DNA from: Candidatus Magasanikiibacteriota bacterium
GTDB lineage: Bacteria; Patescibacteriota; Patescibacteriia; Magasanikbacterales; GWA2-37-8
Reading direction: 5' to 3'
NCBI GenBank assembly: GCA_963840935.1
Contig: CAWJAS010000001.1
Location: 128,875 to 192,874, forward strand
Length of the DNA stretch: 64,000 bases
Below the pieces are notes generated by a model, which saw only the letters and a list, made by a program, of their open reading frames with translations, was not told the DNA's origin and searched no databases. The position numbers and the translations under genes are program-made. Below, one piece after another: positions 1-64,000 of this stretch; position 1 is the first letter of the stretch; the number at the start of each line of letters is the position of its first letter.

Positions 1-935
<935 letters not shown>

Positions 936-964
936 TAATTTCATCTTCAAATAATAAAAAAAAT

Positions 965-3900
965 ATGTATCGCGACACACAAAAAACTTTAAATTTTGAT
1001 GCCATTCGTTTAAAAATAGCTTCTCCCGAAGTTATTCGCGGGTGGTCGCACGGCGAAGTGCGCAAACCGGAAACAATTAATTATCGCACCCAAAAACCGG
1101 AAAAAGGCGGTTTGTTCGCCGAAGAAATTTTTGGTCCGACCAAGGATTGGGAGTGTTATTGTGGAAAATATAAAAAAATCCGCTACAAAGGAATTGTCTG
1201 CGATAAATGCGGAGTGGAAGTTACCACTTCTTTAGTCAGACGCGAGCGAATGGGTCATATTGAATTGGTTACGCCAGTGGCGCATATTTGGTTTTTACGT
1301 TCAGTTCCAAGCAAAGTCGGATTGGTTTTGGATTTGTCGGCGCAAGCTTTGGAAAAAGTTATTTATTTTGCTTCTTTTATTATTACCAATGTTGATGAAG
1401 TCGGTAAAAAGCAGACATTTGATTTGCTTAAACAAGAATTCAAAAGCAAAAAGAAGCAGATTGAGAATGAATATAATGTTGCCGTTAAAAAAGCCAACGA
1501 GGATAAAGCCGGCGCCAAAGCGATGGATGCCATTCGCGACGAGTACGAAAGAAAAACAAAAGCGCTGGAAGCTGATTTTCAAGCGGCGGAAAAAGAACTG
1601 CGTGAAATTAATGTTTTACATATTATTTCCGAAAATAAATATCAGGAGTTGTCTTTGCGCTATGGCCATTTATTTGAGGCAAAAATCGGAGCCGAATCTG
1701 TTTTTGAACTTTTATCAAGAGTTAATTTGGCAGAGACAATAAAAAAATTAAGTGAAGAACAATTGACGGTAAAAGGAGCCAAGCTCGAGCGAATAATCAG
1801 AAGAAAAAAATTATTAAAAAGTTTATTGATGAATGATATCAGACCGGAATGGATGGTTATGAAATGTATTCCGGTTATACCTCCGGATTTGCGACCAATG
1901 GTCGCGCTTGACGGTGGTCGGTTTGCTACCTCTGATTTGAATGATTTATATCGCCGTGTTATTAACCGCAACAATCGCTTGGCCAGATTAGTCGAATTAA
2001 ACGCGCCTGAAGTTATTTGCCGAAATGAAAAACGTATGTTGCAAGAAGCGGTTGATGCTTTGATTGATAACAACGCGCGCCACGCAAAAACAGTAACCGC
2101 CTCAACCGGTCAAAAGCGTCAATTGCGATCTTTGGCCGATATTTTGAAGGGGAAACAAGGCAGGTTCCGTCAGAATTTGCTCGGTAAAAGAGTTGATTAC
2201 TCCGGTCGTTCAGTTATCGTTATCGGACCGAATTTAAATATTGATGAATGCGGTTTGCCAAAAAGAATGGCTTTGGAATTGTTCAAGCCTTTTATTATGG
2301 CGCAAATTATCAAACGAGAATTGGCTCACAATGTTAGAAGTGCCGGCAGATTTATCGAATCGGAAAAAGATGAAGTTTGGGATATTTTGGAAGAATTAAC
2401 CAGAACCACCAGAGTATTGTTAAATCGCGCCCCGACCCTGCACCGTTTGGGTATTCAGGCTTTTCATCCGCGCTTGGTTGAAGGCAACGCCATTCAACTG
2501 CACCCGTTAGTGTGTACTGCTTTTAATGCCGACTTTGATGGTGACCAAATGGCTGTTCATTTACCGCTTTCCAAAGAAGCCAAGGCTGAGGCGGAAAATT
2601 TAATGGCCGCGGAAAAAAATATTTTGAAGCCTGCCACCGGTTCACCGGTAATTACGCCTAACCAGGATATCGTTCTTGGGTGTTTTTATCTTACTCGCAT
2701 CAATGAAAACAATGAGCAGAAGCGTAAGCATTTTTCCAATGAAAAAGAAGCGATGTTCGCCTATAAAAATAGAATTATCGGTTTGCAGGAATTAATAAAA
2801 GTCAGGTTTACGGATTTGACAAAATTCCCTAGCAACGAAGGTGAACTGATTGAAACAACAATCGGCAGAATGATTTTCAATTCCGTATTGCCGGATAAAA
2901 TGGCTTATTATAATGAAGTGGTTGGTAAGAAAAAATTAAGCAGTATTATCTCGTTATTTTTGGAATTCTATGGCCAAGAAAAAACCGCTTTATTTTTGGA
3001 TGAATTAAAAAATCTTGGGTTTAGATACGCCACCAAATCCGGTTATTCGTTGGGTATGGACGACTTCCCCAAGGTGGTTGAAAAAGACGCTATTATTAAA
3101 GAAGCGGAAAATACCATTCGTTTGGTTGAAGAACAATATCAGGAAGGTTTGCTCACTCAGGCCGAAAGACACGCTAAAATAATTGAAATTTGGACTGAAA
3201 CAAAAGATAAAGTTGTGGCCGGTAATCAATTTACATTAAGCAAAGATAGTTCGGTTTACGCCATGATTGAATCCGGTGCCAGAGGCTCTTGGGGGCAACT
3301 CGGCCAAGTTATAGGCATGAAAGGTCTCGTCGCTTCACCTTCGGGGGACATTATGGAATTGCCGGTTAAAGGCAACTTTAAAGAAGGGTTTAATTCGCTG
3401 GAATATTTTATTTCTTCACACGGCACCCGCAAAGGCTTGTCTGATACCGCTCTCCGAACATCGGGCGCCGGTTATCTGACCCGTCGTTTGGTGGACGTTT
3501 GCCAAGATGTGGTAGTGCTTGAAGAAGATTGTGGCGACACAATCGGAGAAATATTCACAGCCACGCAATCTCAAGAGATGGGTGAACAATTGGCCGACCG
3601 CATTTGGGGCAGATACGCCATGGAAAATATCAAAGTCGGCAACAAAATATTGGTTAAAGCAGGCGAAATTATTGACGATAAAGCCGCTCGTGAAATTGCC
3701 GCCAATAAGATTGAATCGGTTCATGTCCGTTCTGTTTTGCAATGCAAATTGCCGAAAGGAGTTTGTCAAAAGTGTTATGGTTTCGACCTGTCATACAATA
3801 AACCGGTTTCTCTCGGCACTGCTGTTGGTGTTATTGCCGCTCAATCAATCGGCGAGCCCGGCACCCAGCTTACTTTGAGAACTTTTCACACTGGTGGTGT

Positions 3901-4834
3901 GGCCGGTTCGGATATCACTCAAGGTTTGCCTCGAGTTGAAGAATTATTTGAATGTCGCAATCCCAAACACCAGGCGACTCTTGCTGATGTTGAAGGCACG
4001 ATTGAAATCGAAGACGCTGACGGAAAAATTATTACTTCGCCTTCAGGCAAAAAAATATTTGAAGGACGCCGTGGCCAAAAAATAATCAAAATTCTTTTCG
4101 AAGGCATGGATGAAACAAAAATTAAATTTACGGCTGAAGACGAATTGCTGGTGAAAGATGGCGAGATGATTGATACCGATGCCGTAATTTTGGTGCGCGG
4201 TTCATCCGGCGATGAAATCAAAGCCAAATACCCGAGCCAGATTAAAGTTGGCAAAAATACCGTGACGCTGTCATATAATGGCCCAAAAGTTCGTGAATAT
4301 ATTATTCCACTCGGGTATAAGTTGTATGTCAAAAACGGCCAGAAAGTGGAAAAAGGCGAGCAACTCACGGATGGTTCGGTAAATTTGCATGAATTATTTG
4401 AATTAAGAGGAAGACCCGCCGTACAAAGATATATTTTGGAAGAAGTCCAGAATATTTATTCTTCGCAAGGTCAGAAAGTAAACGACAAACACATGGAATT
4501 GATTATCAGGCAAATGTTCAGTCGTGTTTATGTGGAGGATGCGGGTGATACTGATTTATTGCCGGGTGAAGTGGTTGAAAAAGCGCAGTTGGAATTTTCT
4601 AATCGGCAGACTTTGAAAGATGGCGGTAAAGAATCAGCCGGTCGGGAATTATTGCTTGGTATTTCGCGCGTTTCCCTCTCCACGCAAAGCTTTTTGTCGG
4701 CAGCGTCGTTTCAAGAAACCGCCCGCGTGCTTATTAACACGGCTATAACCGGCAAGATTGATTACCTGGAAGGATTAAAAGAAAATGTAATTATCGGTCG
4801 CTTAATTCCATCGGGTACGGGTTTTCGAGGGTAA
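965..4834 (+). CDS. rpoC: DNA-directed RNA polymerase subunit beta-prime
   Basis: 1289 aa. Zinc-finger CYCGKYKKIRYKGIVCDKCG near the N-terminus. Catalytic NADFDGDQMAVHLPLS motif. Sits immediately downstream of rpoB. Confidence 0.97.
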   Translation: MYRDTQKTLNFDAIRLKIASPEVIRGWSHGEVRKPETINYRTQKPEKGGLFAEEIFGPTKDWECYCGKYKKIRYKGIVCDKCGVEVTTSLVRRERMGHIELVTPVAHIWFLRSVPSKVGLVLDLSAQALEKVIYFASFIITNVDEVGKKQTFDLLKQEFKSKKKQIENEYNVAVKKANEDKAGAKAMDAIRDEYERKTKALEADFQAAEKELREINVLHIISENKYQELSLRYGHLFEAKIGAESVFELLSRVNLAETIKKLSEEQLTVKGAKLERIIRRKKLLKSLLMNDIRPEWMVMKCIPVIPPDLRPMVALDGGRFATSDLNDLYRRVINRNNRLARLVELNAPEVICRNEKRMLQEAVDALIDNNARHAKTVTASTGQKRQLRSLADILKGKQGRFRQNLLGKRVDYSGRSVIVIGPNLNIDECGLPKRMALELFKPFIMAQIIKRELAHNVRSAGRFIESEKDEVWDILEELTRTTRVLLNRAPTLHRLGIQAFHPRLVEGNAIQLHPLVCTAFNADFDGDQMAVHLPLSKEAKAEAENLMAAEKNILKPATGSPVITPNQDIVLGCFYLTRINENNEQKRKHFSNEKEAMFAYKNRIIGLQELIKVRFTDLTKFPSNEGELIETTIGRMIFNSVLPDKMAYYNEVVGKKKLSSIISLFLEFYGQEKTALFLDELKNLGFRYATKSGYSLGMDDFPKVVEKDAIIKEAENTIRLVEEQYQEGLLTQAERHAKIIEIWTETKDKVVAGNQFTLSKDSSVYAMIESGARGSWGQLGQVIGMKGLVASPSGDIMELPVKGNFKEGFNSLEYFISSHGTRKGLSDTALRTSGAGYLTRRLVDVCQDVVVLEEDCGDTIGEIFTATQSQEMGEQLADRIWGRYAMENIKVGNKILVKAGEIIDDKAAREIAANKIESVHVRSVLQCKLPKGVCQKCYGFDLSYNKPVSLGTAVGVIAAQSIGEPGTQLTLRTFHTGGVAGSDITQGLPRVEELFECRNPKHQATLADVEGTIEIEDADGKIITSPSGKKIFEGRRGQKIIKILFEGMDETKIKFTAEDELLVKDGEMIDTDAVILVRGSSGDEIKAKYPSQIKVGKNTVTLSYNGPKVREYIIPLGYKLYVKNGQKVEKGEQLTDGSVNLHELFELRGRPAVQRYILEEVQNIYSSQGQKVNDKHMELIIRQMFSRVYVEDAGDTDLLPGEVVEKAQLEFSNRQTLKDGGKESAGRELLLGISRVSLSTQSFLSAASFQETARVLINTAITGKIDYLEGLKENVIIGRLIPSGTGFRG

Positions 4835-4848
4835 AAAATATTTAATAA

Positions 4849-4880
4849 AAAAATCCCCCTTTTTCGGGGATTTTTTTGTT
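4849..4880 (+). terminator. Rho-independent terminator after rpoC
   Basis: AAATCCCCctttttcGGGGATTT stem-loop followed by a T-run. Confidence 0.7.
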
Positions 4881-4952
4881 TAGCTTGATTGAGAATAGTA
4901 TTTATTATAAGATAAAAGCTGGGATTGCTTTTTTGTTCTAGTGTTTTAATGT

Positions 4953-5095
4953 TTTTGCCTATGTCCGGTCATTCTAAATGGCACCCCAGTCATCAAAACC
5001 TTCGGTTTTGAGACGGGGCGAGACTCAGACATTAATTATTATTCCAATATATCCACTACATTCATTTGCCTATGTCCGGTCATTCTAAATGGCAC
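4953..5095. repeat. Two direct copies of a 31-bp sequence (TTTGCCTATGTCCGGTCATTCTAAATGGCAC) around an ~80-bp insert; the second copy is the true start of the yebC-family gene
   Basis: Copies at ~4955-4985 and ~5062-5095, identical by eye. Confidence 0.8.
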
Positions 5096-5797
5096 AATAT
5101 ACAAGCGAGGAAAGGAAAACAAGATGCTTTAAAAAGCAACGTTTTTTCAAAGCTTTCCAAAGTAATATCTGTTTCCGCTCGCGGGGGTAGTGACCCGGTT
5201 ATGAATTTTTCATTGCGTTTGGCCATAGAAAAAGCCAAATCAGCCGGCATGCCCAAAGACAATATTGATCGCGCGATAAAAAAAGGTGCCGGAGAAACCG
5301 GAGGCGCGCAGATGGAAGAAGTATTATATGAGGCTTATGGACCGGGTGGTGTTGCCATTATTGTCAAAGGAATTACCGATAACAAGAATCGAACTTTACA
5401 GGAAGTAAAACATATATTATCCAAAAATGGTGGTTCGCTTGGAAATGCCGGGGCGGTTCTTTGGATGTTTGAACAATTTGGTTTTACAACTGTTACTTCT
5501 GATACAATAGAAAAAATCGGCCGAGATGAATTAGAGTTGGCGTTGATTGATGCCGGTGCCGAAGATATTAAGAACGGCGATGAAAATATGGTTGAAATAA
5601 AAACAAAAGTTGAAAATTTCAAAAAAATAATGGATAAGCTAAAGGAATTAGAAATCGAGCCAAGAGAGTCCGGACTTATTTGGGAAGCTAAAGATAAGAT
5701 AGATGTGTCGGAAGATGTGCGGATGAAGCTTGAAAATATATTTTCGGAATTTGAATCCAATGACGATATTGATGATTGGTACACTAACGCTGAATAA
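5066..5797 (+). CDS. YebC/PmpR family DNA-binding transcriptional regulator
   Basis: N-terminus MSGHSKWHNIQARKGKQDALKSNVFSKLSK...NIDRAIKKG is the hallmark of the YebC/DUF28 family. Confidence 0.9.
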   Translation: MPMSGHSKWHNIQARKGKQDALKSNVFSKLSKVISVSARGGSDPVMNFSLRLAIEKAKSAGMPKDNIDRAIKKGAGETGGAQMEEVLYEAYGPGGVAIIVKGITDNKNRTLQEVKHILSKNGGSLGNAGAVLWMFEQFGFTTVTSDTIEKIGRDELELALIDAGAEDIKNGDENMVEIKTKVENFKKIMDKLKELEIEPRESGLIWEAKDKIDVSEDVRMKLENIFSEFESNDDIDDWYTNAE

Positions 5798-5798
5798 T

Positions 5799-6299
5799 AT
5801 GAATGGAGAAATAATTATTGGTATCGACCCGGGTTATGGCAGAATTGGCTATGGTGTTATTGAAAAATTGAAAGGAAGGGAGTGGAGAGCGCTTGATTAC
5901 GGTTGTATTGAGACACCGGTTAATGGAGTTTTCATTGATCGAATTGCCGAACTTCATAAAAAATTATTAAAATTAATAAAAACGTACAAGCCCACGAGAA
6001 TGGCGGTTGAGGATTTGTTTTTTTTCAAAAATGCAAAAACCGCAATAAAAGTAGGGCAGGCAAGGGGAGTGATTCTTCTTACGGCGGTTGAAAATAATTT
6101 AGCGGTTGATGAATTTACCCCGCTTCAGGTGAAGCAAGCGATAACCGGCTATGGCAAGGCGGAAAAAGCGCAAATGCAAAAAATGGTTGCCACTATATTA
6201 GGGGTAAAAGAAAAAATAAAATCAGATGACGCGGCAGACGCGCTGGCCGTGGCCTTATGCGCCGGCCAAAGTCTTTGGAAGAAGAAATTAAAAGAATAA
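5799..6299 (+). CDS. ruvC: Crossover junction endodeoxyribonuclease RuvC
   Basis: IIGIDPGYGRIGYGVIE, MAVEDLFF, ADALAVALC. ATG at 5799 is in frame with the ORF-track ORF that starts at 5730, and lies right after the yebC stop. Follows yebC as in many bacteria. Confidence 0.9.
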   Translation: MNGEIIIGIDPGYGRIGYGVIEKLKGREWRALDYGCIETPVNGVFIDRIAELHKKLLKLIKTYKPTRMAVEDLFFFKNAKTAIKVGQARGVILLTAVENNLAVDEFTPLQVKQAITGYGKAEKAQMQKMVATILGVKEKIKSDDAADALAVALCAGQSLWKKKLKE

Positions 6300-6337
6300 T
6301 GGTTAAAAATTATAGTTTTGGTGTATAATTATTAAAT

Positions 6338-7177
6338 ATGGCCATCACGCACGAGCGAAAAGTCGAAAAATTTTATTCTCATGGTTCAAAAAGACGGTCG
6401 CAAATAGCCGGTGGTTTTTTATCGTTCGGTTATTGGGATAACGATACAAAAGATTATTATGAAGCAGCCGAAAAATTGGTAGATTTTTTTCTTTCCGAAG
6501 CTAACATAGATAATCCTGAAAATATTTTGAATGTTGCTTGCGGTTATAGCGCAGAATCATTTAGATTTTTTGAAACAATTAAGCCAAAGCAGATGCGCTG
6601 TATTGATATAACACAAGCGCACATCGATTATGCAAAAAATATTGCCAAAGAAAAAAATCTCGAAGATAGGCTCATATTTGAAAAAAAAGATGCCTGCCGG
6701 ACGGGTTATCCCGATAATTTTTTTAGCCATATTTTGGGAATTGAGGGACCGGCCCATTTTCGAACCAGAAAAGATTTTTTTCGTGAATGTTATCGTTTAC
6801 TGAAAGAAAAAGGCAAATTAATGATTACTGATATTATTTTTGACCCGACCGCCTCAAAAAAGAATTTTATATTGAATAAATTAACCGAATTGGGGTCGCA
6901 GAGATGGCACATGCCGAAAGAGAATTGGGCAAATATAGAAGGCTATTGCGAGCAACTTCGCGAGGCCGGGTTTAAGGTGGAAAAAGTATTAAAAATTGGC
7001 GATAAAGTTTTTCCGGCTTTTGCCAGATATAATACCCGAATTAAGTCAATTGTTCGCGGTGTTAAAACCAGAGGTTTTTTTATTGGGATAGGGCTTTCAT
7101 TCATTTCTTGGCTTTTGGGCTTTGGCTACAGGCATGGAGTGATTGACTATGTTTTTATAAAAGCCGAAAAAATTTAA
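6338..7177 (+). CDS. Class I SAM-dependent methyltransferase-like protein with C-terminal hydrophobic segment
   Basis: Motif-I-like ILNVACGYSAESF. Overall methyltransferase-fold spacing. Weak. Confidence 0.45.
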   Translation: MAITHERKVEKFYSHGSKRRSQIAGGFLSFGYWDNDTKDYYEAAEKLVDFFLSEANIDNPENILNVACGYSAESFRFFETIKPKQMRCIDITQAHIDYAKNIAKEKNLEDRLIFEKKDACRTGYPDNFFSHILGIEGPAHFRTRKDFFRECYRLLKEKGKLMITDIIFDPTASKKNFILNKLTELGSQRWHMPKENWANIEGYCEQLREAGFKVEKVLKIGDKVFPAFARYNTRIKSIVRGVKTRGFFIGIGLSFISWLLGFGYRHGVIDYVFIKAEKI

Positions 7178-7232
7178 TTTTACAATAAAAAACCGCCCGA
7201 ATATTTTCGAGCGGTTTTTATATTTTTTATTT

Positions 7233-7808
7233 TTAGTAATTTTCCGTCCAAACTTCAAAGTAAGCTTGAGGATGAAGGCATGACGGGCATTTTTCTAACG
7301 CTTTGTCTCCCTCATGCAAATAACCGCAATTTCGGCATTTCCAAATTATTTTATTATCTTTTACAAATACTTTTCCGCTTTCCAAATTTTCGTAAAGTTT
7401 CAAATAACGGGCCTCATGAGCTTTTTCAACCTTGGCGATATTTGTAAAAGCGTCGGCCACTTCTTTAAATCCTTCTTCTTCGGCAATTTTTGCGAATTCA
7501 GGATAAAGTTTTGTCCATTCTTCGTTTTCTCCTTCTGCCGCGGCTTTCAGGTTTTCCATGGTGGTGCCGATTTTACCGGCTGGGTACATGGCGGTAATTT
7601 CTACCATACCTCCCTCCAAAAATTTAAAAAATCTTTTGGCGTGCTCCTTTTCATTAAGAGCGGTTTCAGTGAATATGGCGCTCATTTGCTCAAGACCTTC
7701 TTTTTTTGCGACGCTGGCAAAGTAATCATAGCGCATTCTCGCCTGCGATTCGCCGGCAAAAGCTTTCAACAAGTTTTGCTCGGTTTTGGTGCCTTTTAGT
7801 GTAGCCAT
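7233..7808 (-). CDS. Rubrerythrin (ferritin-like diiron domain plus C-terminal rubredoxin-like CxxC...CxxC)
   Basis: [22 protein letters not shown]...[17 protein letters not shown]-terminal [20 protein letters not shown]. Confidence 0.9.
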
Positions 7809-7818
7809 AAAAAATTAA

Positions 7819-8307
7819 TTATTTAATATTATCTATTTTGTTTGTTTTGATAAAAGAAAACCAGTCTTTTCTGTCGATGAAAACTTCTCCAAGTATGGCG
7901 AATGGCAGAGTGACTAAAGTGACGATTAAAACCGTATTTATAGTAAAAATTTCGCCGGTAAGAATACTGATGGCAATTAAGTCTTCAACTACGCCCATTA
8001 CCATCCCAAAAATCATAAATTCCAAAAAAATTTCAAGATGCTTAATATATTTATTTTTACTAATTTTTGGAAGTAGATGTGTCCGATCGACAATTATTTC
8101 CCCGATTATTGCGAAAGGAATGGCAACTAAAATGGCGACGTAAACGGCTCGGGCATTGATGGTATAATCGGTCGCATAATAAATGGCGATCAAATCTTCA
8201 ATTACGCTTATAGCAATGCCAAAAATTAAGAAACCCAAAAAAATTTTTAATGATTTTTTGAGCGCCATTTTTAATTTAACCCTTTTAATTTTCAAAAAAA
8301 TACACAC
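7819..8307 (-). CDS. Small membrane protein made of two tandem homologous 2-TM halves
   Basis: First half IFLGFLIFGIAISVIEDLIAIYYATDYTINA...PFAIIGEIIVDR. Second half IFLEFMIFGMVMGVVEDLIAISILTGEIFTINT...PFAILGEVFIDR. Confidence 0.5.
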   Translation of the reverse strand: MCIFLKIKRVKLKMALKKSLKIFLGFLIFGIAISVIEDLIAIYYATDYTINARAVYVAILVAIPFAIIGEIIVDRTHLLPKISKNKYIKHLEIFLEFMIFGMVMGVVEDLIAISILTGEIFTINTVLIVTLVTLPFAILGEVFIDRKDWFSFIKTNKIDNIK

Positions 8308-8377
8308 AAATTCAAAGATTTATTTATTATTTAGTTCTTTAATATTATCAAAAAATACGGGTTTTGGCCAGTATTAC

Positions 8378-9523
8378 TTATTTTTTAATATATATTCTCC
8401 CATCTCCTTTATCTACGGTAAATGAATGGTGTTTGAGTCCGGTTGTGATGTCTTCCATTTCTTCTTCAAAATTCACAATGACGTTCGCATAAGGAGCGCT
8501 CACAACAATGCCTTTTTCGAATTCTCTAAAATAAGCATTGTTTTTTTGATAATATTTGCCTTTGGGGTCGCCCAAGTCGGCGTCATATTCCGGGAACCAC
8601 CATGCCTGCCCATGGTCGCGGGGTCCAAAATCATAAGTAAAATAAGTATTATCGTTAAGCAGACTCAAAGTCAAACCAAGCCTCATTTTCTTTAGATCTT
8701 TTTGGCCGGTGTCGTCGGTGTCAACGGCATAAATAATAAAATGACTGTCGTCAGATGCTTTTAAACCGTCATCAAAATTTGCTTTTAATTGATTACCCAA
8801 TAAATTTTCCATCAAATAACCGTCAAAATATTCTTTGAACTCATCAATGTCATAAATATCTTTGCCGGCGTTGAAAACAACTAATTTATTATTGGTATTG
8901 AGCTGTTTTATTTTTGCAAAAATATTTTTTGTCGTGTCTAGCCATTCGTCATTACTGATTGATTCGGGACACCACCATTGTTTTTCCGTAATCATATCGA
9001 CAATAATTCCATCGTGTTGCGGTTGTTTTAGAACGTTGTCGTAGAATGAAACTATAAGCTCAGTCCATTTTTTATTTCTTAAGTCCATCGCATAAATTTC
9101 TTCATGCCCCCATTTGTCAGAAGCCCATCCAAACGCGCATCGTTCACCGTTAGGCTTGTGTAAATACATGTCTTCCGTTATTTCAATTGGTTTTTTTTTA
9201 TCATAATTTGCAACAGTCGTAAGAAATGACATCCAATCTTTATTATCCCATGTCCAATTTACAGATAATCCGGCCAAAAGTTTAGCTTCAGGATTGGTTG
9301 TTTTAATTTCATCCGCCTCTTCTTGCGTGAACCATCCGGACATAACAAGCGAATATGGTTTTTTGCTCGATATTATTTCCTCTTTTTTTGCTAACCAACT
9401 GGCAATTTTGGGGAAGTCAGCTTTTTTTGCCTCTGGCGATTGAGTTTGTTCTTGTTCGCATCCACATAAAAAAAATACTCCAATAATCGTCCATGTTAAA
9501 AATATTTTTTTTATTTTGGTCAT
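8378..9523 (-). CDS. Putative lipoprotein, unknown function
   Basis: Signal peptide with lipobox-like FLCGC. Trp/Asp-rich body. No confident family call. Confidence 0.5.
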   Translation of the reverse strand: MTKIKKIFLTWTIIGVFFLCGCEQEQTQSPEAKKADFPKIASWLAKKEEIISSKKPYSLVMSGWFTQEEADEIKTTNPEAKLLAGLSVNWTWDNKDWMSFLTTVANYDKKKPIEITEDMYLHKPNGERCAFGWASDKWGHEEIYAMDLRNKKWTELIVSFYDNVLKQPQHDGIIVDMITEKQWWCPESISNDEWLDTTKNIFAKIKQLNTNNKLVVFNAGKDIYDIDEFKEYFDGYLMENLLGNQLKANFDDGLKASDDSHFIIYAVDTDDTGQKDLKKMRLGLTLSLLNDNTYFTYDFGPRDHGQAWWFPEYDADLGDPKGKYYQKNNAYFREFEKGIVVSAPYANVIVNFEEEMEDITTGLKHHSFTVDKGDGRIYIKK

Positions 9524-9598
9524 AAATTTAGTGGGAGTTTGCGCGCCGGAATGGCAGACCTGTCGCGAAAATATTTAAATTTCTAATTTTTTTGCTGG

Positions 9599-10069
9599 TT
9601 ATATTTTTTCGGGTTTGGTAAGCACATATTTTTCTTTTTGGTAATCGTTTTCGTATCTTGCATTACTTACTTTTTGTATGCCGGGTATTTTTTTAACGGC
9701 TTTAAGTGAGGGTGTATTATCTAAATTGATTGTGAATATGACAGATGGCAAATTCAGGGTATCTATTATGGCGTGGGTACATTTAGCCGAGAGCCCTTGC
9801 CCTCTGTATTCCGGTCTGATGACATAGTGAATGATATTTTTATCATCCTCGGTATCATAGACGCCGACAATTCCAATTTTTTCCCCATCTTCTGCGCATG
9901 CCGTAAAATAGCGTTGATTCGTGCAGTTTTCTTGCCCGAGTGCTATCCAGCCGCCTTCTCCTTCCAGCGATTTGAAATAATCCATATCAAAGTCATCCAG
10001 CTTGATATTGTCGATTTTATTTGCTGTTTCTCGTCGTATTCCATGATTGTGCCTATGTGTTTCAGACAT
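9599..10069 (-). CDS. GNAT family N-acetyltransferase (cassette-borne)
   Basis: VIRPEYRGQGLSAKCTHAIIDTL acetyl-CoA binding-like segment. Confidence 0.6.
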   Translation of the reverse strand: MSETHRHNHGIRRETANKIDNIKLDDFDMDYFKSLEGEGGWIALGQENCTNQRYFTACAEDGEKIGIVGVYDTEDDKNIIHYVIRPEYRGQGLSAKCTHAIIDTLNLPSVIFTINLDNTPSLKAVKKIPGIQKVSNARYENDYQKEKYVLTKPEKI

Positions 10070-10152
10070 AGTCTTTATAAAAATAAATTATCAAAATTTT
10101 ATTACAAGTAAATTCTATATAATGTTGCCGAATGTTATGGAACGAGGTTGGA

Positions 10153-10401
10153 TTATCTGTCATTTATCCTTTTTTTATATTTAAGATATCTTACAGTACC
10201 ATAAATAAATAATACAATTCCAAAAAGTATTGAGACCAAAGCCAATATGATGGAATATATTGCGGGAACAAACTTGATTAGAAATGCTCCTAAAACTAAT
10301 AATGCGAGTGCGGTTCTCCAATATGCCAAAAGCGTTCTCTCATTTGCCAGATGAGTTCTGTCTTGTGCCAAATAATCCCTTCGCGTATATTGTTCTTTCA
10401 T
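10153..10401 (-). CDS. DUF202/YidH-family small membrane protein
   Basis: RDYLAQDRTHLANERTLLAYWRTALALLVLGAF is the DUF202 signature. Two TM segments. Confidence 0.6.
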   Translation of the reverse strand: MKEQYTRRDYLAQDRTHLANERTLLAYWRTALALLVLGAFLIKFVPAIYSIILALVSILFGIVLFIYGTVRYLKYKKRINDR

Positions 10402-10465
10402 GTTTTTACTTTTTATTTTGTTAGTTAAATAATAATCGTCTATTAAATCCGGGCAATATTATCCA

Positions 10466-10552
10466 CAATGGGCGCGCTTATCCAATCGTTTCGCCCGGGC
10501 ACGAACTTTATGCTCGGGCGGGATGTTGGATAATCGTTGTTCGGCGATGTCG
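10466..10552. repeat. attC-like imperfect palindromic cassette-boundary repeat, family member 1
   Basis: acaATGGGCGCGCTTATCCAATCGTTTCGCCCGGGCACGAACTTTATGCTCGGGCGGGATGTTGGATAATCGTTGTTCGGCGATGT. Shares ends and GC-rich inner hairpin with copies at 15284-15348, 15790-15880 and 11649-11762. Confidence 0.7.
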
Positions 10553-10762
10553 TCGAATGTATCTGTATATTCGAATTTTTTTGCTTCTCTTTCATATTAT
10601 ATCAATAAAGAGTAAAGAAGCAAAAAATTGGGTGGAGTAAGCGAATGTATTGTTCTTCAGGCGTTAGCCTGCCGGCGATTTAGCCAGCAAAAAAGTGCTT
10701 TTGGGGAATTGGGGAAGCCATATTTCTGGCTTCCCCGTGTTGTGAATTGGATCATAGATTTG

Positions 10763-10945
10763 TTACTCCTCCTTTTTTTTCTTTTGCTCTAATTCCGGAA
10801 TGAGCGAAACATTTGCGTTTATGCCACAGAAAGGGCAACCATCTTCGTTTGGAGAAAATGTACGTCCACAACAATGACACATATGGCTGTCTGGTGTGAT
10901 AGCTTCGGTCGCTATCATATTTAACAATTGTTTAATCGCATGCAT
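10763..10945 (-). CDS. Small zinc-ribbon protein
   Basis: CHCCGRTFSPNEDGCPFCG. The CCGTGTTGTGaattgg core motif (10735-10750) immediately precedes its stop, as for other cassette genes. Confidence 0.4.
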   Translation of the reverse strand: MHAIKQLLNMIATEAITPDSHMCHCCGRTFSPNEDGCPFCGINANVSLIPELEQKKKKEE

Positions 10946-11240
10946 ACCAATCCTCCTTTTTTGATTTCATGAATCCAATTCCCTAAAAGTATTTTTTTAA
11001 AGAGCAATGTTTTTGATAGTGTATCCCGGCATGCAAAGTTCGCTTTGTAGATTTATTGACTATTGTTTGGACACCCGAATACTATTTTAGCTGGTTTTCG
11101 TTAAAATTGACACTTAATTAAGAAAAGCGAGTTTAGGGAAAAGGCGAGCCGAGCCTTTTCCCGGATATTAGGCGTTATGCGAAGGTGGGCGCACCGTCCT
11201 CGTTGCGTTTTCTCTCATCTTATTTTTTGCGGTCGTGGAC

Positions 11241-11269
11241 TTGACAGAATAGCTGTTATCCACTATATT
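11241..11269 (+). promoter_or_regulatory. Near-consensus sigma70-type promoter: TTGACA, 17 bp spacer, TATATT
   Basis: ttgacagaatagctgttatccactatatt. Followed by RBS AAAGGAGG and ATG at 11368. Confidence 0.6.
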
Positions 11270-11367
11270 AAAATGTCAATAGTTGAGAAATCATCTTTAA
11301 ACAAAAAGAGTGATTTCTCGTTATCGCGAGGATCCGCTCTTTAACAAAACCCAAAGGAGGCGTAAAA

Positions 11368-11559
11368 ATGAAGTTCGATGAAGCAAAAATGTTGGCTTCA
11401 CAGTGTGTGAAAGCTGCCAAGGAAGCTTGGTATGCGAATTTCGAAAATACCTATCACTCAGGCGATCTCAATAGAGAGGCTGTTGGCAGAATTGCAAATA
11501 CGCTTCTCGAGCGTTGTCTGGGGTCAGAGGGTGTGGAGAGACCCTCCAAAACTGAATAA
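11368..11559 (+). CDS. Small hypothetical protein (63 aa) in a self-contained promoter-RBS-ORF-terminator unit, opposite to the array orientation
   Basis: Strong promoter. RBS aaaggagg 8 nt upstream. Terminator immediately downstream. Confidence 0.5.
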   Translation: MKFDEAKMLASQCVKAAKEAWYANFENTYHSGDLNREAVGRIANTLLERCLGSEGVERPSKTE

Positions 11560-11576
11560 GAGCATATTCGGTTCAA

Positions 11577-11612
11577 ACGCAAGGCGTTGGCTATACAGTC
11601 GACGCCTTTTTT
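11577..11612 (+). terminator. Rho-independent terminator
   Basis: AAGGCGTtggctatacagtcgACGCCTTTTTTTAT. Confidence 0.7.
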
Positions 11613-11648
11613 TATGAGCAAAAAATAATTTGAAAGAAAATGTAGCCG

Positions 11649-11762
11649 AATGGGCGCGCTTATCCAATGAGTGTCGAAATTTGGGCCGAAGACAATTGAC
11701 ACTCATTTGAAATATAAATGTGTCAATTTTCTCTGAGCCAGATATGCCGTGTTGTGCGATGT
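11649..11762. repeat. attC-like cassette-boundary repeat (variant with different inner hairpin AATGAGTGTC...GACACTCATT)
   Basis: Starts aATGGGCGCGCTTATCCAAT. Ends GATATGCCGTGTTGTGCGATGT directly before the stop of the 11769-12146 gene. Confidence 0.65.
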
Positions 11763-11768
11763 TTAATT

Positions 11769-12146
11769 TCAATTCCGTAACGCTGATAAAGCACTGTCTA
11801 GTTTTTCAATCAGGTCTTCTTTGTCTGTATATTCTATAAAATTTTTACATACTACTTTCAGAGAACCAGATATTTTTGAACCTTTACGATAAATGCAGAT
11901 AATTGGACGCCCAAAAGAATCAGCCCAACCCAACTCAATCCCCAATCCAGTAGCAGGAAATGAAACTTCCGCAACCATTACATCGCACTTTTTTATAATG
12001 TCTTTCGTGACGAAATCACTTGCTTCTTGATAAATTTCATGTGGCAATATTATCTCATTTTCAGAGTTGAGCTTACTTTCTCTGATAGGTAAATATAATT
12101 CTTCCTTATAATTCAATTCTTTTGAGTGTCCAATGTATATTTTCAT
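11769..12146 (-). CDS. Nucleoside 2-deoxyribosyltransferase-like (flavodoxin-like fold) protein
   Basis: MKIYIGHSKELNY... N-terminus and size typical of the Nuc_deoxyri_tr2-like family. Weak. Loosely similar to the 15349-15762 product. Confidence 0.4.
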   Translation of the reverse strand: MKIYIGHSKELNYKEELYLPIRESKLNSENEIILPHEIYQEASDFVTKDIIKKCDVMVAEVSFPATGLGIELGWADSFGRPIICIYRKGSKISGSLKVVCKNFIEYTDKEDLIEKLDSALSALRN

Positions 12147-12164
12147 AAATAGTAATTAAAATTA

Positions 12165-12252
12165 AATTTCGTACAACGTATCGGCATATCTGATGTTGCG
12201 TAATAATATTGGCGAAACGTAGTGTAGCTAGATATACGCTGTTATCGGATAT
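12165..12252. repeat. attC-like cassette-boundary repeat
   Basis: aatttCGTACAACGtatcggcatatctgatgttgcg...GATATACGCTGTTATCGGATAT. Ends ~12 bp before the stop of the 12269-12760 gene. Confidence 0.55.
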
Positions 12253-12268
12253 AATCAAAATTTGATAC

Positions 12269-12760
12269 TCATTTGGGGCTAATTTTATTCAAAACCATTT
12301 TTAATGTAACAGGTCGATACCTGTTTTCTGGATATTTTTTTAATCTCTTTTTTACAAAGCCGCAAGACTCATATGCTTTAATAGCACGAATATTTTCAGG
12401 TCTGACTTCTAAATATGATTTTGAATACCCAAGCTTGCCAAATCCTAATGATAAGACCTTTTTGATTGCTTTCGTGCCAATTCCCTTATTCCAATACTCT
12501 TTTTCACCAATGACTATTGTAATTTCAAACGTATTTGAATCTTTATGCATTAATGCGAGATGGCCTATTGCTTTTTCATCATATTGAATAATGTAATGAT
12601 GATCTTTTTTGCTCTCAAACATTTTGAAAAAATATCCAGGGAGTTTTTCATCGAATTCATCAAAATTACCGCTGGTTAGAGCAATTAAATCATGATCTTT
12701 CCACCACTTGAGAAAGAGAGGAAGGTCTGTTTTTTTGATTTTTCTGAGCTTAATAGACAT
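12269..12760 (-). CDS. GNAT family N-acetyltransferase
   Basis: EKEYWNKGIGTKAIKKVLSLGF...AYESCGF. Confidence 0.8.
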   Translation of the reverse strand: MSIKLRKIKKTDLPLFLKWWKDHDLIALTSGNFDEFDEKLPGYFFKMFESKKDHHYIIQYDEKAIGHLALMHKDSNTFEITIVIGEKEYWNKGIGTKAIKKVLSLGFGKLGYSKSYLEVRPENIRAIKAYESCGFVKKRLKKYPENRYRPVTLKMVLNKISPK

Positions 12761-12812
12761 TTGTTAGTATAAAATTAGCCCCAATTACTTTAAATTAAAT
12801 TTTGATTATTTC

Positions 12813-12835
12813 CGATAAACGCTGTTAGGCGATGT
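12813..12835. repeat. Cassette-boundary core motif containing a perfect integron core-site heptamer GTTAGGC
   Basis: cgataaaCGCTGTTAGGCGATGT, 12 bp before the stop of the 12847-13341 gene. Confidence 0.55.
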
Positions 12836-12846
12836 AATAAAAAATA

Positions 12847-13341
12847 TTAGAAATCTGTTTCGCTTGGATCTATTGGTGCTGAAACAATCTTTGCCCTTTC
12901 TTGTTCAGTGATAAAGCTGCCTTCTTTGGGGACAATAGTCGCAAAGGGAGCGATGTGAACATCATCTGTTCCATTATCCAATCTCCAAAAACCGTACACT
13001 ACCCTGTGGCCAGGGTCTGTCACAGCCGCGTGTGCAATTTCATGTTCCATTAATTTATCAATGATATTTTTTTTACCACCAGCATCGATGAGGAATTTCC
13101 TCATCTCTTCAGCGGTATCAAATTCGTAGCAATCATCCTCATTCAGAATCGTTTCATATTTTTTTCGCAGTTCCTCACTTCTACCAGCTATTTCTTTTTT
13201 ATCTTTTATTCCAGCTTGGATAATTTCGCGCGTAATCGAAGTACGTTCACGAAGCCATCTTTTATAGTCATCAAGTTTTGTTTTTGGTTTTTTCATTTGT
13301 CTTGTTTCAGCATCCGTTTGTTCGATATGTGAGTGCTCCAT
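12847..13341 (-). CDS. Hypothetical protein with HExxH motif (MEHEIAHAAV), putative zinc metallopeptidase-like
   Basis: HEIAH motif. No other family assignment. Confidence 0.45.
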   Translation of the reverse strand: MEHSHIEQTDAETRQMKKPKTKLDDYKRWLRERTSITREIIQAGIKDKKEIAGRSEELRKKYETILNEDDCYEFDTAEEMRKFLIDAGGKKNIIDKLMEHEIAHAAVTDPGHRVVYGFWRLDNGTDDVHIAPFATIVPKEGSFITEQERAKIVSAPIDPSETDF

Positions 13342-13639
13342 ATAATTATTGAGGTTATTTTTTATTATGTCGCCGAATGTGTCCGAGTGTGCGAAGTTGG
13401 CTTTTCGGATTTATTGATTACTATTTTAGCTGGTTTTCGCTTAAATTACCACCAAACAAAGAAAGGCGAATTTGGGAAAAAGTTGAGCCGAGCAATTTTC
13501 CTTTTATCCCTTGTTATATGACCCGAACGGAATGAAATGGAGTGAGAGCGCATCGTGGCGCGACTGGAAGGAGCGAATTTTGCCAAACAAATAATTACCT
13601 TATTATTAGAGCTCTTTTGAAATTTTTCGGTGGGTGGGT

Positions 13640-13668
13640 TTGACATTTTTAACTGGATGTGATTTAAT
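13640..13668 (+). promoter_or_regulatory. Sigma70-type promoter: TTGACA, 17 bp spacer, TTTAAT
   Basis: ttgacatttttaactggatgtgatttaat. RBS caggagaaagcc before ATG at 13717. Confidence 0.5.
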
Positions 13669-13716
13669 TTACTATTCCGGCTCTGGTAGTTAGCCGGATA
13701 AACACAGGAGAAAGCC

Positions 13717-14094
13717 ATGCTTTACGCAATTGTTCTAGGGGCAGCGTCAGTGTCGGTAATTGTTGTTCTTTCATTTTTCTGCAACAAAATAGTGGAACGG
13801 CTAGAGTTAGGCCTGTCTTTATTCTACCATCCCTCGTGGATGATGCTGCGTCCATTAAATACACCTAGAAAAGTAATGATTTTTTTCTTTCGGTGGTTGC
13901 CAACGGCGCTATATTTAGTCGCGATAGTATTGTATGGTATCTTCAACCCATCAGAGGGGCTTGGAGACAAATTAATCCTTATCGGCGTTTTTTTTGCGTC
14001 GCAGGTGTTGGTTTCGTGTATTCTGTTGAGGGCTCATACGCACATTCTGGTCAAGAAGTACAGTAAATTAATTTCAAGTAGGTGCAAGCAGTAA
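13717..14094 (+). CDS. Hypothetical 4-TM membrane protein in a second self-contained reverse-oriented unit
   Basis: Hydrophobic segments. Own promoter and terminator. Confidence 0.5.
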   Translation: MLYAIVLGAASVSVIVVLSFFCNKIVERLELGLSLFYHPSWMMLRPLNTPRKVMIFFFRWLPTALYLVAIVLYGIFNPSEGLGDKLILIGVFFASQVLVSCILLRAHTHILVKKYSKLISSRCKQ

Positions 14095-14111
14095 AAGAGC
14101 CAAGGTTCCAT

Positions 14112-14145
14112 GCCCGCATAGATTAACATCTGCGGGCTTTTTTTA
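14112..14145 (+). terminator. Rho-independent terminator
   Basis: GCCCGCatagattaacatctGCGGGCTTTTTTT. Confidence 0.75.
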
Positions 14146-14414
14146 AAAAATTTTAAAAAAGAGCTTAATTCAAATTGTCAAAATTATTTGTTTGGCAAAA
14201 TTGCGAATAACAGTCAGGAATATCCGATGTTTTTGCGACCAACGGAAGCAAAAATATGGGTGAGATAATTTTTTATTCCTTATTATAATTTATATTGAAA
14301 AATTATTGAACCAGATATTCCTTGTTATCTGATGTAAATTTTTATCTTCGTCTTTGATGAACTTAATCTTGTTTTCGCACTAAAAATTTTTGTTTTGCCG
14401 AATGGCAAAACAGA

Positions 14415-15191
14415 TTATTTGGGGGTATTTATTATTTTTTTTAATTGTTCAATGTGTAATTCTTTTATTTCTTCAAATTCTTGTGAGGTATTTTTACCAT
14501 CCTTCATGATTGAAAATGTTTCAAGTAATATCGTACCGTCATATCCAATTGAATTCAGCTTGGAAATAATTCCATCGACTTTGGCTTGATTATCATAGAA
14601 TAAATGATCAAAATCTCCAATATTATCATGAAGATGAATATGTCCAATTTTGCCGCTAAAAATATCAATAAACTTATTCAACTCAGAGATTCTGTTGGCG
14701 TGTCCAATATCAAGGGTGATATTTGCATTAGGAATTTTTTCCAATAATTTCAAAATATTGTCGGCGGAATTATATGGCGCGCTTGAAACATTTTCAATCA
14801 ATAACTGCATGTTATTTTTTTGCAAAACAATATTTATTTCATTAAAGATTTCAGCATTTTCCTCTGTGTTCAAATTTTGATGCGGGTGAATCGTAATTTT
14901 TTTTGCACCCAAATCTCTCAATATCTCGATATTTTTTACGATTTCATCAAATTTAACAATATCCCAATGAATATGTCCTAAAACTTCAAAGTTTGTAGTC
15001 GCATTTTTTAAGTCGAAAAAAATATCATCGATGGTTTTTAGCACTTCTGGCTGAATAGTGATTTCCGTAAAATCAAAATATTGTTTTGCAAATTCAATTT
15101 CTGTGAGTAGGTCTCCTCTAAAACCCGACATATATCCAAATTTCATATTTTCGTTATTAAAAAAATAAAAAATATCTCTAAATAATTCCAC
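14415..15191 (-). CDS. Sugar phosphate isomerase/epimerase, xylose isomerase-like TIM barrel (AP endonuclease 2 fold)
   Basis: ITIHPHQN, DIGHANRISE, GHIHLHDN, metal-ligand pattern of the family. Confidence 0.75.
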   Translation of the reverse strand: MELFRDIFYFFNNENMKFGYMSGFRGDLLTEIEFAKQYFDFTEITIQPEVLKTIDDIFFDLKNATTNFEVLGHIHWDIVKFDEIVKNIEILRDLGAKKITIHPHQNLNTEENAEIFNEINIVLQKNNMQLLIENVSSAPYNSADNILKLLEKIPNANITLDIGHANRISELNKFIDIFSGKIGHIHLHDNIGDFDHLFYDNQAKVDGIISKLNSIGYDGTILLETFSIMKDGKNTSQEFEEIKELHIEQLKKIINTPK

Positions 15192-15283
15192 CTTTGACGG
15201 AAAACTTATAAAAAAACAAATTTTCGTCCTCGTTCAACGCACCAGAGCCTGAAATTATTACAAAGATAAAAATTTATTTCACA

Positions 15284-15348
15284 TAATGGGTCGCGGTTAT
15301 CCCATCGTCCCGCCCGGGCACGAACCTCATATTCGGTGTTGTACGATG
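15284..15348. repeat. attC-like cassette-boundary repeat, deletion variant lacking the right inner arm
   Basis: cataATGGGTCGCGGTTATCCCATCGTCCCGCCCGGGCACGAACCTCATATTCGG|TGTTGTACGATGT. Ends at the stop of the 15349-15762 gene. Confidence 0.7.
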
Positions 15349-15762
15349 TTAAATAATTTTTTTCAAATCACCATTAATAATAATCGGCTTAACTGCCTCA
15401 ATTTCAGTTTTACAATAAGGCATTTCGGGAATTGGGTTTAGCATGAAAACCTTTTGATTTAACACGTAGGCAAAACCGATTTCCATTAAAGTATTGCCGC
15501 CTACATAATTTTGGACGCCATTTTTATCAAGATTCAAAACAAGCACGGCATCTGCTCCTTGCATCATACGCCAAAATTCACGGATGGCGTCCATATTGTA
15601 TTTTTGGTGAAGTTTGATTTCTTCAATTTCGGAATCGGTTTTGCCCACCATTGCCTTATGCAAATCCGTGACAAATGCGTCATGCCCCAATTCCCGAAGT
15701 TTTTCACGATACTCAAGCATTTTATCGGTAAATTGCATTGAGCCGATTATTCCTATTTTCAT
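15349..15762 (-). CDS. Nucleoside 2-deoxyribosyltransferase-like protein
   Basis: MKIGIIGSMQFTDKMLEYREKLRELGHDAF...LVLNLD. Flavodoxin-like pattern. Confidence 0.45.
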   Translation of the reverse strand: MKIGIIGSMQFTDKMLEYREKLRELGHDAFVTDLHKAMVGKTDSEIEEIKLHQKYNMDAIREFWRMMQGADAVLVLNLDKNGVQNYVGGNTLMEIGFAYVLNQKVFMLNPIPEMPYCKTEIEAVKPIIINGDLKKII

Positions 15763-15789
15763 AAAAGATTTGAAAAAAATTATTTAATT

Positions 15790-15955
15790 TCGTACAATGG
15801 GTCGCGGTTATCCCATCGTCCCGCCCGGGCACGAACCTCATGTTCGGGCGGGATGTGGGATAACCGCTGTTATGCGATGTCGCGCGAGCAACTCGCAGAA
15901 CAGCGGGCACCGCGACCCATTATGCAAAATCGCTCACGCGATTTTGCATAATGTT
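15790..15955. repeat. Full-length attC-like palindrome plus additional nested hairpins; gene-less cassette-like segment
   Basis: cgtacaATGGGTCGCGGTTATCCCATCGTCCCGCCCGGGCACGAACCTCATGTTCGGGCGGGATGTGGGATAACCGCTGTTATGCGATGT. Then GCGCGAGcaaCTCGC, an inverted copy CCGCGACCCATT, and a perfect hairpin ATGCAAAATCGCtcacGCGATTTTGCAT. Confidence 0.7.
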
Positions 15956-16315
15956 TTTGGACATGCGAAGTTAAAAAACCCCGCCACCTTGACTTAATTG
16001 TATCAAAAAGAGCGGGGTTTTTCAATTTGGGAGGGGGCTTTCGAGGAAAGCCCGAACCGCATGTCCAGTGTTATGTGATTTATACTTTTCCTTTTATCCG
16101 TTAGGGTCGCTTTTCTATTTTAGGGCAAATTTGGTTTTGTCTTTCTTTGAGCTGAGAGGTTGGAGCGGATGCCCAAAAGTAAAGACGCATTATTGGAAGT
16201 TAGTAAGAAAAACGTCCGAAATTGAAGAAGGGGTCGCAACATCTGTTGCGACCCCTTTGGGGTTTTGCTGGCCTCCCGAGTTTCCTCAGCTTGCCAGACG
16301 GCGTAGCCGATCTCG

Positions 16316-16753
16316 TCACTCCACGACGGTCGTTTGACCGCGGCCAAACTTGCCATGGTTCCAGCCCGCACCGTTGATGTCAGTCACGGAGTGAACGTGT
16401 ATGGAGAGCAATTGGTCGAAGGCTTGGTCTGTATCGGGGTTCCCCGTGCGGTACTCGATCCACATGGGCTGGCCGACCGGCACATCATGAAAGGTCTCTG
16501 GAATATTGCCGTAACACCCTTGTCCGAAGGAATACTGAGCGACAGTGCCATCCGGCTTCTCCATGAGAAAGGTGTAACGCGACGGTTCGTGCATCAGGAC
16601 GCGAGAAACACCATCCATGCGCTTGGTCTCGGTCCAATCTATTGCACCAAGGGTCCGGTAGACGAAGGCCATGAGACCTAAGGACACAACCAGGAGAATG
16701 GAGACGGACAGGATGATCAAAGGAACATGAAACTTTTCCCTAATACGCTTCAT
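16316..16753 (-). CDS. Hypothetical N-terminally membrane-anchored protein; visibly GC-rich relative to flanks
   Basis: N-terminal TM segment. Codons are G/C-ending. Two consecutive hairpins downstream at ~16228-16262. Confidence 0.5.
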   Translation of the reverse strand: MKRIREKFHVPLIILSVSILLVVSLGLMAFVYRTLGAIDWTETKRMDGVSRVLMHEPSRYTFLMEKPDGTVAQYSFGQGCYGNIPETFHDVPVGQPMWIEYRTGNPDTDQAFDQLLSIHVHSVTDINGAGWNHGKFGRGQTTVVE

Positions 16754-16989
16754 TGTAATTTCCTCCGTGTGTGGTGAGGTCGCTTTATCGTGTAAAGCGA
16801 CACATAATTATATCACAAAAAAACGACCCTGTCAAGAGTCGCGCATCAAAAATCTTCTTAATTTAGCCAAAATTTAGAAAATCGTCCCGCCGAGAATACG
16901 GCGGGTTACCATATTCTCCCCTCTATAAAAAATGAAAAATCAAATTTGCCCAATATAGAAAAGCGAAAGGGCATTCGGCCCTTAAAAGG

Positions 16990-17101
16990 AAAAGTGTATT
17001 TCACATAACGTTTCGGGATATCCGACGTTTCGCCACTTCCATTAAAAAATAATTTAGTGTGGCGAAATGTGGCTTTAGCCCTTGCGGATATCCCGTGTTG
17101 T
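16990..17101. repeat. attC-like imperfect palindrome with perfect CGGATATCCG palindromic boxes
   Basis: cacataACGTTTCGGGATATCCGACGTTTCGCCAC...GTGGCGAAATG...GCGGATATCCCGTGTTGTGCGAC. Ends ~30 bp before the stop of the 17133-17690 gene. Confidence 0.7.
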
Positions 17102-17132
17102 GCGACCCGAAGGGCTTGAGTTGCAAAAACTT

Positions 17133-17690
17133 TTATTCCTTATTTTTGTTTTGATTTCTATTAAAAATAGCCATGGATAAAAAGTCATAAAACTTTCCTT
17201 TGTAAAAAACTTCATCTTTCATCTTGCCTTCGATAACAAAGCCTAAAGATTTATACAAGTTAACTGCTGGAGTATTATCTTTGATGACGCCTAAATTAAT
17301 CTTATGAAGTTTTTGTTTTGTAAATCCATAATCGATTATCCATTCCATGGCAATTTTTCCAATTCCCTTACCGCGATAGTCGTCTTCTCCAATAGCAATA
17401 AACAAATCTGCATTTTTATTCGGTTTACTAATGTTTGATAGTCCTATAAATCCTATTGGCTTAGAATTATCACAAATAGTGAAAAACTTTTTGTTTTTAG
17501 CTTTTTTATAATTAGCAAACCATTCCTTTTCTTTTTGCAGATTTGTTTTTTGCCCCAATTCATCACCAATAAACTTATTGACATTGGGATTGCTCAACCA
17601 CTTGACGCGGCAAGGGATATCTTTTTCTAAATGTTTTCTTATTTTTATCATAAAGAAATCAAAACAAATTAAATTTAAAAGTTTTTGCAA
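17133..17690 (-). CDS. GNAT family N-acetyltransferase (RimJ/RimL-like); first cassette next to the recombinase remnant
   Basis: KVKWLSNPNV, DYRGKGIGKIAMEWIIDYGF, LYKSLGF. Confidence 0.75.
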   Translation of the reverse strand: MQKLLNLICFDFFMIKIRKHLEKDIPCRVKWLSNPNVNKFIGDELGQKTNLQKEKEWFANYKKAKNKKFFTICDNSKPIGFIGLSNISKPNKNADLFIAIGEDDYRGKGIGKIAMEWIIDYGFTKQKLHKINLGVIKDNTPAVNLYKSLGFVIEGKMKDEVFYKGKFYDFLSMAIFNRNQNKNKE

Positions 17691-17877
17691 TTTCGCACAA
17701 CTACCTTTATCATGACTAGTGGTAAAAACCGCTAAAATATGATAAAATTTTTGAGAAATTGGGGTTATAGGCGACGAAGGTGAGAGAAAAGCAAATTGAT
17801 TTGCTTTTCCGAGCCAAGGAGCTTATATACTGTGTATATAGCCCCTGGGGGTATAACGGATTAATATTATCAAGAAT

Positions 17878-18311
17878 TATGAAGGAGGGCAACACTTTTG
17901 ATAATTTGGCTAGGGAATTGCGTATTCGCAATTACAGCAAAAAAACCGCTAATTCATATATTCGGTATAATCAGGAGTTTTTGCGGTTTTGCGAAAAAGA
18001 CCCGCGTGAAGCAACGGCCGAGGATATAAAGAATTATTTGGATTATTTAGCTCAAGAATGGTCGTGGAAGCAGATTAACCGAATCAACTATACAAAAAAT
18101 CGTGGTTTCAACAGCCAAAAAAGCGGGGATTGCCAAAAATGTGACACCGCATACCTTGCGCCATTCGTTTGCCACGCATTTGCTAGAAAATGGCACGGAT
18201 ATACGGTATATTCAAGAATTGTTGGGGCATGCCAAGCTTCAGACCACCCAAATCTACACTCATGTGGCAAATAATAATTTAAAAAATATTGTGAGCCCGC
18301 TCGATGTATGA
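17878..18311 (+). pseudogene. intI-like: Integron-integrase-like tyrosine recombinase remnant: N-terminal SAM-like domain fused out of frame to the C-terminal catalytic tail; ~180 codons of the central domain are missing
   Basis: N-terminal part [61 protein letters not shown] parallels IntI1 [30 protein letters not shown]...EVEAFLSWLANE. After a frame change near 18050, [61 protein letters not shown]...VSPLDV matches the IntI/Xer C-terminus, including the HxxR and catalytic Tyr regions and the SPLD ending. Confidence 0.7.
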
Positions 18312-18430
18312 ATGGGCGTGGTTGGATTCCCGCTTTCGCGAGAATGACAAGACGATAATTATTGTTGACAAAAAACTTTCTATAAGATTAAATAGGTTCA
18401 ACAAACCGTTCTTTTAACCAGGAGAAAAAA

Positions 18431-18652
18431 ATGAAGTACGCAGTGTCGTATCGATTGCTTACGCATGACAGCGATGGCCCGATACCGGAAAGCAGGGAAT
18501 ACGAGGCGGAAAGTCTGAAAGAGGCATACGCCAAAGGAGAAAGGATAGCTCAAGACCGCGCTGCCCAAATCAGGAAGGATGGCGGAGTCGCCGAGGTGTC
18601 GAACATCCACATCAAGCGGTTTCACAAGCGCGCCTCAAAAAAATCCCGATAG
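18431..18652 (+). CDS. Small hypothetical protein (73 aa), GC-rich, with strong RBS
   Basis: aggagaaaaaaATG. Terminator at 18683-18715 (AGCCGCCAGCCGTGGCGGCTTTT). Confidence 0.4.
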   Translation: MKYAVSYRLLTHDSDGPIPESREYEAESLKEAYAKGERIAQDRAAQIRKDGGVAEVSNIHIKRFHKRASKKSR

Positions 18653-18749
18653 TTCTTACGATATCTGACCCCTATACTGTACAATCAAGCCGCCAGCCGT
18701 GGCGGCTTTTGCTTTCTTAAAAACAGTATGATACGATTTTATAAAATAT

Positions 18750-19211
18750 ATGAAAGAAAAATTTGTTTTGGTTTTGCCTGATATCAGAAGCGCGCATAAT
18801 GTGGGCGCTATGTTTCGGACCGCGGATGGCGCGGGTGTAGAAAAAATATATTTATGCGGATATACCGCTCGTCCGCCTCATCCGCAATTAGACAAAGTAT
18901 CTTTGGGCGCTGAAAAATGGATAAAATGGGAATATTACCGTCAAACATGGCGCGCGCTTAAAGAATTGAAGAAAAAAGGGTATAATATAGTGGCGCTGGA
19001 ATTAACCGAAGGCAGTCAAAATATTTTTAAGTGGAAGTCAAAGTTTCCTTTGGCCTTGGTGGTTGGCAATGAAAAAACCGGCGTGACAAAAAAATTATTA
19101 AAATATTGTGATAGTGCCGTTCACATCCCCATGTTCGGCAAAAAAAGCAGTTTGAATGTTAGTGTGGCCACCGGCATTGCCGTTTATCAAATTGGCCAAC
19201 AAATAAAATAA
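18750..19211 (+). CDS. SpoU/TrmH-family RNA 2-prime-O-methyltransferase (TrmL-like)
   Basis: HNVGAMFRTADGAG, VVGNEKTGV, SLNVSVATGIAVY SPOUT motifs. Confidence 0.8.
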   Translation: MKEKFVLVLPDIRSAHNVGAMFRTADGAGVEKIYLCGYTARPPHPQLDKVSLGAEKWIKWEYYRQTWRALKELKKKGYNIVALELTEGSQNIFKWKSKFPLALVVGNEKTGVTKKLLKYCDSAVHIPMFGKKSSLNVSVATGIAVYQIGQQIK

Positions 19212-19212
19212 T

Positions 19213-19938
19213 ATGGCAAAATTTACTTTATCAATATTTGAGCAATTGACGGCTACTTTGCCCCCGATGTTTCCTTTGGGAATCGCGCAAAAAATGAGTT
19301 TTGCCATTGATCAAATCAAAAACGACCCTCGCGCCAATCGAAAGATGATTGAAGACACCATGATTCGTTTTGGTTATGATTTGTGGCCGTGGCGACAGGC
19401 TTTTAACGATTTTTTGGGATTAAATGATGGTAAATTAGGCGAGCAATTCTTTTTGTCTCATTTGCCAAAAGACCTTGGTGAAAATTATATGAAATACAAA
19501 GAATACGGCCTTTCTTGGAAGGACTTGTATTCAGGCCGGGCGATAAAATATTTTGATAACAACGACAGGGTGGCGTTATTTGAAGCGCTTGTAAAAACAA
19601 AAAATGATTTATTCAGTTTTACAAAAAGAGAAGTTTCGGGATTATTAAAAAATCAGTATTTGCAAAAAGTGGAAGAATACAAAAATACTTTGCAGAAAAT
19701 TGGCGATATTATATCTCAGATGAGATCAATGGCCGACGAAGAGCAGTATCATCCGATTTTGGCCGGTGAATTAAGGGCAAAAATTAACGCTTTTGAATGT
19801 GGTTTATGCGCCTTGGCGCCGAGTTCAAGTTTGGACGATGTAATGAACGCTTTGGAATTTTTTGTAGAACGCAAAATGCATTTGAATATGATGCGCGGAA
19901 TTGACAAACAAGTATCCGTGGATTTTTATAACAGTTAA
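19213..19938 (+). CDS. Hypothetical protein
   Basis: Long ORF, tightly coupled to neighbours. No family recognised. Confidence 0.5.
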   Translation: MAKFTLSIFEQLTATLPPMFPLGIAQKMSFAIDQIKNDPRANRKMIEDTMIRFGYDLWPWRQAFNDFLGLNDGKLGEQFFLSHLPKDLGENYMKYKEYGLSWKDLYSGRAIKYFDNNDRVALFEALVKTKNDLFSFTKREVSGLLKNQYLQKVEEYKNTLQKIGDIISQMRSMADEEQYHPILAGELRAKINAFECGLCALAPSSSLDDVMNALEFFVERKMHLNMMRGIDKQVSVDFYNS

Positions 19939-19939
19939 T

Positions 19940-20458
19940 ATGAAAAAAATTATTTTATTCATTGCCCACGAAGGGTTTCAACCGGTTGAATATTTTGAAG
20001 CCAAAAAAGTTTTGGATTCCGCCGGTTTTGAGGTAATTACCGCAAGCGACAAGACCGGCCAAGCAATGCCTTCGGCCGGAACTGACTTTGTTGATGTTGA
20101 TTATGAAATTTGCGAGATCAAACCGGAAGATTATGACGGTTTGTTTATTATTGGAGGGCATGGGGCCATGGATTTTTTAAATACCGGCGAAGTTTATGAT
20201 TTATTCCAGTCTGCCGAAGAAAAAGGTAAGTTTGTGGGTGCTATTTGTATTGCCCCTCGGATTTTGGCCGAAGCCGGAATTTTGAAATCAAAAAAAGCCA
20301 CCGGTTGGGACGGCGACAATAAGCTGGGAGAGGTTTTGGCAAACGCGGGGGCTGAATATGTTCGCGTGCCGGTTGTTACAGACGGCAAATTAATTACCGC
20401 GGACGGCCCTTCGTCTGCGCGAGATTGGGGTTTGGCGATTGTAAAAGCGCTCAAATAA
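19940..20458 (+). CDS. DJ-1/PfpI family protein
   Basis: IGGHGAMDFL, GAICIAPRILAEAGIL with nucleophile-elbow Cys, ITADGPSSARDWGLAIV. Confidence 0.85.
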   Translation: MKKIILFIAHEGFQPVEYFEAKKVLDSAGFEVITASDKTGQAMPSAGTDFVDVDYEICEIKPEDYDGLFIIGGHGAMDFLNTGEVYDLFQSAEEKGKFVGAICIAPRILAEAGILKSKKATGWDGDNKLGEVLANAGAEYVRVPVVTDGKLITADGPSSARDWGLAIVKALK

Positions 20459-20459
20459 T

Positions 20460-20705
20460 ATGTCTCCAAAATTGGTTTGGCTTTTAACAATAATCTTTAT
20501 ACTCGTTGGTGTTTATACAATTCTTACTTTTTATTCAAAAATTAACGGACCGCCGGTTATAAAGATATTCAATTGCCCCAGTTTTTCGCAAAAAGCGACA
20601 TGTCTTACGCAAGAAATGCTCAACAATGGGTTTCAAAAAATACTGCCTCAAAAAAACGAGGAATTGATAAAAAAGTTTTCACCGCAATCGAACAAAGAAA
20701 ATTAA
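20460..20705 (+). CDS. Small membrane protein, hypothetical
   Basis: One TM segment. Followed by bidirectional terminator CCCCGTCActtgtaacTGACGGGGTTTTTTT (20706-20740). Confidence 0.4.
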   Translation: MSPKLVWLLTIIFILVGVYTILTFYSKINGPPVIKIFNCPSFSQKATCLTQEMLNNGFQKILPQKNEELIKKFSPQSNKEN

Positions 20706-20734
20706 CCCCGTCACTTGTAACTGACGGGGTTTTT

Positions 20735-21721
20735 TTATCGTAATTTTTTCGGAAAGATATTTTTGTGTTTTTTGATGAATTTCTCAATTGTATTTTTATC
20801 CAATAAACCGTTTTGAGGGCCGTCCAACGCAATAACGCTCGTGCTGTTGGCAATGCCCCATGAGAGAGCCGTTCTCAAATCATGGCCCATATTTCTTGCC
20901 GCCAAATATCCGGCAGAAAAAGCGTCACCCGCTCCGGTTTTTGAAATCACTTTTGTTGGAAGCACATCCATGCGCCAAATTTCATCTTCATCTCCGGTAT
21001 ATGCTCCGCGTTCAGCGTCTGTGATGGCCACTTCCCGCGCGCCAAGGACCAAAAGTTTATTGATTAAAGCCTCAATTGATTTTTCTTTTTCCAAAGTGGT
21101 ATTCAAAATAATTTCCGCTTCTTCCAAGTTGAGGATAAGCAAATCAACAAGCGGAATAATTTCACGGACTTCTTTGATGGATTTTTTTAATTGGAACGAA
21201 CCGGGGTTAAAAGCCAATTTGATGGTTGGATGACGAGAAATTTCCACCATTAATTTTTCTTGAAACGGTTGGAATCCTTCACTTAAGCTCGAGTAATATA
21301 TCCACGATGTTGCCGGTAATTTTGTCGGCAGTTTGTAATTTCTTTTTTCGTGATATGACAAAATCGTTCTTTCACTTTTAAAATTTAAAACGATTGAATA
21401 GCGTGTTTTTGTTTTATTATCAAAATGCAATAAAGATGTGTCAACATTATTTTTTTTGAGTTCATTTTGAATCATGCGTCCGTTAGAATCACTGCCTAAA
21501 GTGCTGATAATGGCGGTATTTAATCCCAGTTTTGCCAAACCGCAGGCCGTATTTGCCGCATTGCCACCAAGTGCTTGGAAGGTATCGGTAATTGGAATTT
21601 TGCTGGCATAATCAAGGCATAATTTGCATGCCCGGCTATCCACATCGCAATCCACCGATGCATTATCGATATTAACATGAGTATCGATTACCGCATCTCC
21701 GATTGTGATTACATCAAACAT
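20735..21721 (-). CDS. PfkB-family carbohydrate kinase (ribokinase-like)
   Basis: ALGGNAANTACGLAKLG, TGAGDAFSAGYLAA. Confidence 0.85.
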   Translation of the reverse strand: MFDVITIGDAVIDTHVNIDNASVDCDVDSRACKLCLDYASKIPITDTFQALGGNAANTACGLAKLGLNTAIISTLGSDSNGRMIQNELKKNNVDTSLLHFDNKTKTRYSIVLNFKSERTILSYHEKRNYKLPTKLPATSWIYYSSLSEGFQPFQEKLMVEISRHPTIKLAFNPGSFQLKKSIKEVREIIPLVDLLILNLEEAEIILNTTLEKEKSIEALINKLLVLGAREVAITDAERGAYTGDEDEIWRMDVLPTKVISKTGAGDAFSAGYLAARNMGHDLRTALSWGIANSTSVIALDGPQNGLLDKNTIEKFIKKHKNIFPKKLR

Positions 21722-21757
21722 ATATTTATTTTAAAAATCAAAATTCGCGGATTTGAA

Positions 21758-22039
21758 TTATTCAGCGCTTTTTCTTTTGTGAAGCATTATTTCAACCAGT
21801 TCCACGGCGCTGGCTACAAAAAAACCGGTCATAGCGATGGAAAAAATCGCGTTTCCAATCCAAAGCGCATAAACCAAAAGACATGCCGAACCGACAACAA
21901 ATACGGCATCTTGCCTTTTTTCCGCTTCCAAAAAAATTCCATAAGTTAAAAGAATAGCGCCAAGTCCGGCCACTATGTTTAAAATTATTTCCATCGCAGT
22001 CCACGGCAATGTTGGTAAAAAATTAGATAGTGGTTCCAT
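21758..22039 (-). CDS. Small membrane protein, hypothetical
   Basis: Three hydrophobic segments. Confidence 0.4.
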   Translation of the reverse strand: MEPLSNFLPTLPWTAMEIILNIVAGLGAILLTYGIFLEAEKRQDAVFVVGSACLLVYALWIGNAIFSIAMTGFFVASAVELVEIMLHKRKSAE

Positions 22040-22040
22040 A

Positions 22041-22982
22041 TTATTTTAGTTTATTGATATATTCAATTGAAGCAAGCGCCGCGACAATTCCTTGCCCGGT
22101 GGCGATGCCGATTTGTTTGTAGGGAATATTTGTTACGTCACCGGCGGCGAAAATTCCCGGAATTGATGTTTGGCATTTTTGATCCACAATAATTTGCCCG
22201 AATTTGTCTTTTTCCGCTTCATTCAAAAGCGCTGAATTGGGCACCATACCAATGTGAACCATAACTCCATCAATCGCGATTTCTTGTTCACCTGATGCGT
22301 CGCGATATCGCAGGCCTTTTACATTATTTTCACCGAATATTTCATAGGTTTTTGCTTCATATATAACTTCAATATTTGGCGCGGATTTGATTTTATCGAT
22401 TAAGACATTTTCCCCGGTAGGGAAGCCGTGATTTTTTTCTTCGGTGTTTGGTTCAATGGTTAAAAGATAAACTTTTTTGGCAATTCCCGCCATCATAATG
22501 GCTGATTCTAAAGCGCTGTTGCCACCGCCGACCACAGCCACGGTTTTGTTTTTGTATAATGGGCCGTCGCAAACAGTGCAATAGGTTACTCCTTTGCGGT
22601 CAAATTCTTCTTCGCCCGGAATACCCAGTTTTCTTGGATGAATGCCTGTAGCCACAATTATCGACTTGGCTTGGTATATATTTTCTTCATTTTTTGCGTT
22701 ATTAGCGGTGATTTCAAAAAAATTATTAGCTTTTTTAATATTCGTTACCCGCCAACCTTCGTTAATTTTTACGTCAAATGAGCGAACATGGTCGGCAAAA
22801 TTTTGCGCCAATTCAAAACCGTGAATTTTTTTGATTCCCGGCCAATTTTCCACTTCACCGGATAACGCTACTTCACCGCCGATGTTATCGGTGACTATTT
22901 CAAAGCTCAGTTTTCTTCTGGCTGCGTAAATCGCCGAGCTACATCCGGCTGCTGACGCGCCGACTATTAATAAATCAAGCAT
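22041..22982 (-). CDS. trxB: Thioredoxin-disulfide reductase
   Basis: LLIVGASAAGCSSAIYAAR FAD motif, redox-active CTVCDG, VVGGGNSALE NADPH motif, AAGDV. Confidence 0.85.
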   Translation of the reverse strand: MLDLLIVGASAAGCSSAIYAARRKLSFEIVTDNIGGEVALSGEVENWPGIKKIHGFELAQNFADHVRSFDVKINEGWRVTNIKKANNFFEITANNAKNEENIYQAKSIIVATGIHPRKLGIPGEEEFDRKGVTYCTVCDGPLYKNKTVAVVGGGNSALESAIMMAGIAKKVYLLTIEPNTEEKNHGFPTGENVLIDKIKSAPNIEVIYEAKTYEIFGENNVKGLRYRDASGEQEIAIDGVMVHIGMVPNSALLNEAEKDKFGQIIVDQKCQTSIPGIFAAGDVTNIPYKQIGIATGQGIVAALASIEYINKLK

Positions 22983-23023
22983 AATAATACAATTTTTAAT
23001 CTGTCGCTCACGAGCGACGGGTT

Positions 23024-23659
23024 TTAATTTTTTATTAATTTATCTCGTGCTATTTTTATATCATCCGCCATAGTCAAATAACTGCCAACACAAAATATTT
23101 CCACTCCCCATGATTTTATTTCGGCGATATTACCGGCATTGATTCCGCCATCAACGGCGATAAGCGGGCGCGGGTCTAATTTGGCGAATTCTTTGATTTT
23201 CTCGCCAACTTCAGGCAAAAAAGGTGAGCCTTGTTTGCCCGGATTAACCGTCAAAAATAAAATCTCGTTAATTTTTTCAAGATAGGGTAGTATTTTTTTG
23301 ATAGGAGTTTCAGGATTAATGGCTATTCCCACCTGCCAACATTTTCCACGGGCAAAATTTATTATTTGGCCGGGGTCATCATCGGATTCAATGTGAAAAA
23401 TAATTTTTTTTATATTTTTTATATTCGTCCATTTTTCCAGTTCCGCCAAAGGATATTTAACCATTAAATGAAGCTCCAAATCAGGCAAGTTTTCGATTTC
23501 ATTTATTTTTTCAATTTCTTCAAACGATTTATTGGGCACAAATTTTCCATCCATCACATCAATTTGCGCCAAATCAAAAATTCCTTCCAAACGGTTAATT
23601 TGTTCTTTAAATTGTTCAAATGTCGGGACAAGAATGGCGGGAATTATTTTTGTATTCAT
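23024..23659 (-). CDS. rpe: Ribulose-phosphate 3-epimerase
   Basis: IIPAILV, DVMDGKFVPN, HLMV, VNPGKQGSPF, AVDGGIN. Start taken at MNTKII, which overlaps the rpiB stop by 4 nt. Confidence 0.85.
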   Translation of the reverse strand: MNTKIIPAILVPTFEQFKEQINRLEGIFDLAQIDVMDGKFVPNKSFEEIEKINEIENLPDLELHLMVKYPLAELEKWTNIKNIKKIIFHIESDDDPGQIINFARGKCWQVGIAINPETPIKKILPYLEKINEILFLTVNPGKQGSPFLPEVGEKIKEFAKLDPRPLIAVDGGINAGNIAEIKSWGVEIFCVGSYLTMADDIKIARDKLIKN

Positions 23660-23663
23660 ACCA

Positions 23664-24107
23664 TTATTTTTCCAATTCAGCAATTTTTTCATTTCGCCTG
23701 ATAAAACGAACTTCGTTTTTAAATTCAGTTTCAAGGAATTTTTTTGTAATCGCTTCGGCGTGGTCTTTGGAGAGAATTCGTCCGGCAAGGCAAAGCACAT
23801 TCGCATCATTATGTTGCCGACCGAATTCGGCACCGGAAATACTGTAGCCGATTATCGCTCTGATTCCTTTGATTTTATTGGCTGTTATGCACATGCCGTG
23901 CCCAGATCCACAGATTAAAATTCCTTTTGATTTTGTGTCTGAAGCGACTTTTTGCGCTAGTTTAACCGCATAATCCACAAAATCATCGTCTTTGTCATAT
24001 TCTTTTGGCCCCAGGTCAGTGGTTTCAAGACCTAATTTTTTGGCCAAAAAATCAACTAATTCTTTTTTTAACTGATATCCAGCGTGGTCTGCGGAAATAT
24101 ATATCAT
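23664..24107 (-). CDS. rpiB: Ribose-5-phosphate isomerase B
   Basis: ILICGSGHGMCITANK, RpiB/LacAB fold signature. Confidence 0.9.
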   Translation of the reverse strand: MIYISADHAGYQLKKELVDFLAKKLGLETTDLGPKEYDKDDDFVDYAVKLAQKVASDTKSKGILICGSGHGMCITANKIKGIRAIIGYSISGAEFGRQHNDANVLCLAGRILSKDHAEAITKKFLETEFKNEVRFIRRNEKIAELEK

Positions 24108-24183
24108 ATATATAGACTTTAAGTATGGCTATATTATACATTAAAGCGCGCAATTATTGAAATAGTCGTATTTTTGTCTTTCA

Positions 24184-24212
24184 TTGACAAAAAGTCGTAA
24201 ATAAATTAGAAT
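24184..24212 (+). promoter_or_regulatory. Sigma70-type promoter for ileS leader: TTGACA, 17 bp spacer, TAGAAT
   Basis: ttgacaaaaagtcgtaaataaattagaat. Confidence 0.6.
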
Positions 24213-24224
24213 AAAGCAATAATA

Positions 24225-24395
24225 ATAAAGGCGTTTGACCTGTAATCAACAGGAAGCCGGAAGAAGAAACTTCGCTCGCGCGAGGGAGTAGAACTTCCCG
24301 GGTAAGCCCGTAAAAGCCGTGATTAAGTTAAAGCCGAAGATGGTACCGTCCCGACCTTGCGTCGCGGACTCTTGGCACGCTGAAATAGCGTGTTT
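24225..24395 (+). ncRNA. Structured GC-rich leader upstream of ileS with terminator hairpin; candidate short T-box riboswitch
   Basis: AGATGGTACCGTCCCG resembles the T-box core GGUGGUACCGCG. Terminator CACGCTGAAATAGCGTGTTTTATTTTTT at ~24363-24395, immediately before the ileS start. Confidence 0.4.
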
Positions 24396-24421
24396 TATTT
24401 TTTAATAATTATATATAAATT

Positions 24422-27364
24422 ATGTTTAACGCCAACAAAGAAGAAAATGAGATACTCAAGTATTGGGATGAGCATAAATGTTTTGAAAAATCAGTTTCCG
24501 AACGTTCGGAAGACAAGGAGTATTCTTTTTATGACGGCCCGCCTTTTGCCACAGGCACCCCGCACTATGGCCATATCGTCGCCTCCCTTATGAAAGACAT
24601 TGTTCCGCGGTATTTTACCATGCGCGGGTTTAGAGTTGAGCGCCGTTGGGGTTGGGATTGCCACGGTTTGCCGGTTGAAAATATTATCGAAAGAGATTTG
24701 CGGTTAAAAAATAAAAAAGATATTGAGAATTTTGGAATTGATAAGTTTAATGAGGCTTGCCGGTCAACGGTCATGACTTATGCGAGTGAGTGGAAAAGTA
24801 CTATCAGGCGTATGGGGCGCTGGGTTGATATGGAAAATGATTATAAAACCATGGATTTGTCTTTTATGGAAAGTGTTTGGTGGGTATTCAATGAACTTTG
24901 GAAAAATAACTTGGTTTACAAAGGATACAAGCCGATGCATATCTGCCCAAGGTGCGAAACTCCTTTATCGAATTTTGAAGTTACTTTGGAATACAAAAAT
25001 GTTGAGGATATTTCCGCGATAGCCAAATTTAAATTAAAGGAACCGGAGAAAATAAAAGTATTTGGTGATATAAAAGACAAGGCGGTTTTTGCGCTTGCTT
25101 GGACAACAACGCCGTGGACATTGCCCGGCAATGTGTTGCTTGCAGTTAATGATCGGGTGGATTATGCGCTTGTGGAAATTGAAGGTGAGAATGATTTATA
25201 TATTTTGGGGCTTGAACGAGTAGAGGAAATTATTAAAGATCGAAAAGTTAAAGTGTTAAAAGAATTTTTGGGACGCGATTTGATTGGGATAAATTACGAG
25301 CCATTATTCCCGTATTTTGCGCAAATACCGAATGCGTTTCATATTACCGTGGCGGATTTTGTGACAGTTGAAGACGGTACCGGCGTGGTGCATATTGCAC
25401 CGGCGTTCGGTCAAGAGGACTTTATGGTGGGTGAGCGCGAGGGTTTGCCTTTGGTTCAGCATGTGAATATGGATGGCAGGTTTACGGCGGAAGTGGTTGA
25501 TTTTGCAGGTATGGAGGTTAAACCAAAAGAAAATACAATGGAAACGGACGAGAAAGTCGTTGCTTGGCTTCGTGAAAACAAAAAACTATTTGCCGAAGAA
25601 AAAGTACTTCATAGTTATCCGCATTGTTGGCGTTGTGATACTCCGCTTTTAAATTACGCCACCGCCAGTTGGTTTGTTAAAGTAACTGATTTTAAAGATG
25701 ATTTGTTAAAAAACAATCAACTGACACATTGGGTTCCGGACCATATGAAAGAAGGGCGTTTTGGTCAATGGCTTGAAGGAGCGCGCGATTGGGCGATATC
25801 TCGCAATCGTTTTTGGGGTACGCCATTACCGATTTGGGTTTCGGATGACGGTGATTACATCTGCGTCGGTTCGGTTGAAGAATTAGAAAAATTATCCGGT
25901 GAAAAAGTTTCTGATTTGCACAAGCATAATGTTGATAAAATTATTTTTCAAAAAGACGGCAAAGAGTATCGTCGTATTCCCGAAGTATTGGATTGTTGGT
26001 TTGAATCAGGCTCAATGCCTTATGCACAAATGCATTATCCGTTTGAAAATAAAGAAAAATTTGAAAGAAATTTTCCGGCTGAATTTATTGCCGAAGGACA
26101 AGATCAAACTCGAGGTTGGTTTTATACCCTTCATGTTTTAGCAACCGCTTTGACTCGCTTGCCGAATTCTTCCATACCGGTCGCGCACGGTGAGCCGGCT
26201 TTCAAACACTGCGTTGTTAATGGTATTGTGCTTGCCGAAGACGGCAAAAAAATGGCTAAAAAATTAAAGAATTATCCGGACCCCGATGTATTGCTTGAAA
26301 AATACGGCGCTGACGCTTTGCGTTATTATTTGGCCACATCTCCGGTTATGGAAGCGGAAAATTTAAATTTTTCGGAAATCGGAGTTAAAGAATCATATAA
26401 TAAATTAATAAATATTTTGTGGAATGTGGTTGAATTTTACAAATTGTATTCCATAGAAAACGAGGGCGATGAATTTAACGGACAGCCGAAGAATTTACTC
26501 GATAAGTGGATATTGGCGAAGTTGAATGACTTGATTAACACAGTTACCGAAAATATGGAAGGTTATCGCCTGATTGCCGCGAGCAGGCCGATTCAGGATT
26601 TTGTGACAGAATTATCGCAGTGGTATGTGCGTCGTTCCCGTGATAGGTTCAAAATTGGAGAAGCTGATGACAAGCGCGAGGCCTTATCGGTTTTGCGCCA
26701 TACTCTTTTGACCCTCGCCAAAGTAATGGCACCGTTCACCCCTTTTATCGCCGAAAAAATTTATTTGGAATTGGGTGGAAAAGAAGAGAGTGTCCATTTG
26801 GATTTGTGGCCCGAAGCAAAGAAAGAGTTGATCGACAGTTCCATTATCACAGAAATGACTGAAGCAAGAAAAATAGTGGAAATGGGGTTGTCGGCCAGAG
26901 CGGAAAAGGGAATTAAAGTTCGTCAACCGCTCGGGCGAATTGCAATATCCGGTCTTGAGAAAATGTCTGATGCTCTGAAAGAAATAATTGCCGATGAGCT
27001 GAATATTAAAGAGTTGACCTTGGAAGAAAATTTACCCACAGGCGATAATTGGGCGATTAAAGAAGAGGCTAAAATTAAAATTGCGCTCGATATTCAAATT
27101 AATGATGAACTGAAAAAAGAAGGTGTTTCTCGAGAGTTGGTAAGAACTATAAATCAAATGCGTAAAGAGCAAAAATTAACGGTTAATGATAAAGTTGATT
27201 TGATTTATAAAACCGAGAGCGAACAAATTAAACAGGTTTTTTCTGAATATGGAGAAAAAATCAAAACAAGCGTAGCCGCATTGTCTATTATCGAAGGCGA
27301 AGCGTCGGGTGTTGAATTGGAAATTGAAGGGAATAAGGTTATAATACAAATAATGAAAAAATAA
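24422..27364 (+). CDS. ileS: Isoleucine--tRNA ligase (type 2)
   Basis: PPFATGTPHYGHI (HIGH), GWDCHGLPVE, KMAKKLKN (KMSKS variant). 980 aa. Confidence 0.93.
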   Translation: MFNANKEENEILKYWDEHKCFEKSVSERSEDKEYSFYDGPPFATGTPHYGHIVASLMKDIVPRYFTMRGFRVERRWGWDCHGLPVENIIERDLRLKNKKDIENFGIDKFNEACRSTVMTYASEWKSTIRRMGRWVDMENDYKTMDLSFMESVWWVFNELWKNNLVYKGYKPMHICPRCETPLSNFEVTLEYKNVEDISAIAKFKLKEPEKIKVFGDIKDKAVFALAWTTTPWTLPGNVLLAVNDRVDYALVEIEGENDLYILGLERVEEIIKDRKVKVLKEFLGRDLIGINYEPLFPYFAQIPNAFHITVADFVTVEDGTGVVHIAPAFGQEDFMVGEREGLPLVQHVNMDGRFTAEVVDFAGMEVKPKENTMETDEKVVAWLRENKKLFAEEKVLHSYPHCWRCDTPLLNYATASWFVKVTDFKDDLLKNNQLTHWVPDHMKEGRFGQWLEGARDWAISRNRFWGTPLPIWVSDDGDYICVGSVEELEKLSGEKVSDLHKHNVDKIIFQKDGKEYRRIPEVLDCWFESGSMPYAQMHYPFENKEKFERNFPAEFIAEGQDQTRGWFYTLHVLATALTRLPNSSIPVAHGEPAFKHCVVNGIVLAEDGKKMAKKLKNYPDPDVLLEKYGADALRYYLATSPVMEAENLNFSEIGVKESYNKLINILWNVVEFYKLYSIENEGDEFNGQPKNLLDKWILAKLNDLINTVTENMEGYRLIAASRPIQDFVTELSQWYVRRSRDRFKIGEADDKREALSVLRHTLLTLAKVMAPFTPFIAEKIYLELGGKEESVHLDLWPEAKKELIDSSIITEMTEARKIVEMGLSARAEKGIKVRQPLGRIAISGLEKMSDALKEIIADELNIKELTLEENLPTGDNWAIKEEAKIKIALDIQINDELKKEGVSRELVRTINQMRKEQKLTVNDKVDLIYKTESEQIKQVFSEYGEKIKTSVAALSIIEGEASGVELEIEGNKVIIQIMKK

Positions 27365-27365
27365 T

Positions 27366-28340
27366 ATGATGACAATCGGACAAATTTATGATTTGGGTTT
27401 GAAAATGGCCATAAACGCGGATCCGCGCGGTGTTTTGGGGGTAAAAAAATATCTTGGACGAGCAAGAAAAGACTATGAATCTCTCAAAAACGATGAAAAA
27501 GAATTTTTTGATGTGGAAACGGTAAAAAATCCGTATTCCGACAGCCGAGTTCATTTGGGAGAAAATAAAAATAAAGTGAAACGCGTGCTTGCCGGAATTG
27601 ATATTGGGTCGGCCGAAATTTTGCTTGCCAGTCAATTAGGTGAACGAGGCAAGCAAATTAATTTGGTCATTGCGCACCATCCGATTGGAAAATCATTGGC
27701 TGATTTGCACGGAGTGCTTGATATGGCTATTGATGTTTATGAAAGCTATGGCGTGCCGGTTCATTTGGCCGAAAAATTAATGGATGAGAGAACCAAAGAA
27801 GTGGGCAGGAGTTTGCATCCAAGCAACCATTTTCAGATTATTGATTTGGCGCGTCTGCTTAATGTTGATTTGATGAATACGCATACTTTTACCGACAATT
27901 TGGTTAATAAATATTTGAATGATTTTATTACCACCAAAAAACCGGAAACAGTCGGCGACTTGATAAAATTATTAAATCAGATTCCCGAGTATTCGGAAGG
28001 TAGAAGACGCGGAGCCGGCCCCAAAATTTTTGCCGGTTCGCCAAAAAACCGTTTGGGCAAATGCATGCTTGAAATGACCGGCGGAACCAATCCTTCAAAC
28101 GAAGTTTACCAGGAATTGTCGCGCGCCGGAGTGAGTACAATTGTTGGCATGCACATGAAAGACGATGCCATGAAAAAAGCTAATGAATTCCATATGAATG
28201 TGGTTATCGCCGGTCATATTTCGTCGGATTCGCTCGGTATGAATTTGTTTTTGGATGAACTGGAAAAGGGCGGAGTGGAAGTGATTACTTGTGGCGGATT
28301 AATAAGAGTCAGTCGGGCTAAAAAATCAACAAAAAAATAA
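27366..28340 (+). CDS. Nif3-family dinuclear metal centre protein
   Basis: VIAHHPIG and VVIAGHISSDSLG motifs. Confidence 0.65.
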   Translation: MMTIGQIYDLGLKMAINADPRGVLGVKKYLGRARKDYESLKNDEKEFFDVETVKNPYSDSRVHLGENKNKVKRVLAGIDIGSAEILLASQLGERGKQINLVIAHHPIGKSLADLHGVLDMAIDVYESYGVPVHLAEKLMDERTKEVGRSLHPSNHFQIIDLARLLNVDLMNTHTFTDNLVNKYLNDFITTKKPETVGDLIKLLNQIPEYSEGRRRGAGPKIFAGSPKNRLGKCMLEMTGGTNPSNEVYQELSRAGVSTIVGMHMKDDAMKKANEFHMNVVIAGHISSDSLGMNLFLDELEKGGVEVITCGGLIRVSRAKKSTKK

Positions 28341-28351
28341 TCCTGATAAAT

Positions 28352-28921
28352 ATGATTGCAATTATTACGGGCAAAATTATTTCAAATAACGGACCGGAAA
28401 TAGTGGTAATGACTTCGGGCGGAGTCGGTTACAAAATTTTTGTTAATCCGGCAAAAAGCGACCGTTGGGCAATTGGCGCGGAAGCTCAAATTTTTACATA
28501 TTTGGCGGTGCGCGAAGATGCCATGGATTTGTTCGGTTTTGGCGCGGAAAACGAACGCCAATTATTTTTAAAATTGTTGTCAGTCAGCGGAATCGGCCCC
28601 AAAAGCGCTTTGCATGTTTTGTCTTTGGGGGAGGTAGACGAAATTAACTCCGCCATTGCCAGAGGGGACGCCGATTATATGACAAAAGTGAGCGGAATCG
28701 GGCGCAAAACCGCCGAAAGAATTGTGGTGGAATTAAAATCAAAGATGATAAGTATCGGCACTGTTCTTGGCGAAACCAGTGGCAAGATGGCTGAAGTGAT
28801 TGAGGGACTTATTGCCCTTGGCTATTCGGCGTCAGACGCGCGCGAAGCGGTTAAGGATTTATCTGAAGATTTGCCACCGGAATTAATCATCAGAGAGGCC
28901 TTAAAAAAATTTAGAAAATAA
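28352..28921 (+). CDS. ruvA: Holliday junction branch migration protein RuvA
   Basis: GYKIFV, LLSVSGIGPKSAL and VSGIGRKTAERIVVELK HhH motifs. Confidence 0.9.
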   Translation: MIAIITGKIISNNGPEIVVMTSGGVGYKIFVNPAKSDRWAIGAEAQIFTYLAVREDAMDLFGFGAENERQLFLKLLSVSGIGPKSALHVLSLGEVDEINSAIARGDADYMTKVSGIGRKTAERIVVELKSKMISIGTVLGETSGKMAEVIEGLIALGYSASDAREAVKDLSEDLPPELIIREALKKFRK

Positions 28922-28922
28922 A

Positions 28923-29678
28923 ATGCTTTCAAAAAATAAAATTAAAATCATTAATTCTCTGGCCAACAAAAAACACAGAGATGAGTTTGGTTTGTTTGTG
29001 GCAGAGGGTGAAAAAATCGTTGGCGAATTACTGGATTCTCATTTTCAAATTGAGGAGATTTTTTGTTTGCCCGAGTGGAAGCAAAAAAATCCAAAAGCAA
29101 AAAATGTTGTTGAAATAAGCGAAGGCGAATTAAAAAAAATTAGCTCAATGAGCGCGCCAAATCAAGTTCTGGCTTTGGTAAAGATTCCCAAATATGATTT
29201 GGGTTATGATGAATTGACCGATAGTTTAATTTTGGGGCTTGATGATGTGCAAGACCCGGGGAACTTGGGGACAATTGTGAGAACGGCTGATTGGTTTGGT
29301 ATAAAAGATATTATTTGCAGTAAAAAATCCGTTGATATATATAATTCAAAAACAATTCAGGCAACCATGGGCGCTTTTTGTCGGGCGAGAGTACATTATG
29401 TTGATTTGATGGAATTCATAAAAAAAATAAAAAAGCTGAAAAAGGATTTTTTGGTCTATGGCACATTTATGAAGGGTGCCAATATTTATGAAGAAAAATT
29501 AAACAAAAACGGCATGATTTTGTTTGGCAATGAATCATCGGGTCTTTCGCGCCAAATTGAAGAGGTTGTCGATAAAAAATTGTTTATTCCGGATTACCCC
29601 GCGGGGAACCAATCTTCTTCGTTGAATGTGGCCGTCGCTACCGCAATTGTCTGTTCGGAATTTAGGCGAAGAATGTAA
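28923..29678 (+). CDS. TrmH/SpoU-family RNA methyltransferase (RlmB-like)
   Basis: DDVQDPGNLGTIVRTADWFG, FGNESSGLS, SLNVAVATAIV. Confidence 0.8.
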   Translation: MLSKNKIKIINSLANKKHRDEFGLFVAEGEKIVGELLDSHFQIEEIFCLPEWKQKNPKAKNVVEISEGELKKISSMSAPNQVLALVKIPKYDLGYDELTDSLILGLDDVQDPGNLGTIVRTADWFGIKDIICSKKSVDIYNSKTIQATMGAFCRARVHYVDLMEFIKKIKKLKKDFLVYGTFMKGANIYEEKLNKNGMILFGNESSGLSRQIEEVVDKKLFIPDYPAGNQSSSLNVAVATAIVCSEFRRRM

Positions 29679-29704
29679 AAATTGTTAAAATAAGGCAATT
29701 TTTT

Positions 29705-29740
29705 TTAAAAATCCCACATTTTGTGGGATTTATTTTATTT
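29705..29740. terminator. Bidirectional rho-independent terminator between convergent genes
   Basis: AAAAATCCCACAttttGTGGGATTTATTTT. Confidence 0.7.
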
Positions 29741-30031
29741 GGCTTGTTTTATGTCTTCGGGTGCTTTCTTTTTAAACAAATTTTTTGTCATGGCCACAAC
29801 CCAATCGAGATGCAGAATGTAGTGAATAATCGCTAGAATAATAAAGCTTAATCCGGCCCAATTATGCAAAGTAGACCATGTATGTTTTGTGATTCCAAGG
29901 ACTTCCTGGTAACCACCTTGTCTAACTCCGCTTGGTAGAAAGAAAAAAATAATGATTGCGGTAAAAGAAGTTATAATAATGGAAATTAAAAGTATGATAT
30001 CTAACCAATAATTTATTTTTGTTTTGTTCAT
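29735..30031 (-). CDS. Small membrane protein (DUF4405-like)
   Basis: Two TM segments, His-containing. Confidence 0.4.
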   Translation of the reverse strand: MNKTKINYWLDIILLISIIITSFTAIIIFFFLPSGVRQGGYQEVLGITKHTWSTLHNWAGLSFIILAIIHYILHLDWVVAMTKNLFKKKAPEDIKQAK

Positions 30032-30033
30032 AA

Positions 30034-31620
30034 TTAATTTAGTTTTCCTCTTAGTAATTTTTCGGCCACGACGGGGTCGGCTGAGCCCTCGGACGCTCGC
30101 ATAATCATGCCCAGCAAGAATTTGATGATCGGTTCTTTGCCGGCTTTGAAATGTGCCACTTGTTCGGGGTAGCTTCTTATTACCTCATCAATTATTTTTT
30201 CAATGGCGCCTTCATCGCTTATTTGGCCATAACCTTTTTCTTCCATAATGTGGGTCGGGTCTTTGTCAACGCCAGAATCAAGCATTTCGGCAAGAATTTT
30301 TTGGGCATTAGTTGAATTGACTCGGCCGGTATAAATCAAAGCGACAAGTTCAGCAAAATTTTCCGGCTTTATTTTTAAAATTTTAATATCAATTTTTCGC
30401 TCAGCCATGGCGCCCATCAGTTTGGTGGTAATCCAACCGCCGGCAAGTTTGGCCAACTCTTTTTGTTTTTGGGTTGTGAGGTCTTCAGCCATTTTTTTTG
30501 ATTCCGGCAAACTTGCAAGCCACTCTAAAAGCTCGCTCATAACTTGCTCGGTATATTCGCTCCAGTTTGAATCAGAGGTCAGAATAAAAGCGTCGGCAAA
30601 AGAAAAACCATATTCATCGACAAATCTTTTTCGGCGTGCGGGCGGAAGTTCCGGCAAAGTAAACGGGTCTGATCCCGACGCAAGGTCGGGATGCCGATTT
30701 AACATCGGCATTTTTTCCGGTTCAAACGGAGGGATATCCGGTTCCGGAAAATATCGGTAATCGGCTGATGTTTCTTTTTCGCGCTGGAGATATGTTTCGC
30801 CTTTGGCATCGTTCCATCCGCGGGTTTGCTGTATCCAAGTTTCGCCTTTTTCAATCATGGCAATTTGACGGTCAATTTCATAATCAATCGCTTTTTCAAT
30901 TGCTTTAAATGAGTTTATATTTTTGAGCTCAACCTTTGGATTAAGCGTATAATCTTTTGATGCGGTTATTTGCCCTTTTTCAATTTTATATTTCCCTTCT
31001 TCCTGCATTGATATGTTGGCTTCACAACGCATGTGACCTTTTTCCATGTCAGCGTCAGCCACACTCAAATAGCGCAAAATTATTTGCAGTTCTTGGCAAT
31101 ATGCTTTTGCTTCAAGCGCTGTTTGGATGTCGGGGTCTGAGACTATCTCAACCAAAGGCACACCGGCGCGATTAAAATCAACCAAGGTCTCGCCTTTTTC
31201 TCCGTGCACTAATTTTGCCGTGTCTTCTTCCAAGTGCACCCGGGTAATGCCTATTTTGGCCGCTGCCCTGGGATTTTCGGAGACGCGCAAATCAAGTTCC
31301 AAAAAACCCTTTTCACCGATTGGCTCGTCGAACTGGGAGATTTGGTAACCCTTTGGCAGGTCGGGATAAAAATAATGTTTGCGGTCAAATTTACTTGTTT
31401 TATTAATCGAGCAACCAAGGGCTTTGGCAATTTTTACAGTATCAATAATTGCCTGTTTGTTTGGAACAGGCAAGGTGCCCGGATGAGCCAGGCAGATTTC
31501 ACAGATATTGGTATTGGGCGCTTCACGTTCGGGATTATTGGGGCATGAACAAAACATTTTGCTTTTTGTTTTGAGCTCTACATGAATTTCCATGCCTATT
31601 ATGGGGATAAGTTTTGGCAT
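30034..31620 (-). CDS. gatB: Aspartyl/glutamyl-tRNA(Asn/Gln) amidotransferase subunit B
   Basis: GMEIHVEL, HYFYPDLPKGYQISQ, GatB catalytic core plus YqeY-like tail. Confidence 0.9.
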   Translation of the reverse strand: MPKLIPIIGMEIHVELKTKSKMFCSCPNNPEREAPNTNICEICLAHPGTLPVPNKQAIIDTVKIAKALGCSINKTSKFDRKHYFYPDLPKGYQISQFDEPIGEKGFLELDLRVSENPRAAAKIGITRVHLEEDTAKLVHGEKGETLVDFNRAGVPLVEIVSDPDIQTALEAKAYCQELQIILRYLSVADADMEKGHMRCEANISMQEEGKYKIEKGQITASKDYTLNPKVELKNINSFKAIEKAIDYEIDRQIAMIEKGETWIQQTRGWNDAKGETYLQREKETSADYRYFPEPDIPPFEPEKMPMLNRHPDLASGSDPFTLPELPPARRKRFVDEYGFSFADAFILTSDSNWSEYTEQVMSELLEWLASLPESKKMAEDLTTQKQKELAKLAGGWITTKLMGAMAERKIDIKILKIKPENFAELVALIYTGRVNSTNAQKILAEMLDSGVDKDPTHIMEEKGYGQISDEGAIEKIIDEVIRSYPEQVAHFKAGKEPIIKFLLGMIMRASEGSADPVVAEKLLRGKLN

Positions 31621-31712
31621 AAATATTTATTATTTAATTTAATTTTAGCAAAATAGGACGGATTAAGCAAATTAAAAAACCGCCTCATATTTGAGACGGT
31701 TTTTTTAATGGT

Positions 31713-32471
31713 TTATTTATTTTTTTCTTTTGCAACAACCGGCGCCGGAGTTTCTTTTGCTTTAAAATAAAGAATAATAGTGGCCAAAGCGGTCAAAGGC
31801 GAAACAATCACGCTAAGAATGCTTGTAAGAATTCCATTAACAATATAAAAGGAAAGGCCGGAAAAAATCAAATCAATAATAAATGAAACGGTGTAGCTGA
31901 TAATCAAAAATATAACGCCGAAAAAAATACTGGGCGCAAAAATACGCCATAAAATAGACCACCATCTTCCGGTAACTAATTTTTTGCTCTCCATTAAAGC
32001 TTCCACACCGCGTTTTTCTTCGTAGATAATGACTAAATAAGTGAAGGAAAACCACACCATAAATATGATTCCGGGGATGATTAGCAATAATGTTCCGCCC
32101 ATTATTATCAACAATAAAAGCAAGAAAGTGTAAATGGTTGGCCAGATTAAGTGGGAAGTTAATGAAAAAGTATCTTTGTACGCGACAAACGGTTTTTTGT
32201 TGACAATATTGCCAAGATTTTTCGCCAGAGCCATAGTCGCCCAAAGAGTGAAAATAAGACAAACAGTCAGAATTGCCAGCACAATAAGATTATTGCTTAA
32301 AATAAAAAGTCCCGAAGTGGCGAAACGGTCGAGATAGAGCGAAATAATACCAGTTACACCCAAAATAAAATTTGGCAAAAACATAAAGAGCATGTATGGC
32401 CAAAGTTTTTTAAAATTTTTGGTATACATTTCCCAGCTGTTCAATATGATATCGCCGACTTTGATAAGCAT
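31713..32471 (-). CDS. Polytopic membrane protein, hypothetical
   Basis: 6-7 hydrophobic segments. Confidence 0.5.
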   Translation of the reverse strand: MLIKVGDIILNSWEMYTKNFKKLWPYMLFMFLPNFILGVTGIISLYLDRFATSGLFILSNNLIVLAILTVCLIFTLWATMALAKNLGNIVNKKPFVAYKDTFSLTSHLIWPTIYTFLLLLLIIMGGTLLLIIPGIIFMVWFSFTYLVIIYEEKRGVEALMESKKLVTGRWWSILWRIFAPSIFFGVIFLIISYTVSFIIDLIFSGLSFYIVNGILTSILSVIVSPLTALATIILYFKAKETPAPVVAKEKNK

Positions 32472-32480
32472 AAGTTTTGA

Positions 32481-33188
32481 TTAGTTGGATAAAATTCGCC
32501 GAAGTAAAATTACGGCTTGCTCCTTCATTATATCAATATTTACGTTTGTGGGCAATTGTTTGATGTTTGTGCCCCGGTCGATAAATAGATTTCTGTATTC
32601 GTCCGATTGATATTGTTGTTGTAATTTACGTAAAAAATCTAGGCGTTCAAAGATGGCATCATCCTTTTTGCTGTCGCGACCCCCAAGGCGAGTGATTGCT
32701 TCTTCGGCCGATAATTCCAAGAGGACCAAATAATCAGGTCGATATTCCATGGCTAGTTGATTGCCCGGCAGTTCAAGTAAGCGCAAAAAAGTAAGGTCTT
32801 CATCGTGTGTCGATTGATAAGCGAGTGAAGAACTAACTCCGCGGTCTTGAATAACACATTTGCCTTCCTTGAGCAGAGGGACAATAATTTTGTTATACAA
32901 AACTAAGCGATCCAAAGAAAATGCTTCGGCCACGGCAAGCGGAGGGTAACTGGTACCCTCGCGCACCAGCTCCTCGCGGATTACCTTGCCGACCCCGACG
33001 TAAGTCGGTTCACAAGAAAAAATAAATTCATACGAGCGCAATTCTTTGATATCCGGATATTCGCCTTTTTCCTGCCAGTATTTTTTTAAATCAAAAATCG
33101 CGTTTCCTTCGTCGGTAATGAATTCTTTCCAAGTATTTAAGATTGTGCTTTTTCCGGAGCCGTCTATGCCATCAAGCATTATGAACAT
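32481..33188 (-). CDS. Thymidylate kinase-like P-loop kinase
   Basis: IMLDGIDGSGKST P-loop as in Tmk. Adjacent to DHFR, thyA and dut. Confidence 0.6.
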   Translation of the reverse strand: MFIMLDGIDGSGKSTILNTWKEFITDEGNAIFDLKKYWQEKGEYPDIKELRSYEFIFSCEPTYVGVGKVIREELVREGTSYPPLAVAEAFSLDRLVLYNKIIVPLLKEGKCVIQDRGVSSSLAYQSTHDEDLTFLRLLELPGNQLAMEYRPDYLVLLELSAEEAITRLGGRDSKKDDAIFERLDFLRKLQQQYQSDEYRNLFIDRGTNIKQLPTNVNIDIMKEQAVILLRRILSN

Positions 33189-33217
33189 AATATTAAAATG
33201 TTAAAAAAGTAATGTGG

Positions 33218-33727
33218 TTATTTGATAACTTTGTATCTCACGTGTAAAACATTGTCGGCGATTTTTTCAACGTTTAATAATTCCAAATTGAGATTCACGC
33301 TAGCGGTGTTGAATAATGATAGACCTTCGCCAAAAATTTTTGGTTCAATGGTTAACCATATTTCATCAATCAAATTATCTTTGAGAAACGAACCATTAAC
33401 CGTGGCTCCGCCTCCGAGTATTATTGTTTCAAAACCGCGTTGTTTGAGGCCGGCTATAATTTCTTTTGGTTCGGCCTTGATAAATTCCAAACTGCCGGGA
33501 ATATTTTCGCGTTTTTCCGGTTCAAGCGACAAAATTAAATTCAGTCGGCCGGGCAGGGGACGACCGATGGTATTGTATGTGGTTTCGCCCATCACAATTA
33601 CACCGGCTTTTTTTGTTTCGGCGACAAATATTTTTTTGTCTGCTTTGCTTGTCCAGTCGGCCAGTTCGGTTGTGTGTTTGGCGATTTTACCATCAAGGGT
33701 AATAGCCATTAATAAGACAACTTTCAT
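33218..33727 (-). CDS. Dihydrofolate reductase family protein (RibD C-terminal-like)
   Basis: VLLMAITLDGKIA, VIVMGETTYNTIGRPLPGR, ILGGGATV. Overlaps the thyA stop. Confidence 0.75.
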   Translation of the reverse strand: MKVVLLMAITLDGKIAKHTTELADWTSKADKKIFVAETKKAGVIVMGETTYNTIGRPLPGRLNLILSLEPEKRENIPGSLEFIKAEPKEIIAGLKQRGFETIILGGGATVNGSFLKDNLIDEIWLTIEPKIFGEGLSLFNTASVNLNLELLNVEKIADNVLHVRYKVIK

Positions 33728-34596
33728 ACGGCAATGGGAAATTCAATTTTTGGATAGCTTTCATAATCGGTCAGTTTTGTCTCTTCGGCTTTCCAATCAA
33801 AAATAGAAGTAAAATTTTCTGAAATAATTTGTGGTAATCGGTAAGTGTTTGGGTCGCGCGAGAGTTGTTCTTTGGCGCCGTCCAAATGATTAACATAAAT
33901 ATGAGTGTCTGCCAAAAATCCGACCAGTTTTCCTTCTTTGAGACCTGATTCTTTGGCAAGCAAATGCAAAAGCAAAGCGTATGAAGCGATATTAAACGGC
34001 AGACCAAGCATGGTGTCAACCGAACGCTGGTTCCAAAGTAGGTTAAGTTTGCCGTTGATTACCGTCACTTGAAAAGCGTAGTGGCATGGCGGTAGGGCCA
34101 TGTCGGGAATGGCGATCGGGTTCCAGGCAGACACTATCATACGACGGTCGCTTGGATTTGATTTTAATTTTTCAACAACTTGTTTTAGCTGGTCAATACC
34201 TTTATTTGCATAGTCGGTTTCATATGAATCATACTCAGCGTTAAAATGGCGCCACTGGAATCCATAAATCGGGCCCAAGTCGCGTTCGGCCGCCATTTTT
34301 GTTTTTGTTTCTTCGTCGTGTCCATAAGGCACTTTTTTTGGGCTGGCCCATTCATCCCAGATATGACATTTTCTTTCTTTGAGCCATTCTTTGTCAGTCA
34401 GTCCTTTAATAAAGAATTCCAATTCATTAGCCATTACTTTAAAAGGCATTTTTTTTGTGGTCAATAGAGGAAAACCGTTGGACATATCGTGTTCAAACAT
34501 GGCGCCAGCAATAGAAATTGCATCAACACCAGTGCGGTTTTCTTTGCGTTCGCCGGTGTCAATTATTTTTTTGACAATATCAAGGTATGTTTTCAT
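33724..34596 (-). CDS. thyA: Thymidylate synthase
   Basis: RTGVDAIS, SAWNPIAIPDMALPPCH, LPFNIASYALLLHLLA, DTHIYVNH. Confidence 0.95.
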   Translation of the reverse strand: MKTYLDIVKKIIDTGERKENRTGVDAISIAGAMFEHDMSNGFPLLTTKKMPFKVMANELEFFIKGLTDKEWLKERKCHIWDEWASPKKVPYGHDEETKTKMAAERDLGPIYGFQWRHFNAEYDSYETDYANKGIDQLKQVVEKLKSNPSDRRMIVSAWNPIAIPDMALPPCHYAFQVTVINGKLNLLWNQRSVDTMLGLPFNIASYALLLHLLAKESGLKEGKLVGFLADTHIYVNHLDGAKEQLSRDPNTYRLPQIISENFTSIFDWKAEETKLTDYESYPKIEFPIAV

Positions 34597-34598
34597 AA

Positions 34599-34895
34599 TT
34601 AATTCATATTTTCAATTTGTTGTTTTTTATTTTTTATTTCTTCTTCCCAGCGCGCTCTGTCTGCGGCAATTTGTTCCGGTGATAATATTACTGCGTGTCC
34701 TTTTTTTATTTTCTCGGCTATTTTTGCGGCTTGTTTAGCTTCTTGCTCTGTTTGCTCAGCATCTCGTACAGCTTTTTCAGCGTTAAATTTAGCAACAGCC
34801 GCACGGGATTCCGGAGTATCTGGCACCTTCATGCCAATCGGTAATCTTTTACGCGGATTAAAATATTGTTGTGGTTGTGGTGTCTCGAATGACAT
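34599..34895 (-). CDS. Small Lys/Glu/Ala-rich hypothetical protein
   Basis: Coiled-coil-like charged sequence. Coupled to thyA. Confidence 0.4.
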   Translation of the reverse strand: MSFETPQPQQYFNPRKRLPIGMKVPDTPESRAAVAKFNAEKAVRDAEQTEQEAKQAAKIAEKIKKGHAVILSPEQIAADRARWEEEIKNKKQQIENMN

Positions 34896-34960
34896 AAAAT
34901 TTATAATTAATTTTTTATTATTTTAGCGTCCGGTAACGCTGAGCGTTCCTATCAGGACGC

Positions 34961-35392
34961 TTAGCGTCCGGTACTGCCAAATCTGCCTTCACCGCGCGCG
35001 CTTTCGGATAATTCGTTTACTTCTTCAAGTTCGGCAATAACAATAGGGTAAATTATTAATTGGGCGAGTTTATCTCCCTTTTTTATTTCATATGGCTCTT
35101 GCCCTAGATTAATTAACTGAACATTATATTCACCGCGGTAACCGGCGTCATAAACTCCACCCAAAGTGTGGAGTCCGCCGTTTTTTGGCAAACTGCCCTT
35201 GTCTTTTACAATTACGGCAAAACCCGGCTCAAATTCGGTGGCAAAACCCAAATTAAAAACTTTTCTTTCCCCAGGTTGCAAAACATAATTTTCAATGGAA
35301 TATAAATCCATTCCCACATCGCCCGGGTGCGCGTAGGTCGGCAAAATTGCGTCGGGATTTATTTTTTTAATTTTTATCTGCATATTTTTCAA
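34961..35392 (-). CDS. dut: dUTP diphosphatase
   Basis: HPGDVGMDLY, GVYDAGYRGE, RGEGRFGSTGR C-terminal motif V. Confidence 0.9.
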   Translation of the reverse strand: MKNMQIKIKKINPDAILPTYAHPGDVGMDLYSIENYVLQPGERKVFNLGFATEFEPGFAVIVKDKGSLPKNGGLHTLGGVYDAGYRGEYNVQLINLGQEPYEIKKGDKLAQLIIYPIVIAELEEVNELSESARGEGRFGSTGR

Positions 35393-35933
35393 TCAAGGCG
35401 TCAATTTGCGCGTATAATTCTTCAAATGTTCCATTGTTATCAATTTTTTCTTTGGCAAAAGGTAAAACATCATTGATAGTAACCTCGGTTGAACGTTTAT
35501 GGTCAGCCAAAAATTCTTCAAAAGTTTTTGTGGCGTCGTCTGTTTTTTCTTTTCTTTCAACTAGTCGTTCGTATCTGATTTTTGGTTCGGCGAATATTTC
35601 CACCAAAACAAAATTTTTCAGATCTTTTAATTTTTCAATGTCACCAAGCCGACGGATTCCGTCAATGACAATCAGATTATTTTGGTTATTAACCGCGTCG
35701 CTGGCTATTGTCTCGGCCAAAATGTTATCGCCAAAAGCGCCACGAACAGCTTCTGACATTTTGATTAAATTATCACGGTTTTTTGGCAAATATAAACGCG
35801 TGCAAATATCACCCAAAATTGAAGAAAATCTATATGAACCGGCTTTATATTTGGCATTGAGATAAGCGGCCGATGTGCCCTTGCCACTAGCAAGTAGTCC
35901 AACAAAACCAAAAATTATTTTATTGGTTATCAT
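35367..35933 (-). CDS. P-loop nucleotide/nucleoside kinase-like protein
   Basis: FGFVGLLASGKGTSAAYL Walker A. Overlaps dut and dCMP deaminase. Possibly a (d)NMP kinase. Confidence 0.5.
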   Translation of the reverse strand: MITNKIIFGFVGLLASGKGTSAAYLNAKYKAGSYRFSSILGDICTRLYLPKNRDNLIKMSEAVRGAFGDNILAETIASDAVNNQNNLIVIDGIRRLGDIEKLKDLKNFVLVEIFAEPKIRYERLVERKEKTDDATKTFEEFLADHKRSTEVTINDVLPFAKEKIDNNGTFEELYAQIDALIEKYADKN

Positions 35934-36411
35934 ATTTTTCTATCGATTCATCAAAATATTCAATGACGACCCCTGCTTCACGGAATAAACTTTCGGATTC
36001 TTCAGCCACGTGATATCGTTTTTCACAGACCACCCGTTCAATGCCGGCGTTTATAATCATTTTGGCACATGCGGAACATGGCGTCATTTTGCAATAAAGC
36101 GTGGCGCCGTCAATTGCTACGCCGATTTTCGCGGCTTGCACAATGGCATTTTGTTCAGCGTGACAGGTTCGCATACAATGATGAGTGGTGTGTCCATCTT
36201 CATGTGTGACACTTTTCATCAAATGACCGACTTCGTCGCAATGTGCTATTCCTTTGGGCGAGCCAACATAGCCGGTAACAAGGATTTGTTTGTCGCGGGC
36301 GATAACACAACCGCTTCGACCTCTGTCACAGGTCGCTCTTTTGGCCACGGCACGACAGATTTCCATAAAGTATTCATCCCAACTTGGGCGGATATATTTT
36401 GCTTCTTCCAT
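35920..36411 (-). CDS. dCMP deaminase (cytidine/deoxycytidylate deaminase zinc-binding)
   Basis: HCMRTCHAEQNAI and PCSACAKMII zinc ligands. Confidence 0.85.
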   Translation of the reverse strand: MEEAKYIRPSWDEYFMEICRAVAKRATCDRGRSGCVIARDKQILVTGYVGSPKGIAHCDEVGHLMKSVTHEDGHTTHHCMRTCHAEQNAIVQAAKIGVAIDGATLYCKMTPCSACAKMIINAGIERVVCEKRYHVAEESESLFREAGVVIEYFDESIEKYDNQ

Positions 36412-36413
36412 AA

Positions 36414-36809
36414 TTATTGTTTTTTATCATTTATATTAGACAATTGGATATCAGTAAACTGTTCAAGCATTTCAAAGGCCTTTTGCCATCCTTTTTCTTT
36501 TGCTGTTCTGGGTATTATGCCATAAATCCAGCGAGCAAACATTTCATCGGCGGAAAATTCCACTTGCACATTGCGGGATGGTTTTGTTATGTGATTAACG
36601 GCGTTTACCAGCTTAGTGTCCGGTTCTGGCAGAACGACTTCGTGCCCCATAGAGAGTTCTTTCAAATAATCATTCAATCTGATTATTTCGCCTATTTTTT
36701 TATAATCAAATTTATTAGCCATTAGAATATCAACTTTTTGCATTACTTTTTCCCACAGAACGTCGCTTTCTTTGGGCGGTTTTAGATTTTCAGGGTAGTG
36801 TTTTTCCAT
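36414..36809 (-). CDS. Hypothetical protein at the head of the dTMP-synthesis gene string
   Basis: No recognisable motif. Stop is 2 nt from the deaminase start. Confidence 0.4.
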   Translation of the reverse strand: MEKHYPENLKPPKESDVLWEKVMQKVDILMANKFDYKKIGEIIRLNDYLKELSMGHEVVLPEPDTKLVNAVNHITKPSRNVQVEFSADEMFARWIYGIIPRTAKEKGWQKAFEMLEQFTDIQLSNINDKKQ

Positions 36810-36875
36810 ATTTTTTACATTATGGTTTTGTTTAATGTTATCAATTTAAACAATATGTGGCAAGCGTTGTTTTGG

Positions 36876-36904
36876 CTTGACAAAATAACCGCTTTTTGGT
36901 ATAA
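36876..36904 (+). promoter_or_regulatory. Sigma70-type promoter for rplA: TTGACA, 17 bp spacer, TATAAA
   Basis: ttgacaaaataaccgctttttggtataaa. Confidence 0.55.
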
Positions 36905-36924
36905 ATTAACAACATTTATTCAGG

Positions 36925-36960
36925 TGGGACCCCGATCAAGCATCGGGGGCTATTACCACT
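36925..36960 (+). promoter_or_regulatory. Hairpin in the rplA 5-prime leader; candidate L1 autoregulatory binding site
   Basis: GGGACCCCGATcaagcATCGGGGGCT stem-loop 10 nt upstream of the start. Confidence 0.35.
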
Positions 36961-36972
36961 TAATCTATTTAT

Positions 36973-37650
36973 ATGTCCAAAAGAATGACGGCGCTACGCG
37001 CCAAGATAGACGCCAATCGCGTTTATACCGTTGACGAGGCCTTTGCTTTGCTCACGGAAACTTCATCGGTTAAGTTTGACGCCTCAGTAGAGGTGCACGC
37101 CAATTTGGGTATTGACCCCAAAAAAGGCGACCAGCAAGTTAGAGCAACGATTTTAATGCCGAATGGAACAGGTAAAGTATTGAAAGTCGCCGCGTTTGTG
37201 TCACCGGAAAAAGAAAAAGAAGCAAAAGAGGCCGGAGCGGATTTTGTTTATGGTGAAGAAGAGATTAAAAAAATTAAAGACACCGGCAAGATTGAATTTG
37301 ATATTGCCGTGACCACACCAGACATGATGCCAAAGCTTGCCGCGGTGGCAAAAGTGCTTGGCCCAAAAGGATTGATGCCGAATGCAAAAACAGAAACGGT
37401 TAGCCCGAATGTGAAAAAAATGATTGAGGATTTGAAAAAAGGCAAGGCCTCTTTCAAAAATGATGATACCGGCAATATTCATATTGCCATCGGCAAAGTC
37501 AGCTTTGGAACGGAGAAATTAAAAGAAAATTATTTGGCGTTTGTTGAAATGTTGAACCAGATTAAACCGGCCGGACAAAAAGGAACATACATCAAATCGC
37601 TTCATATCTGCGCCAGCATGGGACCTTCCATCAAAATCGCAGAAAAATAA
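36973..37650 (+). CDS. rplA: 50S ribosomal protein L1
   Basis: VDEAFALLTE, FDASVEVHANLGIDPKKGDQQVR, VLGPKGLMPN. Confidence 0.95.
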   Translation: MSKRMTALRAKIDANRVYTVDEAFALLTETSSVKFDASVEVHANLGIDPKKGDQQVRATILMPNGTGKVLKVAAFVSPEKEKEAKEAGADFVYGEEEIKKIKDTGKIEFDIAVTTPDMMPKLAAVAKVLGPKGLMPNAKTETVSPNVKKMIEDLKKGKASFKNDDTGNIHIAIGKVSFGTEKLKENYLAFVEMLNQIKPAGQKGTYIKSLHICASMGPSIKIAEK

Positions 37651-37714
37651 TCAGACAAAAAATAAATTAAAAAATCCGGGTTTACGCTCGGATTTTTTTG
37701 TATGTTTTAAGAAT

Positions 37715-37912
37715 GTTATCGCCGGTGTTCTAATCTTCGCATAGAGCCTGCTCTCGACCGAAGTCTGGTACACGTTCCGGAAGCTCGGCTTGCTCGCCGA
37801 CCCAGCCGTCCAGATCCGTGCGGTCTAGCCACCGAGTTAAGGCCTTCACCCTGTTCCTTCATGGGCAACCCCCGACAAGACTAGTCTCTTCCGGGGGTTG
37901 AATTTTTTCAAT
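37715..37912 (+). ncRNA. GC-rich structured RNA element (~190 nt) ending in an intrinsic terminator; candidate riboswitch leader or small ncRNA
   Basis: Strong compositional contrast with AT-rich flanks. No ORF. Internal hairpins AGAGCctgCTCT and TCGGCttgctcGCCGA. 3-prime CAACCCCCGacaagactagtctcttcCGGGGGTTG plus TTTTTT at 37866-37912. Sits 40 nt upstream of the 37950 gene. Confidence 0.45.
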
Positions 37913-37949
37913 TTAATTATTCGAAATACAATGTTATAATTATATATAT

Positions 37950-38405
37950 ATGAATATGCAATTACGAAAAAAAACTGATAAAAATGTCCTTACTGTTCTT
38001 GGTGTCCTCAATGATGAAATTCATGGTGATGCGCGATCTGCCATGAACAAGTTGACCAAAGATTACACAATGACTTGGATATATCGCCATCCAAAAAACG
38101 GAAAACTTTTTCCTCGTACAAAAAAAGATATAAAGGCCGGCCTTAAAAAAGTCTACCCAACCAAAGGGAGGCATTATGATATAAAAAATATCGCCACGGG
38201 GAATAACGTTGTTATAGTGGAATTGGTGGAGAGCTACCCCGATCCAAAAACCAAAAAAGTGTACCGAACGCCGTTAGTTTTGGTGCTTGAGATGAAAAAA
38301 GGAAAAATTCAAACGGGTCGCCATTATTGTGACCCGAATTTGTCGTATCTTCATTTAACAAAAAAACAAGTGGCGAATGCTTACGTCAAAACAAGAAAAG
38401 TGTGA
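37950..38405 (+). CDS. Hypothetical protein (possibly NTF2-like fold)
   Basis: 151 aa, basic. No confident family. Confidence 0.4.
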   Translation: MNMQLRKKTDKNVLTVLGVLNDEIHGDARSAMNKLTKDYTMTWIYRHPKNGKLFPRTKKDIKAGLKKVYPTKGRHYDIKNIATGNNVVIVELVESYPDPKTKKVYRTPLVLVLEMKKGKIQTGRHYCDPNLSYLHLTKKQVANAYVKTRKV

Positions 38406-38518
38406 GTGTTTTGAGTAATTTTAAATATTTTATATAAAAATTCTCGGCTTCGGGCTGCGAGCTTTTTGTTTTGAAAGTGCCACCACAGTATTTAATCGCG
38501 AAATTCTTAACAAATATT

Positions 38519-38545
38519 AAAGAGGCGTCGGGTGACGCCTCTTTG
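38519..38545. repeat. Hairpin AAGAGGCGtcgggtgaCGCCTCTTT, left boundary of the GC-rich island; direct copy of the hairpin at 39792-39822
   Basis: Compare AAAGAGGCGTCGGGTGACGCCTCTTT with AAAGAGGCGCCACGAGGCGCCTTT. Confidence 0.6.
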
Positions 38546-38576
38546 GGATGGAATGATCTGGGATGAAAAGAGCGGG

Positions 38577-39662
38577 CTACTCGCCGTTCGCGGCGATGGC
38601 GGCTTCGACCTCCTCGGCCGAAACCACCGACTCCTGGCGACCGACGAGGCGGCGCGTGCGCTTGCCGCTATTCACGTGGTCGAGGAGCAGGGTGTAGAGG
38701 ATCTTGTGCGCCGTACCGCCCGCGCTGGCCAGGTTGCGTACCTGCGGGTCGTTGATCGGGAATTGGGCGATCTTGCGCGCCAGATCCCTTTCGATGTAGA
38801 GGCGCTTGTCCCGCCAGAAGGTGGTGTGGCGCGAGAGCAGGAGCGCCAGGCACATCAGGAAGGTGAGGCGCAGGTGCGTCGCGCCCTCTTTGAAGGTGAC
38901 GACCCTGATGCCCCAGGCCTTGTCGACCAGGTCGAAGAAGGTCCTGATGTTCTCGCGCAGGATGTTGCGCCCGACGCGGTTGTGGATCACTTCGATGCCA
39001 CGACCGAGTTCCCGCCAGCCGTTGCTGAGACCGGGACCGACATGCGAGTGCAGGGCGCCGATGACCTTGGCGAAGGACACGGCGCTGATCAGCTGCTCGC
39101 GCGTCTGGCGCTGGCACCAGGATACGCGGTTGACGAGCACGAAGTCCGGGTCGAAGAGCGTCAGGTTGTAGATCGTCTCGATGGCTGGGATGTCCGCCCG
39201 CATGTTGCGCAGGAGGATGTTCGAGTTGACCTTGGTCCGGTCGGCGTTGAGGATGCGGAAGCGCTCGCGCTCCCACTCCTCGTTGGAGTTGAAGTGCACC
39301 GTGGCTCCGAGCCGGGGTTTGGCGTCCTCGTAGCGGCGCATCATCTCGCGGGCCGCGGTTACCCGTTGGAGCCCGTCGATGATGTAGACGTCGTTCGGCA
39401 GGACGAAGACGCCCGGCTCGCGCTCGCGGAAGTTCCCTCCCCGGGCCCCGAGATCGATGTCGGGAATGGGGTCGCCCTTGACCATCGCGTCGATAATCTC
39501 GTTGATGGTCTGAATGGGGAGAACCTCGCGCTGGTACTCGGCCTGCTTGAACAGACCGAAGGAGTCCGGATCGATCACCCCGCGTAGGATGATCGTGCCT
39601 CCGGACACCTCGTCCAGTGCTCCGTGGTACAGCTTCACACAGTCCCTGTCCTTGTTGCCCAT
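38577..39662 (-). CDS. ParB/sulfiredoxin-fold DGQHR/DndB-like (DUF262-like) domain protein, GC-rich foreign gene
   Basis: VYIIDGLQRVTAARE core resembling the DGQHR/DGQQR motif of DndB/DUF262 ParB-like nuclease domains. ~360 aa as in DndB. Start taken at MGNKDRD with RBS aaaggagcccaacATG. The plus-strand ORF 38532-39587 is the antisense shadow. Confidence 0.5.
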   Translation of the reverse strand: MGNKDRDCVKLYHGALDEVSGGTIILRGVIDPDSFGLFKQAEYQREVLPIQTINEIIDAMVKGDPIPDIDLGARGGNFREREPGVFVLPNDVYIIDGLQRVTAAREMMRRYEDAKPRLGATVHFNSNEEWERERFRILNADRTKVNSNILLRNMRADIPAIETIYNLTLFDPDFVLVNRVSWCQRQTREQLISAVSFAKVIGALHSHVGPGLSNGWRELGRGIEVIHNRVGRNILRENIRTFFDLVDKAWGIRVVTFKEGATHLRLTFLMCLALLLSRHTTFWRDKRLYIERDLARKIAQFPINDPQVRNLASAGGTAHKILYTLLLDHVNSGKRTRRLVGRQESVVSAEEVEAAIAANGE

Positions 39663-39791
39663 GTTGGGCTCCTTTCTTGTGCGGGGTATGGCTCCCGAAG
39701 GATAGCTACCCGCACATGTTGTAAGAAACGCGTTCAAAGTAACACATTTTGCGCTTTTTGTCAAGACACCAGGAGCCGACGTCGGTTTGTA

Positions 39792-39822
39792 TAAAAAGAG
39801 GCGCCACGAGGCGCCTTTACGT
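39792..39822. repeat. Hairpin AAAGAGGCGccacgagGCGCCTTT, right boundary of the GC-rich island; also acts as the minus-strand terminator for the 39837-40190 gene
   Basis: See 38519-38545. Confidence 0.6.
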
Positions 39823-39836
39823 ATTTTTAATGATTT

Positions 39837-40190
39837 TTATGTCATTTTTTTAAATCTTACGGTGAAAATGGGCTCGAATTTATTGTTATATTCATCGGTT
39901 ATTTCCACGCTTTCACCTTTCATTAATTTGGTCATGGCCGCGTCCGACAAAAGCATGCTATCGGATTTAATATCAAGCGCGTATTCTTCCATTTTTTCCA
40001 ATTCACCGGAAAAATCCGCTCTGATGGCCGCTTCAATTTGCTGCTTTTTTATTCTTGATGCTTTTATTTTGTCGAGAATTTCCTGATACTCGGCCGATGA
40101 CATTAAAGCTTCTTTGAGGGCGCTTCTGATATCTTTTTGTTTCTTTTTTGTTTCTTGCAGGCGGTTGTAAACTTCTTGGAGATTGGCCAT
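39837..40190 (-). CDS. Hypothetical charged protein
   Basis: 117 aa. No motif recognised. Confidence 0.45.
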   Translation of the reverse strand: MANLQEVYNRLQETKKKQKDIRSALKEALMSSAEYQEILDKIKASRIKKQQIEAAIRADFSGELEKMEEYALDIKSDSMLLSDAAMTKLMKGESVEITDEYNNKFEPIFTVRFKKMT

Positions 40191-40280
40191 AGAATATTTT
40201 GTTATTTTTAATAGAGCATATTATAGCACACGGTGAGTAATAAAAAAAGACGCCTAGGATGGCGCCTTTTTTGGCAGTGT

Positions 40281-40658
40281 TTATTGTGATTTCCAGAGTC
40301 CGTGCACGTTGCAATAGGCGCGGGCCTGAATATTTTGCACGTCAACGCAGAATTCGGCTTCGGGCGCTTCGTTTGGTTGCAAGAATTTTCTGTAAACTTT
40401 TTTATCGGCGATAATTTCAATCCATTCAATAAAGTGTTTTTCTTCCATCGGGTGGGGGATTGAGCCGATTTTCACTTTTACGCCGTTTTCGATTCGCTCA
40501 ATTACCGGGACGTGTTTTTCCCCACCTTCATCATTTATTTTTTCTTCTTGTAGTTTCATTGGTTGTCCGCAACAGACAAGTTCACCCGCGCCTTCATGCA
40601 CCATTTCGACTATGTTTCCGCAAACTTCACATTTGTATACTTGGTTAATTTGGGTCAT
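40281..40658 (-). CDS. dfx: Desulfoferrodoxin (2Fe superoxide reductase)
   Basis: N-terminal desulforedoxin [26 protein letters not shown]-terminal neelaredoxin-type domain with KHVPV and His/Cys ligands. Confidence 0.85.
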
Positions 40659-40667
40659 ATTATTTAA

Positions 40668-41640
40668 TTATTTTTTATAGGCCACATAAATATCCGCTTC
40701 AATCATTATACCATTTTCATAATAATGATGCACAAAGTAAATGTTTCCCGCCTCGTCCAGAGTTGGTTCGCCGGCAAATTGCGAAATAATTAATTCCGGC
40801 TCGCTCCAAACGCCGTTACTTTTTATAGAGCGAAAAATCGCAGGTGTTCCCTTGTAAGTTCGTGTGAACCATAATTCATTTCCGTCTGACGACACAAATG
40901 GCCAGCCTTCAGGTTCTTCACTGTTCACATTTTCAATATTTTTCGGTTCGCTCCAAGCGTTTCCGTTTCTTGTGGTCGTCCATATATCGTAAAGGCCGAA
41001 ATCCACCCGGTCGATCCGAATGAAAATACAGTTCATTGCCGTGAATATGGACTTCTCCAATTTTCAATTCTTTCATCAATCGGTCGCCGGAATATTTCCA
41101 GTTTGTCCAAACATTATTTTTTAATTCAGCGGTGAACATGTTTACATCTTCAAATCCTTCTCTGGCCGAAGCAAACCACATTTCATTATTTTGTATGACA
41201 ACAGCGCCGTCTAGTGAAAGTTTGCCTGGTTTTTCAAGCCAAATTCGTTCGGCTTCTCGCCATTCATTGTTAATTTTGCTCGAAACCCAGACGCCGGTCA
41301 CACTGTCCAATATTTGTTTTTCAACCGGTATTCGCACATCAGGGGTAAAAAAGAAATACAAAGTATTGCCATCCGGAAGTACAAAAGGGGAATCTTCCGC
41401 TCCGGAAGTGTTTATGGCTGAAGCAAGCGGTATGGGCTTTTCATATTCTTTGGAATGAAGAATCGGCGGATGAACATCTGTTTTTGGTTCTCTTTTCGTA
41501 ATATCCGCAGGCAGTTTATCGGTTCGATTTATTTTTGGGTATGTTTCGTCCGGTGTTTTTTGCGCGCAACCGAAAGTGAAAAGCGTCAAAGCCAATAATC
41601 CAAAAATTAAAAAATATTTATTGTTTATTTTTTGAAGCAT
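40668..41640 (-). pseudogene. TolB-like beta-propeller (PD40 repeat) lipoprotein interrupted by a +1 frameshift in a T3 run; split into ORFs 40933-41640 and 40668-41060
   Basis: Signal peptide with lipobox LTLFTFGC. PD40-like repeats NELYFHSDRPGG / FGLYDIW continue across the frame change at ~41018-41026. Removing one T restores PGGFGLYDIW. Confidence 0.6.
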
Positions 41641-41928
41641 AGTAGAAAATAATTCATAAATTAAATTATACTTTGTTTTTTATTATACCAATAATGCCGA
41701 TGGCGACTATAATGAGTCCGAGTAGTTGTGCTCCCGGGCTATCATCATATCCACCATACACAAACAAAAAAATACCACATGGCACAATAAAAATGAAAAA
41801 TAATATTTTTATTTTATTCATATAGAAATCATAACATATCATCTCTTTAAAAAAAAGATGGAATAGTGTGGCAATAAAAAAGCCGCCAGCAATAAATTGC
41901 CAGCGGCGAGACGTTGAAAACTCGAGAA

Positions 41929-42279
41929 TTAACCCGGATTTTTGCTTATCGGTTTTTCCTCGTTATCCATTTTGATGGCGAGAGCCAAAAGTACAATCGC
42001 ATTACGAACGCGCAGGCTTAGACCACCACCATGATAAGTGCGAAATCTTAATGACCCGCCTTCGCTCGGAGCGTCAATCCACATGTGAGTATCGCCGTCA
42101 CCGCTGATAATCACATTAATTTTACCGGTGCGGGTCCCGTTGTCGTCGTCGTGATTTCTTGTGTATCGGCACATTGTATTCAAATCATTGAGCCAATACG
42201 CGCCCTCTAGCAAGTTTATTACTTGCTGGCGAAGTTCTTCATCGTTCAGTTTTTCCGGTATTATTTTTTTGCTCGGCAT
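41929..42279 (-). CDS. Hypothetical protein
   Basis: 116 aa. No motif recognised. Confidence 0.4.
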   Translation of the reverse strand: MPSKKIIPEKLNDEELRQQVINLLEGAYWLNDLNTMCRYTRNHDDDNGTRTGKINVIISGDGDTHMWIDAPSEGGSLRFRTYHGGGLSLRVRNAIVLLALAIKMDNEEKPISKNPG

Positions 42280-42358
42280 TGATTATTTCTCCTTTTTTGC
42301 GAAAAGATCAGTTTAAAAAATAGCATTTATTTAATGCTGTGTCAATGCTTTGCGGGAT

Positions 42359-42372
42359 GGTTTTGGTTTTTC
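42359..42372. repeat. Second copy of the tRNA-Asn 3-prime end (GCTCTAGGGGtAGc) 78 bp downstream of the tRNA
   Basis: gctctaggggcagg at 42437-42450 versus gctctaggggtagc at 42359-42372. Confidence 0.5.
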
Positions 42373-42438
42373 TTTCGCTCGCTCTAGGGGTAGCCCCGAG
42401 ATAAACTCGGGGCGCTAAAGCGGATTCGAATAATTTTG

Positions 42439-42511
42439 CTCTAGGGGCAGGACTCGAACCTGCAACTACTTCGTTAACAGCGAAGCGTTCTACCAATTGA
42501 ACTACCCTAGA
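42439..42511 (-). tRNA. tRNA-Asn (anticodon GUU)
   Basis: Reverse complement folds as a cloverleaf. Acceptor TCTAGGG/CCCTAGA. D-arm GTTCaattggtaGAAC. Anticodon stem CTTCG/CGAAG with loop CTGTTAA. T-arm GCAGGttcgagtCCTGC. No encoded CCA. Confidence 0.85.
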
Positions 42512-42639
42512 ATATCAAAAAACCCGCCTATAGCGGGTCTGTTTTTGCAAATAAAAACTCACCCGCTAGGCAGTATTAGAATTATTATTATTTGTGCGAG
42601 TAATTTTTATCATACTTCTGTAGTATAGCATAAAAACGG

Positions 42640-43110
42640 CTATTTGTCAAGCTCCTTAACTTCAAATTTTTCAATTATACTGCCATCTTCGTTAAAGTAG
42701 AATGAACCTTTTAATTTTTTACCCGCGATCATTGACGGTACCCAATATTTGTCATCAATCCACATGTTGTCATATGGCAAAGCTGTTTTTTCAAACCACT
42801 GTGGTATCATCTCATCAGATTCAATCGGTTCGCCGATCCAGTTTTCAATTGTGTAAATAAACACTTGTTGATCCCAATCCGGCTTCCCGTTAAAATGAAA
42901 TGCTATGTCGCCGACCTCACGCAGATCATTCGGTTCAACATGTACGCCTATTTCCTCTTTTGTTTCACGGACAGCGGCAATTTCTTTTGTTTCATCCTGT
43001 TGTACCTTGCCTCCGACACCATTCCACTTACCAACGCCAAAACCGCGCTTTTTCATAGCGAGCAGTATTTCCTTTTCTTTAAGCAGAAAACACAAAGTAC
43101 ACATTCTCAT
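42640..43110 (-). CDS. NUDIX hydrolase (MutT-like)
   Basis: Nudix box GKWNGVGGKVQQDETKEIAAVRETKEEIGV. Confidence 0.85.
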   Translation of the reverse strand: MRMCTLCFLLKEKEILLAMKKRGFGVGKWNGVGGKVQQDETKEIAAVRETKEEIGVHVEPNDLREVGDIAFHFNGKPDWDQQVFIYTIENWIGEPIESDEMIPQWFEKTALPYDNMWIDDKYWVPSMIAGKKLKGSFYFNEDGSIIEKFEVKELDK

Positions 43111-43111
43111 A

Positions 43112-43741
43112 CTATCTACTGTAAAGCCCTGTTAAAGTCGCCTCCGTAATAATGTGGTTTTGCATGGCGTTTAATAATACTGTTTTTGTTGCATCTTTTG
43201 GCAGGTTGAGCATTGTATCAAGCGCGTATAGTTTGAAGCGATAATGATGGGTGCCTTCAGGCGGGCAAGGACCGTTGTATTTATTGGCGCCAAAGTCAGT
43301 CGTGCCTTGGATGGCAGTCGGTGGAACAGAATTATCGTTTATTGATTCGGTTGTTGGCAAAATATCCCAGACAATCCAATGCGACCAGTCGCCCGAAATC
43401 GCATCCGGGTCGTCAACAATCAAAGCTAATGACTTGGCGCCGGGTGGGATGTCGGTAAAGTGAAGAGCCGGGTTGATATTCAATCCATCGCAAGTGTATT
43501 TGGCGGGTATTACGCCGTTTGGTTCAAAGGCGTCCGAAGTGATAATCATAGGTATGGTTATTATTGGCGTTTGCGGTGCTTCATGCTTGGCGATTTCTTC
43601 AATTGGCTTGGTTTTGTAATAAATTAAAACTCCGCCGATAAGCGCGACAAACAACACAATGCCGATGACAATAAAATGCTTGCGCAGTTTTTGCCACAAG
43701 CCCGGTTCGGGCAAAAATAATTGATTCAAATTATTTTCCAT
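43112..43741 (-). CDS. YbhB/YbcL (PEBP) family protein with N-terminal membrane anchor
   Basis: YTCDGLNINPALHF, LALIVDDPDA, HHYRFKLYALD. Confidence 0.75.
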   Translation of the reverse strand: MENNLNQLFLPEPGLWQKLRKHFIVIGIVLFVALIGGVLIYYKTKPIEEIAKHEAPQTPIITIPMIITSDAFEPNGVIPAKYTCDGLNINPALHFTDIPPGAKSLALIVDDPDAISGDWSHWIVWDILPTTESINDNSVPPTAIQGTTDFGANKYNGPCPPEGTHHYRFKLYALDTMLNLPKDATKTVLLNAMQNHIITEATLTGLYSR

Positions 43742-43742
43742 T

Positions 43743-44723
43743 TTAAATTATTTTTATTCCGATTTTGCTTTTTACTTCGACCATTTTTTTGCCGGCGATA
43801 TCATTTGCTTTCCTTGCGCTTTCTATAAACATTTTTTTCACCTCTGAATCTTTTATCTTATTAAACTTATCTTGAAAATCACTTAAGAAATCCGTTACTA
43901 TTATTTGCAATCCGTTTTTGAAATCAGCATAACCCTTGTCTTCGTATTCTTTTTCAATATCTTTTATTTCACGATTTTCAAGTAACGAATAAATTGTGAG
44001 CAGGTTGGTCAGGGCCGGTTTATCGGCGCCTGATTTGATTTCACTTCCGGAATCGGTGACCGCGCGTTTAATTTTTTTGCCGGATACAGTTGGGTTATCC
44101 AAAAGAGAAATATAATTGTTGGGATTGGGAGCTGATTTGCTCATTTTTTTGCTCGGGTCGTCTAGCCCCATTATTCTTCCGCCGTATTTACTCACCGTGA
44201 AGTCGGGGACAGTAAAAGTTTGGCCATAAAGACGATTGAATCTTTCGGCCAGCGTCCGGGCAAGTTCAATATGTTGAATTTGGTCTTCGCCGACCGGTAC
44301 CAAGTTTGTGTCATAAAGCAAAATGTCGGCCGCCATCAGCACCGGATAATCAAACAAACCCATGTTGATGTTGTCTTTATGCTGTTTGGCTTTGTCTTTG
44401 AATTGCGTCATTCGCTCAAGCTCGGAAACTTTGGCGATGGTGTTCAAAATCCATGCCAGTTCGGTATGGGCCGAAACATCGGATTGACGAAAAATTACTG
44501 ATTTATTAGGGTCGATACCGAGCGCCAAATAAGTTTTGGCCATCATTATAATATTTTCATTGAATGTTTTTGGATCGGTTTTGACAGTTAAAGCGTGCAG
44601 GTCAACAATAGAAAAAAAACATTCATATTTGTTTTGCAGTTCAATCCAATTTTTTATGGCGCCCAAATAATTACCGATGTGGAGAATGTTGGTTGGTTGA
44701 ATACCGGAAAAAACGCGTTGCAT
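43743..44723 (-). CDS. trpS: Tryptophan--tRNA ligase
   Basis: FSGIQPTNILHIGNYLGA, KMSKSAPN. Confidence 0.95.
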   Translation of the reverse strand: MQRVFSGIQPTNILHIGNYLGAIKNWIELQNKYECFFSIVDLHALTVKTDPKTFNENIIMMAKTYLALGIDPNKSVIFRQSDVSAHTELAWILNTIAKVSELERMTQFKDKAKQHKDNINMGLFDYPVLMAADILLYDTNLVPVGEDQIQHIELARTLAERFNRLYGQTFTVPDFTVSKYGGRIMGLDDPSKKMSKSAPNPNNYISLLDNPTVSGKKIKRAVTDSGSEIKSGADKPALTNLLTIYSLLENREIKDIEKEYEDKGYADFKNGLQIIVTDFLSDFQDKFNKIKDSEVKKMFIESARKANDIAGKKMVEVKSKIGIKII

Positions 44724-44783
44724 AGAAGTAAAATAGATGATTTATGGCTGGTATTTTATCGCAGATCGGGTAAAAGGTCAAAA

Positions 44784-45263
44784 TCAATAATGATATTTTT
44801 TACCCGCGTTTATGGTCATTGCCCGATAGATTTGCTCAAGCAAAAATACTCGGGCCATTTGATGAGTGAAAGTCATTGCCGAAAGCGAAAGAGTCGTGTC
44901 GGCGATTTTTTTTATGTATTCGTCAAGCCCCAAAGGCCCGCCCAAGATAAAAATAAAATTATTGACTTGCCTGTTTGAAAAGTCGCTGAATTTATCGGCC
45001 AGTTGTTTTGAAGACAATGAATCGCCATGTTCATCAAGCACAATAATATGACATTCGGTTTTTCCGACTAATGTTTTTTTAATTTTTTCCGCTTCTTTGC
45101 GTTTGATAATTTCCGGATCATCTTTTTCGCTAAACGGCTCTTCTTTTAATTCTTTAATTTCAATTTTGGCAAAAGGAGAGAGACGCTTCAAATATTCGAC
45201 TTCGGCCGAGCGCCAATATTTTTCTTTGAGTTTGCCCAGGCAAATTATGGTAATATGAAACAT
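44784..45263 (-). CDS. rlmH: 23S rRNA (pseudouridine1915-N3)-methyltransferase RlmH
   Basis: SPOUT_MTase RlmH pattern LDEHGDSLSSKQLA, FILGGPLGLD, LSLSAMTFTHQMARVFLLEQIYRA. Confidence 0.9.
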   Translation of the reverse strand: MFHITIICLGKLKEKYWRSAEVEYLKRLSPFAKIEIKELKEEPFSEKDDPEIIKRKEAEKIKKTLVGKTECHIIVLDEHGDSLSSKQLADKFSDFSNRQVNNFIFILGGPLGLDEYIKKIADTTLSLSAMTFTHQMARVFLLEQIYRAMTINAGKKYHY

Positions 45264-45333
45264 ATGGAGTTATTTATTGAAATTATACTGGTTATACGAT
45301 AGAATAACAATAGATTGATATTAATAAAAAAAT

Positions 45334-45729
45334 ATGAAAAAAGTTATTTGGGGACTCGTTATTGCCATTTTGGTGGCGATTTTGGCTTTGATTATTGTGC
45401 TCGTTTTTAATCCGTTTAATTCACGGACAAAATTAATCGGTGGAATAATCAATAGTTATTTGAGTTCAAAAATTGAGGGTTATACTCCGCTTGATAAAAC
45501 TGCAGTACCAAGCGGGTCAACCAACCAAAATCCTTTGCTTTCCGCGGACCAAGAAACGGCTTTGACAGATTTGGGAGTTGATGTGAGTCAATTACCGACA
45601 GAAATTACACCCACGATGCAGGTGTGTTTTGTGGAAAAATTGGGCGAGGAAAGAGCGGCTGAATTGGTAGCCGGCGCCACGCCTTCAGCCATGGATTTGT
45701 TAAAAGCGGGAAGTTGTATAGGGCAATAA
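45334..45729 (+). CDS. Hypothetical small secreted/membrane-anchored protein
   Basis: N-terminal TM segment. Confidence 0.4.
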   Translation: MKKVIWGLVIAILVAILALIIVLVFNPFNSRTKLIGGIINSYLSSKIEGYTPLDKTAVPSGSTNQNPLLSADQETALTDLGVDVSQLPTEITPTMQVCFVEKLGEERAAELVAGATPSAMDLLKAGSCIGQ

Positions 45730-45867
45730 AAATATTTTTAGTTAATAATTTAATTTTTTAAGAGTCCAGCAAAACCGGAGATATCACATTGGGGAGGGAG
45801 TTTTACCGAAGATAAGTTTGGTACAAGCGATAATCCAAGAACGCGGGATGGTAAATACAAAGAAGCG

Positions 45868-46233
45868 GTGGATAAAGGGCTGAATCCCGAGGAAGAACTG
45901 TTAGCAAAAGAAAAGGACTCAGAAAGTGAAGAAGGCTTCGATTCTTCCGATTTTTCATATGTTCGAGCCGATGGAGTAGAAAAATCTTTTGAAAAAGAAA
46001 GACGGGCGCGTCGGAACGCGGAAGAAGAAGCTGGTTGGTCACCGAGAAAAGGTGTGGTTGTGCGTGAGGCGCCCGATGAGTTGCATTCAGAAGCGGTGAG
46101 GAAAATAGCTGCGGAAAAAGCGCGATTTTTAAGAAACAAGGGGCAAACAAGAGGAGTACACGGAGAAGCAGGCAAGCGTCCGGCGCAAAAACCGGTCGGC
46201 AAGCCACAGGCTGACAAACGAAGGGCAGCATAA
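45868..46233 (+). CDS. Hypothetical highly charged protein
   Basis: RBS-like ggagggag upstream region. Competing antisense ORFs look spurious. Bidirectional terminator AATCCTCAGCCCTTGGCCGAGGATT at 46236-46262. Confidence 0.35.
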   Translation: MDKGLNPEEELLAKEKDSESEEGFDSSDFSYVRADGVEKSFEKERRARRNAEEEAGWSPRKGVVVREAPDELHSEAVRKIAAEKARFLRNKGQTRGVHGEAGKRPAQKPVGKPQADKRRAA

Positions 46234-46270
46234 GTTCAATCAAAAAAAATCCTCAGCCCTTGGCCGAGGA

Positions 46271-47497
46271 TTATTTATTTATGTATTCCGCGTATCCGTC
46301 TTCCAAAATCGCTTTGCGTGCCTCGCGCATAAGGTTCAGCATAAAGTGAATGTTGTGGATTGTTGCCAGGCGTTGACCGGTTAATTCTTCCGCGTTAAAT
46401 AAATGATGAATATAGCTTCGGGAATAATTTTTGCACGTTGGACAAGAACAATTTTTTTCAATCGGGCCCGCGTCTTTGGCAAATTTGGCGTTGGTGATAT
46501 TAATTCTTCCTTCTTTGCCAGTAACATAAAGCATGCCATGGCGGGCGAGTCGAGTTGGCGCCACGCAGTCAAACATATCCGCGCCCATTCCCACGACTTT
46601 TAATAAATCTTTTGGCGAAAGCCCCACTCCCATTGTGTAGCGGGGATTTTCTTTTGGCAAAATCGGCGCGAGCCAGCCCATTATTTCTGCGGTCGCTTCC
46701 ATATTATAGCCGATTGATTCACCACCGATGGCAATGCCGTCAAAATCAAGAGAGGCAATAAAGCGGGCTGATTCCTCGCGCAGGTCTTTGTGGCCCGCGC
46801 CTTGGATGATACCAAAAAGAAATTGGTTGTGCGGTTTGTCATCCCGAGCGTTAGCGAAGGATCTGTCACTAGCGCCAAAAGATTCTTCACTACTCCGCTT
46901 AACAGCGGGTCCGCTCAGAATGACATTTTGAAGTTTTTTGTGTTCCAAAAGACATCTCTCGGCCCAGCGGTGAGTGCGTTCCATTGCCTCTTTTGCATAT
47001 TCGCGCGGTGCCGTATCCGGAGTGCATTCGTCAAAAGCCATTATGATATCCGCGCCGAGTTTGTGTTGAATTTGGATGGCTGATTCCGGAGTAAAACGAT
47101 GAGTTGAACCATCCAAATGAGATTTGAAAGTGGCGCCGTCCTCATCAATTTGAATAAGTCCGCCTTGTCCGCGCGCTTCTTTTTGCAATCCGAAACTAAA
47201 AACCTGAAATCCGCCAGAATCGGTTAGAATCGGTTTGTCCCAATTCATAAATTTATGCAGTCCGCCTATTTCGGCGATTAAATCTTCGCCCGGGCGCAAA
47301 TGCAGGTGATAGGTATTGCCAAGTATTATTTGCGCTCCCAAATTATTCAAATCGGTTTGGTCCAAAGTTTTTACGGTTGCCTGAGTTCCGACCGGCATAA
47401 AACAAGGCGTTTCAATGTCGCCGTGGTCGGTGTGCATAATGCCGGCTCGCGCGCCGGTTTTTTTGTCTTCGTGGATTAGCTCAAAAAATGTTGGCAT
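46271..47497 (-). CDS. tgt: Queuine tRNA-ribosyltransferase
   Basis: ETPCFMPVGTQATVK, LTDSGGFQVFSF, zinc site CSCPTCKNYSRSYIHHL. Confidence 0.9.
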   Translation of the reverse strand: MPTFFELIHEDKKTGARAGIMHTDHGDIETPCFMPVGTQATVKTLDQTDLNNLGAQIILGNTYHLHLRPGEDLIAEIGGLHKFMNWDKPILTDSGGFQVFSFGLQKEARGQGGLIQIDEDGATFKSHLDGSTHRFTPESAIQIQHKLGADIIMAFDECTPDTAPREYAKEAMERTHRWAERCLLEHKKLQNVILSGPAVKRSSEESFGASDRSFANARDDKPHNQFLFGIIQGAGHKDLREESARFIASLDFDGIAIGGESIGYNMEATAEIMGWLAPILPKENPRYTMGVGLSPKDLLKVVGMGADMFDCVAPTRLARHGMLYVTGKEGRINITNAKFAKDAGPIEKNCSCPTCKNYSRSYIHHLFNAEELTGQRLATIHNIHFMLNLMREARKAILEDGYAEYINK

Positions 47498-47588
47498 GGT
47501 ATTGATTATTTACTCTTTAGCATCATATATATCACATTTTGACCCGTTAATCAATATTTGATAGGATAGTGGTGCTAATAAATATTTT

Positions 47589-48218
47589 ATGAGTGAAAAA
47601 TTTAACCCGATTATTATTGAAGGCGAAAAGGAAAAAGAATATCCTTTTGTTATTAATGAGCAAGGAGAACTCAGGATTCCCGGGTTCGGCGATATTAATG
47701 AGCCATACAACGCCGACGCGCATGAAGTTGATGATACGGGAGTGAGCAGAGCAGAACGTTTTCTTGATGTCATGAAAGATGAAAATGGAAAATACGTTAA
47801 AGCGCGATATAAAAATGAAAAAGAATTTAAAGGAAGAATGATTGAGCAAGCCAATAAAGGCGCCCAGGTGACAAAAGAAGTCCACAAAAAAATTGTTAGG
47901 CGATTAACTGGGATGCGGGAAGAAGCACCAAAAGTAAAAGATGCCAGGTCATTTGAAAATGTTTTATCCGATTATTTTGATTCAGACCCATGGTTTAGGG
48001 GTATGATTCTTGGTTGGGATGTGAAGACCATGAAATCAAAAACAACTGAGCCATCATATAAATTGTCGGTAATTTTTGAGGACAACTTGTATAAACAAGG
48101 CAAAAGAAAAGTACATTTTACCGGCACGTATGCGGAAATAGTGGATAAATTAGAGAAAAAAATTAATGAATATGAAGCGCCATTAAGATTGGTTCAGGAA
48201 GAAGAGGAAGCGGTATGA
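47589..48218 (+). CDS. Hypothetical protein
   Basis: Stop overlaps the helicase start by 4 nt. Confidence 0.5.
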   Translation: MSEKFNPIIIEGEKEKEYPFVINEQGELRIPGFGDINEPYNADAHEVDDTGVSRAERFLDVMKDENGKYVKARYKNEKEFKGRMIEQANKGAQVTKEVHKKIVRRLTGMREEAPKVKDARSFENVLSDYFDSDPWFRGMILGWDVKTMKSKTTEPSYKLSVIFEDNLYKQGKRKVHFTGTYAEIVDKLEKKINEYEAPLRLVQEEEEAV

Positions 48219-50296
48219 TTGATTTTAAAAATGAACTTAATGATGAACAGTTGGCCGTTGTCCTTAAAGGCGACGGCCCTTGTTTAGTTCTTGCTGGCGC
48301 CGGTTCGGGCAAGACGCGCACGATTACTTATCGAGTGGCGTTTTTGCTTGAGCGGGGGGTTAGCCCGGAAAATATTTTGCTCGTCACTTTTACCAATAAA
48401 GCGGCCGGGGAGATGATTAATCGGGTTCAAGAAATAACCGGTATGAAACAGAAATTACCCTGGGCCGGGACTTTTCACAGTATTGCCAATAAAATTTTGC
48501 GCGCGCATGCTTTGGCAATCGGCTATAAACCGAATTTTACAATTCTCGACACTGACGACAGTGAATCGCTTGTCAAAATTTGCCTAAAAAAAATCGCTCC
48601 TGAGACAAATGGCGATAAATTTCCTTCGGCCAGAGTGATAAAAAATATAATCAGTTTTGCCAGAAACGCCGAAACAACAATTGAAGATGTTTTGGACATG
48701 AAATATCCGAGCTGGTTTTGCTATTCCGATGAAATAAAACAAATCGCCGAAGAATATGAAAAGAAAAAGCGAGAGGCCAATGCCATGGATTTTGATGATT
48801 TGCTGACAAATTTTTTGGTTTTATTAAACCAGCCGGAAATCGCGCAAAAATATTCCCGTCAATTCAAATACATTTTAGTCGATGAGTACCAAGACACAAA
48901 TCGCATTCAATCAAACATTGTAAAAAAATTAGCCGAGATTCATAAAAATCTTTTGGTGGTGGGCGATGACGCGCAAAGTATTTATTCTTTCCGCGGGGCG
49001 GACATTGAAAATATTTTGAATTTTGAGCGTTATTTTCCATCGGCGAAAGTTTTTAAACTGGAAACCAATTATCGTTCCAGTCAAGAAATTTTGTCTTTGG
49101 CCAACAATGTTATTGAGAACAATGTAAAACAATACCAAAAAAATTTGCGCACGGTTTTTGAGTCCGGCGTAAAACCGGAACTCCGCCCACAAATGGATCA
49201 ATCGGCCGAAGCGGAGTTTGTCAGGCAAAAAATCAGTGAGGCCTTGGAATCGGGAATTCCGCCAAAAGAAATTGCCGTGCTTTTTCGCGCCTCGCACCAT
49301 TCACAGCAATTGGAAATGACGCTTGCCAAAGCCGGAATCGCCTATGACTATCGGGGTGGTTTACGGTTTTTTGAGCGAGCGCACATCAAAGATGTGCTTG
49401 CCTATTTGCGTTTGATGACAAATTTGGCGGATACTACTGCTTGGATGCGCGTGCTTTTGAAAGAAGAGGGAATTGGCACAGTTGGGGCGGAGAGAATTAT
49501 CGAGGCGGTTAGACAACATGTCATCCTGACCCGCCAGTTGGCGGGGAAGGATCTTTCAATTTTAGAACAAAAAGATTCTTCGGTCGCTATGCTTCCTCAG
49601 AATGACATTAAAAATATTTTAGGCGAGCGGGCGAAAGTCGGTTGGAATAATTTTGTCCGTATTTGGGAAGAGATGCTCAATGTGGGAATTGGCAATCCTT
49701 CGGAGTTGGTCAAGGCGATTTTAAAAACAGGTTACAGCGATTATTTGGAGGCCGAATATATTGACAGCAGAGAGCGGACGGCTGATGTGGGACAACTCGC
49801 CGTGTTCGCCGAAAAGTTTGATGATCTGAATGAATTTTTATCTGAAGCTGGACTGAATGAAGATTATGGCCAAAAAAATCAAAAAAATAAATCCAGTGAA
49901 GAAAAAATTATTCTTTCAACCATTCATCAGGCCAAAGGTTTGGAATGGAATCATGTTTTTATAATTAATCTTTCAAGCGCCGGTTTTCCCAATGGCCGGG
50001 CGCTCGGCGAGCGGGGCGGACTTGAAGAAGAACGCCGTTTGTTTTATGTGGCACTTACCCGAGCCAAACGAAATTTATTTTTGACGTATCCTTTGTCGGG
50101 CGGGGGATTTGGCGACATGACAAGCGGGCCGTCCATGTTTTTGGAGGAAATCGATCCGGACTTACTCAAAGATTATTCACTCTTGCCCGAACGGGGAAGT
50201 TTGGTTTTGGATGATGATGAAATAACTTATGTTTCTGAAGACGAGCCAATAAAAATAACACCCGGATTTTTGCTCCGGGATGTTGATGATTTGTAA
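48215..50296 (+). CDS. UvrD/PcrA/Rep-family ATP-dependent DNA helicase
   Basis: LVLAGAGSGKTRTITYRVAFLL, VTFTNKAAGEM, VDEYQDTN, helicase motifs to the C-terminus. Confidence 0.9.
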   Translation: MIDFKNELNDEQLAVVLKGDGPCLVLAGAGSGKTRTITYRVAFLLERGVSPENILLVTFTNKAAGEMINRVQEITGMKQKLPWAGTFHSIANKILRAHALAIGYKPNFTILDTDDSESLVKICLKKIAPETNGDKFPSARVIKNIISFARNAETTIEDVLDMKYPSWFCYSDEIKQIAEEYEKKKREANAMDFDDLLTNFLVLLNQPEIAQKYSRQFKYILVDEYQDTNRIQSNIVKKLAEIHKNLLVVGDDAQSIYSFRGADIENILNFERYFPSAKVFKLETNYRSSQEILSLANNVIENNVKQYQKNLRTVFESGVKPELRPQMDQSAEAEFVRQKISEALESGIPPKEIAVLFRASHHSQQLEMTLAKAGIAYDYRGGLRFFERAHIKDVLAYLRLMTNLADTTAWMRVLLKEEGIGTVGAERIIEAVRQHVILTRQLAGKDLSILEQKDSSVAMLPQNDIKNILGERAKVGWNNFVRIWEEMLNVGIGNPSELVKAILKTGYSDYLEAEYIDSRERTADVGQLAVFAEKFDDLNEFLSEAGLNEDYGQKNQKNKSSEEKIILSTIHQAKGLEWNHVFIINLSSAGFPNGRALGERGGLEEERRLFYVALTRAKRNLFLTYPLSGGGFGDMTSGPSMFLEEIDPDLLKDYSLLPERGSLVLDDDEITYVSEDEPIKITPGFLLRDVDDL

Positions 50297-50297
50297 T
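50250..50297. repeat. Left copy of a 47-bp direct repeat (the last 47 bp of the uvrD-like ORF)
   Basis: ATAAAAATAACACCCGGATTTTTGCTCCGGGATGTTGATGATTTGTAA. Second copy at 51320-51366 differs at 2 positions. Confidence 0.85.
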
Positions 50298-50593
50298 TAC
50301 CCTGTCATTCCGATCGGATCTTTGTTGGCAGATTTCGGCTTCGTCTCGCTATGCGGGATTTCGCTGAGAAGGGCAGGTCAAAAGCTTAAAAAACGGGCTT
50401 TTTATTTTTATGATTTTGGCTAATTTTAGATAATAAATACTCTTGACAAAACCGCCAAAATGTACTATAGAATATTGGTGATTGCGATGGAAAGCTCTTT
50501 TTAGGAAGTCAAGAGAAAAAACAAAAACGGTAAGCCTTGGGTCTCGGCATAATGTCGGAACAAGAGGCGCGCCAAAGCGAAGGAGATAGAATC

Positions 50594-51235
50594 ATGAGTC
50601 GGAAAGACAAGAAGGAATGGACGCTGGAGACACTGCTCTCGGTGGTCGGGTTCTTGTTCGAACTGTTGCGCGTGGTCGTCAACGCTCTGCGTGCCCGCAA
50701 TGGTACGGTGGACGACCTGCGTCGCCTGATCAGGGAGCCGAAGCTCGTCGATGATGTCTTTGACCTTATCGTCGGCGCGAAGAAACTCATCGGCTTCCAG
50801 GTCACCTACGATCAAGCCAAGGGATTGACGGAACTCATCAGGCGCGCCCTCGGTCCAAAAAACGTTAATAACTTCAATCACGACATGATGCCGTCGCGGT
50901 TCCCGCTCAAGGGGAGGAATGTCCGGACGGTTAACGTCCGGGTCGAACCTTTCCTTTCCGGTGAGACAGGCGAAGAGGCCGCGAAGCGCCTGACCGCCAC
51001 CGGCCACACCCTGGCCAACACCGGCGACTTGGTCGGCTTCCTCCATGAACATCCTAAGGAGGTGGAAAATTGGAGCTGGGTCATTTCTTTGAGCGGTGAC
51101 TCCCGTTGGAAGGACCCGAACGGCTATATCCTCGTGCCGTGCGCCCGCGTGAATGGTGCGTATCGCTTCTTTCGCCTTGACGACTTCGATGAAATATTCG
51201 GCTTCGACCGTGGCGTCCTCGTCCTTTGTGAGTAG
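50594..51235 (+). CDS. GC-rich hypothetical protein A (paralog family with B and C)
   Basis: RBS gaaggagatagaatcATG. G/C-rich third positions. C-terminal block RVNGAYRFFRLDDFDEIFGFDRGVLV. Confidence 0.55.
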   Translation: MSRKDKKEWTLETLLSVVGFLFELLRVVVNALRARNGTVDDLRRLIREPKLVDDVFDLIVGAKKLIGFQVTYDQAKGLTELIRRALGPKNVNNFNHDMMPSRFPLKGRNVRTVNVRVEPFLSGETGEEAAKRLTATGHTLANTGDLVGFLHEHPKEVENWSWVISLSGDSRWKDPNGYILVPCARVNGAYRFFRLDDFDEIFGFDRGVLVLCE

Positions 51236-51287
51236 ATAGTCTTGGTCCTGCCAAAGGCGGGCAGGTCTAGTTATTTAATGTTCATTC

Positions 51288-51320
51288 GGCCCGACATAAA
51301 ATGTGTCGGGCTTTTTTTAT
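51288..51320 (+). terminator. Rho-independent terminator
   Basis: GGCCCGACAtaaaaTGTGTCGGGCTTTTTTT. Confidence 0.75.
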
Positions 51321-51366
51321 AAAAATAACACCCGGATTTTTACTCCGGGATGTTGATGATTTGTGA
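51320..51366. repeat. Right copy of the 47-bp direct repeat
   Basis: ATAAAAATAACACCCGGATTTTTACTCCGGGATGTTGATGATTTGTGA. Confidence 0.85.
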
Positions 51367-51368
51367 AG

Positions 51369-51749
51369 CTATCCAATTATTCTATAGACTTGGCTCAAAT
51401 GCTGGTCAAAATTGTTGGGCAAGTTTGCTTGTGTTTTTGCGTCCCAAACTTTTAATAAAAATTGGTCCATATTCATCGGTTCTTTTTCTGCACCAAACCT
51501 GTTTATCAGTTCGTCGATTTTTCTTGGTTTTACGTCGGTCAGAATCAAAAAGTATTCGGTTGATTTTTTGCCGTCTATTTTAAAAAATTGGACATGATTT
51601 CCAAACATCTCCGCTTCTTCGGGGGTGGTGTTTTCCGCAATCAGGTCGTGCCAAGATTTGTAAATATTTTCCACGGACGGCAAAATTTCACCGGTTCTTT
51701 CTTGACCTTCGGAATCAATATATGTAAATGATGGGCTTTCTGAAGTCAT
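51369..51749 (-). CDS. Hypothetical protein (AT-rich, host-like)
   Basis: Convergent with the helicase. Its stop abuts the right repeat copy, whose reverse complement forms a hairpin plus T-run. Confidence 0.5.
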   Translation of the reverse strand: MTSESPSFTYIDSEGQERTGEILPSVENIYKSWHDLIAENTTPEEAEMFGNHVQFFKIDGKKSTEYFLILTDVKPRKIDELINRFGAEKEPMNMDQFLLKVWDAKTQANLPNNFDQHLSQVYRIIG

Positions 51750-51950
51750 ATGCGATTATTGTAAAATAATCGCTGAATTTTGTAAATATTAATTCCGTCG
51801 TTCACGAGCGACTGGATTGACAAAACAACAAAAAAATGTAATATTTTGTTTGACTGTTCATTTTAAAATCCAAAAAATCCCGCCAATTCGGCGGGTTCCT
51901 GGCCCGGGATTAGGGCATGGAGGCGGGCGATAACAAGCCCGAGGAGAGCA

Positions 51951-52562
51951 ATGTCGAAACCGTTGGAGGAAGTGAAGAAACTGACCATTGGCCAGCTGGC
52001 CGCGCTCGTGCACGCCATCGGCGGGCTTGTCGCGGTCAAGGCAATTCTTCGTGACAAGGGTCTGGCCAAACGGGTGGCCGAGTTCATCTGTAATGACGAG
52101 AAGGGAATCGTTAAAGTTGTCGGCATGTTCACGGCATTCGTGGATTACGCCAACCCGTCGTACCAAGAGCTCAAGTCGGCCTTCGATTGGGTCGATGACT
52201 GGTATGATCGGGCGATGTTCAAGACAATCGACATCTGTAAATCGGTTAGTCGTGAGCCCTGTGTAGTGGGGTTCGTCTACGTCCATATGGACCGCACCGC
52301 TTCCAGTAATGAGGTTTACGCCACGATGGAGACACGTGGATTGCGTCCGGCACTATACGAGGAACTCCTGGCGTTCGCCAAGGCCTACCCTGACGAGCAG
52401 AGGAAGTTTCATATTATCGCTCTTGGATCTTTCTGTGTGGGTGTGAGCGGTGGTCGCTACGTGGCGTACCTCAGCGATGTTGGCTATGGTCGTCGCCTGC
52501 GCCTGGATTTTTTTGAGCACGACTGGTTTGACAATTGCCGTTTTCTCGCTGTCAGCAAGTAA
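51951..52562 (+). CDS. GC-rich hypothetical protein B (paralog family)
   Basis: RBS ggaggagagcaATG. C-terminal block SDVGYGRRLRLDFFEHDWFDNCRFLAV. Confidence 0.55.
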   Translation: MSKPLEEVKKLTIGQLAALVHAIGGLVAVKAILRDKGLAKRVAEFICNDEKGIVKVVGMFTAFVDYANPSYQELKSAFDWVDDWYDRAMFKTIDICKSVSREPCVVGFVYVHMDRTASSNEVYATMETRGLRPALYEELLAFAKAYPDEQRKFHIIALGSFCVGVSGGRYVAYLSDVGYGRRLRLDFFEHDWFDNCRFLAVSK

Positions 52563-52600
52563 CGGTCATTGGCAACTTGGCTACTTGGTTCTTTCGTTTA

Positions 52601-52650
52601 CTTTTGGGCCCTTGGTACTTTGGTACCTTGGGCCCTTTTTTATTTTAAGT
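52601..52650 (+). terminator. Terminator hairpin GGGCCCTTGGTACtttGGTACCTTGGGCCC plus T-run; repeated at 53940-53990
   Basis: Same sequence follows gene C (gggtccttggtactttggtatcttgggccctttttt). Confidence 0.7.
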
Positions 52651-52729
52651 TATCTCTAAATATTAATTGCAAATAAAAAAGGACCCACTTTACCCCGGGT
52701 CCAATAGGGTCTGTGCCTTTTTGGAACAC

Positions 52730-52830
52730 TGTTGGTCGCGAGATGCGATGCTGGTTTGTGTTCGCATGCGACACATTTTTGGTCGCCACGACATTTGGTC
52801 GCAGTGCGACAACACGTTGTTCCTTAGGCG
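52730..52830. repeat. Cluster of 3-4 direct iteron-like repeats TTGGTCGC-N-CGACA
   Basis: ttggtcgcgagatgcgatg / tgttcgcatgcgacaca / ttggtcgccacgaca / ttggtcgcagtgcgacaaca. Confidence 0.55.
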
Positions 52831-53034
52831 GTCCTTCGCACGCCGGTTTGGTTTCGCGCTAGGTCTGCCGGCTCATCATGACGTGCCTGCCTCCTTCTCT
52901 GTATTGGTTAGAGGTTTTTGGAATCTGAATAAAATGATAACATATTTTTTTGCAGATTGACAAGAGTTTCAAAATGTAATATGTTATTTTGTTAAATAGC
53001 GTTCTTTTTTATATCTCGGTTTTCTTTGGGCCAA

Positions 53035-53100
53035 TATCATTGTCATTCCCGCGAAGGCGGGAATCTGAGAAACGTGGATCCCCGATCAGGTCGGGGATGA
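53035..53100. repeat. Inverted pair of TGTCAT(T/C)CCCG boxes, each with its own hairpin; related box TGTCATTCCGATCGG at 50302-50316
   Basis: TGTCATTCCCGCGAAGGCGGGAATC ... GATCCCCGATCAGGTCGGGGATGACA. Confidence 0.55.
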
Positions 53101-53195
53101 CAGTTGTTGATCAAAAGAAGACCGGGATACAAAACCGGCATCCTTTCGGCCAGTTTGGTCGGAAGTATTTCCCACTTTGGGAAAGGAGAACGCAA

Positions 53196-53906
53196 ATGAA
53201 CAGAAAAGTGTCGTTCAATGCCATTGCCCGTTTTATGGTGGAGCTTTCGGACGAGGAACAGCGGGCGATAGTGGAGAATCCCGGGCTCGTTCGGTTTTTT
53301 TTGGCTGATTTGGCCCGCGAGAAGGAGGATAACACCTTCTTCACCCACATCGCCGACAAGGACGCCCCGGCGCATCTCATAGACACGGTCGCCAAGTGGC
53401 GCAAGCTCGCGAGCGACATGGGCTACACCGGTCCGGTGCTCTGGCTGGTCAAAGCCGGCTTCACCCTGAAGAAGCATGCCCCGCTCGCTGGTCCCTGCTA
53501 CGAACAGTTCAAGTACCTGCAGGACTGGATCTTTCAGAACTACGAACCTACGGTCGACTCTACGGTGTTCTTCGTCCCTCGCATCATCGCGACGGGGAAG
53601 GACGCCGAGGAGCAGAAGCAGGTTCTCTCCAAGCTTCGCGCGAAGTACAAACTGTCGGCAAACCACTGCGACTCGTTCGGTTCGGTCGCACTCATCAGCG
53701 GTCTCATACTCGCGCACTTCAAGCGTACGGGCGAGCGCGCCCCTCTCAACGACGAGTGGGTGCGCACCAACACCTTCGACTCGGTCGGCGACCGGCTCTA
53801 CCTCGGCGGCTTCAACGAGTATGGGCTCAGCTGCGGCCGCCACTGGAGTGTCATCAGCCGTGGCCGACTCGGGGCTTTCCCGCTGGGGATCGAGTCGCTC
53901 GTCTAG
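53196..53906 (+). CDS. GC-rich hypothetical protein C (paralog family)
   Basis: RBS gaaaggagaacgcaaATG. C-terminal block DSVGDRLYLGGFNEYGLSCGRHWSV. Minus-strand ORF 53043-54056 is its antisense shadow. Confidence 0.55.
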   Translation: MNRKVSFNAIARFMVELSDEEQRAIVENPGLVRFFLADLAREKEDNTFFTHIADKDAPAHLIDTVAKWRKLASDMGYTGPVLWLVKAGFTLKKHAPLAGPCYEQFKYLQDWIFQNYEPTVDSTVFFVPRIIATGKDAEEQKQVLSKLRAKYKLSANHCDSFGSVALISGLILAHFKRTGERAPLNDEWVRTNTFDSVGDRLYLGGFNEYGLSCGRHWSVISRGRLGAFPLGIESLV

Positions 53907-53939
53907 GCCGATTTGCTCTTTCATCATCTTTTGCCTGTC

Positions 53940-53990
53940 GGCAGGCAAGCTTGGGTCCTTGGTACTTTGGTATCTTGGGCCCTTTTTTAT
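53940..53990 (+). terminator. Second copy of the GGTACTTTGGTA-type terminator hairpin
   Basis: GGGTCCTTGGTACTTTGGTATCTTGGGCCCTTTTTTATT. Confidence 0.7.
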
Positions 53991-54134
53991 TCCCTTGACA
54001 AACTCCGCCTCATCATATATCCTATTCACGAACGTTAAAACTTTGCCTTGGCCCATCTAACCAAGGCAAAGAGTAAACCTTTAGCAAAAATCGTGGCTGA
54101 TTTTAACAAAGGTCAGCTTTTTTATTTAAAAATT

Positions 54135-54563
54135 ATGCCAACAATTAACCAAGTGCTTCGGAAAGGACGCAAAGACAAGGTCACCAAGTCAAAGACTCCG
54201 GCTTTGCAGTTCATGACCGACAACCTGCACCGCAAGAAAACCGTGCTCGCCAAGGGTTCGGCTTTCAAACGCGGAGTGTGCACCAAGGTGTACACTACCA
54301 CTCCAAAGAAACCGAACTCGGCTCTTCGCAAAGTCGCCAAAGTCCGTTTGAGTAACGGCATGGAAGTAATCGCCTATATTCCGGGCGAAGGACACAACCT
54401 TCAAGAACACTCCATCGTGCTTTTGCGTGGTGGTCGTGTGAAAGATTTGCCGGGCGTGCGCTATCACATTGTGCGCGGAGTTTATGATACTCAAGGAATT
54501 GAATCTCGCCGACGCGGTCGAAGCGTCTACGGCACCAAGCGTCCGAAAGCGAAGAAAGCGTAA
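54135..54563 (+). CDS. rpsL: 30S ribosomal protein S12
   Basis: [43 protein letters not shown]. Confidence 0.95.
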
Positions 54564-54584
54564 TGATACATAACATATAATACT

Positions 54585-55061
54585 ATGCGTGGAAAAAAAG
54601 CAGTAAAGCGCCTTGTAATGCCTGACGCAAAATACGGCAACGCGCTTTTGGGAAAATTTATAAATTATTTGATGGTTGGCGGAAAAAAGTCCACAGCCCA
54701 AAAAATCGTTTATGGCGCTTTGGAAAAAGCATCCGCTGAATCAAAAAAAGACGCCATAAAATTATTTGAAGAGGCGATTAGAACTGTCGCGCCTCAAGTT
54801 GAGGTTCGCTCAAAAAGAGTCGGCGGAGCAAATTATCAAGTGCCGTTGCCGGTTAGGGGTGAACGCCAAAACGCTTTGGCTTTTCGCTGGATTATTGACG
54901 CGGCCAGAGCCAAAAAAGGCCAGCCGATGCTTGATAGACTCGCGACCGTTCTTAATGAATCGGCGCAAGGTTTGGGAGACGCCATCAAAAAACGTGATGA
55001 CGTTCACAGAATGGCCGAAGCCAACAAGGCCTTCGCTCATTTTGCGCGCTTCGCCAAATAA
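54585..55061 (+). CDS. rpsG: 30S ribosomal protein S7
   Basis: KRVGGANYQVPLPVRGERQNALAFRWII. Confidence 0.95.
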   Translation: MRGKKAVKRLVMPDAKYGNALLGKFINYLMVGGKKSTAQKIVYGALEKASAESKKDAIKLFEEAIRTVAPQVEVRSKRVGGANYQVPLPVRGERQNALAFRWIIDAARAKKGQPMLDRLATVLNESAQGLGDAIKKRDDVHRMAEANKAFAHFARFAK

Positions 55062-55085
55062 ATTCAAAAATTATAATTTTAATTT

Positions 55086-57161
55086 ATGCCTCGTGAATAT
55101 ACATTAGAAAAAACACGAAATATCGGCATCATGGCTCATATCGATGCCGGGAAAACAACAATTTCCGAGCGTGTTTTGTTTTACACCGGTAAAAAACATA
55201 AGATCGGCGAAGTGCATGAAGGCGCGGCTGAAATGGATTGGATGGAACAAGAAAAGGAACGCGGTATCACCATTACTTCCGCCGCCACCACTTGTTTTTG
55301 GAAAAGCCATCGCATTAACTTGATTGACACTCCAGGACACGTGGATTTTACCGTGGAAGTGGAGCGCTCGCTCCGCGTGCTTGATGGCGCGGTCGCTGTT
55401 TTTGACGGTTCGCAGGGTGTTGAACCGCAATCAGAAACCGTTTGGCATCAGGCCTCAAAATATCATGTTCCCCGAATCGCTTTTGTAAATAAAATGGATA
55501 AGATGGGCGCGGATTTTTATATGAGTTTGGATTCCATTCGCGAACGCTTGTCAGAGGAAGCATATGCCATTGAATTGCCGATTGGCGCCGAGGGAACTTT
55601 TAGCGGAGTGATTGATTTGATTGAAGAAAAGGCCTATAAGTTTGAAGGAAAAAATGGAGAAATAATGACAGAAATTCCCATCCCTGATGATATGACGGAA
55701 AAGGTAAAAGAATATCGCGCCAAATTAATGGAAAAAATCGCTGAAGCGAATGATGAGTCAATGAATAAATATTTGAACGGTGAAACTTTTTCTCCGGAAG
55801 AAGCAAAAAAATTGATTCGTGAAATGGCTTTGGCTAACAGATTAAACCCGGTAATGTGCGGTTCGGCTTTGGCAAATATTGGCATCCAATTGATGCTTGA
55901 CGCGGTCATCGCCTATTTGCCGGCTCCGACCGATTTGCCTCCGATTGAAGGAACCGACATGGATAGCGGAGAAAAAATAACTCGTCAGGCGACTGATGAA
56001 GAACATTTTTCCGCCTTGGCTTTTAAAGTGGCCACCGACCCGTTTGTCGGTAAATTAATTTTCTTCCGAGTTTATTCCGGTTCGGTAAGCGCCGGTTCAT
56101 ACATATATAATTCTTCAAACGGTGAAAAAGAACGCATCGGGCGAATTGTTCGTTTGCATGCCAATCACCGAGAAGACGTGACCGATGTTTATTCCGGAGA
56201 GATTGCCGCCGCCATCGGGCTCAAAGCCACGGTGACAGGGGACACTCTTTGTGATGAGAATCATCCTATAGTTTTGGAAAAAATTATTTTCCCGGAACCG
56301 GTTATTTCGGTCGCTATTGAACCAAAAACCAAAGTTGACCAAGAAAAAATCGGCATGGCCATGCAAAAATTGGCCGAAGAAGACCCGACTTTCAAAGTCC
56401 ACACCGATGAAGAAACTTTACAGACGATTATTGCCGGCATGGGTGAATTGCACTTGGATATTTTGGTTGACAGAATGAAGCGCGAATTCAAAGTAGAGGC
56501 CAATGTTGGCGCTCCGCAGGTGGCCTACAAAGAAACTGTTCGCAATTCCGCGGAAGCCGAAGGCAAATACATCAAGCAATCGGGCGGACGCGGACAATAT
56601 GGTCATTGCTATTTGCGAGTAGAACCGCAAGAGCCGGGCAAGAGTTTTGAATTTATTGATGAAATTAAAGGCGGTGTAATTCCGCGTGAATATATTCCGG
56701 CGATTGAAAAGGGTGTTAAGGAATCTTTGACTCGAGGTATTCAGGCCGGTTATCCGGTGGTTGATGTTAAAGTGACTTGTTTTGACGGTTCATATCACGA
56801 AGTTGACTCTTCGGAAGCGGCCTTTAAAATGGCCGGTTCAATGGCCTTCCAAGACGCTTGCAGAAAAGCCAATCCGGTAATTTTGGAACCGGTTATGAAA
56901 GTGGAAGTGGTGACACCGGAAAGTTTTATGGGCGATGTGATTGGCGACTTGAACTCCAAGCGCGGGCAGATTGAAGAAATGACAGACCGCGGTCCGATGA
57001 AAGTGGTCAAAGCCAAAGTACCGCTTGCCTCAATGTTTGGTTATGTCACTTCTCTGCGCAACATGAGTCAGGGCAGGGCAAACTCCACCATGGAATTCAG
57101 CCATTATGCCGAAGTTCCGAATAATGTGGCTCAGCAGATTATTGAAGGAAAGAAAAAATAA
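55086..57161 (+). CDS. fusA: Elongation factor G
   Basis: [27 protein letters not shown], full EF-G domain series. Confidence 0.97.
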
Positions 57162-57189
57162 ACCCGTCGCTCTCGAGCGGCAGGTTAAA

Positions 57190-57228
57190 TTAAAAAAACA
57201 CCTTGACGAGTATCAAGGTGTTTTTAAT
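57190..57228. terminator. Bidirectional terminator after fusA
   Basis: ACACCTTGAcgagtaTCAAGGTGTTTTTAATT. Confidence 0.7.
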
Positions 57229-57230
57229 TA

Positions 57231-57434
57231 TTACGCGGCTTTTTTAAACCAACCTTTTTCTAAATCTGTTTCGGCGACACCATCTGTTTCGGCGACACCA
57301 TCTGTATTATCGACATCAGTAACCGTCTCAGCGGTAATGTCTCCATCGGTTGGCAATTTTTCTTTTTCAACGCTTTTGTCTTCTATAAACCACTCTTTTT
57401 CTTGTGGGTCAAGGCCCGGTGTTTCTCCGATCAT
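57231..57434 (-). CDS. Small acidic hypothetical protein containing a 21-bp tandem duplication (DGVAETD x2)
   Basis: tctgtttcggcgacaccatctg repeated in tandem at ~57277-57318. Confidence 0.3.
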   Translation of the reverse strand: MIGETPGLDPQEKEWFIEDKSVEKEKLPTDGDITAETVTDVDNTDGVAETDGVAETDLEKGWFKKAA

Positions 57435-57463
57435 ATTTTAGTTATTATAGGCATAACATGCCT

Positions 57464-57703
57464 TTATTTAGATTTTTTTTCACTATAATTTTTTGCCATT
57501 ATTTCCTCCCATAATTTTTTTAGTCGAGCTCTATCTTCTGTGTGTTGCCTCAATTTTTCTTCTGTTTCCAAATTTTCATCAATTTCATCGTCCAGTTGTT
57601 TTTGAAATTCTTCAACCGGGTCCCATGAACCCAACTCTCTTGTATCAATTAAATGAGATCCTTCTCCCGACCTCTTCATGTATAACGGGTTTTGTTTTTC
57701 CAT
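57464..57703 (-). CDS. Hypothetical charged protein
   Basis: 79 aa. Confidence 0.35.
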   Translation of the reverse strand: MEKQNPLYMKRSGEGSHLIDTRELGSWDPVEEFQKQLDDEIDENLETEEKLRQHTEDRARLKKLWEEIMAKNYSEKKSK

Positions 57704-57738
57704 ATTATTTTTTTATCACGGCTTATTTGCCGTATAAT

Positions 57739-58131
57739 TTATGCCGCTTTTTCGTGGCGGTGTGGAAATTGTTCGATTTGAGTTTCTTTATCGTCTTCAC
57801 CAAATGAAACATCTAAAGCTCCTTCCATATCAACTTGATGTTTTAAATTAGTAAACGCTTCGCGAGTTCCGGATTGAGTGTTGTCGCTTGGACCGCCTGT
57901 TCGTATTCTTTTATCCCAATCTTCGGCGACAGCTTTTTCTTCAATTCTGTTCGCATCCCAGCCCGGACGATACTTATCGCTGGTTGTAACCGTGGAAACC
58001 ATTTCATTTCTTATATCTCCCGGCGGATATTGAAGCGCTGATTCGTCGGTTGGCAGTTTTTCTGATGGTCGTGCTTTTGGCGCTTTCCATTCTCGATTTT
58101 GTTTTTTTGCTCCAAAAAATGATTTAAACAT
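57739..58131 (-). CDS. Hypothetical protein
   Basis: 130 aa. Confidence 0.4.
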   Translation of the reverse strand: MFKSFFGAKKQNREWKAPKARPSEKLPTDESALQYPPGDIRNEMVSTVTTSDKYRPGWDANRIEEKAVAEDWDKRIRTGGPSDNTQSGTREAFTNLKHQVDMEGALDVSFGEDDKETQIEQFPHRHEKAA

Positions 58132-58182
58132 ATATAAATATTAAGATAACCTATATATTATACCATATTTTTTGGGTTTTGT

Positions 58183-58200
58183 CAATACCCATTTGGCTAA
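58183..58200. promoter_or_regulatory. Perfect 18-bp palindrome TTGGCTAAAATTAGCCAA upstream of purF; candidate operator
   Basis: Related CTAAAATTAGCCAAAAA 17-mer recurs at 60412-60428 upstream of the tuf promoter. TTGGCTAATTTTAG is at ~50418. Confidence 0.4.
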
Positions 58201-58351
58201 AATTAGCCAAAAAGCATATTTTATTATTAAAAAATTAATTGTTAACAAGTTAAAGTTAAAAAAGCATTGACTAAACAACGCGGGAGGTTTAAGATTATTT
58301 GGTTCGATTTTATAGTTCATTTACAATCGGTTTCACAAAAAAGGAGGGAAA

Positions 58352-59734
58352 ATGTGCGGGATTGTGGGTGTGATCGGCGATCCGTTCGCCGGCGTTATTT
58401 GCCTTGAAGGGGCGAGGGGAATCAACCATCGCGGGCAAGATGGCGCCGGTATCGCGTGGGCCGATTCAAAAAAACGGAATTCATTGCTTGTGAAGAAGGG
58501 TGTCGGGCTTGTCCGTGAAGTATTTGCCGAAGAAAGTTTCAAAAAAGAGCTTTCGGGCGATATTTCAATCGGCCATGTCCGGTACTCAACAACAGGCGGG
58601 ATTACGGAGGAATCTTGCCATCCTTTTTCTATCAACAGTTTTGCTCTTGCCGCTAACGGCAACTTGGTGCCGAGCGCGATAACTCGTCTTCAAGGTTTGC
58701 TCAAATCTGAGCAACATCAAATCAAAAGCGATTCCGATTCCGAGTTGATGGCCTTGTTCATTTATCGTTATCTCAACGAAGGCAATTCTTTGGTTGATGT
58801 TATTACTGAGGTGATGCAAACTTTTGTTGGCGCATATTCAATAGTGATGATTTACAATGACCTGATGATTGCTTTTCGCGACCCTTTGGGTATCAGGCCT
58901 TTGCATTTTGGCAAGTACCAAAAGAGCGACCGAGCAAACGACCGCACATGGTTTGTTGCCTCGGAAACAGTCGCTTTTGATCGTGTTCGGGCAGTTCCCA
59001 CGCGAGCGGTCAGACCGGGTGAGATGATTGTTTTTCGGGCCGACGGGACCGAGCCTGAATACCACCAGCTTGTTTCAGGACTTAAACCGAAACGTTGTTT
59101 GCTTGAGGACTGCTATTTTTCTCGTCCGGATTCTGTTGACGATTACCCCATTGGTTATTGTCGCGAGGTCTGCGGTCGTTTTATGGCCGAGAATCATCCA
59201 GCAGTAGCAAACATCGTTGTCTCTGTCCCGGATTTAAGCCTCTTGTTTGCCGAAGGATTTTCTATTGGCGCGGGAATTTTTTTGCGTCACGGCTTTATCC
59301 GAAGCCATGATGCTGGCCGGACATTCATTGACGGACGCACCCAAGATGAGTCCGTTAGGCACAAATATAACCTAATGCGTTATATTTTGGACGGTAAGAT
59401 GATAGTTTTGTGCGATGATTCGCTCATTCGCGGAAAAACAATGATTAGCTTGGTGCGCATGCTCAAAGATAGCGGAAAGGTAAAAGAGGTTCATTTGAGG
59501 CTCAGTTTCCCGGAAGTCATTTCCGAGTGCTACTACGGCATCAACATTGCCACCAAAAAAGAATTGTTGGCCAACCGCATTCCCGATATTCGCGCGCGAA
59601 CTGATTTTCTTGGCGTTAATTCGCTCGCCTATCCGTCGATAGACGAAATGACCGAGATACTTTCCGAACTCGGCTGTTCCATCGATAACTACTGCACCGC
59701 CTGCTGTACCGGAGAATACCCCACAAAATTGTGA
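58352..59734 (+). CDS. purF: Amidophosphoribosyltransferase
   Basis: MCGIVGV N-terminal nucleophile, GQDGAGIAW, PRTase motif VLCDDSLIRGKTM. RBS aaaaaggaggg. Confidence 0.92.
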   Translation: MCGIVGVIGDPFAGVICLEGARGINHRGQDGAGIAWADSKKRNSLLVKKGVGLVREVFAEESFKKELSGDISIGHVRYSTTGGITEESCHPFSINSFALAANGNLVPSAITRLQGLLKSEQHQIKSDSDSELMALFIYRYLNEGNSLVDVITEVMQTFVGAYSIVMIYNDLMIAFRDPLGIRPLHFGKYQKSDRANDRTWFVASETVAFDRVRAVPTRAVRPGEMIVFRADGTEPEYHQLVSGLKPKRCLLEDCYFSRPDSVDDYPIGYCREVCGRFMAENHPAVANIVVSVPDLSLLFAEGFSIGAGIFLRHGFIRSHDAGRTFIDGRTQDESVRHKYNLMRYILDGKMIVLCDDSLIRGKTMISLVRMLKDSGKVKEVHLRLSFPEVISECYYGINIATKKELLANRIPDIRARTDFLGVNSLAYPSIDEMTEILSELGCSIDNYCTACCTGEYPTKL

Positions 59735-59756
59735 AACCCGCCGGTTCTTTCACGTC

Positions 59757-59792
59757 ATAACCGCCTCGTTTTTTCGAGGCGGTTTTCTTGAC
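59757..59792 (+). terminator. Rho-independent terminator after purF
   Basis: AACCGCCTCGttttttCGAGGCGGTTTTCTT. Confidence 0.75.
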
Positions 59793-59842
59793 TTTTTTTA
59801 TAAAAATAATATATACTGGTCAAGAGTAAATAATAATAATTT

Positions 59843-60301
59843 ATGCAACCAAAACAATTAAAAAGGATTTTTAATTTAATTCAGAAAACCGGCGACAGAT
59901 TAATTGTGGCCGATAGTTCTACCGATGAAGTTTTTGCCATAATGAATATTGATGATTATGAATCACTGGTTGATTATGACCGAGACTCTTGGGAAGACGA
60001 TGTTTGCGATTGCGAAGAAAGCGAATGTGATATTTGCGATTGTCAAAAAGAAATTTCTGATTTGACCGAGCAAGAAATGCTCAAAAAAATCAATAACGAT
60101 ATTGCCGAATGGAGAGACGCCCAAAAGAAAAAAAATGATGAAGAGTTGGCTGAAGAGATTTTGGAAGAAAATGTTAAGGATGAATTGCCGGCTGTGGGCG
60201 AAGTTAAAGACGAAAAAATTAATGAGGAGGTGAGAGTTGAAATTAAGCCGGCTTTTGCCAGTTTGAGCGAAGTGCTTACGGATGAAAAATATTTGAATTG
60301 A
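59843..60301 (+). CDS. Hypothetical acidic protein with CxC-rich patch (N-terminus loosely antitoxin Phd/YefM-like)
   Basis: DDVCDCEESECDICDC. No firm family. Confidence 0.4.
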   Translation: MQPKQLKRIFNLIQKTGDRLIVADSSTDEVFAIMNIDDYESLVDYDRDSWEDDVCDCEESECDICDCQKEISDLTEQEMLKKINNDIAEWRDAQKKKNDEELAEEILEENVKDELPAVGEVKDEKINEEVRVEIKPAFASLSEVLTDEKYLN

Positions 60302-60457
60302 CAGTTTGATGACAGTCCTAGGGTAAATCAGATTGAAGAAGAAGACCTGAGTGGCGTGGAACATACTGAAGAAAAATTTTATTTGGAACCGGTAGAATAA
60401 AGGATTAGCTCTAAAATTAGCCAAAAAATGATTTTTGGCAGTCCACATGTTTGCCTC

Positions 60458-60486
60458 TTGCAATATTTTTTGGTTTCTGTTATAAT
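60458..60486 (+). promoter_or_regulatory. Sigma70-type promoter for tuf: TTGCAA, 17 bp spacer, TATAAT
   Basis: ttgcaatattttttggtttctgttataat. Confidence 0.6.
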
Positions 60487-60631
60487 GGCGTGAGATAAAT
60501 TAAAGCGAGTAGCTCGATTTTTTTGAGTAGCCCGTAAAATTTATTGATAATTTATATATTTTTTGAGACGGCTGGATAACAAATCTGCACCGACCACTCG
60601 GGAGCAGTGCCGTGTAAATTTAATCCATATG

Positions 60632-61819
60632 GCTGAGTTTGTAAGAACCAAGCCACACGTCAATGTTGGCACAATCGGCCACGTTGATCACGGTAAGACT
60701 ACGCTTACCGCCGCTATTTTGGCGGTTTTAGGCGCGCGCGGTATGAGCGCGCAAACAAAAGGCGTCGAGGATTTAGATAAAGCCCCGGAATCCAAATCCC
60801 GTGGTATTACTATTTCCACCGCTCATGTTGAATATGAGTCGGAAAAACGCCATTATGCTCACGTTGATTGCCCGGGCCATGCTGATTATGTTAAAAACAT
60901 GATTACCGGCGCGGCTCAAATGGATGGAGCTATTTTAGTCGTTTCCGCCGCCGATGGTCCGATGCCTCAGACCCGTGAACACATTGTGCTTGCCCGTCAG
61001 GTTGGCGTGCCTCACATTGTTGTTTATTTAAACAAAGTTGACCAAGTATCTGACCCGGAATTGATTGATTTGGTTGAAGCCGAAGTTCGCGATTTGCTCA
61101 CAAAATACGAATTTCCTGGCGACACCACCCCGATTATCCGCGGTTCAGCCCTTCAAGCTCTCCAAAATCCGAGTGATGAAGCCGCTTCAAAATCTATCAT
61201 GGAACTTATTAATACCATTGATGAATATATTCCGGAACCTGTTCGCGCCATTGACCAGCCTTTCTTAATGCCTGTTGAAGACGTGTTTTCAATTGAAGGC
61301 AGAGGAACCGTGGTTACCGGTCGTATTGAACGCGGTGTCATCAAGATAAACGATGAAATTGAAATTGTCGGTTTGAATGAAGAAAAAATGAAAACAGTTG
61401 TTACCGGCATTGAAATGTTTAACAAGCAATTGAAAGAAGGCCAAGCTGGTGATAACGCCGGAATCTTGCTTCGCGGTACCAAAAAGGAAGAAGTGGAACG
61501 CGGTATGGTTCTTGCCAAACCCGGTACCATTAATCCTCATACTGAATTTGAAGCTCAGGTTGTCGTTTTGACTAAAGAAGAAGGTGGACGACACAAACCG
61601 TTTTTCAAAGGCTACAAGCCTCAGTTCTACATCAGAACAACTGATGTGACCGGTGAAGTTGTTTTGCCGGAAGGAACAGAAATGGTTATGCCTGGTGATA
61701 CAATCAATTTTATTGTTAAATTGATTAAGCCGGTAGCTATTGAAGAAAAAATGAAATTCGCCATTCGCGAAGGCGGAAGAACCGTCGGCGCGGGTGTGGT
61801 AACAAAAATTATTAAGTAA
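60632..61819 (+). CDS. tuf: Elongation factor Tu
   Basis: [35 protein letters not shown]. Confidence 0.97.
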
Positions 61820-61821
61820 AT

Positions 61822-61856
61822 CATGCGAGAGGGGACGCTTAGCGTCCCCTCTTTGC
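61822..61856 (+). terminator. Terminator after tuf
   Basis: GAGGGGACGCttaGCGTCCCCTCTTT. Confidence 0.6.
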
Positions 61857-61865
61857 AATGAAATA

Positions 61866-62213
61866 ATGTTCTTTACCATGACCTCAGCAACCACAAAGAA
61901 AACAGTCGAAGCCACAAGGATCCGTATCAAGATTCGGGCTTATGACAACAAGATTATTGACCAGGCAACAAAAATGATTATTGAAACAGCAGAACGAAAT
62001 GACGCAAAAGTCATTGGTCCTGTTCCGTTGCCGACCGAAAAATCAAAGTTCACCGTTAATCGGTCAACTTTTGTCCACAAGAATGCGCGTGAACAATTCG
62101 AAATGCGTGTTCATAAGCGTTTGATTGACATCATGAACGCCTCGCCCAAATGCGTTGACGCGCTCATGAGTTTGAGTTTACCGTCCGGAGTGGATGTGGA
62201 AATAAAAATGTAG
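61866..62213 (+). CDS. rpsJ: 30S ribosomal protein S10 (exact start uncertain)
   Basis: [41 protein letters not shown]. Confidence 0.9.
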
Positions 62214-62229
62214 TTCAAGAGTGAATTTA

Positions 62230-62658
62230 GCTTAATTTAGCTAAAAAAAGCAGAATTATCAGTTGCGCGCGAAAGTTAGGCTTAGCTATTGACAATTTTG
62301 TAATTTTTTTGTAAGATTGAGCTCGGGATTAATTTTGGTCTTTTTCGTTCAAAGAAATAAGATTCTCCGCCGATGGCGGACGAAAAACATTTATTTGAGA
62401 GCAAAAAAGATCGGAGGCAAATTTATAACATAAAAGTAAAAAGCCAGTTTAATTCGTTTTACGGATTTATTCGTTTTGCGCGAGCGCGCGGACGAATTCG
62501 CTTCACGCGAGAATGGCTAGAAGCAATAGCATTGAAGAATTTTAGTGTTATCGCTTCTAGTTTTTTGTTAGATGAATAATTTATTAACCGGTTATCTCCG
62601 CTATTCGGGATGGGCTCTGCCTTGCAGAGTTAAGGCGGAGCAATGACAAACGAAGAAT
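62230..62658 (+). promoter_or_regulatory. Unusual ~430-bp structured spacer between rpsJ and rplC, with promoter-like TTGACA, 17 bp spacer, TAAGAT and several hairpins
   Basis: ttgacaattttgtaatttttttgtaagat at ~62291. Hairpins TCCGCCgatGGCGGA and GCGCGAGCGCGC. Nested CTCCGC...CTCTGCcttGCAGAG...GCGGAG just before the rplC RBS. Confidence 0.45.
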
Positions 62659-63426
62659 ATGAAATTCATTATTGGAAAAAAAGTAGGCATGACACAGGTA
62701 TTCTCTTCATCGGGTGAAGTGGTACCGGTGACTCGGGTTAAAGCGGGTCCGTGTATGGTCGTGCAAATCAAAACAAAAGGCAAAGACAATGCCCAAGGCG
62801 TTGAAATTGGCTTTGAAGATATAAAAGAATACAAAATTAACAAACCAAAAGCCGGGCATTTAAAAGATTTGAAGCCCCTTCGTCATTTGATTTCCTTTAA
62901 CACGGAAAAAACAGATGAAATAAAGCGAGGCGACGAAATTACAGTAGGTACTTTTGAAGTGGGAGATAAAATCACAGTTCAGGGAGTATCAAAAGGGCGC
63001 GGTTTTGCCGGTGTTGTTAAAAGATATCATTTTAGAGGCGGACATGCTTCGCATGGCGGTAAACATGATTTGCGAGCACCCGGTTCAATTGGCGCCGGTG
63101 GAGTACAACGAGTTTTCAAGGGAATGCGCATGGCCGGCAGAATGGGCGGAGCGCCGGTTACCGTAAAAAATTTGGAAATTATCGAAATTAACCCGGAAAA
63201 TAATGAATTGCTAATCAAAGGAGCAATTCCCGGGGCGCGCAATGGAATTTTACGAATATATGGAGATGGTGAATTGGTGATTAAAAAAGATAATCCTGTT
63301 GTTGCTCCGGAAGCCGTGGAAGAATCAGTTGCGCCGGTAAGCGAGGCGCAAGCTCCGGTTGAAACAATTGTTCAAGAAGAAACGGCCGGCGAACAGGAAG
63401 CGGCTCCGGCGGAAGATAAAAATTAA
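62659..63426 (+). CDS. rplC: 50S ribosomal protein L3 with ~45-aa Ala/Glu/Pro-rich C-terminal extension
   Basis: GKKVGMTQVF, GVSKGRGFAGVVKRYHFRGGHASHG. Confidence 0.9.
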   Translation: MKFIIGKKVGMTQVFSSSGEVVPVTRVKAGPCMVVQIKTKGKDNAQGVEIGFEDIKEYKINKPKAGHLKDLKPLRHLISFNTEKTDEIKRGDEITVGTFEVGDKITVQGVSKGRGFAGVVKRYHFRGGHASHGGKHDLRAPGSIGAGGVQRVFKGMRMAGRMGGAPVTVKNLEIIEINPENNELLIKGAIPGARNGILRIYGDGELVIKKDNPVVAPEAVEESVAPVSEAQAPVETIVQEETAGEQEAAPAEDKN

Positions 63427-63452
63427 TTTTCTCGCCTAATTATAACAGTCAA

Positions 63453-64000
63453 TATGAAAATTAAAGTTTACAATTTAGCGGGAAATGAAACCGGAGAAAT
63501 TTCTTTAAATGAAAAAGTTTTTGGCGTTAAAATTAAACCGGAAGTTGTTCATGAAGTTTATGTGGCGCAAATGAGCAATGCGCGAGAACCGTGGGCGCAC
63601 ACAAAAACAAAAGGTGAAGTGAGAGGTGGAGGAAAGAAACCATGGAAGCAAAAAGGAACCGGTCGCGCCAGACATGGTTCAATTCGTTCTCCGATTTGGA
63701 CCGGCGGTGGTATAACATTTGGTCCTCTTTCAGAACGTAACTACAAATCAAAAATAAATAAAAAAACACGCCAAGTGGCAACAAGAATGTGTTTGACCGA
63801 TAAAGCAACTGGTGGCGCGTTGTTCGCGATTGAAGATTTTAATTTTGGCGATTTGAAAACAAAAAATTTCGCCGGATTAGTCAAAAAATTACCGGCCGGA
63901 TTCAAATCATTTTTGGTTTTAACCGGTGGCGATGAAAATAAAAATGTATACAGAATCACCAGAAATTTAAAAAAAATCGAAACCGCAAAAGCCGTTGACG
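63453..64000 (+). CDS. rplD: 50S ribosomal protein L4 (3-prime partial, runs off the window)
   Basis: Translated by hand: MKIKVYNLAGNETGEISLNEKVFG...KQKGTGRARHGSIRSPIWTGGGITFGP. Confidence 0.85.

Follow-up and report, generated by a model that had tools for sequence, protein, structure and literature searches.

The 64-kb stretch of Candidatus Magasanikbacteria (CPR/Patescibacteria) DNA analyzed here, which we call the window, carries the remains of a tyrosine recombinase gene. They are preceded by a conserved leader and an attI-like region, beyond which an array of cassettes runs on the opposite strand. The features on the recombinase side are:

17699 to 17770, minus strand: attI-like region, ending ...CTATAACCCCAATTTCTCAAAAATTTTATCATATTTTAGCGGTTTTTACCACTAGTCATGATAAAGGTA G|TT on the cassette strand, with the predicted crossover between 17701 and 17700
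17771 to 17836, plus strand: 66-nt leader insertion, unaligned to the relative L002 in blastn and a gap in 13 of 13 other loci
17837 to 17878, plus strand: conserved leader, right half (CCCCTGGGGGTATAACGG...), which reaches the start codon and forms the 3' arm of the hairpin
17879 to 18064, plus strand: N-terminal recombinase remnant, ATG and codons 1-62 (MKEGNTF...DYLAQEWS), Pfam PF13495
18057 to 18064, plus strand: deletion junction, the sole retained copy of the 8-bp repeat AATGGTCG, where the N and C frames overlap
18057 to 18311, plus strand: C-terminal recombinase remnant, the last 84 codons and the stop (NGRGSRLTE...VSPLDV), Pfam PF00589

A recombinase gene in two pieces

The original prediction read two recombinase pieces here, the second ending in VSPLDV, and both proved to be real, with Pfam matches in different frames. 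Window positions 17882-18070 match Phage_int_SAM_4 (PF13495; E 1.3e-12, profile positions 2-59 of 85), which bears out the similarity to the IntI N-terminal domain that had been proposed, and positions 18102-18308, in a different frame, match Phage_integrase (PF00589; E 4.6e-21, profile positions 117-170 of 172). Of the SAM-like core-binding domain, the N-terminal remnant retains the first two thirds. Past 18064 its frame continues as nonsense up to a stop at 18274, and the annotated ORF over this frame encodes 164 aa (P0002). The C-terminal remnant lies in the +1 frame relative to the N-terminal one, contains a GTG-initiated ORF (18102-18311), and keeps the catalytic HxxR, H, and Y; the first catalytic Arg and the Lys fell within the deleted part. 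Its PDB matches are the C-termini of IntI4, XerA, and XerD, and the best hits overall are of XerA/IntI type rather than XerC or XerD. Both remnants could be aligned with 25 full-length relatives, among which P0121 is a close match to each, and a tblastn search with both remnants found no second recombinase copy within the 64-kb window.

When the two remnants were joined into one protein query, most of the matches were short or internally deleted proteins. We considered and rejected a family of mini-recombinases behind these short matches; a scoring bias toward gapless matches accounts for them instead.

A near-identical relative, L002, has an intact recombinase gene of 273 aa and is 97.7% identical to the window across the flanking genes. 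In blastn, the gene aligns as two overlapping blocks: the N-terminal remnant with L002 positions 70-297 (96.5% nt identity) and the C-terminal remnant with positions 664-934 (95.6%). The 8-bp direct repeat AATGGTCG occurs twice in the intact L002 gene, at positions 290 and 679, a spacing of 389 nt. Taking 389 nt from L002 leaves 433 nt, exactly the size of window 17879-18311, and this interval is 96.5% identical to the shortened L002 gene (15 mismatches), a match well above chance. At the junction, translation of the retained repeat gives E W S from gAA TGG TCG in the N frame, and N G R from AAT GGT CGt in the C frame. A single 389-bp event between the repeats thus accounts for the frameshift as well as the gap, and on this comparison we regard the remnant as a one-step knock-out by deletion between 8-bp direct repeats. 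Slippage or microhomology-mediated illegitimate recombination would be the likely mechanism. A codon similarity at DYL...DYL was discarded as the deletion site, as the exact junction is the AATGGTCG repeat further 3'.

With residues 63-189 of 273, the deletion took out the remainder of the DNA-binding domain as well as two catalytic residues, the first Arg and the Lys. With the catalytic segment lost and the frame shifted, the window copy cannot give rise to an active enzyme. The Pfam matches and the L002 comparison thus uphold the idea of a dead tyrosine recombinase with a deleted catalytic core and a frameshift. The size and age first assigned to the lesion need correcting: instead of ~180 codons, 389 bp (~130 codons) were lost, from an ancestral protein of 273 aa that was not IntI-sized, and the label "fossil" is too old because the remnant differs from the relative's intact gene at only 15 of 433 positions. 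By this measure, the recombinase was recently inactivated. The deletion allele was seen in one assembly only (the P0002 cluster has a single member), and the exact junction sequence had no match among JGI metagenome contigs. As the knock-out shows, the lineage tolerates loss of the recombinase gene.

The attI-like site and the cassette array

Among CPR relatives, each of the 14 loci aligned has a conserved attI-like site. Conservation covers the recombinase side only, up to an invariant AAC|TACC (AAC/TACC..T), beyond which the sequences are divergent and cassette specific; two loci (L083 and L084) have the same attI-like region joined to other cassettes. In the relatives, the recombinase is transcribed away from this site and an array of small site-ended genes lies beyond. 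The arrangement by which an integron integrase is recognized, a gene beside attI and attC-bounded cassettes, is therefore found here with an attI-like junction and attC-like sites, and the gene does sit where intI should be. The boundary of the first cassette, placed 187 bp away in the original prediction, is at 17701/17700, 178 nt from the ATG. The proposed attI vestige, GTTATAGGCGACG (17765-17777), is present in the sequence, but it consists of a conserved GTTATAG, which belongs to an arm of the leader hairpin, and the first bases of the 66-nt insertion at its left edge; the attI-like crossover lies instead between 17701 and 17700.

The 66-nt insertion has TATAG repeats at its bounds and a 10-bp hairpin inside (GAAAAGCAAA/TTTGCTTTTC), and it splits the conserved leader hairpin (85% pairing; compensatory changes in 5 of 8 pairs across 11 loci). 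Another lineage-specific insertion of ~440 nt lies between the recombinase gene and spoU. Neither insertion has further copies in the window or in 82 loci, with the exception of a 26-nt palindromic repeat that starts the 440-nt insertion and recurs. An extended -10-like sequence is predicted within the attI-like stretch. We claim no Pc promoter, as a sigma-70 promoter scan around the locus did no better than shuffles (4 sites versus 2.8 +/- 1.5).

On the other side of the crossover, the array contains the following features, where R1 is the model of the attC-like site and complementarity is that of the site to its own cassette:

17009 to 17700, minus strand: cassette 1, starting TTGTGCGAAAT, with a GNAT acetyltransferase ORF (17133-17690) and an attC-like site at its end
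16998 to 17108, minus strand: attC-like site 1, R1 51.9 bits, E 4.5e-11
15941 to 16081, minus strand: attC-like site 2, R1 52.9 bits, complementarity 5/5
15787 to 15880, minus strand: attC-like site 3, R1 55 bits, complementarity 4/5, after a 61-nt ORF-less mini-cassette
15276 to 15349, minus strand: attC-like site 4, R1 29.1 bits, complementarity 5/5, degenerate, with the 5' arm of the inner stem missing
14200 to 14335, minus strand: attC-like site 5, R1 48 bits
12166 to 12252, minus strand: attC-like site 6, R1 33.2 bits
10458 to 10550, minus strand: attC-like site 7, R1 44.1 bits

All seven R1 sites are on the minus strand between 10.4 and 17.1 kb, with none elsewhere in the 64 kb. The default R1 search recovers long-loop sites, which score poorly with filters off. 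In the relatives, each array gene ends in an imperfect hairpin of ~80-150 nt of the form ACATC-RNNYAAC-A-stem...stem-NNNN-[G/A]TTRTNNGAAAT. The sites have an invariant AAC and TT, variable loops, a total size of 82-153 nt, and a conserved spacer asymmetry (1 nt versus 4 nt). Among the seed sites (n = 19), 9 of the 11 pairs in the inner stem show compensatory changes, and the paired cells amount to 87%, compared to 22-43% in slid controls; this pairing is partly by construction, because a stem-requiring scan chose the seeds. Degenerate attC-like sequences are found at 15349-15276, 11762-11645, and 12835-12800. Rfam, at gathering and relaxed thresholds, had no attC-like or other meaningful match in 6.8-18.5 kb. 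A naive scan for AAC...GTT stems was too noisy on its own, with the strands about equal, and became useful once the conserved flanks were added. From the spacer asymmetry, we had also considered the plus strand as the cassette top strand; the ORF and recombinase orientations and the cassette rule fit the minus strand.

Beyond the window, 80 related loci yielded 47 site matches. By their coordinates, 45 of these lie upstream of the gene start, and they run on the opposite strand to the recombinase; arrays in this arrangement are present in 20 of the 80. The ORF of cassette 1 matches Acetyltransf_3 and Acetyltransf_1 in Pfam, and the R'' box of its attC-like site, CGCACAAC, forms a perfect complement (5/5 variable positions) to GTTGTGCG, where the cassette starts. 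Across cassettes, the R'' box matches the start of its own cassette at 4.0 of 5 variable bases (19 of 40 perfect), compared to 2.6 of 5 for the adjacent cassette and 2.69 of 5 for random pairs; the own cassette is the better partner in 29 cases, the worse in 5, and tied in 6. If cassettes are cut at G|TT and travel whole, R'' should pair with the TTNNNN that opens its own cassette. We interpret this pairing of R'' with its own start as the footprint of integron-type excision and insertion. Hence, the divergent cassette array first proposed is genuine, with seven opposite-strand attC-like sites, a conserved attI-like junction, and a cassette-boundary rule that holds.

Intact relatives of the recombinase

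The full-length relatives are Magasanikbacteria proteins of 273 aa, 63-79% identical to a chimeric reconstruction in which the window pieces are joined by the middle segments of P0001/P0014. They match both PF13495 and PF00589 and carry the catalytic set R (LRVSE), K (GKGKKDR), HtlR, LLGH, and IYTH. The SAM-like N domain and the R-K-H-R-H-Y residues by which an integron integrase is recognized are thus complete in the intact relatives, and reduced to HxxR, H, and Y in the window copy. Gene order around two of the relatives (L001 and L002) is recombinase-SpoU-241aa-DJ1/PfpI...PfkB-TrxR-Rpe-RpiB; the window ORFs follow the same order, with SpoU, downstream of the recombinase, confirmed by Pfam. 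Judged by synteny and similarity, the window gene is a syntenic orthologue of a conserved Magasanikbacteria recombinase.

Against the NCBIfam integron-integrase model TIGR02249 (cut-off 265 bits), two intact relatives, P0129 and P0121, score 244.7 and 238.9 bits, each in two stretches and below the cut-off. Against the XerA_Arch equivalog NF040815 (cut-off 220 bits), they score 244.8 and 253 bits in a single stretch, above the cut-off. The alignment to VchIntIA splits where residues 192-212 of the intact relative (21 aa) face residues 176-239 of IntI4 (64 aa), and the IntI additional domain (~43 aa) is absent from the intact enzyme in this alignment; the window C-terminal piece spans the second half of this region (NGRGS-RLTE) with no insert. 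Alignment to XerA (5HXY) is contiguous. For an AF2 model of an intact relative, the best solved structure in Foldseek is VchIntIA (2A3V; 35% identity), with XerA next. We therefore describe the recombinase as IntI-like in its apparent role and context, and not as a canonical IntI. "Integron-integrase-like", as the gene had been called, is apt for role and context, but less so for an ancestor that lacks the additional domain, scores as XerA_Arch, and falls below the integron-integrase cut-off.

A probable inactivated integron-type platform and its relation to known systems

We consider it highly probable that the recombinase gene at this locus belongs to a chromosomal integron-type cassette platform of Candidatus Magasanikbacteria and has been inactivated. 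The link between enzyme and array is one that we infer from their conserved adjacency and from the footprints in the cassettes. Like IntI at attC and attI, an intact recombinase would excise cassettes as circles and insert them by a crossover directly behind the first base of the [G/A]TT box. The array in the window would then be frozen, like an integrase-less attC cluster, unless another recombinase acts in trans. The additional domain around patch III of IntI is needed for activity according to Messier & Roy 2001, as cited in PMC9668308, and since published criteria require this domain, the role of the enzyme on folded attC-like sites is only putative.

Could the gene instead be the pseudogene of a housekeeping Xer, a XerA-type chromosome-dimer resolvase that lies beside a variable region incidentally? 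In that case, some other enzyme would move the hairpin-flanked modules, or they would be Xer-exploiting elements (IMEX/dif-module-like). Several results point this way: the intact relatives fall in XerA_Arch (245-253 bits versus the cut-off of 220); the alignment to XerA 5HXY is contiguous and that to IntI4 is split; synteny is conserved, with 63-79% identity over Magasanikbacteria, as a core gene would show; and the "Cand" tyrosine recombinases of candidate phyla are treated as Xer related (Smyshlyaev et al. 2021, PMC8138268). An Xer origin of this kind leaves unexplained, however, why the start codon is preceded by a conserved G|TT-ended site (at a distance of 178 nt in the window, of which the insertion makes up 66 nt) and why 45 of 47 site matches are on the strand opposite the gene, at upstream coordinates. 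Unlike 28-bp dif-like duplexes, the sites themselves are long hairpins whose stems covary and whose ends are AAC/GTT, and complementarity to the own cassette is the integron signature. Loss of the gene here is also harder to square with an essential Xer, although the two roles are compatible. On balance, we hold a housekeeping Xer pseudogene to be unlikely.

Two further explanations concern the lesion itself. That the deletion is an assembly artefact or minority variant, and the organism's true gene intact, is quite improbable. The allele occurs in just one assembly, and regions adjoining cassette arrays are assembly prone, with many relatives' contigs ending just upstream of the gene; yet a 389-bp collapse across an 8-bp repeat is not normal assembler behavior, and the 770,905-nt contig is unbroken through the locus. 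Two more lineage-specific changes at the locus (the 66-nt and ~440-nt insertions) fit real decay, and tyrosine-recombinase genes with internal deletions are common in the protein database. It is scarcely credible that the split gene still functions, for example by programmed frameshifting or as two cooperating peptides. Both pieces are open (the 164-aa P0002 and the GTG ORF at 18102-18311), but residues 63-189 are absent in any frame, and the lost Arg (LRVSE) and Lys (GKGKKDR) are each kept in 90% or more of the 25 full-length relatives. We know of no tyrosine recombinase that functions without its catalytic Arg and Lys.

The reading of an inactivated integron-type platform has implications beyond the pseudogene, which by itself is a small story; its context makes the larger point. 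In the literature searched, we found no description of integrons in Magasanikbacteria or other CPR lineages, and an integron-like platform with a recently inactivated integrase is likewise undescribed there. We tentatively propose, as a possibility somewhat short of even, that Magasanikbacteria and neighboring CPR (e.g., Falkowbacteria) hold a distinct class of chromosomal integron with a compact, 273-aa XerA-like integrase that has no additional domain. If so, the window is a natural knock-out of such a CPR integron, the additional domain is no universal requirement for integron-type cassette recombination, and integron-like gene capture reaches ultra-small symbiotic bacteria. The intact enzyme lacks the very domain by which integron integrases are defined and found computationally. 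Rules that require this domain might therefore miss the platform or call it a CALIN, and tools built on them might call even the intact relatives CALINs. This absence could explain why CPR integrons have gone unreported. It may also account for archaeal attC arrays that have no detectable IntI, which are the majority of such arrays in PMC9668308 (6 IntIs for 75 genomes). The 273-aa enzyme offers a minimal integrase for probing what the additional domain really serves, and the window and L002 (~97.7% over flanking genes) form a natural pair of dead and live integrase for studying array decay.

Compared to IntI (VchIntIA/IntI4, 2A3V; TIGR02249), the Magasanikbacteria system shares the N-terminal SAM_4 domain and the HTLRHSFAT...LLGH...IYTHV...SPLD C-terminal end, a gene that points away from an attI-like site and the cassettes beyond it, which end in imperfect 5'-AAC...GTT-3' hairpin sites, and a putative crossover behind the first base of each GTT box. 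It differs in that the enzyme is 273 aa rather than ~320, its additional-domain segment is 21 aa instead of 64 aa (IntI4 176-239), and it is below the TIGR02249 cut-off. Its sites have the R' consensus GTTRTRYG rather than GTTRRRY, with a conserved ACATC 5' flank and the asymmetric spacer of 1 nt versus 4 nt. Archaeal XerA (NF040815; 5HXY, 4A8E) resembles the enzyme in size, domain architecture, contiguous alignment, and a score past the equivalog cut-off. XerA acts at a short duplex dif site in chromosome-dimer resolution, whereas the Magasanikbacteria gene goes together with an attI-like site and with structured cassette sites in an array.

Sedentary chromosomal integrons and CALINs offer a parallel in the fixed position of the array, a vertically inherited integrase, its inactivation here, and some degenerate sites; inactivated intI genes are known in chromosomal integrons, for example in Xanthomonas. 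The differences are the CPR host and an integrase type without the additional domain. Like IMEX elements and the pdif modules of Acinetobacter plasmids, finally, the array consists of discrete gene modules bounded by recombinase sites, with an Xer-like enzyme. The sites of those elements are 28-bp dif-like duplexes, whereas those described here are covarying hairpins of 80-150 nt in one orientation that follow an integron-type boundary rule.

A deletion between direct repeats in the recombinase gene

Two remnants of one tyrosine recombinase gene lie in different frames on the plus strand of the window. The N piece runs from an ATG at 17879 to 18064, ends DYLAQEWS, and matches PF13495 at 17882-18070 (+) (E 1.3e-12, profile 2-59 of 85), the SAM-like N-terminal domain that typifies tyrosine recombinases of the integron and Xer types. 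The C piece matches the catalytic-domain end of PF00589 at 18102-18308 (+) (E 4.6e-21, profile 117-170 of 172), and reading this second frame further 5' moved its start back to 18057. Neither piece has a second copy within the 64-kb window.

The nearest full-length relative, P0121, is encoded on L002, a 7.6-kb contig that is 97.7% identical to the window from spoU through the thioredoxin-reductase gene. Here, the window aligns in two overlapping blocks (17837-18064 with L002 70-297, and 18041-18312 with L002 664-934). The octamer AATGGTCG occurs twice in L002, at 290 and 679 (a spacing of 389 nt), where it is read as gAA TGG TCG (E-W-S) upstream and AAT GGT CGt (N-G-R) downstream, and once in the window, at 18057-18064. 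The 822-nt L002 gene minus 389 nt leaves 433 nt, the exact length of window 17879-18311, with 15 mismatches. Together, the octamer spacing, the 433-nt length, and the overlapping blocks show that the lost segment and the +1 shift of frame both stem from a single deletion between 8-bp direct repeats. The junction suggests replication slippage or microhomology-mediated illegitimate recombination as the likely route. An exact search of JGI metagenome contigs did not return this junction, and the allele is known from one assembly.

The deletion removes residues 63-189 of 273, and with them the remainder of the core-binding domain and two catalytic residues, Arg in LRVSE and Lys in GKGKKDR; the latter two are kept in at least 90% of 25 aligned relatives. 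With all three gone, no frame of the window gene can yield an active recombinase. The original prediction of an inactive, two-frame remnant therefore holds, given Pfam matches to both pieces in differing frames, and its frameshift is the +1 change at the octamer junction (18057-18064). Its estimate of a ~180-codon loss comes down to ~130 codons by the L002 comparison, and its word "fossil" is too strong: the remnant and the live relative's gene differ at only 3.5% of positions. We regard the window gene as a genuine recombinase gene, inactivated recently, that belonged to a chromosomal cassette platform of integron-like type. Other database relatives (P0001, P0003, P0004, P0007, P0018, P0019, and P0037) are also internally deleted, with the N domain fused directly to HTLRHSFAT or a gap elsewhere; from their sequences, internal deletions seem to recur in this recombinase family.

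The family of the ancestral enzyme

By themselves, the two window pieces do not have the power to separate the IntI and Xer families. The window ORFs match, in order and sizes, the gene order common to L002 and a second related locus, L001 (recombinase-SpoU-241aa-DJ1/PfpI...PfkB-93aa-TrxR-Rpe-RpiB), with SpoU confirmed by Pfam. By this comparison, the window gene is a syntenic orthologue of a recombinase family whose full-length members are 273-aa proteins of Candidatus Magasanikbacteria, named "site-specific tyrosine recombinase/integron integrase" at NCBI.

Among NCBIfam models, intact relatives pass XerA_Arch (245-253 bits, cut-off 220), fall short of the 265-bit cut-off of the integron integrase model TIGR02249 with 239-245 bits split over two stretches, and score ~200-205 bits with XerD and XerC. 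In sequence comparison with solved structures, XerA (5HXY) gives one unbroken alignment of 180 bits, and VchIntIA (2A3V) a split one of 177 bits, with 21 query residues opposite 64 of IntI4 (176-239), the IntI-specific additional domain. In this alignment, the additional domain is absent from the intact relatives; the window's C piece spans the second half of its position and has no insert there. An AF2 model of another intact relative, P0129 (pLDDT 81), found 2A3V as its best structure match (E 3e-17, 35% identity), then XerA. Lacking the additional domain and scoring under the curated threshold, the ancestral enzyme falls outside IntI as currently defined and is formally XerA-like. Relatives P0219, P0180, and P0159 have extra segments of 3-27 aa, unrelated to one another, precisely at TNGR|G-RLTE (alignment A1 columns 226-253), the position of part of the additional domain in IntI proteins.

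An attI-like junction and an attC-like array

Upstream of the gene, an alignment of 14 loci stays conserved from the start codon out to AAC|TACCTTTAT (+ strand), which is invariant; read along the cassettes, the attI-like junction is ...ATGATAAAGGTA G|TT. Past it, the 14 loci are unrelated save for a loose GTTRTRCGAAAT box, and two further metagenome contigs join the same site to yet other sequences. The window junction falls between 17701 and 17700. In many relatives, the contig stops within ~0-250 nt of the recombinase gene on its upstream side (L006, L009, L011, L012, L014-L017, L022, L024, L029, and others), and that of L002 stops 5 nt beyond G|TT, which suggests that assemblies break at the variable cassette array.

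From 17.7 to 10.4 kb, minus-strand ORFs are spaced by 80-150-nt elements of the attC-like form ACATC-RNNYAAC-A-[11-bp stem]-variable part-[stem]-NNNN-[G/A]TTRTNNGAAAT. Across 19 seed sites taken from the window and 13 loci (14 sources in all), pairing of the inner stem is 95%, with 9/11 pairs changed on both sides and slid controls 22-43% paired, figures to be read knowing that a stem-requiring scan chose the seeds. R1, the covariance model made with these seeds, detects seven window sites, all on the minus strand (10458-17108), and none elsewhere in the 64 kb. On 80 related loci (E <= 0.05), it returned 47 hits, many of them non-seeds, 45 being on the strand opposite the recombinase gene. Coordinate comparison placed these sites upstream of the gene with two exceptions of 47, on the same strand and downstream, in Bacillota and Spirochaetota loci (L051 2018-2140 (+) and L041 9416-9563 (+)). 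The layout of these two loci is the reverse of that in CPR loci.

If cassettes move as circles opened just past the first GTT-box base, then R'', the 5' box of a site, is expected to pair with the TTNNNNN that starts its own cassette rather than with the neighbouring box. Across 40 consecutive-site pairs, the own-cassette match was 4.0 of 5 variable bases (19 perfect), against 2.6 for the adjacent box and 2.69 for random pairs; own was better than adjacent in 29 pairs, worse in 5, and tied in 6. The first five window cassettes score 5, 5, 4, 5, and 4, as in CGCACAAC at site 1 versus GTTGTGCG at the attI-like junction. Such own-cassette complementarity is the signature of integron-type cassette recombination, and because the adjacency is conserved, we infer that the neighbouring recombinase would be the enzyme responsible. 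The attI-like site, the attC-like array, and the crossover footprint together bear out the earlier placement of the remnant where intI should be.

Several window sites are incomplete or composite:

15349-15276, minus strand, attC-like site 4, 5' stem arm missing
12835-12800, attC-like 5' half only
11762-11645, hybrid of two attC-like site types

Judged on the window array alone, some attC-like sites look decayed, consistent with a dead integrase. Further degenerate, truncated, or hybrid spots lie at ~10150-10100 and ~13400-13360, with a recurring motif CATTCGGCNACAT. An ORF-less mini-cassette of ~60-85 nt (window 15945-15881, minus; also L004, L006, and L017) opens with a perfect hairpin, which in the window is TTATGCAAAATCGC-GTGA-GCGATTTTGCATAA; this unit is conserved across arrays of different genomes, in several as the first unit beside the attI-like site, and L052 has similarly short inter-site spacing. 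Cassette 2 (16316-16753, minus) has a GC of 0.48 versus ~0.33 in its neighbours, and a perfect sigma-70-type promoter (TTGACA-17 nt-TATAAT; 16835-16807, minus) precedes its gene inside the cassette. A GHL15-family gene (8378-9523) shares 74% nt identity with L003 6339-7430, where it comes after an attC-like site; it may be a cassette that both acquired long ago, or may mark the far edge of the array. Elsewhere in the window are two GC-rich islands (38001-40000 and 52001-54000; 0.50-0.565 versus a background of ~0.40) and a tRNA-Asn gene (42438-42511, minus).

The window lineage also carries insertions on both sides of the gene, the first of them within a conserved leader hairpin:

17771-17836, 66-nt insertion flanked by TATAG repeats
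17837-17878 plus 17765-17770, leader hairpin (loci L002-L012, alignment A5), ~25 nt before the start codon
18313-18752, ~440 nt between the recombinase stop and spoU
18431-18652, 73-aa ORF in the ~440-nt insert, no Pfam match
18687-18708, strong terminator-like hairpin in the same insert

The 66-nt insertion is absent from L002 and 12 other loci, and no other copy was found in the window or the related loci searched. It splits the leader hairpin (TTATAGCC...GGGTATAA), which follows the promoter region and precedes the start codon, is 85% paired in 11 loci, and shows compensatory changes in 5/8 pairs (TCACAGA/TCTGTGA in L055; TTATAGAC/GTCTATAA in L010). The hairpin could serve as a regulatory stem in the RNA or belong to the attI-like site. 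The proposed attI vestige, GTTATAGGCGACG, resolves into GTTATAG, the conserved 5' arm of this hairpin, plus the first bases of the insertion. Downstream, spoU overlaps the recombinase stop in L001 and L002; within the window's ~440-nt insert, a TTGACA-type promoter-like sequence was seen by eye that a promoter scan did not return. A ~26-nt palindromic GGATTCCCGCTTTCGCGAGAATGACA-like repeat, at 18323-18350 and 53040-53065, is common to many CPR loci (L014 1205, L021 8888, L029 1116/9011/9053, L045, L024, L038, and L043), in several shortly past the recombinase stop codon, and may be REP- or terminator-like.

Relation to known integrons

A survey of archaeal integrons (PMC9668308, citing Messier & Roy 2001) regards the additional domain as required for IntI to be active and defines IntI partly by it; the survey found attC arrays in 75 genomes and only 6 IntIs. 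Smyshlyaev et al. (PMC8138268) describe the insertion as "not fully conserved" in an integron-like subgroup and put candidate-phyla enzymes in a Xer-related "Cand" subgroup. The literature searched contained no account of integrons from Magasanikbacteria or any other CPR lineage, which is not proof of novelty. Taken by itself, the pseudogene is a commonplace case of gene decay, though its mechanism is unusually clean. Known here from sequence footprints, the platform resembles a sedentary chromosomal integron in its divergent integrase gene, attI, attC-bounded cassettes, and G|TT crossover; unlike IntI, the Magasanikbacteria enzyme has no additional domain and scores under the TIGR02249 cut-off.

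What the first reader, a model, noticed from the sequence alone, without database searches (positions are those of the whole stretch)
38420..39830. GC-rich single-gene island encoding a ParB/DGQHR-like (DndB/DUF262-type) protein, bracketed by copies of the same hairpin
A ~1.4-kb segment with strongly elevated GC sits between AT-rich genes. Its only gene (38577-39662, minus) has the IIDGLQR core of ParB-like DGQHR/DGQQR nuclease-fold domains found in DndB and type IV restriction-like defence proteins, with a good host-type RBS. The island is flanked by near-identical hairpins in direct orientation (AAAGAGGCGTCGGGTGACGCCTCTTT at 38519; AAAGAGGCGCCACGAGGCGCCTTT at 39792). These double as terminators. 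This is a plausible att-like duplication of an insertion target. It is a candidate horizontally acquired defence or DNA-modification-sensing gene, and an orphan: no dndCDE or partner genes are nearby.
Basis: partly seen in the sequence, partly recalled or inferred. Interest (0 to 1): 0.65.

Follow-up and report, generated by a model that had tools for sequence, protein, structure and literature searches.

The report
Phage-derived ParB-like gene cassette insertion
A 1.28-kb GC-rich, self-contained one-gene cassette encoding an unnamed ParB-like protein was recently inserted at a terminator hairpin in a Patescibacteria (CPR) chromosome, and the same cassette type recurs across many CPR genomes while its relatives sit natively in phage replication/recombination regions.

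Summary
Window 38543-39818 is a 1,276-bp island at 64% GC (GC3 0.90), in a host at 41% GC (GC3 0.42). It is absent from syntenic close relatives. The empty site carries one terminator hairpin; the window has two related copies, 77% identical, spaced exactly 1,276 nt.

The island is a complete expression unit: promoter, structured 5' leader, RBS, one 361-aa gene (38577-39662, minus strand) and a terminator.

The protein has a confident ParB/Srx-fold N-terminal domain with DUF262/DGQHR-like motifs (YQRE, IIDGLQR, F..LN). It scores below the curated cut-offs of PF03235, TIGR03187 and DndB. Its all-alpha C-terminal domain has no PDB fold match and no recognisable nuclease.

The family is compact, about 515 clusters at 50% identity, and unnamed. 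In CPR genomes it is a solitary cassette at varying sites, almost always GC3-richer than the host, with covarying leader RNA motifs absent from Rfam. Several copies are flanked by 17-69-nt direct repeats. In phage and prophage contigs the gene is operonic, matches local composition, and lies in replication/recombination modules.

Horizontal acquisition and the hairpin duplication are well supported. A defence role, or DndB or type IV restriction membership, is not. No dnd-like partner was found near any copy.

The parts
38543..39818 (.). The island: a 1,276-bp segment absent from the syntenic relative L089. It holds one hairpin copy, promoter, leader, gene and 3' tail.
   Evidence: MAFFT alignment of the window with L085, L086 and L089. 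GC profile. Spacing of direct repeat D4 is 1276 nt.
39795..39818 (-). Upstream hairpin copy. It is the intrinsic terminator of the host 117-aa gene (39837-40190) and marks the 5' edge of the island.
   Evidence: Terminator scan. Fold -14.6 kcal/mol, z = -3.5. Repeat D4/I1.
39736..39764 (-). Promoter-like site inside the island: -35 TTGACA (39764-39759), a 17-nt spacer, then extended -10 TGTTACTTT (-10 hexamer 39741-39736).
   Evidence: Read from the sequence. The same TTGACA-N17-TGnTAnnnT layout lies upstream of many family copies. It is not listed by the consensus scan because the -10 matches only 3 of 6 positions. Function is inferred.
39680..39715 (-). Type-1 5' leader hairpin: outer stem, conserved GCUA/AGCUA internal region, inner UCC/GGA stem. 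It ends about 4 nt before the RBS.
   Evidence: Covariance model R1 hit, 32.8 bits, E = 9e-6, the only hit in the 64-kb window. Covariation on 26 sequences. Fold -19.1 kcal/mol, z = -4.0. No Rfam match.
39669..39675 (-). Shine-Dalgarno AAAGGAG, 6 nt before the ATG.
   Evidence: Sequence.
38577..39662 (-). CDS of 361 aa. The N-terminal domain is ParB/Srx-fold, DUF262/DGQHR-like (about aa 1-160). The C-terminal domain is a novel all-alpha fold (about aa 163-346). The invariant H.NSGKRT.R motif is followed by an acidic tail.
   Evidence: ORF list. 678 homologs. Alignment A1. AF2 pLDDT 91.4 for the full protein and 91.6 for the C-terminal domain. Fold searches.
38519..38544 (-). Downstream hairpin copy. 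It is the intrinsic terminator of the island gene, and host sequence resumes immediately after it.
   Evidence: Terminator scan, 11 pairs followed by a T-rich tail. Fold -18.3 kcal/mol, z = -6.9. Alignment to the L089 hairpin and flank.

Best explanation
What it is: a horizontally acquired, self-contained ('moron-like') expression cassette in a Patescibacteria (CPR) chromosome. It consists of a promoter, a structured 5' leader, an RBS, one gene and a terminator.

Shown: the cassette entered at the intrinsic terminator of the upstream gene, and a related copy of that hairpin now sits on each side.

Shown: the gene belongs to a compact, unnamed family of ParB/Srx-fold proteins. The family is closest to the DUF262 (GmrS) and DGQHR (DndB/DpdB) branches.

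Shown: in temperate phages and prophages of GC-richer bacteria the family gene is operonic, compositionally native and lies in the early replication/recombination region.

Inferred: that phage/MGE pool is the source of the GC-rich CPR copies. Once equipped with a CPR-type promoter and leader, the cassette spread among CPR lineages.

Inferred mechanism of the product: the N-terminal domain binds and probably hydrolyses an NTP through the YQR and DG-x-QR motifs and works as a nucleotide-gated switch on DNA, as in ParB, DndB, DpdB, SspE and BrxU. The novel helical C-terminal domain and the basic motif would provide DNA or partner contacts. No separate nuclease module is present.

Inferred regulation: the hairpin abutting the RBS controls translation or mRNA stability, possibly through binding by the protein itself.

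Inferred biological role: a phage-derived DNA-handling or exclusion factor kept by the CPR host. The insertion mechanism is not known. It probably involved illegitimate or short-homology recombination at the hairpin.

The confidence given (0.6) is for the whole statement. The acquired-cassette part alone I put at about 0.9, and the functional part at about 0.35.
For: Composition and indel:
- GC profile and codon positions.
- Clean 1,276-nt gap and a single hairpin in syntenic L089.
- Absence in L088, L090/91 and L092/93.
- The same junctions in independent assemblies.
- Repeat spacing of 1276 nt.

Expression unit:
- Terminators.
- Promoter and RBS read from the sequence.
- Leader model R1 hits only upstream of family genes: 27 hits with E < 0.02 across 973 kb, all on the gene strand.
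- Leader covariation: 90.8% of cells paired against 80.0% in shuffles (0 of 500 shuffles reach it); covariation score 0.38 against 0.19 (0 of 500).
- A second leader type has compensatory changes in 9 of 11 pairs.

Protein:
- AF2 pLDDT 91.4.
- ParB/Noc/PadC/KorB fold.
- Viral DUF262, DndB-like and ParB/Srx matches.
- Weak but recurrent GmrSD_N, DGQHR and NsnA hits across members.
- The invariant motifs match the published DUF262 signature (I/V)(I/V)DGQQRLTT (PMC4619093).

Family behaviour:
- 515 clusters at 50% identity among 1.84 billion proteins.
- Varying contexts with no conserved neighbour in most CPR loci.
- GC excess confined to the gene, from about 50 nt upstream to about 50 nt downstream.
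- Gene GC3 0.75 against host 0.49 in 56 CPR loci, p = 9e-11.
- Flanking direct repeats of 17-69 nt in 5 of 60 loci, against none of about 700 non-cognate pairs at that score.

Phage home:
- Acidobacterial prophage module with PDDEXK_1, AAA_24, DUF669 and ERCC4.
- 38 IMG/VR loci where gene GC matches flank GC for most.
- A second phage group with YqaJ, ERF, HNH, a sub-threshold RusA hit and GcrA; others with Prim-Pol and AAA_25.
- No leader in the viral copies.

Literature: orphan ParB-CTPase folds are common on mobile elements and bind CTP, ATP or GTP; DndB is an ATP-dependent repressor (PMC12704722).
Against: - No biochemical function is shown. NTP binding, DNA binding and any nuclease activity are inferred from fold and motifs only.
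- The sequence link to DUF262/DGQHR is below every curated cut-off.
- The two window hairpins are only 77% identical, so they are not a fresh target-site duplication. One copy may have arrived with the cassette.
- CPR cassettes share CPR-specific leaders and are 40-60% diverged, yet keep high GC3. That fits poorly with long residence in AT-rich CPR genomes.
- The NJ trees are star-like and have no support values, so the direction and number of phage-to-CPR transfers are not resolved.
- Some IMG/VR contigs (L094, L095) were not verified as phage.
Confidence: 0.6

Rival explanations
1. One reading: an orphan DndB/DUF262-type defence gene. It would act as a type IV restriction-like or DNA-modification-sensing protein that protects the CPR cell from phage, moved passively like other defence genes.
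For: The fold and motifs are those of the DUF262/DGQHR branch. There are weak hits to GmrSD_N, DGQHR, DpdB and the defence components NsnA, DzbA and PD-T4-2_A. Sporadic distribution, foreign composition and insertion polymorphism are typical of defence genes.
Against: All curated thresholds are failed, and the window protein has no PADLOC hit. There is no DUF1524/HNH or other recognisable nuclease; the C-terminal domain has no PDB match. No dnd, ssp, dpd or brx partner lies within about 6 kb in about 80 loci. In phages the gene sits in replication/recombination operons, not in defence islands.
Confidence: 0.25
2. A self-mobilising one-gene element. The ParB-like protein would itself be the nickase or transposase that inserts the cassette at hairpins and intergenic sites through widely staggered cuts, giving long target duplications of variable length.
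For: The cassette encodes only this protein and is found at many unrelated intergenic sites. No integrase or transposase family was conserved next to the cassette. Direct repeats of 17-69 nt flank several copies, and the window has a duplicated hairpin. Some ParB/Srx-fold proteins have nuclease activity (PMC4619093).
Against: The 80 genome loci all come from different records, so no genome was seen with two copies. There are no terminal inverted repeats or conserved cassette ends. Repeat lengths are irregular and most loci have none. Phage copies are ordinary operon genes. No ParB-fold transposase is known (own knowledge).
Confidence: 0.1
3. A native CPR gene whose high GC is imposed by selection, for example on mRNA structure or codon choice, rather than by foreign origin.
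For: The GC3 excess is a family-wide property kept across 40-60% protein divergence. The Arg/Lys ratio is also high, median 1.65 against 0.82 in host ORFs.
Against: The island is missing from syntenic relatives and has precise boundaries. Family members are sporadic: 89 confirmed matches among one genome each of 185,579 species. In GC-rich hosts and on most viral contigs the gene simply matches its surroundings. Sister copies show graded GC3 consistent with amelioration, for example L017 0.90 against L021 0.71, and L011 0.66 against L008 0.56 and L010 0.54.
Confidence: 0.03
4. An artefact: an assembly chimera, or the real gene is the 351-aa antisense ORF 38532-39587 on the plus strand.
For: A gene caller chose the antisense ORF in the near-identical locus L085. 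Long antisense ORFs are expected at 64% GC.
Against: Identical junctions occur in separate assemblies. The minus-strand product has 678 homologs, invariant motifs and a pLDDT 91 model. The RBS, promoter and terminators are all on the minus strand.
Confidence: 0.01

Closest known systems
DUF262 / GmrS N-terminal domain of GmrSD-type type IV restriction enzymes (PF03235; BrxU, SspE N-terminal domains)
   Same: Both have the ParB/Srx fold. The motif layout is shared: YQR, then (I/V)(I/V)DG-x-QR-x-T, then F..LN. It is the best Pfam hit, and 23 of 50 members hit it. Viral structures annotated GmrSD_N align at TMq up to 0.52.
   Different: Scores are below the gathering threshold, 16.8 bits against 33.2. 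The motif is DGLQR, not DGQQR. There is no DUF1524/His-Me nuclease domain; instead there is a novel all-alpha C-terminal domain. Foldseek matches to BrxU and SspE themselves are insignificant, E = 0.23 and 0.83.
DGQHR-domain proteins: DndB (PF14072, TIGR03187) and DpdB
   Same: Similar size, about 360 aa, with a ParB-like N-terminal domain and a helical remainder. 33 of 50 members give weak TIGR03187 hits, best 1.1e-6; 2 hit DndB and 2 hit DpdB. BFVD 'DNA-sulfur modification-associated' models are among the fold hits. DndB is an ATP-dependent regulator (PMC12704722), a plausible functional analogue.
   Different: It fails the curated cut-off, 14.9 bits against 58.85. The signature is DGLQR, not DGQHR. 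No dnd or dpd genes are adjacent in any locus.
Orphan ParB-CTPase-fold proteins of mobile elements (survey PMC12704722), for example KorB, Noc, PadC and Osa
   Same: These are the top PDB fold matches. They are also orphans without ParA and are associated with phages and mobile elements.
   Different: No HTH domain, ParB C-terminal dimerisation domain or parS-type context was recognised. Sequence similarity to any solved structure is nil.
Phage 'morons': autonomous promoter-gene-terminator units of deviant composition inserted between conserved genes (own knowledge)
   Same: It has its own promoter, its own terminator and one gene. Its composition is strongly deviant. It shows presence/absence polymorphism between otherwise syntenic genomes.
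   Different: It sits in a bacterial (CPR) chromosome, not in a prophage. It carries a conserved structured leader, and the same gene family recurs as a cassette in many hosts.

Membership tests
DUF262 / GmrSD_N (PF03235) | Pfam score at or above the gathering threshold (33.2 bits) | tested here: not met
   16.8 bits, E = 0.0076. 23 of 50 family members hit it, best E = 7.4e-5; the window protein is below the threshold and Pfam hits precomputed for the homologs list none.
DUF262 / GmrSD_N (PF03235) | Signature (I/V)(I/V)DGQQRLTT with a ParB/Srx fold | tested here: inconclusive
   The fold criterion is met. The motif is (Y/F)I(I/V)DGLQR(V)(T/S)A: D, G, the second Q and R are invariant, and the first Q is replaced by L. 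The published motif is from PMC4619093.
GmrSD-type type IV restriction enzyme | C-terminal DUF1524 / His-Me finger (HNH) nuclease domain | tested here: not met
   No Pfam hit beyond aa 147. The C-terminal domain model (pLDDT 91.6) is all-alpha, and its best Foldseek PDB match has E = 4.
DGQHR domain / DndB (TIGR03187, PF14072) | Model score at or above the curated cut-off (58.85 bits) | tested here: not met
   14.9 bits. 33 of 50 members give weak hits, best 1.1e-6; the window protein is below the cut-off. 2 of 50 hit PF14072 at E >= 0.04.
DGQHR domain / DndB | Adjacent dndCDE (or dpdA, pbe, ssp) partner genes | tested here: not met
   Neighbour clustering of about 80 loci within 4 kb found no such conserved partner, and the called genes within 6 kb in L001-L004 show none. 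The window flanks encode a 117-aa coiled-coil-like protein and a weak SnoaL-like protein. The rest of the genome is not available.
ParB/Srx (ParB-CTPase) fold superfamily | The N-terminal domain adopts the ParB/sulfiredoxin fold | tested here: met
   Foldseek probability 0.95-1.0 to Noc (7ng0), pNOB8 ParB-N (5k5d), PadC (6ryk), ParB (7bnr) and KorB (8qa9). 35 BFVD matches at E <= 1e-3. The model has pLDDT 91.4.
ParB/Srx (ParB-CTPase) fold superfamily | Binds or hydrolyses an NTP | not testable with these tools
   Only the conserved Q99 and R100 of DGLQR, and YQR, are seen.
Insertion sequence / transposon | Transposase or integrase gene, terminal inverted repeats, fixed-length target duplication | tested here: not met
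   No transposase or integrase domain in the product. There are no terminal repeats other than the palindromic hairpins themselves. Flanking repeats range from 17 to 69 nt and most loci have none. The 80 genome loci come from different records, so no genome was seen with two copies.
Phage moron-like autonomous cassette | Own promoter and terminator, deviant composition, presence/absence between syntenic genomes | tested here: met
   Terminator. Promoter at sequence level only. Composition. Empty sites. The location is a CPR chromosome, not a prophage.
Rfam RNA families (for the 5' leader) | Match to any curated covariance model | tested here: not met
   No match on the leader at E <= 10 in the window or E <= 0.1 in five loci.

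The most novel reading that the evidence does not exclude
The cassette is a previously unrecognised kind of minimal mobile element of CPR bacteria. It would be a one-gene unit whose ParB/DUF262-like product, under control of a dedicated leader RNA (two covarying classes not in Rfam), mediates its own insertion at terminator hairpins or intergenic DNA, producing long target duplications of variable length. Frequent movement would explain why copies stay compositionally foreign in almost every host.
Probability: 0.1. Interest if true: 0.85.

Novelty: new variant of a known kind. Interest (0 to 1): 0.55.

Why it matters
CPR/Patescibacteria have tiny genomes, and how they gain genes is poorly known. 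Here a clean filled-site versus empty-site pair shows a recent single-gene gain at a terminator hairpin. The same unnamed ParB-fold family has entered, or spread through, dozens of CPR lineages as a ready-to-express cassette, while its relatives live in phage replication/recombination modules.

This gives several concrete, testable leads:
- a route from phage or mobile-element gene pools into CPR chromosomes;
- a new, sharply bounded branch of the ParB/DUF262/DGQHR fold with a novel C-terminal domain;
- two candidate cis-regulatory RNA motifs;
- an unexplained one-way GC3 excess.

It also flags an annotation hazard. In one near-identical public locus the gene caller chose the antisense ORF of this GC-rich gene.

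Tried and rejected
- PDB sequence and profile searches found nothing relevant.
- Foldseek of the isolated C-terminal domain against the PDB found nothing, best E = 4.
- An exact look-up of the window protein in the contig index returned 'not on record'.
- An exact 33-nt search for the window leader in JGI metagenome contigs gave 0 hits, so no near-identical copy in another context was found.
- Rfam gave no match on either leader type.
- Integron-cassette reading rejected from the sequence alone: the unit has its own promoter, its ends match the host terminator seen at the empty site, and nothing suggests an array. attC cores and an integrase were not searched for.
- Classical homing-endonuclease reading judged unlikely: insertion sites are unrelated between lineages.
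- I looked for conserved cassette termini across six loci with flanking repeats and found none.
- I looked in the window for a homolog of the partner genes seen in some clades and found none.
- A literature search for a described CPR ParB-like GC-rich cassette found nothing specific.
Full report
**1. The observation**

- GC rises from about 0.40 to 0.64-0.65 between 38.6 and 39.6 kb and falls back on both sides.
- Only one other stretch of the 64-kb window, 53-54 kb, reaches a comparable value.
- The excess is mainly at third codon positions. The gene has GC1/2/3 of 0.63/0.40/0.90, against 0.51/0.35/0.42 for the host's long ORFs.

The only credible gene is 38577-39662 on the minus strand. It is 361 aa, starts with ATG and is preceded by AAAGGAG. 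The 351-aa ORF on the opposite strand is a by-product of high GC.

Each reads as an intrinsic terminator on the minus strand.
- 38544-38519 ends the island gene.
- 39818-39795 ends the upstream host gene 39837-40190.

The two hairpins are 77% identical over 22 nt and share AAAGAGGCG. They lie 1,276 nt apart. Their similarity alone would not stand out from background: the alignment score is 9.5, against a non-cognate mean of 9.0.

**2. Empty site**

The host is a Patescibacteria (CPR) bacterium. Homologs of the upstream 117-aa protein come from Patescibacteria and Magasanikbacteria assemblies. I fetched the contexts of the closest ones.
- L085 and L086 (94% identical neighbour protein) carry the island at 99.1% nucleotide identity. 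L087, a 1-kb contig with the same neighbour, carries the upstream junction and the start of the gene. These are independent assemblies, which excludes a chimera.
- L089 (89%) keeps both flanking genes but has no island.
- The alignment shows a clean gap of 1,276 nt, window 38543-39818.
- At that point L089 has one hairpin, AGAGGCGTTACTTGGCGCCTCTTT, with homologous flanks on both sides.
- Three more related lineages (L088, L090/91, L092/93) also lack the island.

The island is therefore a lineage-specific insertion, and the hairpin is single at the empty site and double at the filled one.

One caveat applies. The two copies differ at about a quarter of positions, partly by compensatory changes. 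They are either not a fresh target duplication, or one copy came in with the cassette.

**3. Anatomy of the island**

Reading the minus strand from the upstream hairpin, the parts are:
- a TTGACA -35 box (39764-39759);
- a 17-nt spacer and an extended -10, TGTTACTTT;
- a 36-nt hairpin (39715-39680);
- the RBS;
- the gene;
- 32 nt of tail;
- the terminator.

It is a complete transcription unit.

**4. The protein**

Curated libraries do not claim it.
- PF03235 (GmrSD_N/DUF262) scores 16.8 bits, against a cut-off of 33.2.
- TIGR03187 (DGQHR) scores 14.9 bits, against 58.85.
- PADLOC gives nothing.
- PHROG 1033 'ParB-like' gives E = 1.8e-5.

The weak hits are systematic across the family. Of 50 members, 23 hit GmrSD_N, 33 hit DGQHR, 2 hit DndB, 2 hit DpdB and 17 hit the Menshen component NsnA.

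An AlphaFold model built on 50 homologs is confident, pLDDT 91.4.
- The N-terminal domain matches ParB, Noc, PadC and KorB structures with probability 0.95-1.0.
- It also matches viral models annotated GmrSD_N, DndB-like or ParB/Srx, down to E = 1e-8 and up to TMq 0.52.

The invariant residues form YQRE, PD(I/V)(E/D)LG.RG, IIDGLQR and ERF.ILN. This is the layout published for DUF262, whose signature is (I/V)(I/V)DGQQRLTT (PMC4619093).

The C-terminal half, modelled alone at pLDDT 91.6, is all-alpha and has no Foldseek match in the PDB, best E = 4. There is no DUF1524/HNH module.

The protein ends with an invariant H.NSGKRT.R motif and an acidic tail.

Conclusion: it is a member of the ParB/Srx fold, nearest the DUF262/DGQHR branches. 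It is not a member of PF03235, TIGR03187 or DndB by their own criteria, and it is not a GmrSD-type restriction enzyme.

**5. The family**

A full HMMER scan of 1.84 billion representative proteins finds only 515 clusters at E <= 1e-3, of which 356 are at E <= 1e-30. The family is small and sharply bounded. The word-indexed search finds 678 proteins. All are 'hypothetical', and those with names come from CPR lineages.

I collected 80 loci from species-representative genomes. Most are CPR: Saccharibacteria, Paceibacterota, Peribacteria, Kaiser-, Taylor-, Nomura- and Uhrbacteria. One shallow clade comes from Acidobacteriota.

**6. Behaviour in CPR genomes**

The gene sits among unrelated housekeeping genes, with no conserved neighbour in most loci.

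There are two exceptions.
- A Saccharibacteria subclade has an overlapping downstream partner of 220-300 aa.
- Some copies with the second leader type have a small downstream ORF.

Neither has a homolog in the window.

The GC excess is a family trait.
- Averaged over 35 loci, it starts about 50 nt before the start codon and ends about 50 nt after the stop.
- In 56 CPR loci the median gene GC3 is 0.75, against 0.49 for host ORFs.
- 47 loci exceed the host by more than 0.1, and only 2 are lower (Wilcoxon p = 9e-11).
- In GC-rich CPR hosts and in Acidobacteriota the gene simply matches its surroundings.
- Sister copies show graded values, for example 0.90 against 0.71. This is what amelioration of an incoming GC-rich gene would give.

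Five of 60 CPR loci have flanking direct repeats of 17-69 nt that score above every one of about 700 non-cognate comparisons.
- The upstream copy lies 117-190 nt before the start codon, just outside the promoter.
- The downstream copy lies 12-290 nt after the stop.
- Several repeats include or abut terminator hairpins.
- The repeats are unrelated between loci, and no conserved cassette termini exist.

This argues against a site-specific att core and against a classical transposase.

**7. A conserved leader**

Upstream of many CPR copies lies a hairpin with an outer stem and a conserved GCUA...AGCUA region. Within that region the GC dinucleotides pair with each other. There is also an inner UCCC/GGGA stem.

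On 26 sequences:
- 90.8% of cells pair, against 80.0% in shuffles (0 of 500 shuffles reach it);
- the covariation score is 0.38, against 0.19 (0 of 500);
- structures with the 3' partner slid by 1-3 columns score at most 0.13;
- 7 of 10 pairs show compensatory changes.

A covariance model searched over 973 kb hits 27 sites with E < 0.02. All are immediately upstream of family genes on the gene strand. The one hit in the window is 39680-39715, at 32.8 bits.

G-U pairs are tolerated in the sense orientation, which fits an RNA.

A second, unrelated leader has the form CUCGRA-CAUAAG-hairpin-ACUGC-UYCGAG. It marks another protein clade and also covaries, with compensatory changes in 9 of 11 pairs.

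Neither leader is in Rfam. The leader type follows the protein tree, so promoter, leader and gene travel together.

**8. Behaviour in phages**

The acidobacterial copies are operonic. They follow a ParB-N-like gene and precede PDDEXK_1, AAA_24, DUF669, ERCC4 and a long ORF (not scanned) that reads like a RecD-type helicase. That is a prophage recombination/replication module.

A scan of IMG/VR found 38 more loci.
- In most of them the gene's GC equals that of its flanks to within a few points; L115, L118 and L130 deviate by 0.06-0.10. Values range from 0.43 to 0.65.
- The gene is preceded by coding sequence.
- No leader is detected.
- One group repeats the acidobacterial module.
- Another group has YqaJ, ERF, HNH and GcrA, plus a RusA hit just below Pfam's cut-off.
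- Others have Prim-Pol or AAA_25.

In an unsupported NJ tree the viral copies are interspersed among CPR clades.

The simplest reading is that the family's compositional home is the early region of temperate phages and mobile elements of GC-richer bacteria. The CPR cassettes would derive from that pool. The direction of transfer remains an inference.

**9. How it most likely works**

Shown:
- the fold;
- the conserved nucleotide-motif residues;
- the absence of a recognisable nuclease module;
- the autonomous expression signals;
- the insertion polymorphism;
- the phage context.

Inferred: the N-terminal domain is an NTP-binding and NTP-hydrolysing switch acting on DNA.
- Orphan ParB-CTPase folds bind CTP, ATP or GTP.
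- DndB is an ATP-dependent DNA-binding repressor (PMC12704722).
- In GmrS the DGQQR motif is assigned to NTP binding and hydrolysis (PMC4619093).
- That DpdB, SspE and BrxU use the same domain as NTPases is my own knowledge, not checked here.

The C-terminal domain and basic motif would give DNA or partner contacts. The acidic tail suggests interaction with replication or recombination proteins.

The leader hairpin ends about 4 nt before the RBS. It probably sets translation or mRNA stability, perhaps by binding the protein.

In CPR hosts the likeliest role is a phage-derived exclusion or DNA-handling factor. I hold this loosely.

The insertion mechanism is unknown. Short-homology or illegitimate recombination at hairpins would fit the irregular repeats.

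**10. What remains unexplained**

CPR cassettes share CPR-type promoters and leaders and are 40-60% diverged from each other. That suggests long spread within CPR. Yet they are almost never GC-poorer than their hosts.

Three possibilities remain open:
- repeated input from a GC-rich pool;
- residence mainly in GC-rich CPR lineages;
- very fast turnover.

The most novel reading that the evidence allows is that the protein mobilises its own cassette. The evidence does not favour it.

**11. Verdict**

It is unproven about defence, and wrong if taken as membership of DndB, DUF262 or type IV restriction.

The feature is a new, unnamed branch of a known fold. It is carried by a moron-like cassette with new candidate RNA leaders. 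Interest is moderate.

Noticed in passing
window 39680-39715 (minus strand); L001-L083 just upstream of family genes: Type-1 5' leader hairpin specific to this gene family. It has strong covariation and a covariance model (R1) that hits only upstream of family genes. It is not in Rfam.
   Followed up: yes
L023, L024, L025, L027, L030, L031, L033, L071, L081, L084, L051, L066 (about 40-100 nt upstream of the gene): A second, unrelated leader motif, CUCGRA-CAUAAG-hairpin-ACUGC-UYCGAG, marks another clade of the family. 9 of 11 pairs show compensatory changes. It is often followed by CCAACC.AGGAG.
   Followed up: partly
window 38532-39587 (plus strand); L085 5306-6361: A 351-aa antisense ORF runs through the GC-rich gene. 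In the near-identical public locus L085 the gene caller annotated this antisense ORF instead of the real gene.
   Followed up: partly
window 50600-51200, 51800-52400 (ORF 51951-52562) and 53300-53900 (ORF about 53196-53906): Three more GC-raised patches (0.52-0.64) lie just upstream of rpsL and rpsG. The two ORFs tested have no Pfam hit. They may be further foreign insertions.
   Followed up: partly
window 37650-39837, compared with L088, L089, L090, L092: The interval between the 117-aa gene and rplA is variable among relatives. The weakly SnoaL-like 151-aa gene (37950-38405) is absent in L088, L090 and L092. L089 has an extra 168-aa gene, and L092 has desulfoferrodoxin there. The interval looks like a local hotspot for gene gain and loss.
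   Followed up: partly
L028, L032, L036, L040, L044, L047, L048, L055, L077, L080, L083 (immediately downstream of the family gene): A Saccharibacteria subclade carries an overlapping, co-directional partner gene of 220-300 aa, also GC-raised, with no Pfam hit. L025 and L030 share a homologous downstream ORF of about 50 aa, and L033 and L066 have ORFs of similar size without detected similarity. None has a homolog in the window.
   Followed up: partly
L030 2933-3005 and 4706-4776: In this locus the family gene (3298-4386) lies between two tRNA genes, a classic integration neighbourhood.
   Followed up: no
L018 5835 and 7350; L073 3303 and 4634; L022 647 and 1916; L084 5796 and 7129; L001 5815 and 7125: Direct repeats of 17-69 nt bracket the cassette in other genomes. 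In L073 the repeat includes the promoter region of the downstream gyrB-like gene, so the cassette and the host gene each have a copy.
   Followed up: partly
family alignment A1, C-terminal end (window protein aa 329-361): An invariant H.NSGKRT.R motif is followed by a variable acidic tail in nearly all members. This recalls the acidic tails of single-strand-binding and phage replication proteins.
   Followed up: no

Follow-up and report, generated by a model that had tools for sequence, protein, structure and literature searches.

A lectin-fold gene cassette between duplicated copies of a helicase gene end in a Magasanikbacterales genome

The DNA analysed here, a stretch of 64,000 nucleotides referred to below as the window, carries a segment of 1,022 bp (50297-51318) that is bounded on both sides by the last 48 bases of a helicase gene and is absent from the same site in related genomes. 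(Coordinates are those of the window and of the plus strand unless the minus strand is named.) The insertion is real, as is the duplication by which the gene end was spared, and both most likely represent the scar of a one-off recombination and not a new kind of mobile element.

The duplicated gene end and the unoccupied site in relatives

The UvrD/Rep-type helicase (48215-50296, 693 aa; Pfam UvrD-helicase 9e-83, UvrD_C 7e-61) shares 64-68% amino acid identity with its orthologues in the contigs L001-L003, and its gene is about 83% identical at the DNA level to those of L023 and L024. The last 48 bases of this gene (copy 1, 50249-50296), ATAAAAATAACACCCGGATTTTTGCTCCGGGATGTTGATGATTTGTAA, encode the C-terminus IKITPGFLLRDVDDL and the stop codon TAA. 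They recur with two substitutions at 51319-51366 (copy 2), now non-coding, where the minus strand represents the predicted terminator of the convergent gene. The sequence-only reading had noted a 47-bp repeat at the end of this uvrD-like gene; the repeat is present, with its true position one base to the left of the one given there. The two copies match over 46 nucleotides with one mismatch or, counting the stop codon, over 48 nucleotides with two, the latter including the change from TAA to TGA already described. The remaining mismatch is a G to A at position 24 (TTG to TTA, Leu either way), and the longest exact stretch in common is 23 nucleotides. Compared with the ancestral 48-mer inferred from outgroups, the sole change in copy 1 is TGA to TAA, and the sole change in copy 2 is the G to A, located in the hairpin loop. 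A third copy is absent from the 64-kb window, none of 100 dinucleotide shuffles of the sequence produced any repeat match, and a degenerate 40-nucleotide version of the repeat had no match among the metagenome contigs scanned.

The reverse complement of either copy folds as CCCGGAG(C/U)AAAAAUCCGGG, followed by UGUUAUUUUUAU, and both copies are called terminator-like in the terminator scan, in agreement with the earlier view of a hairpin with a T-run serving the convergent gene. On the 3' side of copy 2 come AG and the stop codon of that gene (51369-51749, minus strand, 126 aa, function unassigned), orthologues of which adjoin the helicase in relatives. The 48-nucleotide segment has a dual role, as it forms the last 15 codons plus stop of the helicase and, on the opposite strand, the predicted terminator of the convergent gene. 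The break points around the repeat hairpin are near-symmetric (13 nucleotides, the 19-nucleotide hairpin, 14-16 nucleotides).

The helicase and the convergent gene are directly adjacent, tail to tail, in the Magasanikbacteria contigs L023, L024, L002 and L003, and the empty site occurs also in L026 and L029. In L023 and L024, the closest of these, only AG lies between the helicase TGA and the convergent stop codon, so that the stops are 2 nucleotides apart, as the window predicts. In the more distant empty sites the stops are abutting (L002) or separated by a 32-nucleotide spacer with its own terminator (L003), and neither L002 nor L003 possesses an insertion scar. Both junction repeats correspond to the sequence of the unoccupied target, in the manner of attL and attR. 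The search for an empty site in related genomes, suggested by the sequence-only reading, was accordingly successful, and the ancestral tail-to-tail state with a later insertion and target duplication is supported by the sites in L023, L024, L002 and L003.

The opposite polarity, i.e., an ancestral filled state with precise excision of the cassette in the relatives through recombination of the repeat copies, is highly improbable. Recombination between direct repeats of 46-48 nucleotides restores a perfect empty site, and the locus does recombine, with a gene-conversion tract ending inside copy 2 (see below). However, L024, L023, L002 and L003, at increasing distance, are all empty, which demands several independent precise losses instead of one gain; furthermore, the L003 spacer is different and has its own terminator, and L002 and L003 are free of scars. 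It is barely credible that the arrangement is an assembly artefact or chimera, with a GC-rich fragment of another organism spliced in at a short repeat. The source genome is metagenome-derived and the insert (51.7% GC) differs in composition from its flanks (41.2% GC for the window), but an independent Logan contig (ERR15459710, 2,521 bp) reproduces the order of gene B, convergent gene and gene A, again with 201 and 133 nucleotides between them, so this particular assembly did not create the right junction by accident. In addition, an exact identity of at most 23 nucleotides is too short for the repeat to tangle an assembly, the insert has a promoter and a terminator of host type, and the same gene family is found in many CPR contigs beside CPR genes.

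The inserted segment and its lectin-fold gene

The box, promoter, 5' UTR, GC-rich gene A and terminator described earlier are all located within 50297-51318. Near the left end of the insert lies TGTCATTCCGATCGG (50303-50317), and 50303-50380 represents the left end only of a MITE-like element (TGTCATTCC...), without a matching right end. Complete elements of the TGTCATTCC type are present at 46838-46925 (in frame in tgt) and 53043-53104; the copy at 50303-50380 has no homologue in any locus compared. It is followed by a degenerate terminator-like stretch read from the sequence, AAAAAACGGGCTTTTTATTTTTAT (50388-50411), which is similar to the L003 spacer terminator minus its hairpin, a resemblance that may be due to chance. 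For 50297-50411 no donor locus matched among the loci compared.

The host-type promoter region (50412-50477) contains TTGGCTAATTTTAG (50416-50429), a -35 box TTGACA (50443) and a -10 box TATAGA (50466-50471), arranged as TTGACA-N17-TATAGA (50443-50471); the -10 box is without the final T and hence missing from the consensus scan list. The 5' UTR of about 116 nucleotides (50478-50593, its start predicted from the promoter) possesses a conserved motif GCCTTGGGTCTCGGCA (50534-50549) and the RBS AAGGAG (50580-50585). From about 50415 onwards, promoter and 5' UTR display 84% DNA identity to those of the target gene of a diversity-generating retroelement (DGR) in L022. Downstream of the gene, 11 nucleotides 3' of its stop codon, a GC-rich hairpin (51247-51265) could, as a conjecture, be a DGR target-recognition hairpin. 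The strong intrinsic terminator of gene A (51288-51318) has an 11-bp stem and a T7 tract, the last T of which is the end of the insert. Terminal inverted repeats are absent from the ends of 50297-51318, and Rfam searches of 50200-54100 and 10300-16100 with permissive thresholds yielded only sub-threshold hairpin or terminator matches.

Gene A (50594-51235, 213 aa, start codon ATG) is the only coding content of the insert. It comprises an N-terminal helical module (residues 1-65, approximately), with 93% DNA identity to L022, and a C-type-lectin-fold domain (residues 68-213), well predicted and with variable residues at the C-terminus. It is a member of a family of small C-type-lectin-fold proteins lacking annotation, absent from Pfam, NCBIfam and PADLOC.

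In homologous DGR targets, the C-terminal 95-133 nucleotides are rewritten via adenine-specific mutagenesis from a template repeat (TR). Mismatches between the variable repeat (VR) and the TR coincide with template adenines in 19 of 21 cases in P0008 (L021), in 23 of 24 in P0004 (L032) and in 14 of 15 in P0013 (L022), and in L021 bAvd and a reverse transcriptase (RT) adjoin P0008, the gene A homologue. The VR-equivalent stretch of gene A (51104-51233) aligns collinearly with the VR/TR pairs in L021 and L032 and ends with a conserved GGCGTCCTCGTCC... motif. Relative to L021 and L032, gene A differs at 58-62% of the template-adenine positions and at 24-27% of positions elsewhere, and its GGCGTCCTCGTCCTTTGTGAG aligns with the invariant, IMH-like VR 3' end, GGTGTCCTCGTCC(G/T)CTGC, of the VRs and TRs of both loci. 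From these alignments we infer that gene A is a remote or orphan DGR-type variable-protein gene, the product of which is probably a diversifiable ligand-binding protein; this escaped the sequence-only reading. The assignment rests on homology, because a template repeat of its own was not found in the window: the best result of an A-tolerant scan of both strands of the 64 kb had 32 non-A mismatches in 130 nucleotides. Neither RT nor Avd was detected in the 64-kb window by tblastn with the L021 proteins. A DGR using gene A may be located elsewhere in the genome, outside the window, which covers 64 kb of a contig of 770,905 bp. A GC-rich element at 52675-52935 has no A-tolerant match anywhere in the window and was discarded as a template repeat. 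The low adenine content of the gene A sense strand (0.20 vs 0.30 in the helicase) was discarded as a sign of whole-transcript retro-mutagenesis, since T is also reduced (0.22 vs 0.28) and the depletion is not specific.

Known C-type-lectin variable proteins of DGRs include Mtd of Bordetella phage, TvpA of Treponema, TaqVP of Thermus and the CPR DGR targets. The gene A family differs from these by its very small size (about 150-230 aa), its swappable N-terminal helical module, the conserved promoter and 5' UTR, and its marked GC-richness within AT-rich genomes. Gene A also differs in having no TR, Avd or RT nearby (for at least 13 kb downstream and 50 kb upstream). Its GC content is 57.5%, with a GC3 of 0.74 (0.43 in the helicase). 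An interpretation of this composition as foreign DNA was not upheld, as orthologous GC-rich cassettes occupy the same locus in a relative with 83% identity and the target genes of L021 are likewise GC-rich (57-67%, against 40-44% for the neighbouring reverse transcriptase). GC-richness is a trait of the family, not a mark of recent foreign origin. The protein scan of metagenome contigs recovered one distant relative only.

Neighbouring cassettes and traces of recombination

Two more GC-rich cassettes follow the convergent gene. Gene B (51951-52562) belongs to the same modular superfamily and is 49% identical (E 3e-51) to P0025, a protein with an N-terminus of the gene A type; most of the differences from its L023 orthologue fall within roughly the last 45 residues. 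Gene C (53196-53906) has a counterpart in L024 that combines its middle domain, as a fusion, with an N-terminus of the gene B type and a lectin-type end, and genes B and C occur fused or split within the group. The terminator of gene B (52604-52644) is present in a second, 95% identical copy (53951-53991) that ends gene C. BLASTP detected no direct similarity of gene A to genes B and C, and the link between genes A and B is made solely via intermediates of the P0025 type. The interval from the helicase to rpsL contains differing cargo in L001, L002, L003, L023 and L024. We infer from this a hot spot in which cassettes have been repeatedly gained, lost and recombined, a second aspect of the locus that the earlier reading had missed.

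The convergent gene is 96-99% identical to that of L024, in contrast to a four-fold divergence of 0.37 in the helicase tail (Fisher p 6e-10). The near-identical tract extends from inside copy 2 (after position 34) to about 51700. The left portion of copy 2 does not resemble L024, and the N-terminus of gene B is equidistant again. Derivation of the two repeat copies from two recombined lineages was considered and rejected as an origin, as the tract starts inside copy 2 and its flanks are not L024-like. The L024-like tract is better explained by a later, short gene conversion, the left end of which was stopped by the heterology of the insert; under this explanation L024 represents a related species and not a conspecific strain.

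Origin of the insertion and its meaning

We consider it about an even chance that the full explanation is the insertion of a DGR-type cassette at the shared end of helicase and convergent gene by a single illegitimate recombination, with the duplication kept by selection. In the lineage of this genome, a 1,022-bp cassette of promoter, gene and terminator entered the meeting point of the two genes, and the dual-role segment of 48 nucleotides is now found on both sides, copy 1 completing the helicase and copy 2 keeping the terminator of the neighbour. In the single event, either imported DNA would have been joined by homology-facilitated illegitimate recombination or replication would have switched template, and a dedicated integrase or transposase would not have taken part. 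Selection would have set the limits of the duplication, the terminator U-tract on one side and the stop codon on the other, because an insertion without duplication truncates the helicase or removes the terminator of its neighbour. Homology-facilitated illegitimate recombination is known from naturally transformable bacteria, and template switching from FoSTeS/MMBIR-type events. The locus would resemble the products of these mechanisms in the one-off acquisition of ectopic or foreign DNA, the short duplication of recipient sequence and the lack of element-specific ends, as well as in the presence of further recombination scars. Other observations speak against the proposal. The near-symmetric break points are such as a dimeric enzyme measuring from a palindrome would give, and the right junction lies precisely where the T7 tract stops and the gene A transcript is predicted to end, which is a coincidence in a DNA-only model.

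Site-specific integration, named earlier alongside template-switch insertion, would involve a small circular cassette carrying the 46-48-bp helicase 3' end as attP, inserted into attB by a tyrosine or serine recombinase acting in trans, leaving attL and attR and a regenerated gene end. Islands targeting the 3' ends of tRNA or protein genes regenerate the gene end likewise, and att identity segments often end where the target gene ends. The locus agrees with such islands and prophages in the empty-site sequence at both junctions, in the regenerated gene end and in a repeat that runs up to the stop codon and no further; it differs in its single-gene cargo, the lack of an integrase in the insert and of evidence of site reuse. 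A remnant of a tyrosine recombinase, a truncated N-terminal fragment at 17780-18274, is the sole recombinase trace in the 64-kb window and all that the check for a cognate enzyme recovered there, but it is situated 32 kb away. Neither the insert nor the 14 kb to each side of it contains a recombinase, and tblastn with an integrase query found nothing. Pfam scans of selected ORFs at 36.9-46.2, 47.6-54.6 and 57.7-63.4 kb revealed no recombinase, Cas1-like, transposase or IntI-like gene. Cassettes of the same family in L019 and L031 have no flanking repeat, and the target cassette of L021 is flanked by a different repeat, a second copy, 195 nucleotides long, of the 3' end of the preceding gene, which is not hairpin-centred. 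This argues against a reused attachment site, and no reuse of an attachment sequence by independent cassette copies was observed in L019, L031 and L021. The viral contigs searched contained no relative of gene A. Site-specific integration is therefore not supported by these comparisons and appears unlikely, and a trans-acting recombinase may be encoded elsewhere in the genome, outside the 64-kb window.

The earlier argument from the length of the duplication, which exceeds what an ordinary transposase makes, stands: transposons have terminal inverted repeats, a transposase and duplications of 2-15 bp, whereas this insert has no terminal inverted repeats, no transposase was detected in the ORFs scanned, and the duplication measures 46-48 bp. 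A long target duplication made by an integrase or transposase in trans, with staggered cuts about 46-48 nucleotides apart around the hairpin and subsequent gap repair, is very unlikely. Such staggered cuts are made by Cas1-Cas2 at the CRISPR repeat and by casposases at their targets. The break points, 13 and 14-16 nucleotides from the hairpin, would fit, as would the palindrome in a duplicated unit of CRISPR-repeat size and the second pair of 41-nucleotide terminator copies bracketing the gene C cassette. Against it stand the missing terminal inverted repeats, the lack of Cas1-like and transposase genes among the selected ORFs scanned against Pfam, the terminator pair of genes B and C, which is asymmetric about its hairpin and can be due to common descent, and the L021 duplication, which is not centred on a hairpin. 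As in Cas1-Cas2 and casposon systems, a palindrome-containing segment of tens of bases is duplicated on both sides of new DNA; unlike in those systems, no CRISPR array, Cas1 or terminal inverted repeats were seen, and the insert is 1 kb long and not a spacer. Casposon duplications measure about 14-15 bp. As regards an integron cassette, no IntI-like gene was among the ORFs scanned, and the insert has its own promoter.

Equally doubtful is an RNA-mediated insertion, in which a read-through transcript ending at the gene A terminator underwent target-primed reverse transcription at a nick. LINE-type retrocopies leave duplications of variable length, the insert ends right after the T7 tract, where the RNA would end, and the gene family is tied to reverse transcriptases. 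The insert nevertheless includes its own promoter plus 146 bp upstream of the -35 box, so the RNA would need to start further upstream. A DGR RT would scramble adenines, but the ORF of gene A is intact and its fold well predicted, and no RT is present in the window. Moreover, cDNA synthesis in DGRs is self-primed and not target-primed.

There is a small chance that DGR-type lectin-fold cassettes are themselves mobile in CPR and become inserted at or next to terminator hairpins. Candidate mechanisms would be a ruler-type integrase cutting symmetrically or reverse transcription of a terminator-ended transcript. Either would be expected to duplicate about 40-50 bp, or more, at the 3' end of the gene upstream, and the 48-bp repeat, the 41-nucleotide terminator pair around gene C and the 195-nucleotide repeat of L021 would be footprints of one process.

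The insertion by itself reveals no new mobile element or enzyme; it is a tidy structural variant linked to a biological system, the lectin-fold variable-protein genes of CPR. Overlapping gene ends, with a terminator inside the coding sequence of the neighbour, constrain which insertions survive, and here only an event duplicating the shared 48 bases could be tolerated. Should a DGR elsewhere in the genome still act on gene A, the gene would be a remote target in a lineage whose DGRs were thought to serve mainly one adjacent gene. CPR bacteria, which have very small genomes and a life attached to other cells, appear to maintain a reservoir of small, GC-rich genes for variable proteins with a lectin fold, in which N-terminal and promoter modules are interchangeable. 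Gain, loss and recombination of these genes take place at a hot spot beside the ribosomal-protein operon.

The insertion site and its empty counterparts

The window has a low GC content (41%) and belongs to a genome of the Magasanikbacteria, a candidate phylum of the CPR/Patescibacteria. Local gene order starts with tgt (tRNA-guanine transglycosylase, 46271-47497, minus strand), followed by a 209-aa gene, a UvrD-type helicase gene (48215-50296, Pfam E 9e-83), gene A (50594-51235), a convergent gene of 126 aa (51369-51749, minus strand), the GC-rich genes B (51951-52562) and C (53196-53906), and rpsL, rpsG and fusA. In the genome collection, the helicase is most similar to orthologues from three Magasanikbacteria or Patescibacteria MAGs (64-68% amino-acid identity). 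The final 48 nt of the helicase gene (copy 1, 50249-50296) recur in direct orientation at 51319-51366 (copy 2). The two copies align over 46 nt with one mismatch; beyond these lies the stop codon, for which copy 1 has TAA and copy 2 has TGA. No third copy is found in the window, and shuffles of the window do not yield any match to the repeat. On the minus strand each copy possesses a 6-bp GC stem and a 7-nt loop followed by UGUUAUUUUUAU; both are called terminator-like, and copy 2 lies two bases away from the convergent stop codon. The sequence-only reading had described this repeat accurately, with coordinates one base too far to the right. The independent Logan assembly ERR15459710 contains gene B, the convergent gene and gene A at the same spacings, so the right junction is not peculiar to the window record.

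Empty sites, the main check proposed by that reading, are present in the comparison loci L023, L024, L002 and L003. In L023, a 79-kb contig of JGI 3300005077 whose convergent protein is 83% identical to that of the window, the helicase gene ends in ...TTTGTGA, followed by AG and the stop codon of the convergent gene; the site is the same in L024, L026 and L029 (Logan SRR267867xx-868xx, convergent protein 94% identical). Removal of 50297-51366 from the window restores exactly the arrangement of L023 and L024. Among the more distant loci, L002 (helicase 68% identical) has the two stop codons abutting and a hairpin within the helicase 3' end, and L003 (helicase 64% identical) possesses a 32-nt spacer with its own bidirectional terminator, with rpsL located soon past the convergent gene. 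The convergent gene is absent from L001. Parsimony strongly favours a single gain in the lineage of the window over four precise losses. When the relatives serve as outgroups, the ancestral 48-mer is reconstructed with G at the loop position of the hairpin and TGA as its stop; copy 1 departs from this ancestor in the stop only (TGA to TAA) and copy 2 in the loop base only.

Anatomy and composition of the insert

At the left of the insert (50297-51318, 1,022 bp) are a MITE-like element of the TGTCATTCC type, of which only the left end is present (50303-~50380), and a degenerate terminator-like stretch. Next come a host-type, AT-rich promoter (TTGACA-N17-TATAGA, with a TTGGCTAA motif 5' of it), the ~116-nt 5' UTR of gene A, the gene itself, a GC hairpin and a strong terminator. 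Gene A is the sole coding content, and the last base of the insert is the final T of the gene A terminator, i.e. the predicted 3' end of the transcript.

Several of these features recur elsewhere. The TTGGCTAA/TTAGCCAA motif is located just 5' of the -35 hexamer in several strong promoters, of cassettes as well as of ordinary host genes (window 50416-50429 and 58203-58212; L001 9063-9083; L002 9198-9213, where it is a perfect palindrome; L021 7746-7770; L022 216-231), and could act as a common operator or as an element of the UP type. Cassettes whose N-terminal module is of the gene A type retain GCCTTRGGTCTCGGCA in the 5' UTR, with a small hairpin behind it (window 50534-50549; L022 ~330-345; L031 ~5716-5731), which may be a regulatory RNA element. 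A complete 88-bp element with inverted repeats TGTCATCCCGAGCG...CGCTCAGAATGACA is inserted in frame within tgt (46838-46925); a second complete element of this type occurs in the 5' UTR of gene C (53043-53104), and similar in-frame inserts are found in the reverse transcriptase of L021 and in tgt of L001.

GC content at third codon positions reaches 0.74 in gene A, 0.66 in gene B and 0.81 in gene C, and 0.43 and 0.40 in the helicase and the convergent gene, respectively. In L021 the target genes of the gene A family have 57-67% GC and the region of the reverse transcriptase and the accessory gene Avd 40-44%, and in L023, a genome 83% identical, an orthologue of gene B (55-62% GC) lies at the same place. 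As these compositions show, GC-richness is a trait of the family, so it neither dates the insertion nor by itself indicates a foreign donor. Two other open reading frames of the window have raised GC: one of 361 aa (38577-39662, minus strand, 62-65% GC) is a further isolated GC-rich island in AT-rich surroundings, equipped with a consensus promoter of its own and flanked on either side by hairpins, and has no match in Pfam, NCBIfam or PADLOC; one of 145 aa (16316-16753, minus strand, 51% GC locally) has a predicted N-terminal membrane helix and no family match. The window also contains an ~85-nt repeat that folds into a hairpin (GGGTCGCGGTTATCCCATCGTCCCGCCCGGGCACGAAC...) in three copies of 84% mutual identity (10470-10552, 15252-15336 and 15763-15882) and a separate repeat of about 140 nt in two copies (11020-11162 and 13378-13501); neither has an Rfam family at threshold.

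Gene A and diversity-generating retroelements

Gene A does not match any family in Pfam, NCBIfam or PADLOC. A large protein collection contains 27 relatives, and a profile search of the family retrieves 758 cluster representatives, 206 of them with E <= 1e-10. Modules are swapped in the alignment: the N-terminal 65 residues (MSRKDKKEW...DLIV) are joined elsewhere to several unrelated C-terminal domains, and the C-terminal domain is found behind other N-termini.

Three relatives are located beside a template repeat (TR) corresponding to a variable repeat (VR) at their 3' end. In L021 (GCA_964511455.1) the VR comprises the last 130 nt (8493-8622) of the gene of P0008, a protein 49% identical to gene A, with the TR at 9008-9137 and 19 of 21 mismatches at template adenines; bAvd and an RVT_1 reverse transcriptase follow the TR. 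In L032 (P0004, 55% identical) VR and TR lie at 1552-1684 and 2040-2172, and template adenines account for 23 of 24 mismatches. In L022 (P0013) the last ~95 nt of the gene have a TR about 470 nt downstream (14 of 15); this locus is identical to gene A at 84% of DNA positions in promoter and 5' UTR and at 93% in the N-terminal module. This pattern is the signature of diversity-generating retroelements (DGRs), and the three loci settle the nature of the family. The last 130 nt of gene A are collinear with the heterologous TRs, from which they differ at 58-62% of template-adenine positions and 24-27% of others, and end in the same invariant GGYGTCCTCGTCC motif.

By homology, the cargo would work like, and belong with, those variable proteins of DGRs that have a C-type lectin fold. 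Gene A shares their fold and the invariant 3' motif, but the 64-kb window, the portion of the genome that could be searched, contains neither its template repeat nor a reverse transcriptase. As reverse transcriptase, Avd and template repeat are all absent from the window, gene A is either an orphan or served remotely by a DGR in another part of the 770,905-bp contig. The gene A family consists of small, previously unannotated DGR-type target genes.

The helicase-rpsL interval and the origin of the insertion

The interval between helicase and rpsL is a hot spot. Its content is the convergent gene alone in L003, one other small GC-rich gene in L002, the gene B orthologue in L023, and in L001 a putative pair, which looks like toxin-antitoxin from reading the open reading frames, plus a different GC-rich frame related to the C-terminal extension of P0010. 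In L024 a single 419-aa fusion (134-1393) joins the N-terminus of gene B to a middle domain resembling gene C and a C-terminus of the lectin type; genes B and C are separate in the window. Most differences between gene B and its L023 orthologue fall within the last ~45 residues, a pattern that a DGR variable region would produce, and the 41-nt terminators ending genes B and C are 95% identical. L023 (7690-7960) and L024 (1500-1890) share a conserved GC-rich element of some 250-330 nt between the convergent and B-type genes; in the window it lies downstream of gene B (52675-52935, minus strand). The window copy, of about 250 nt, has a promoter-like site (52963-52934), a terminator (52702-52681) and no Rfam family match; nothing in the window has it as a template repeat, and it could encode a small RNA.

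In L021 the 3' end of a small membrane-protein gene is duplicated almost perfectly over 195 nt (5891-6085 and 7463-7657), and the duplicate flanks a tRNA gene and a second DGR target cassette, which is also bracketed by promoter copies (6388-6458 and 7746-7816, 94% identical). With the window, this makes two loci in which a target cassette is bracketed by a long copy of the end of its upstream gene. Such cassette arrays thus arise through duplicative, non-site-specific recombination.

The insertion is recent, and its duplication is unusually long and functionally constrained. It resembles the attL/attR pair made by an integrase but lacks two of the three defining features tested, and the site-specific integration suggested by the sequence-only reading is not supported, given also the lack of a recombinase in the insert or in the frames scanned 14 kb either side and the absent or different repeats of other cassettes. 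The only trace of a recombinase is a truncated Phage_int_SAM_4 fragment (17780-18274, Pfam PF13495, E 8e-13), a tyrosine-recombinase gene with the N-terminal SAM-like domain and without the catalytic domain. A transposon is rejected, as the insert has no terminal inverted repeats and no transposase is seen in the scanned frames. Dedicated machinery is argued against by the lack of terminal inverted repeats, the coding content restricted to gene A, the absence of a recombinase or transposase among the open reading frames scanned 14 kb either side, the flanks of other family cassettes (without repeat in L019 and L031, with a different one in L021) and the absence of relatives on viral contigs.

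The data do not support the repeat as a joint between DNA of two lineages. Synonymous divergence between window and L024 is 0.37 in the helicase tail (at four-fold sites) and 0.05 in the convergent gene (p 6e-10), but the near-identical tract starts inside copy 2 (51354) and ends at about 51700; the lineages are otherwise about 83% identical. Most simply, the tract is a later, short and recent gene-conversion patch, unable to extend into the heterologous insert, and it is uninformative on the origin of the latter. The convergent gene is 97-99% identical to that of L024, with a curious excess of non-synonymous (8) over synonymous (3) codon changes.

We infer, at roughly even probability, a single illegitimate event. 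Homology in the helicase would have anchored imported DNA whose other end was then joined illegitimately, or replication would have switched template, the latter already proposed by the sequence-only reading and retained here as one of two alternatives. The event would by chance have duplicated the 48-nt overlap of the two genes, and the insert would have survived thanks to this duplication, since any insertion into the overlap without it would cost either the helicase its C-terminus or the neighbouring gene its terminator. A donor with the helicase directly followed by TAATTACCC..., if one exists, would favour homology-facilitated import. Other readings are kept open because the break points are nearly symmetric about the hairpin (at distances of 13 nt and 14-16 nt) and the insert ends at the last T of the terminator. 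Nothing so far requires a new mechanism; the event is real, and it points to a shuffling of DGR target cassettes in CPR genomes.
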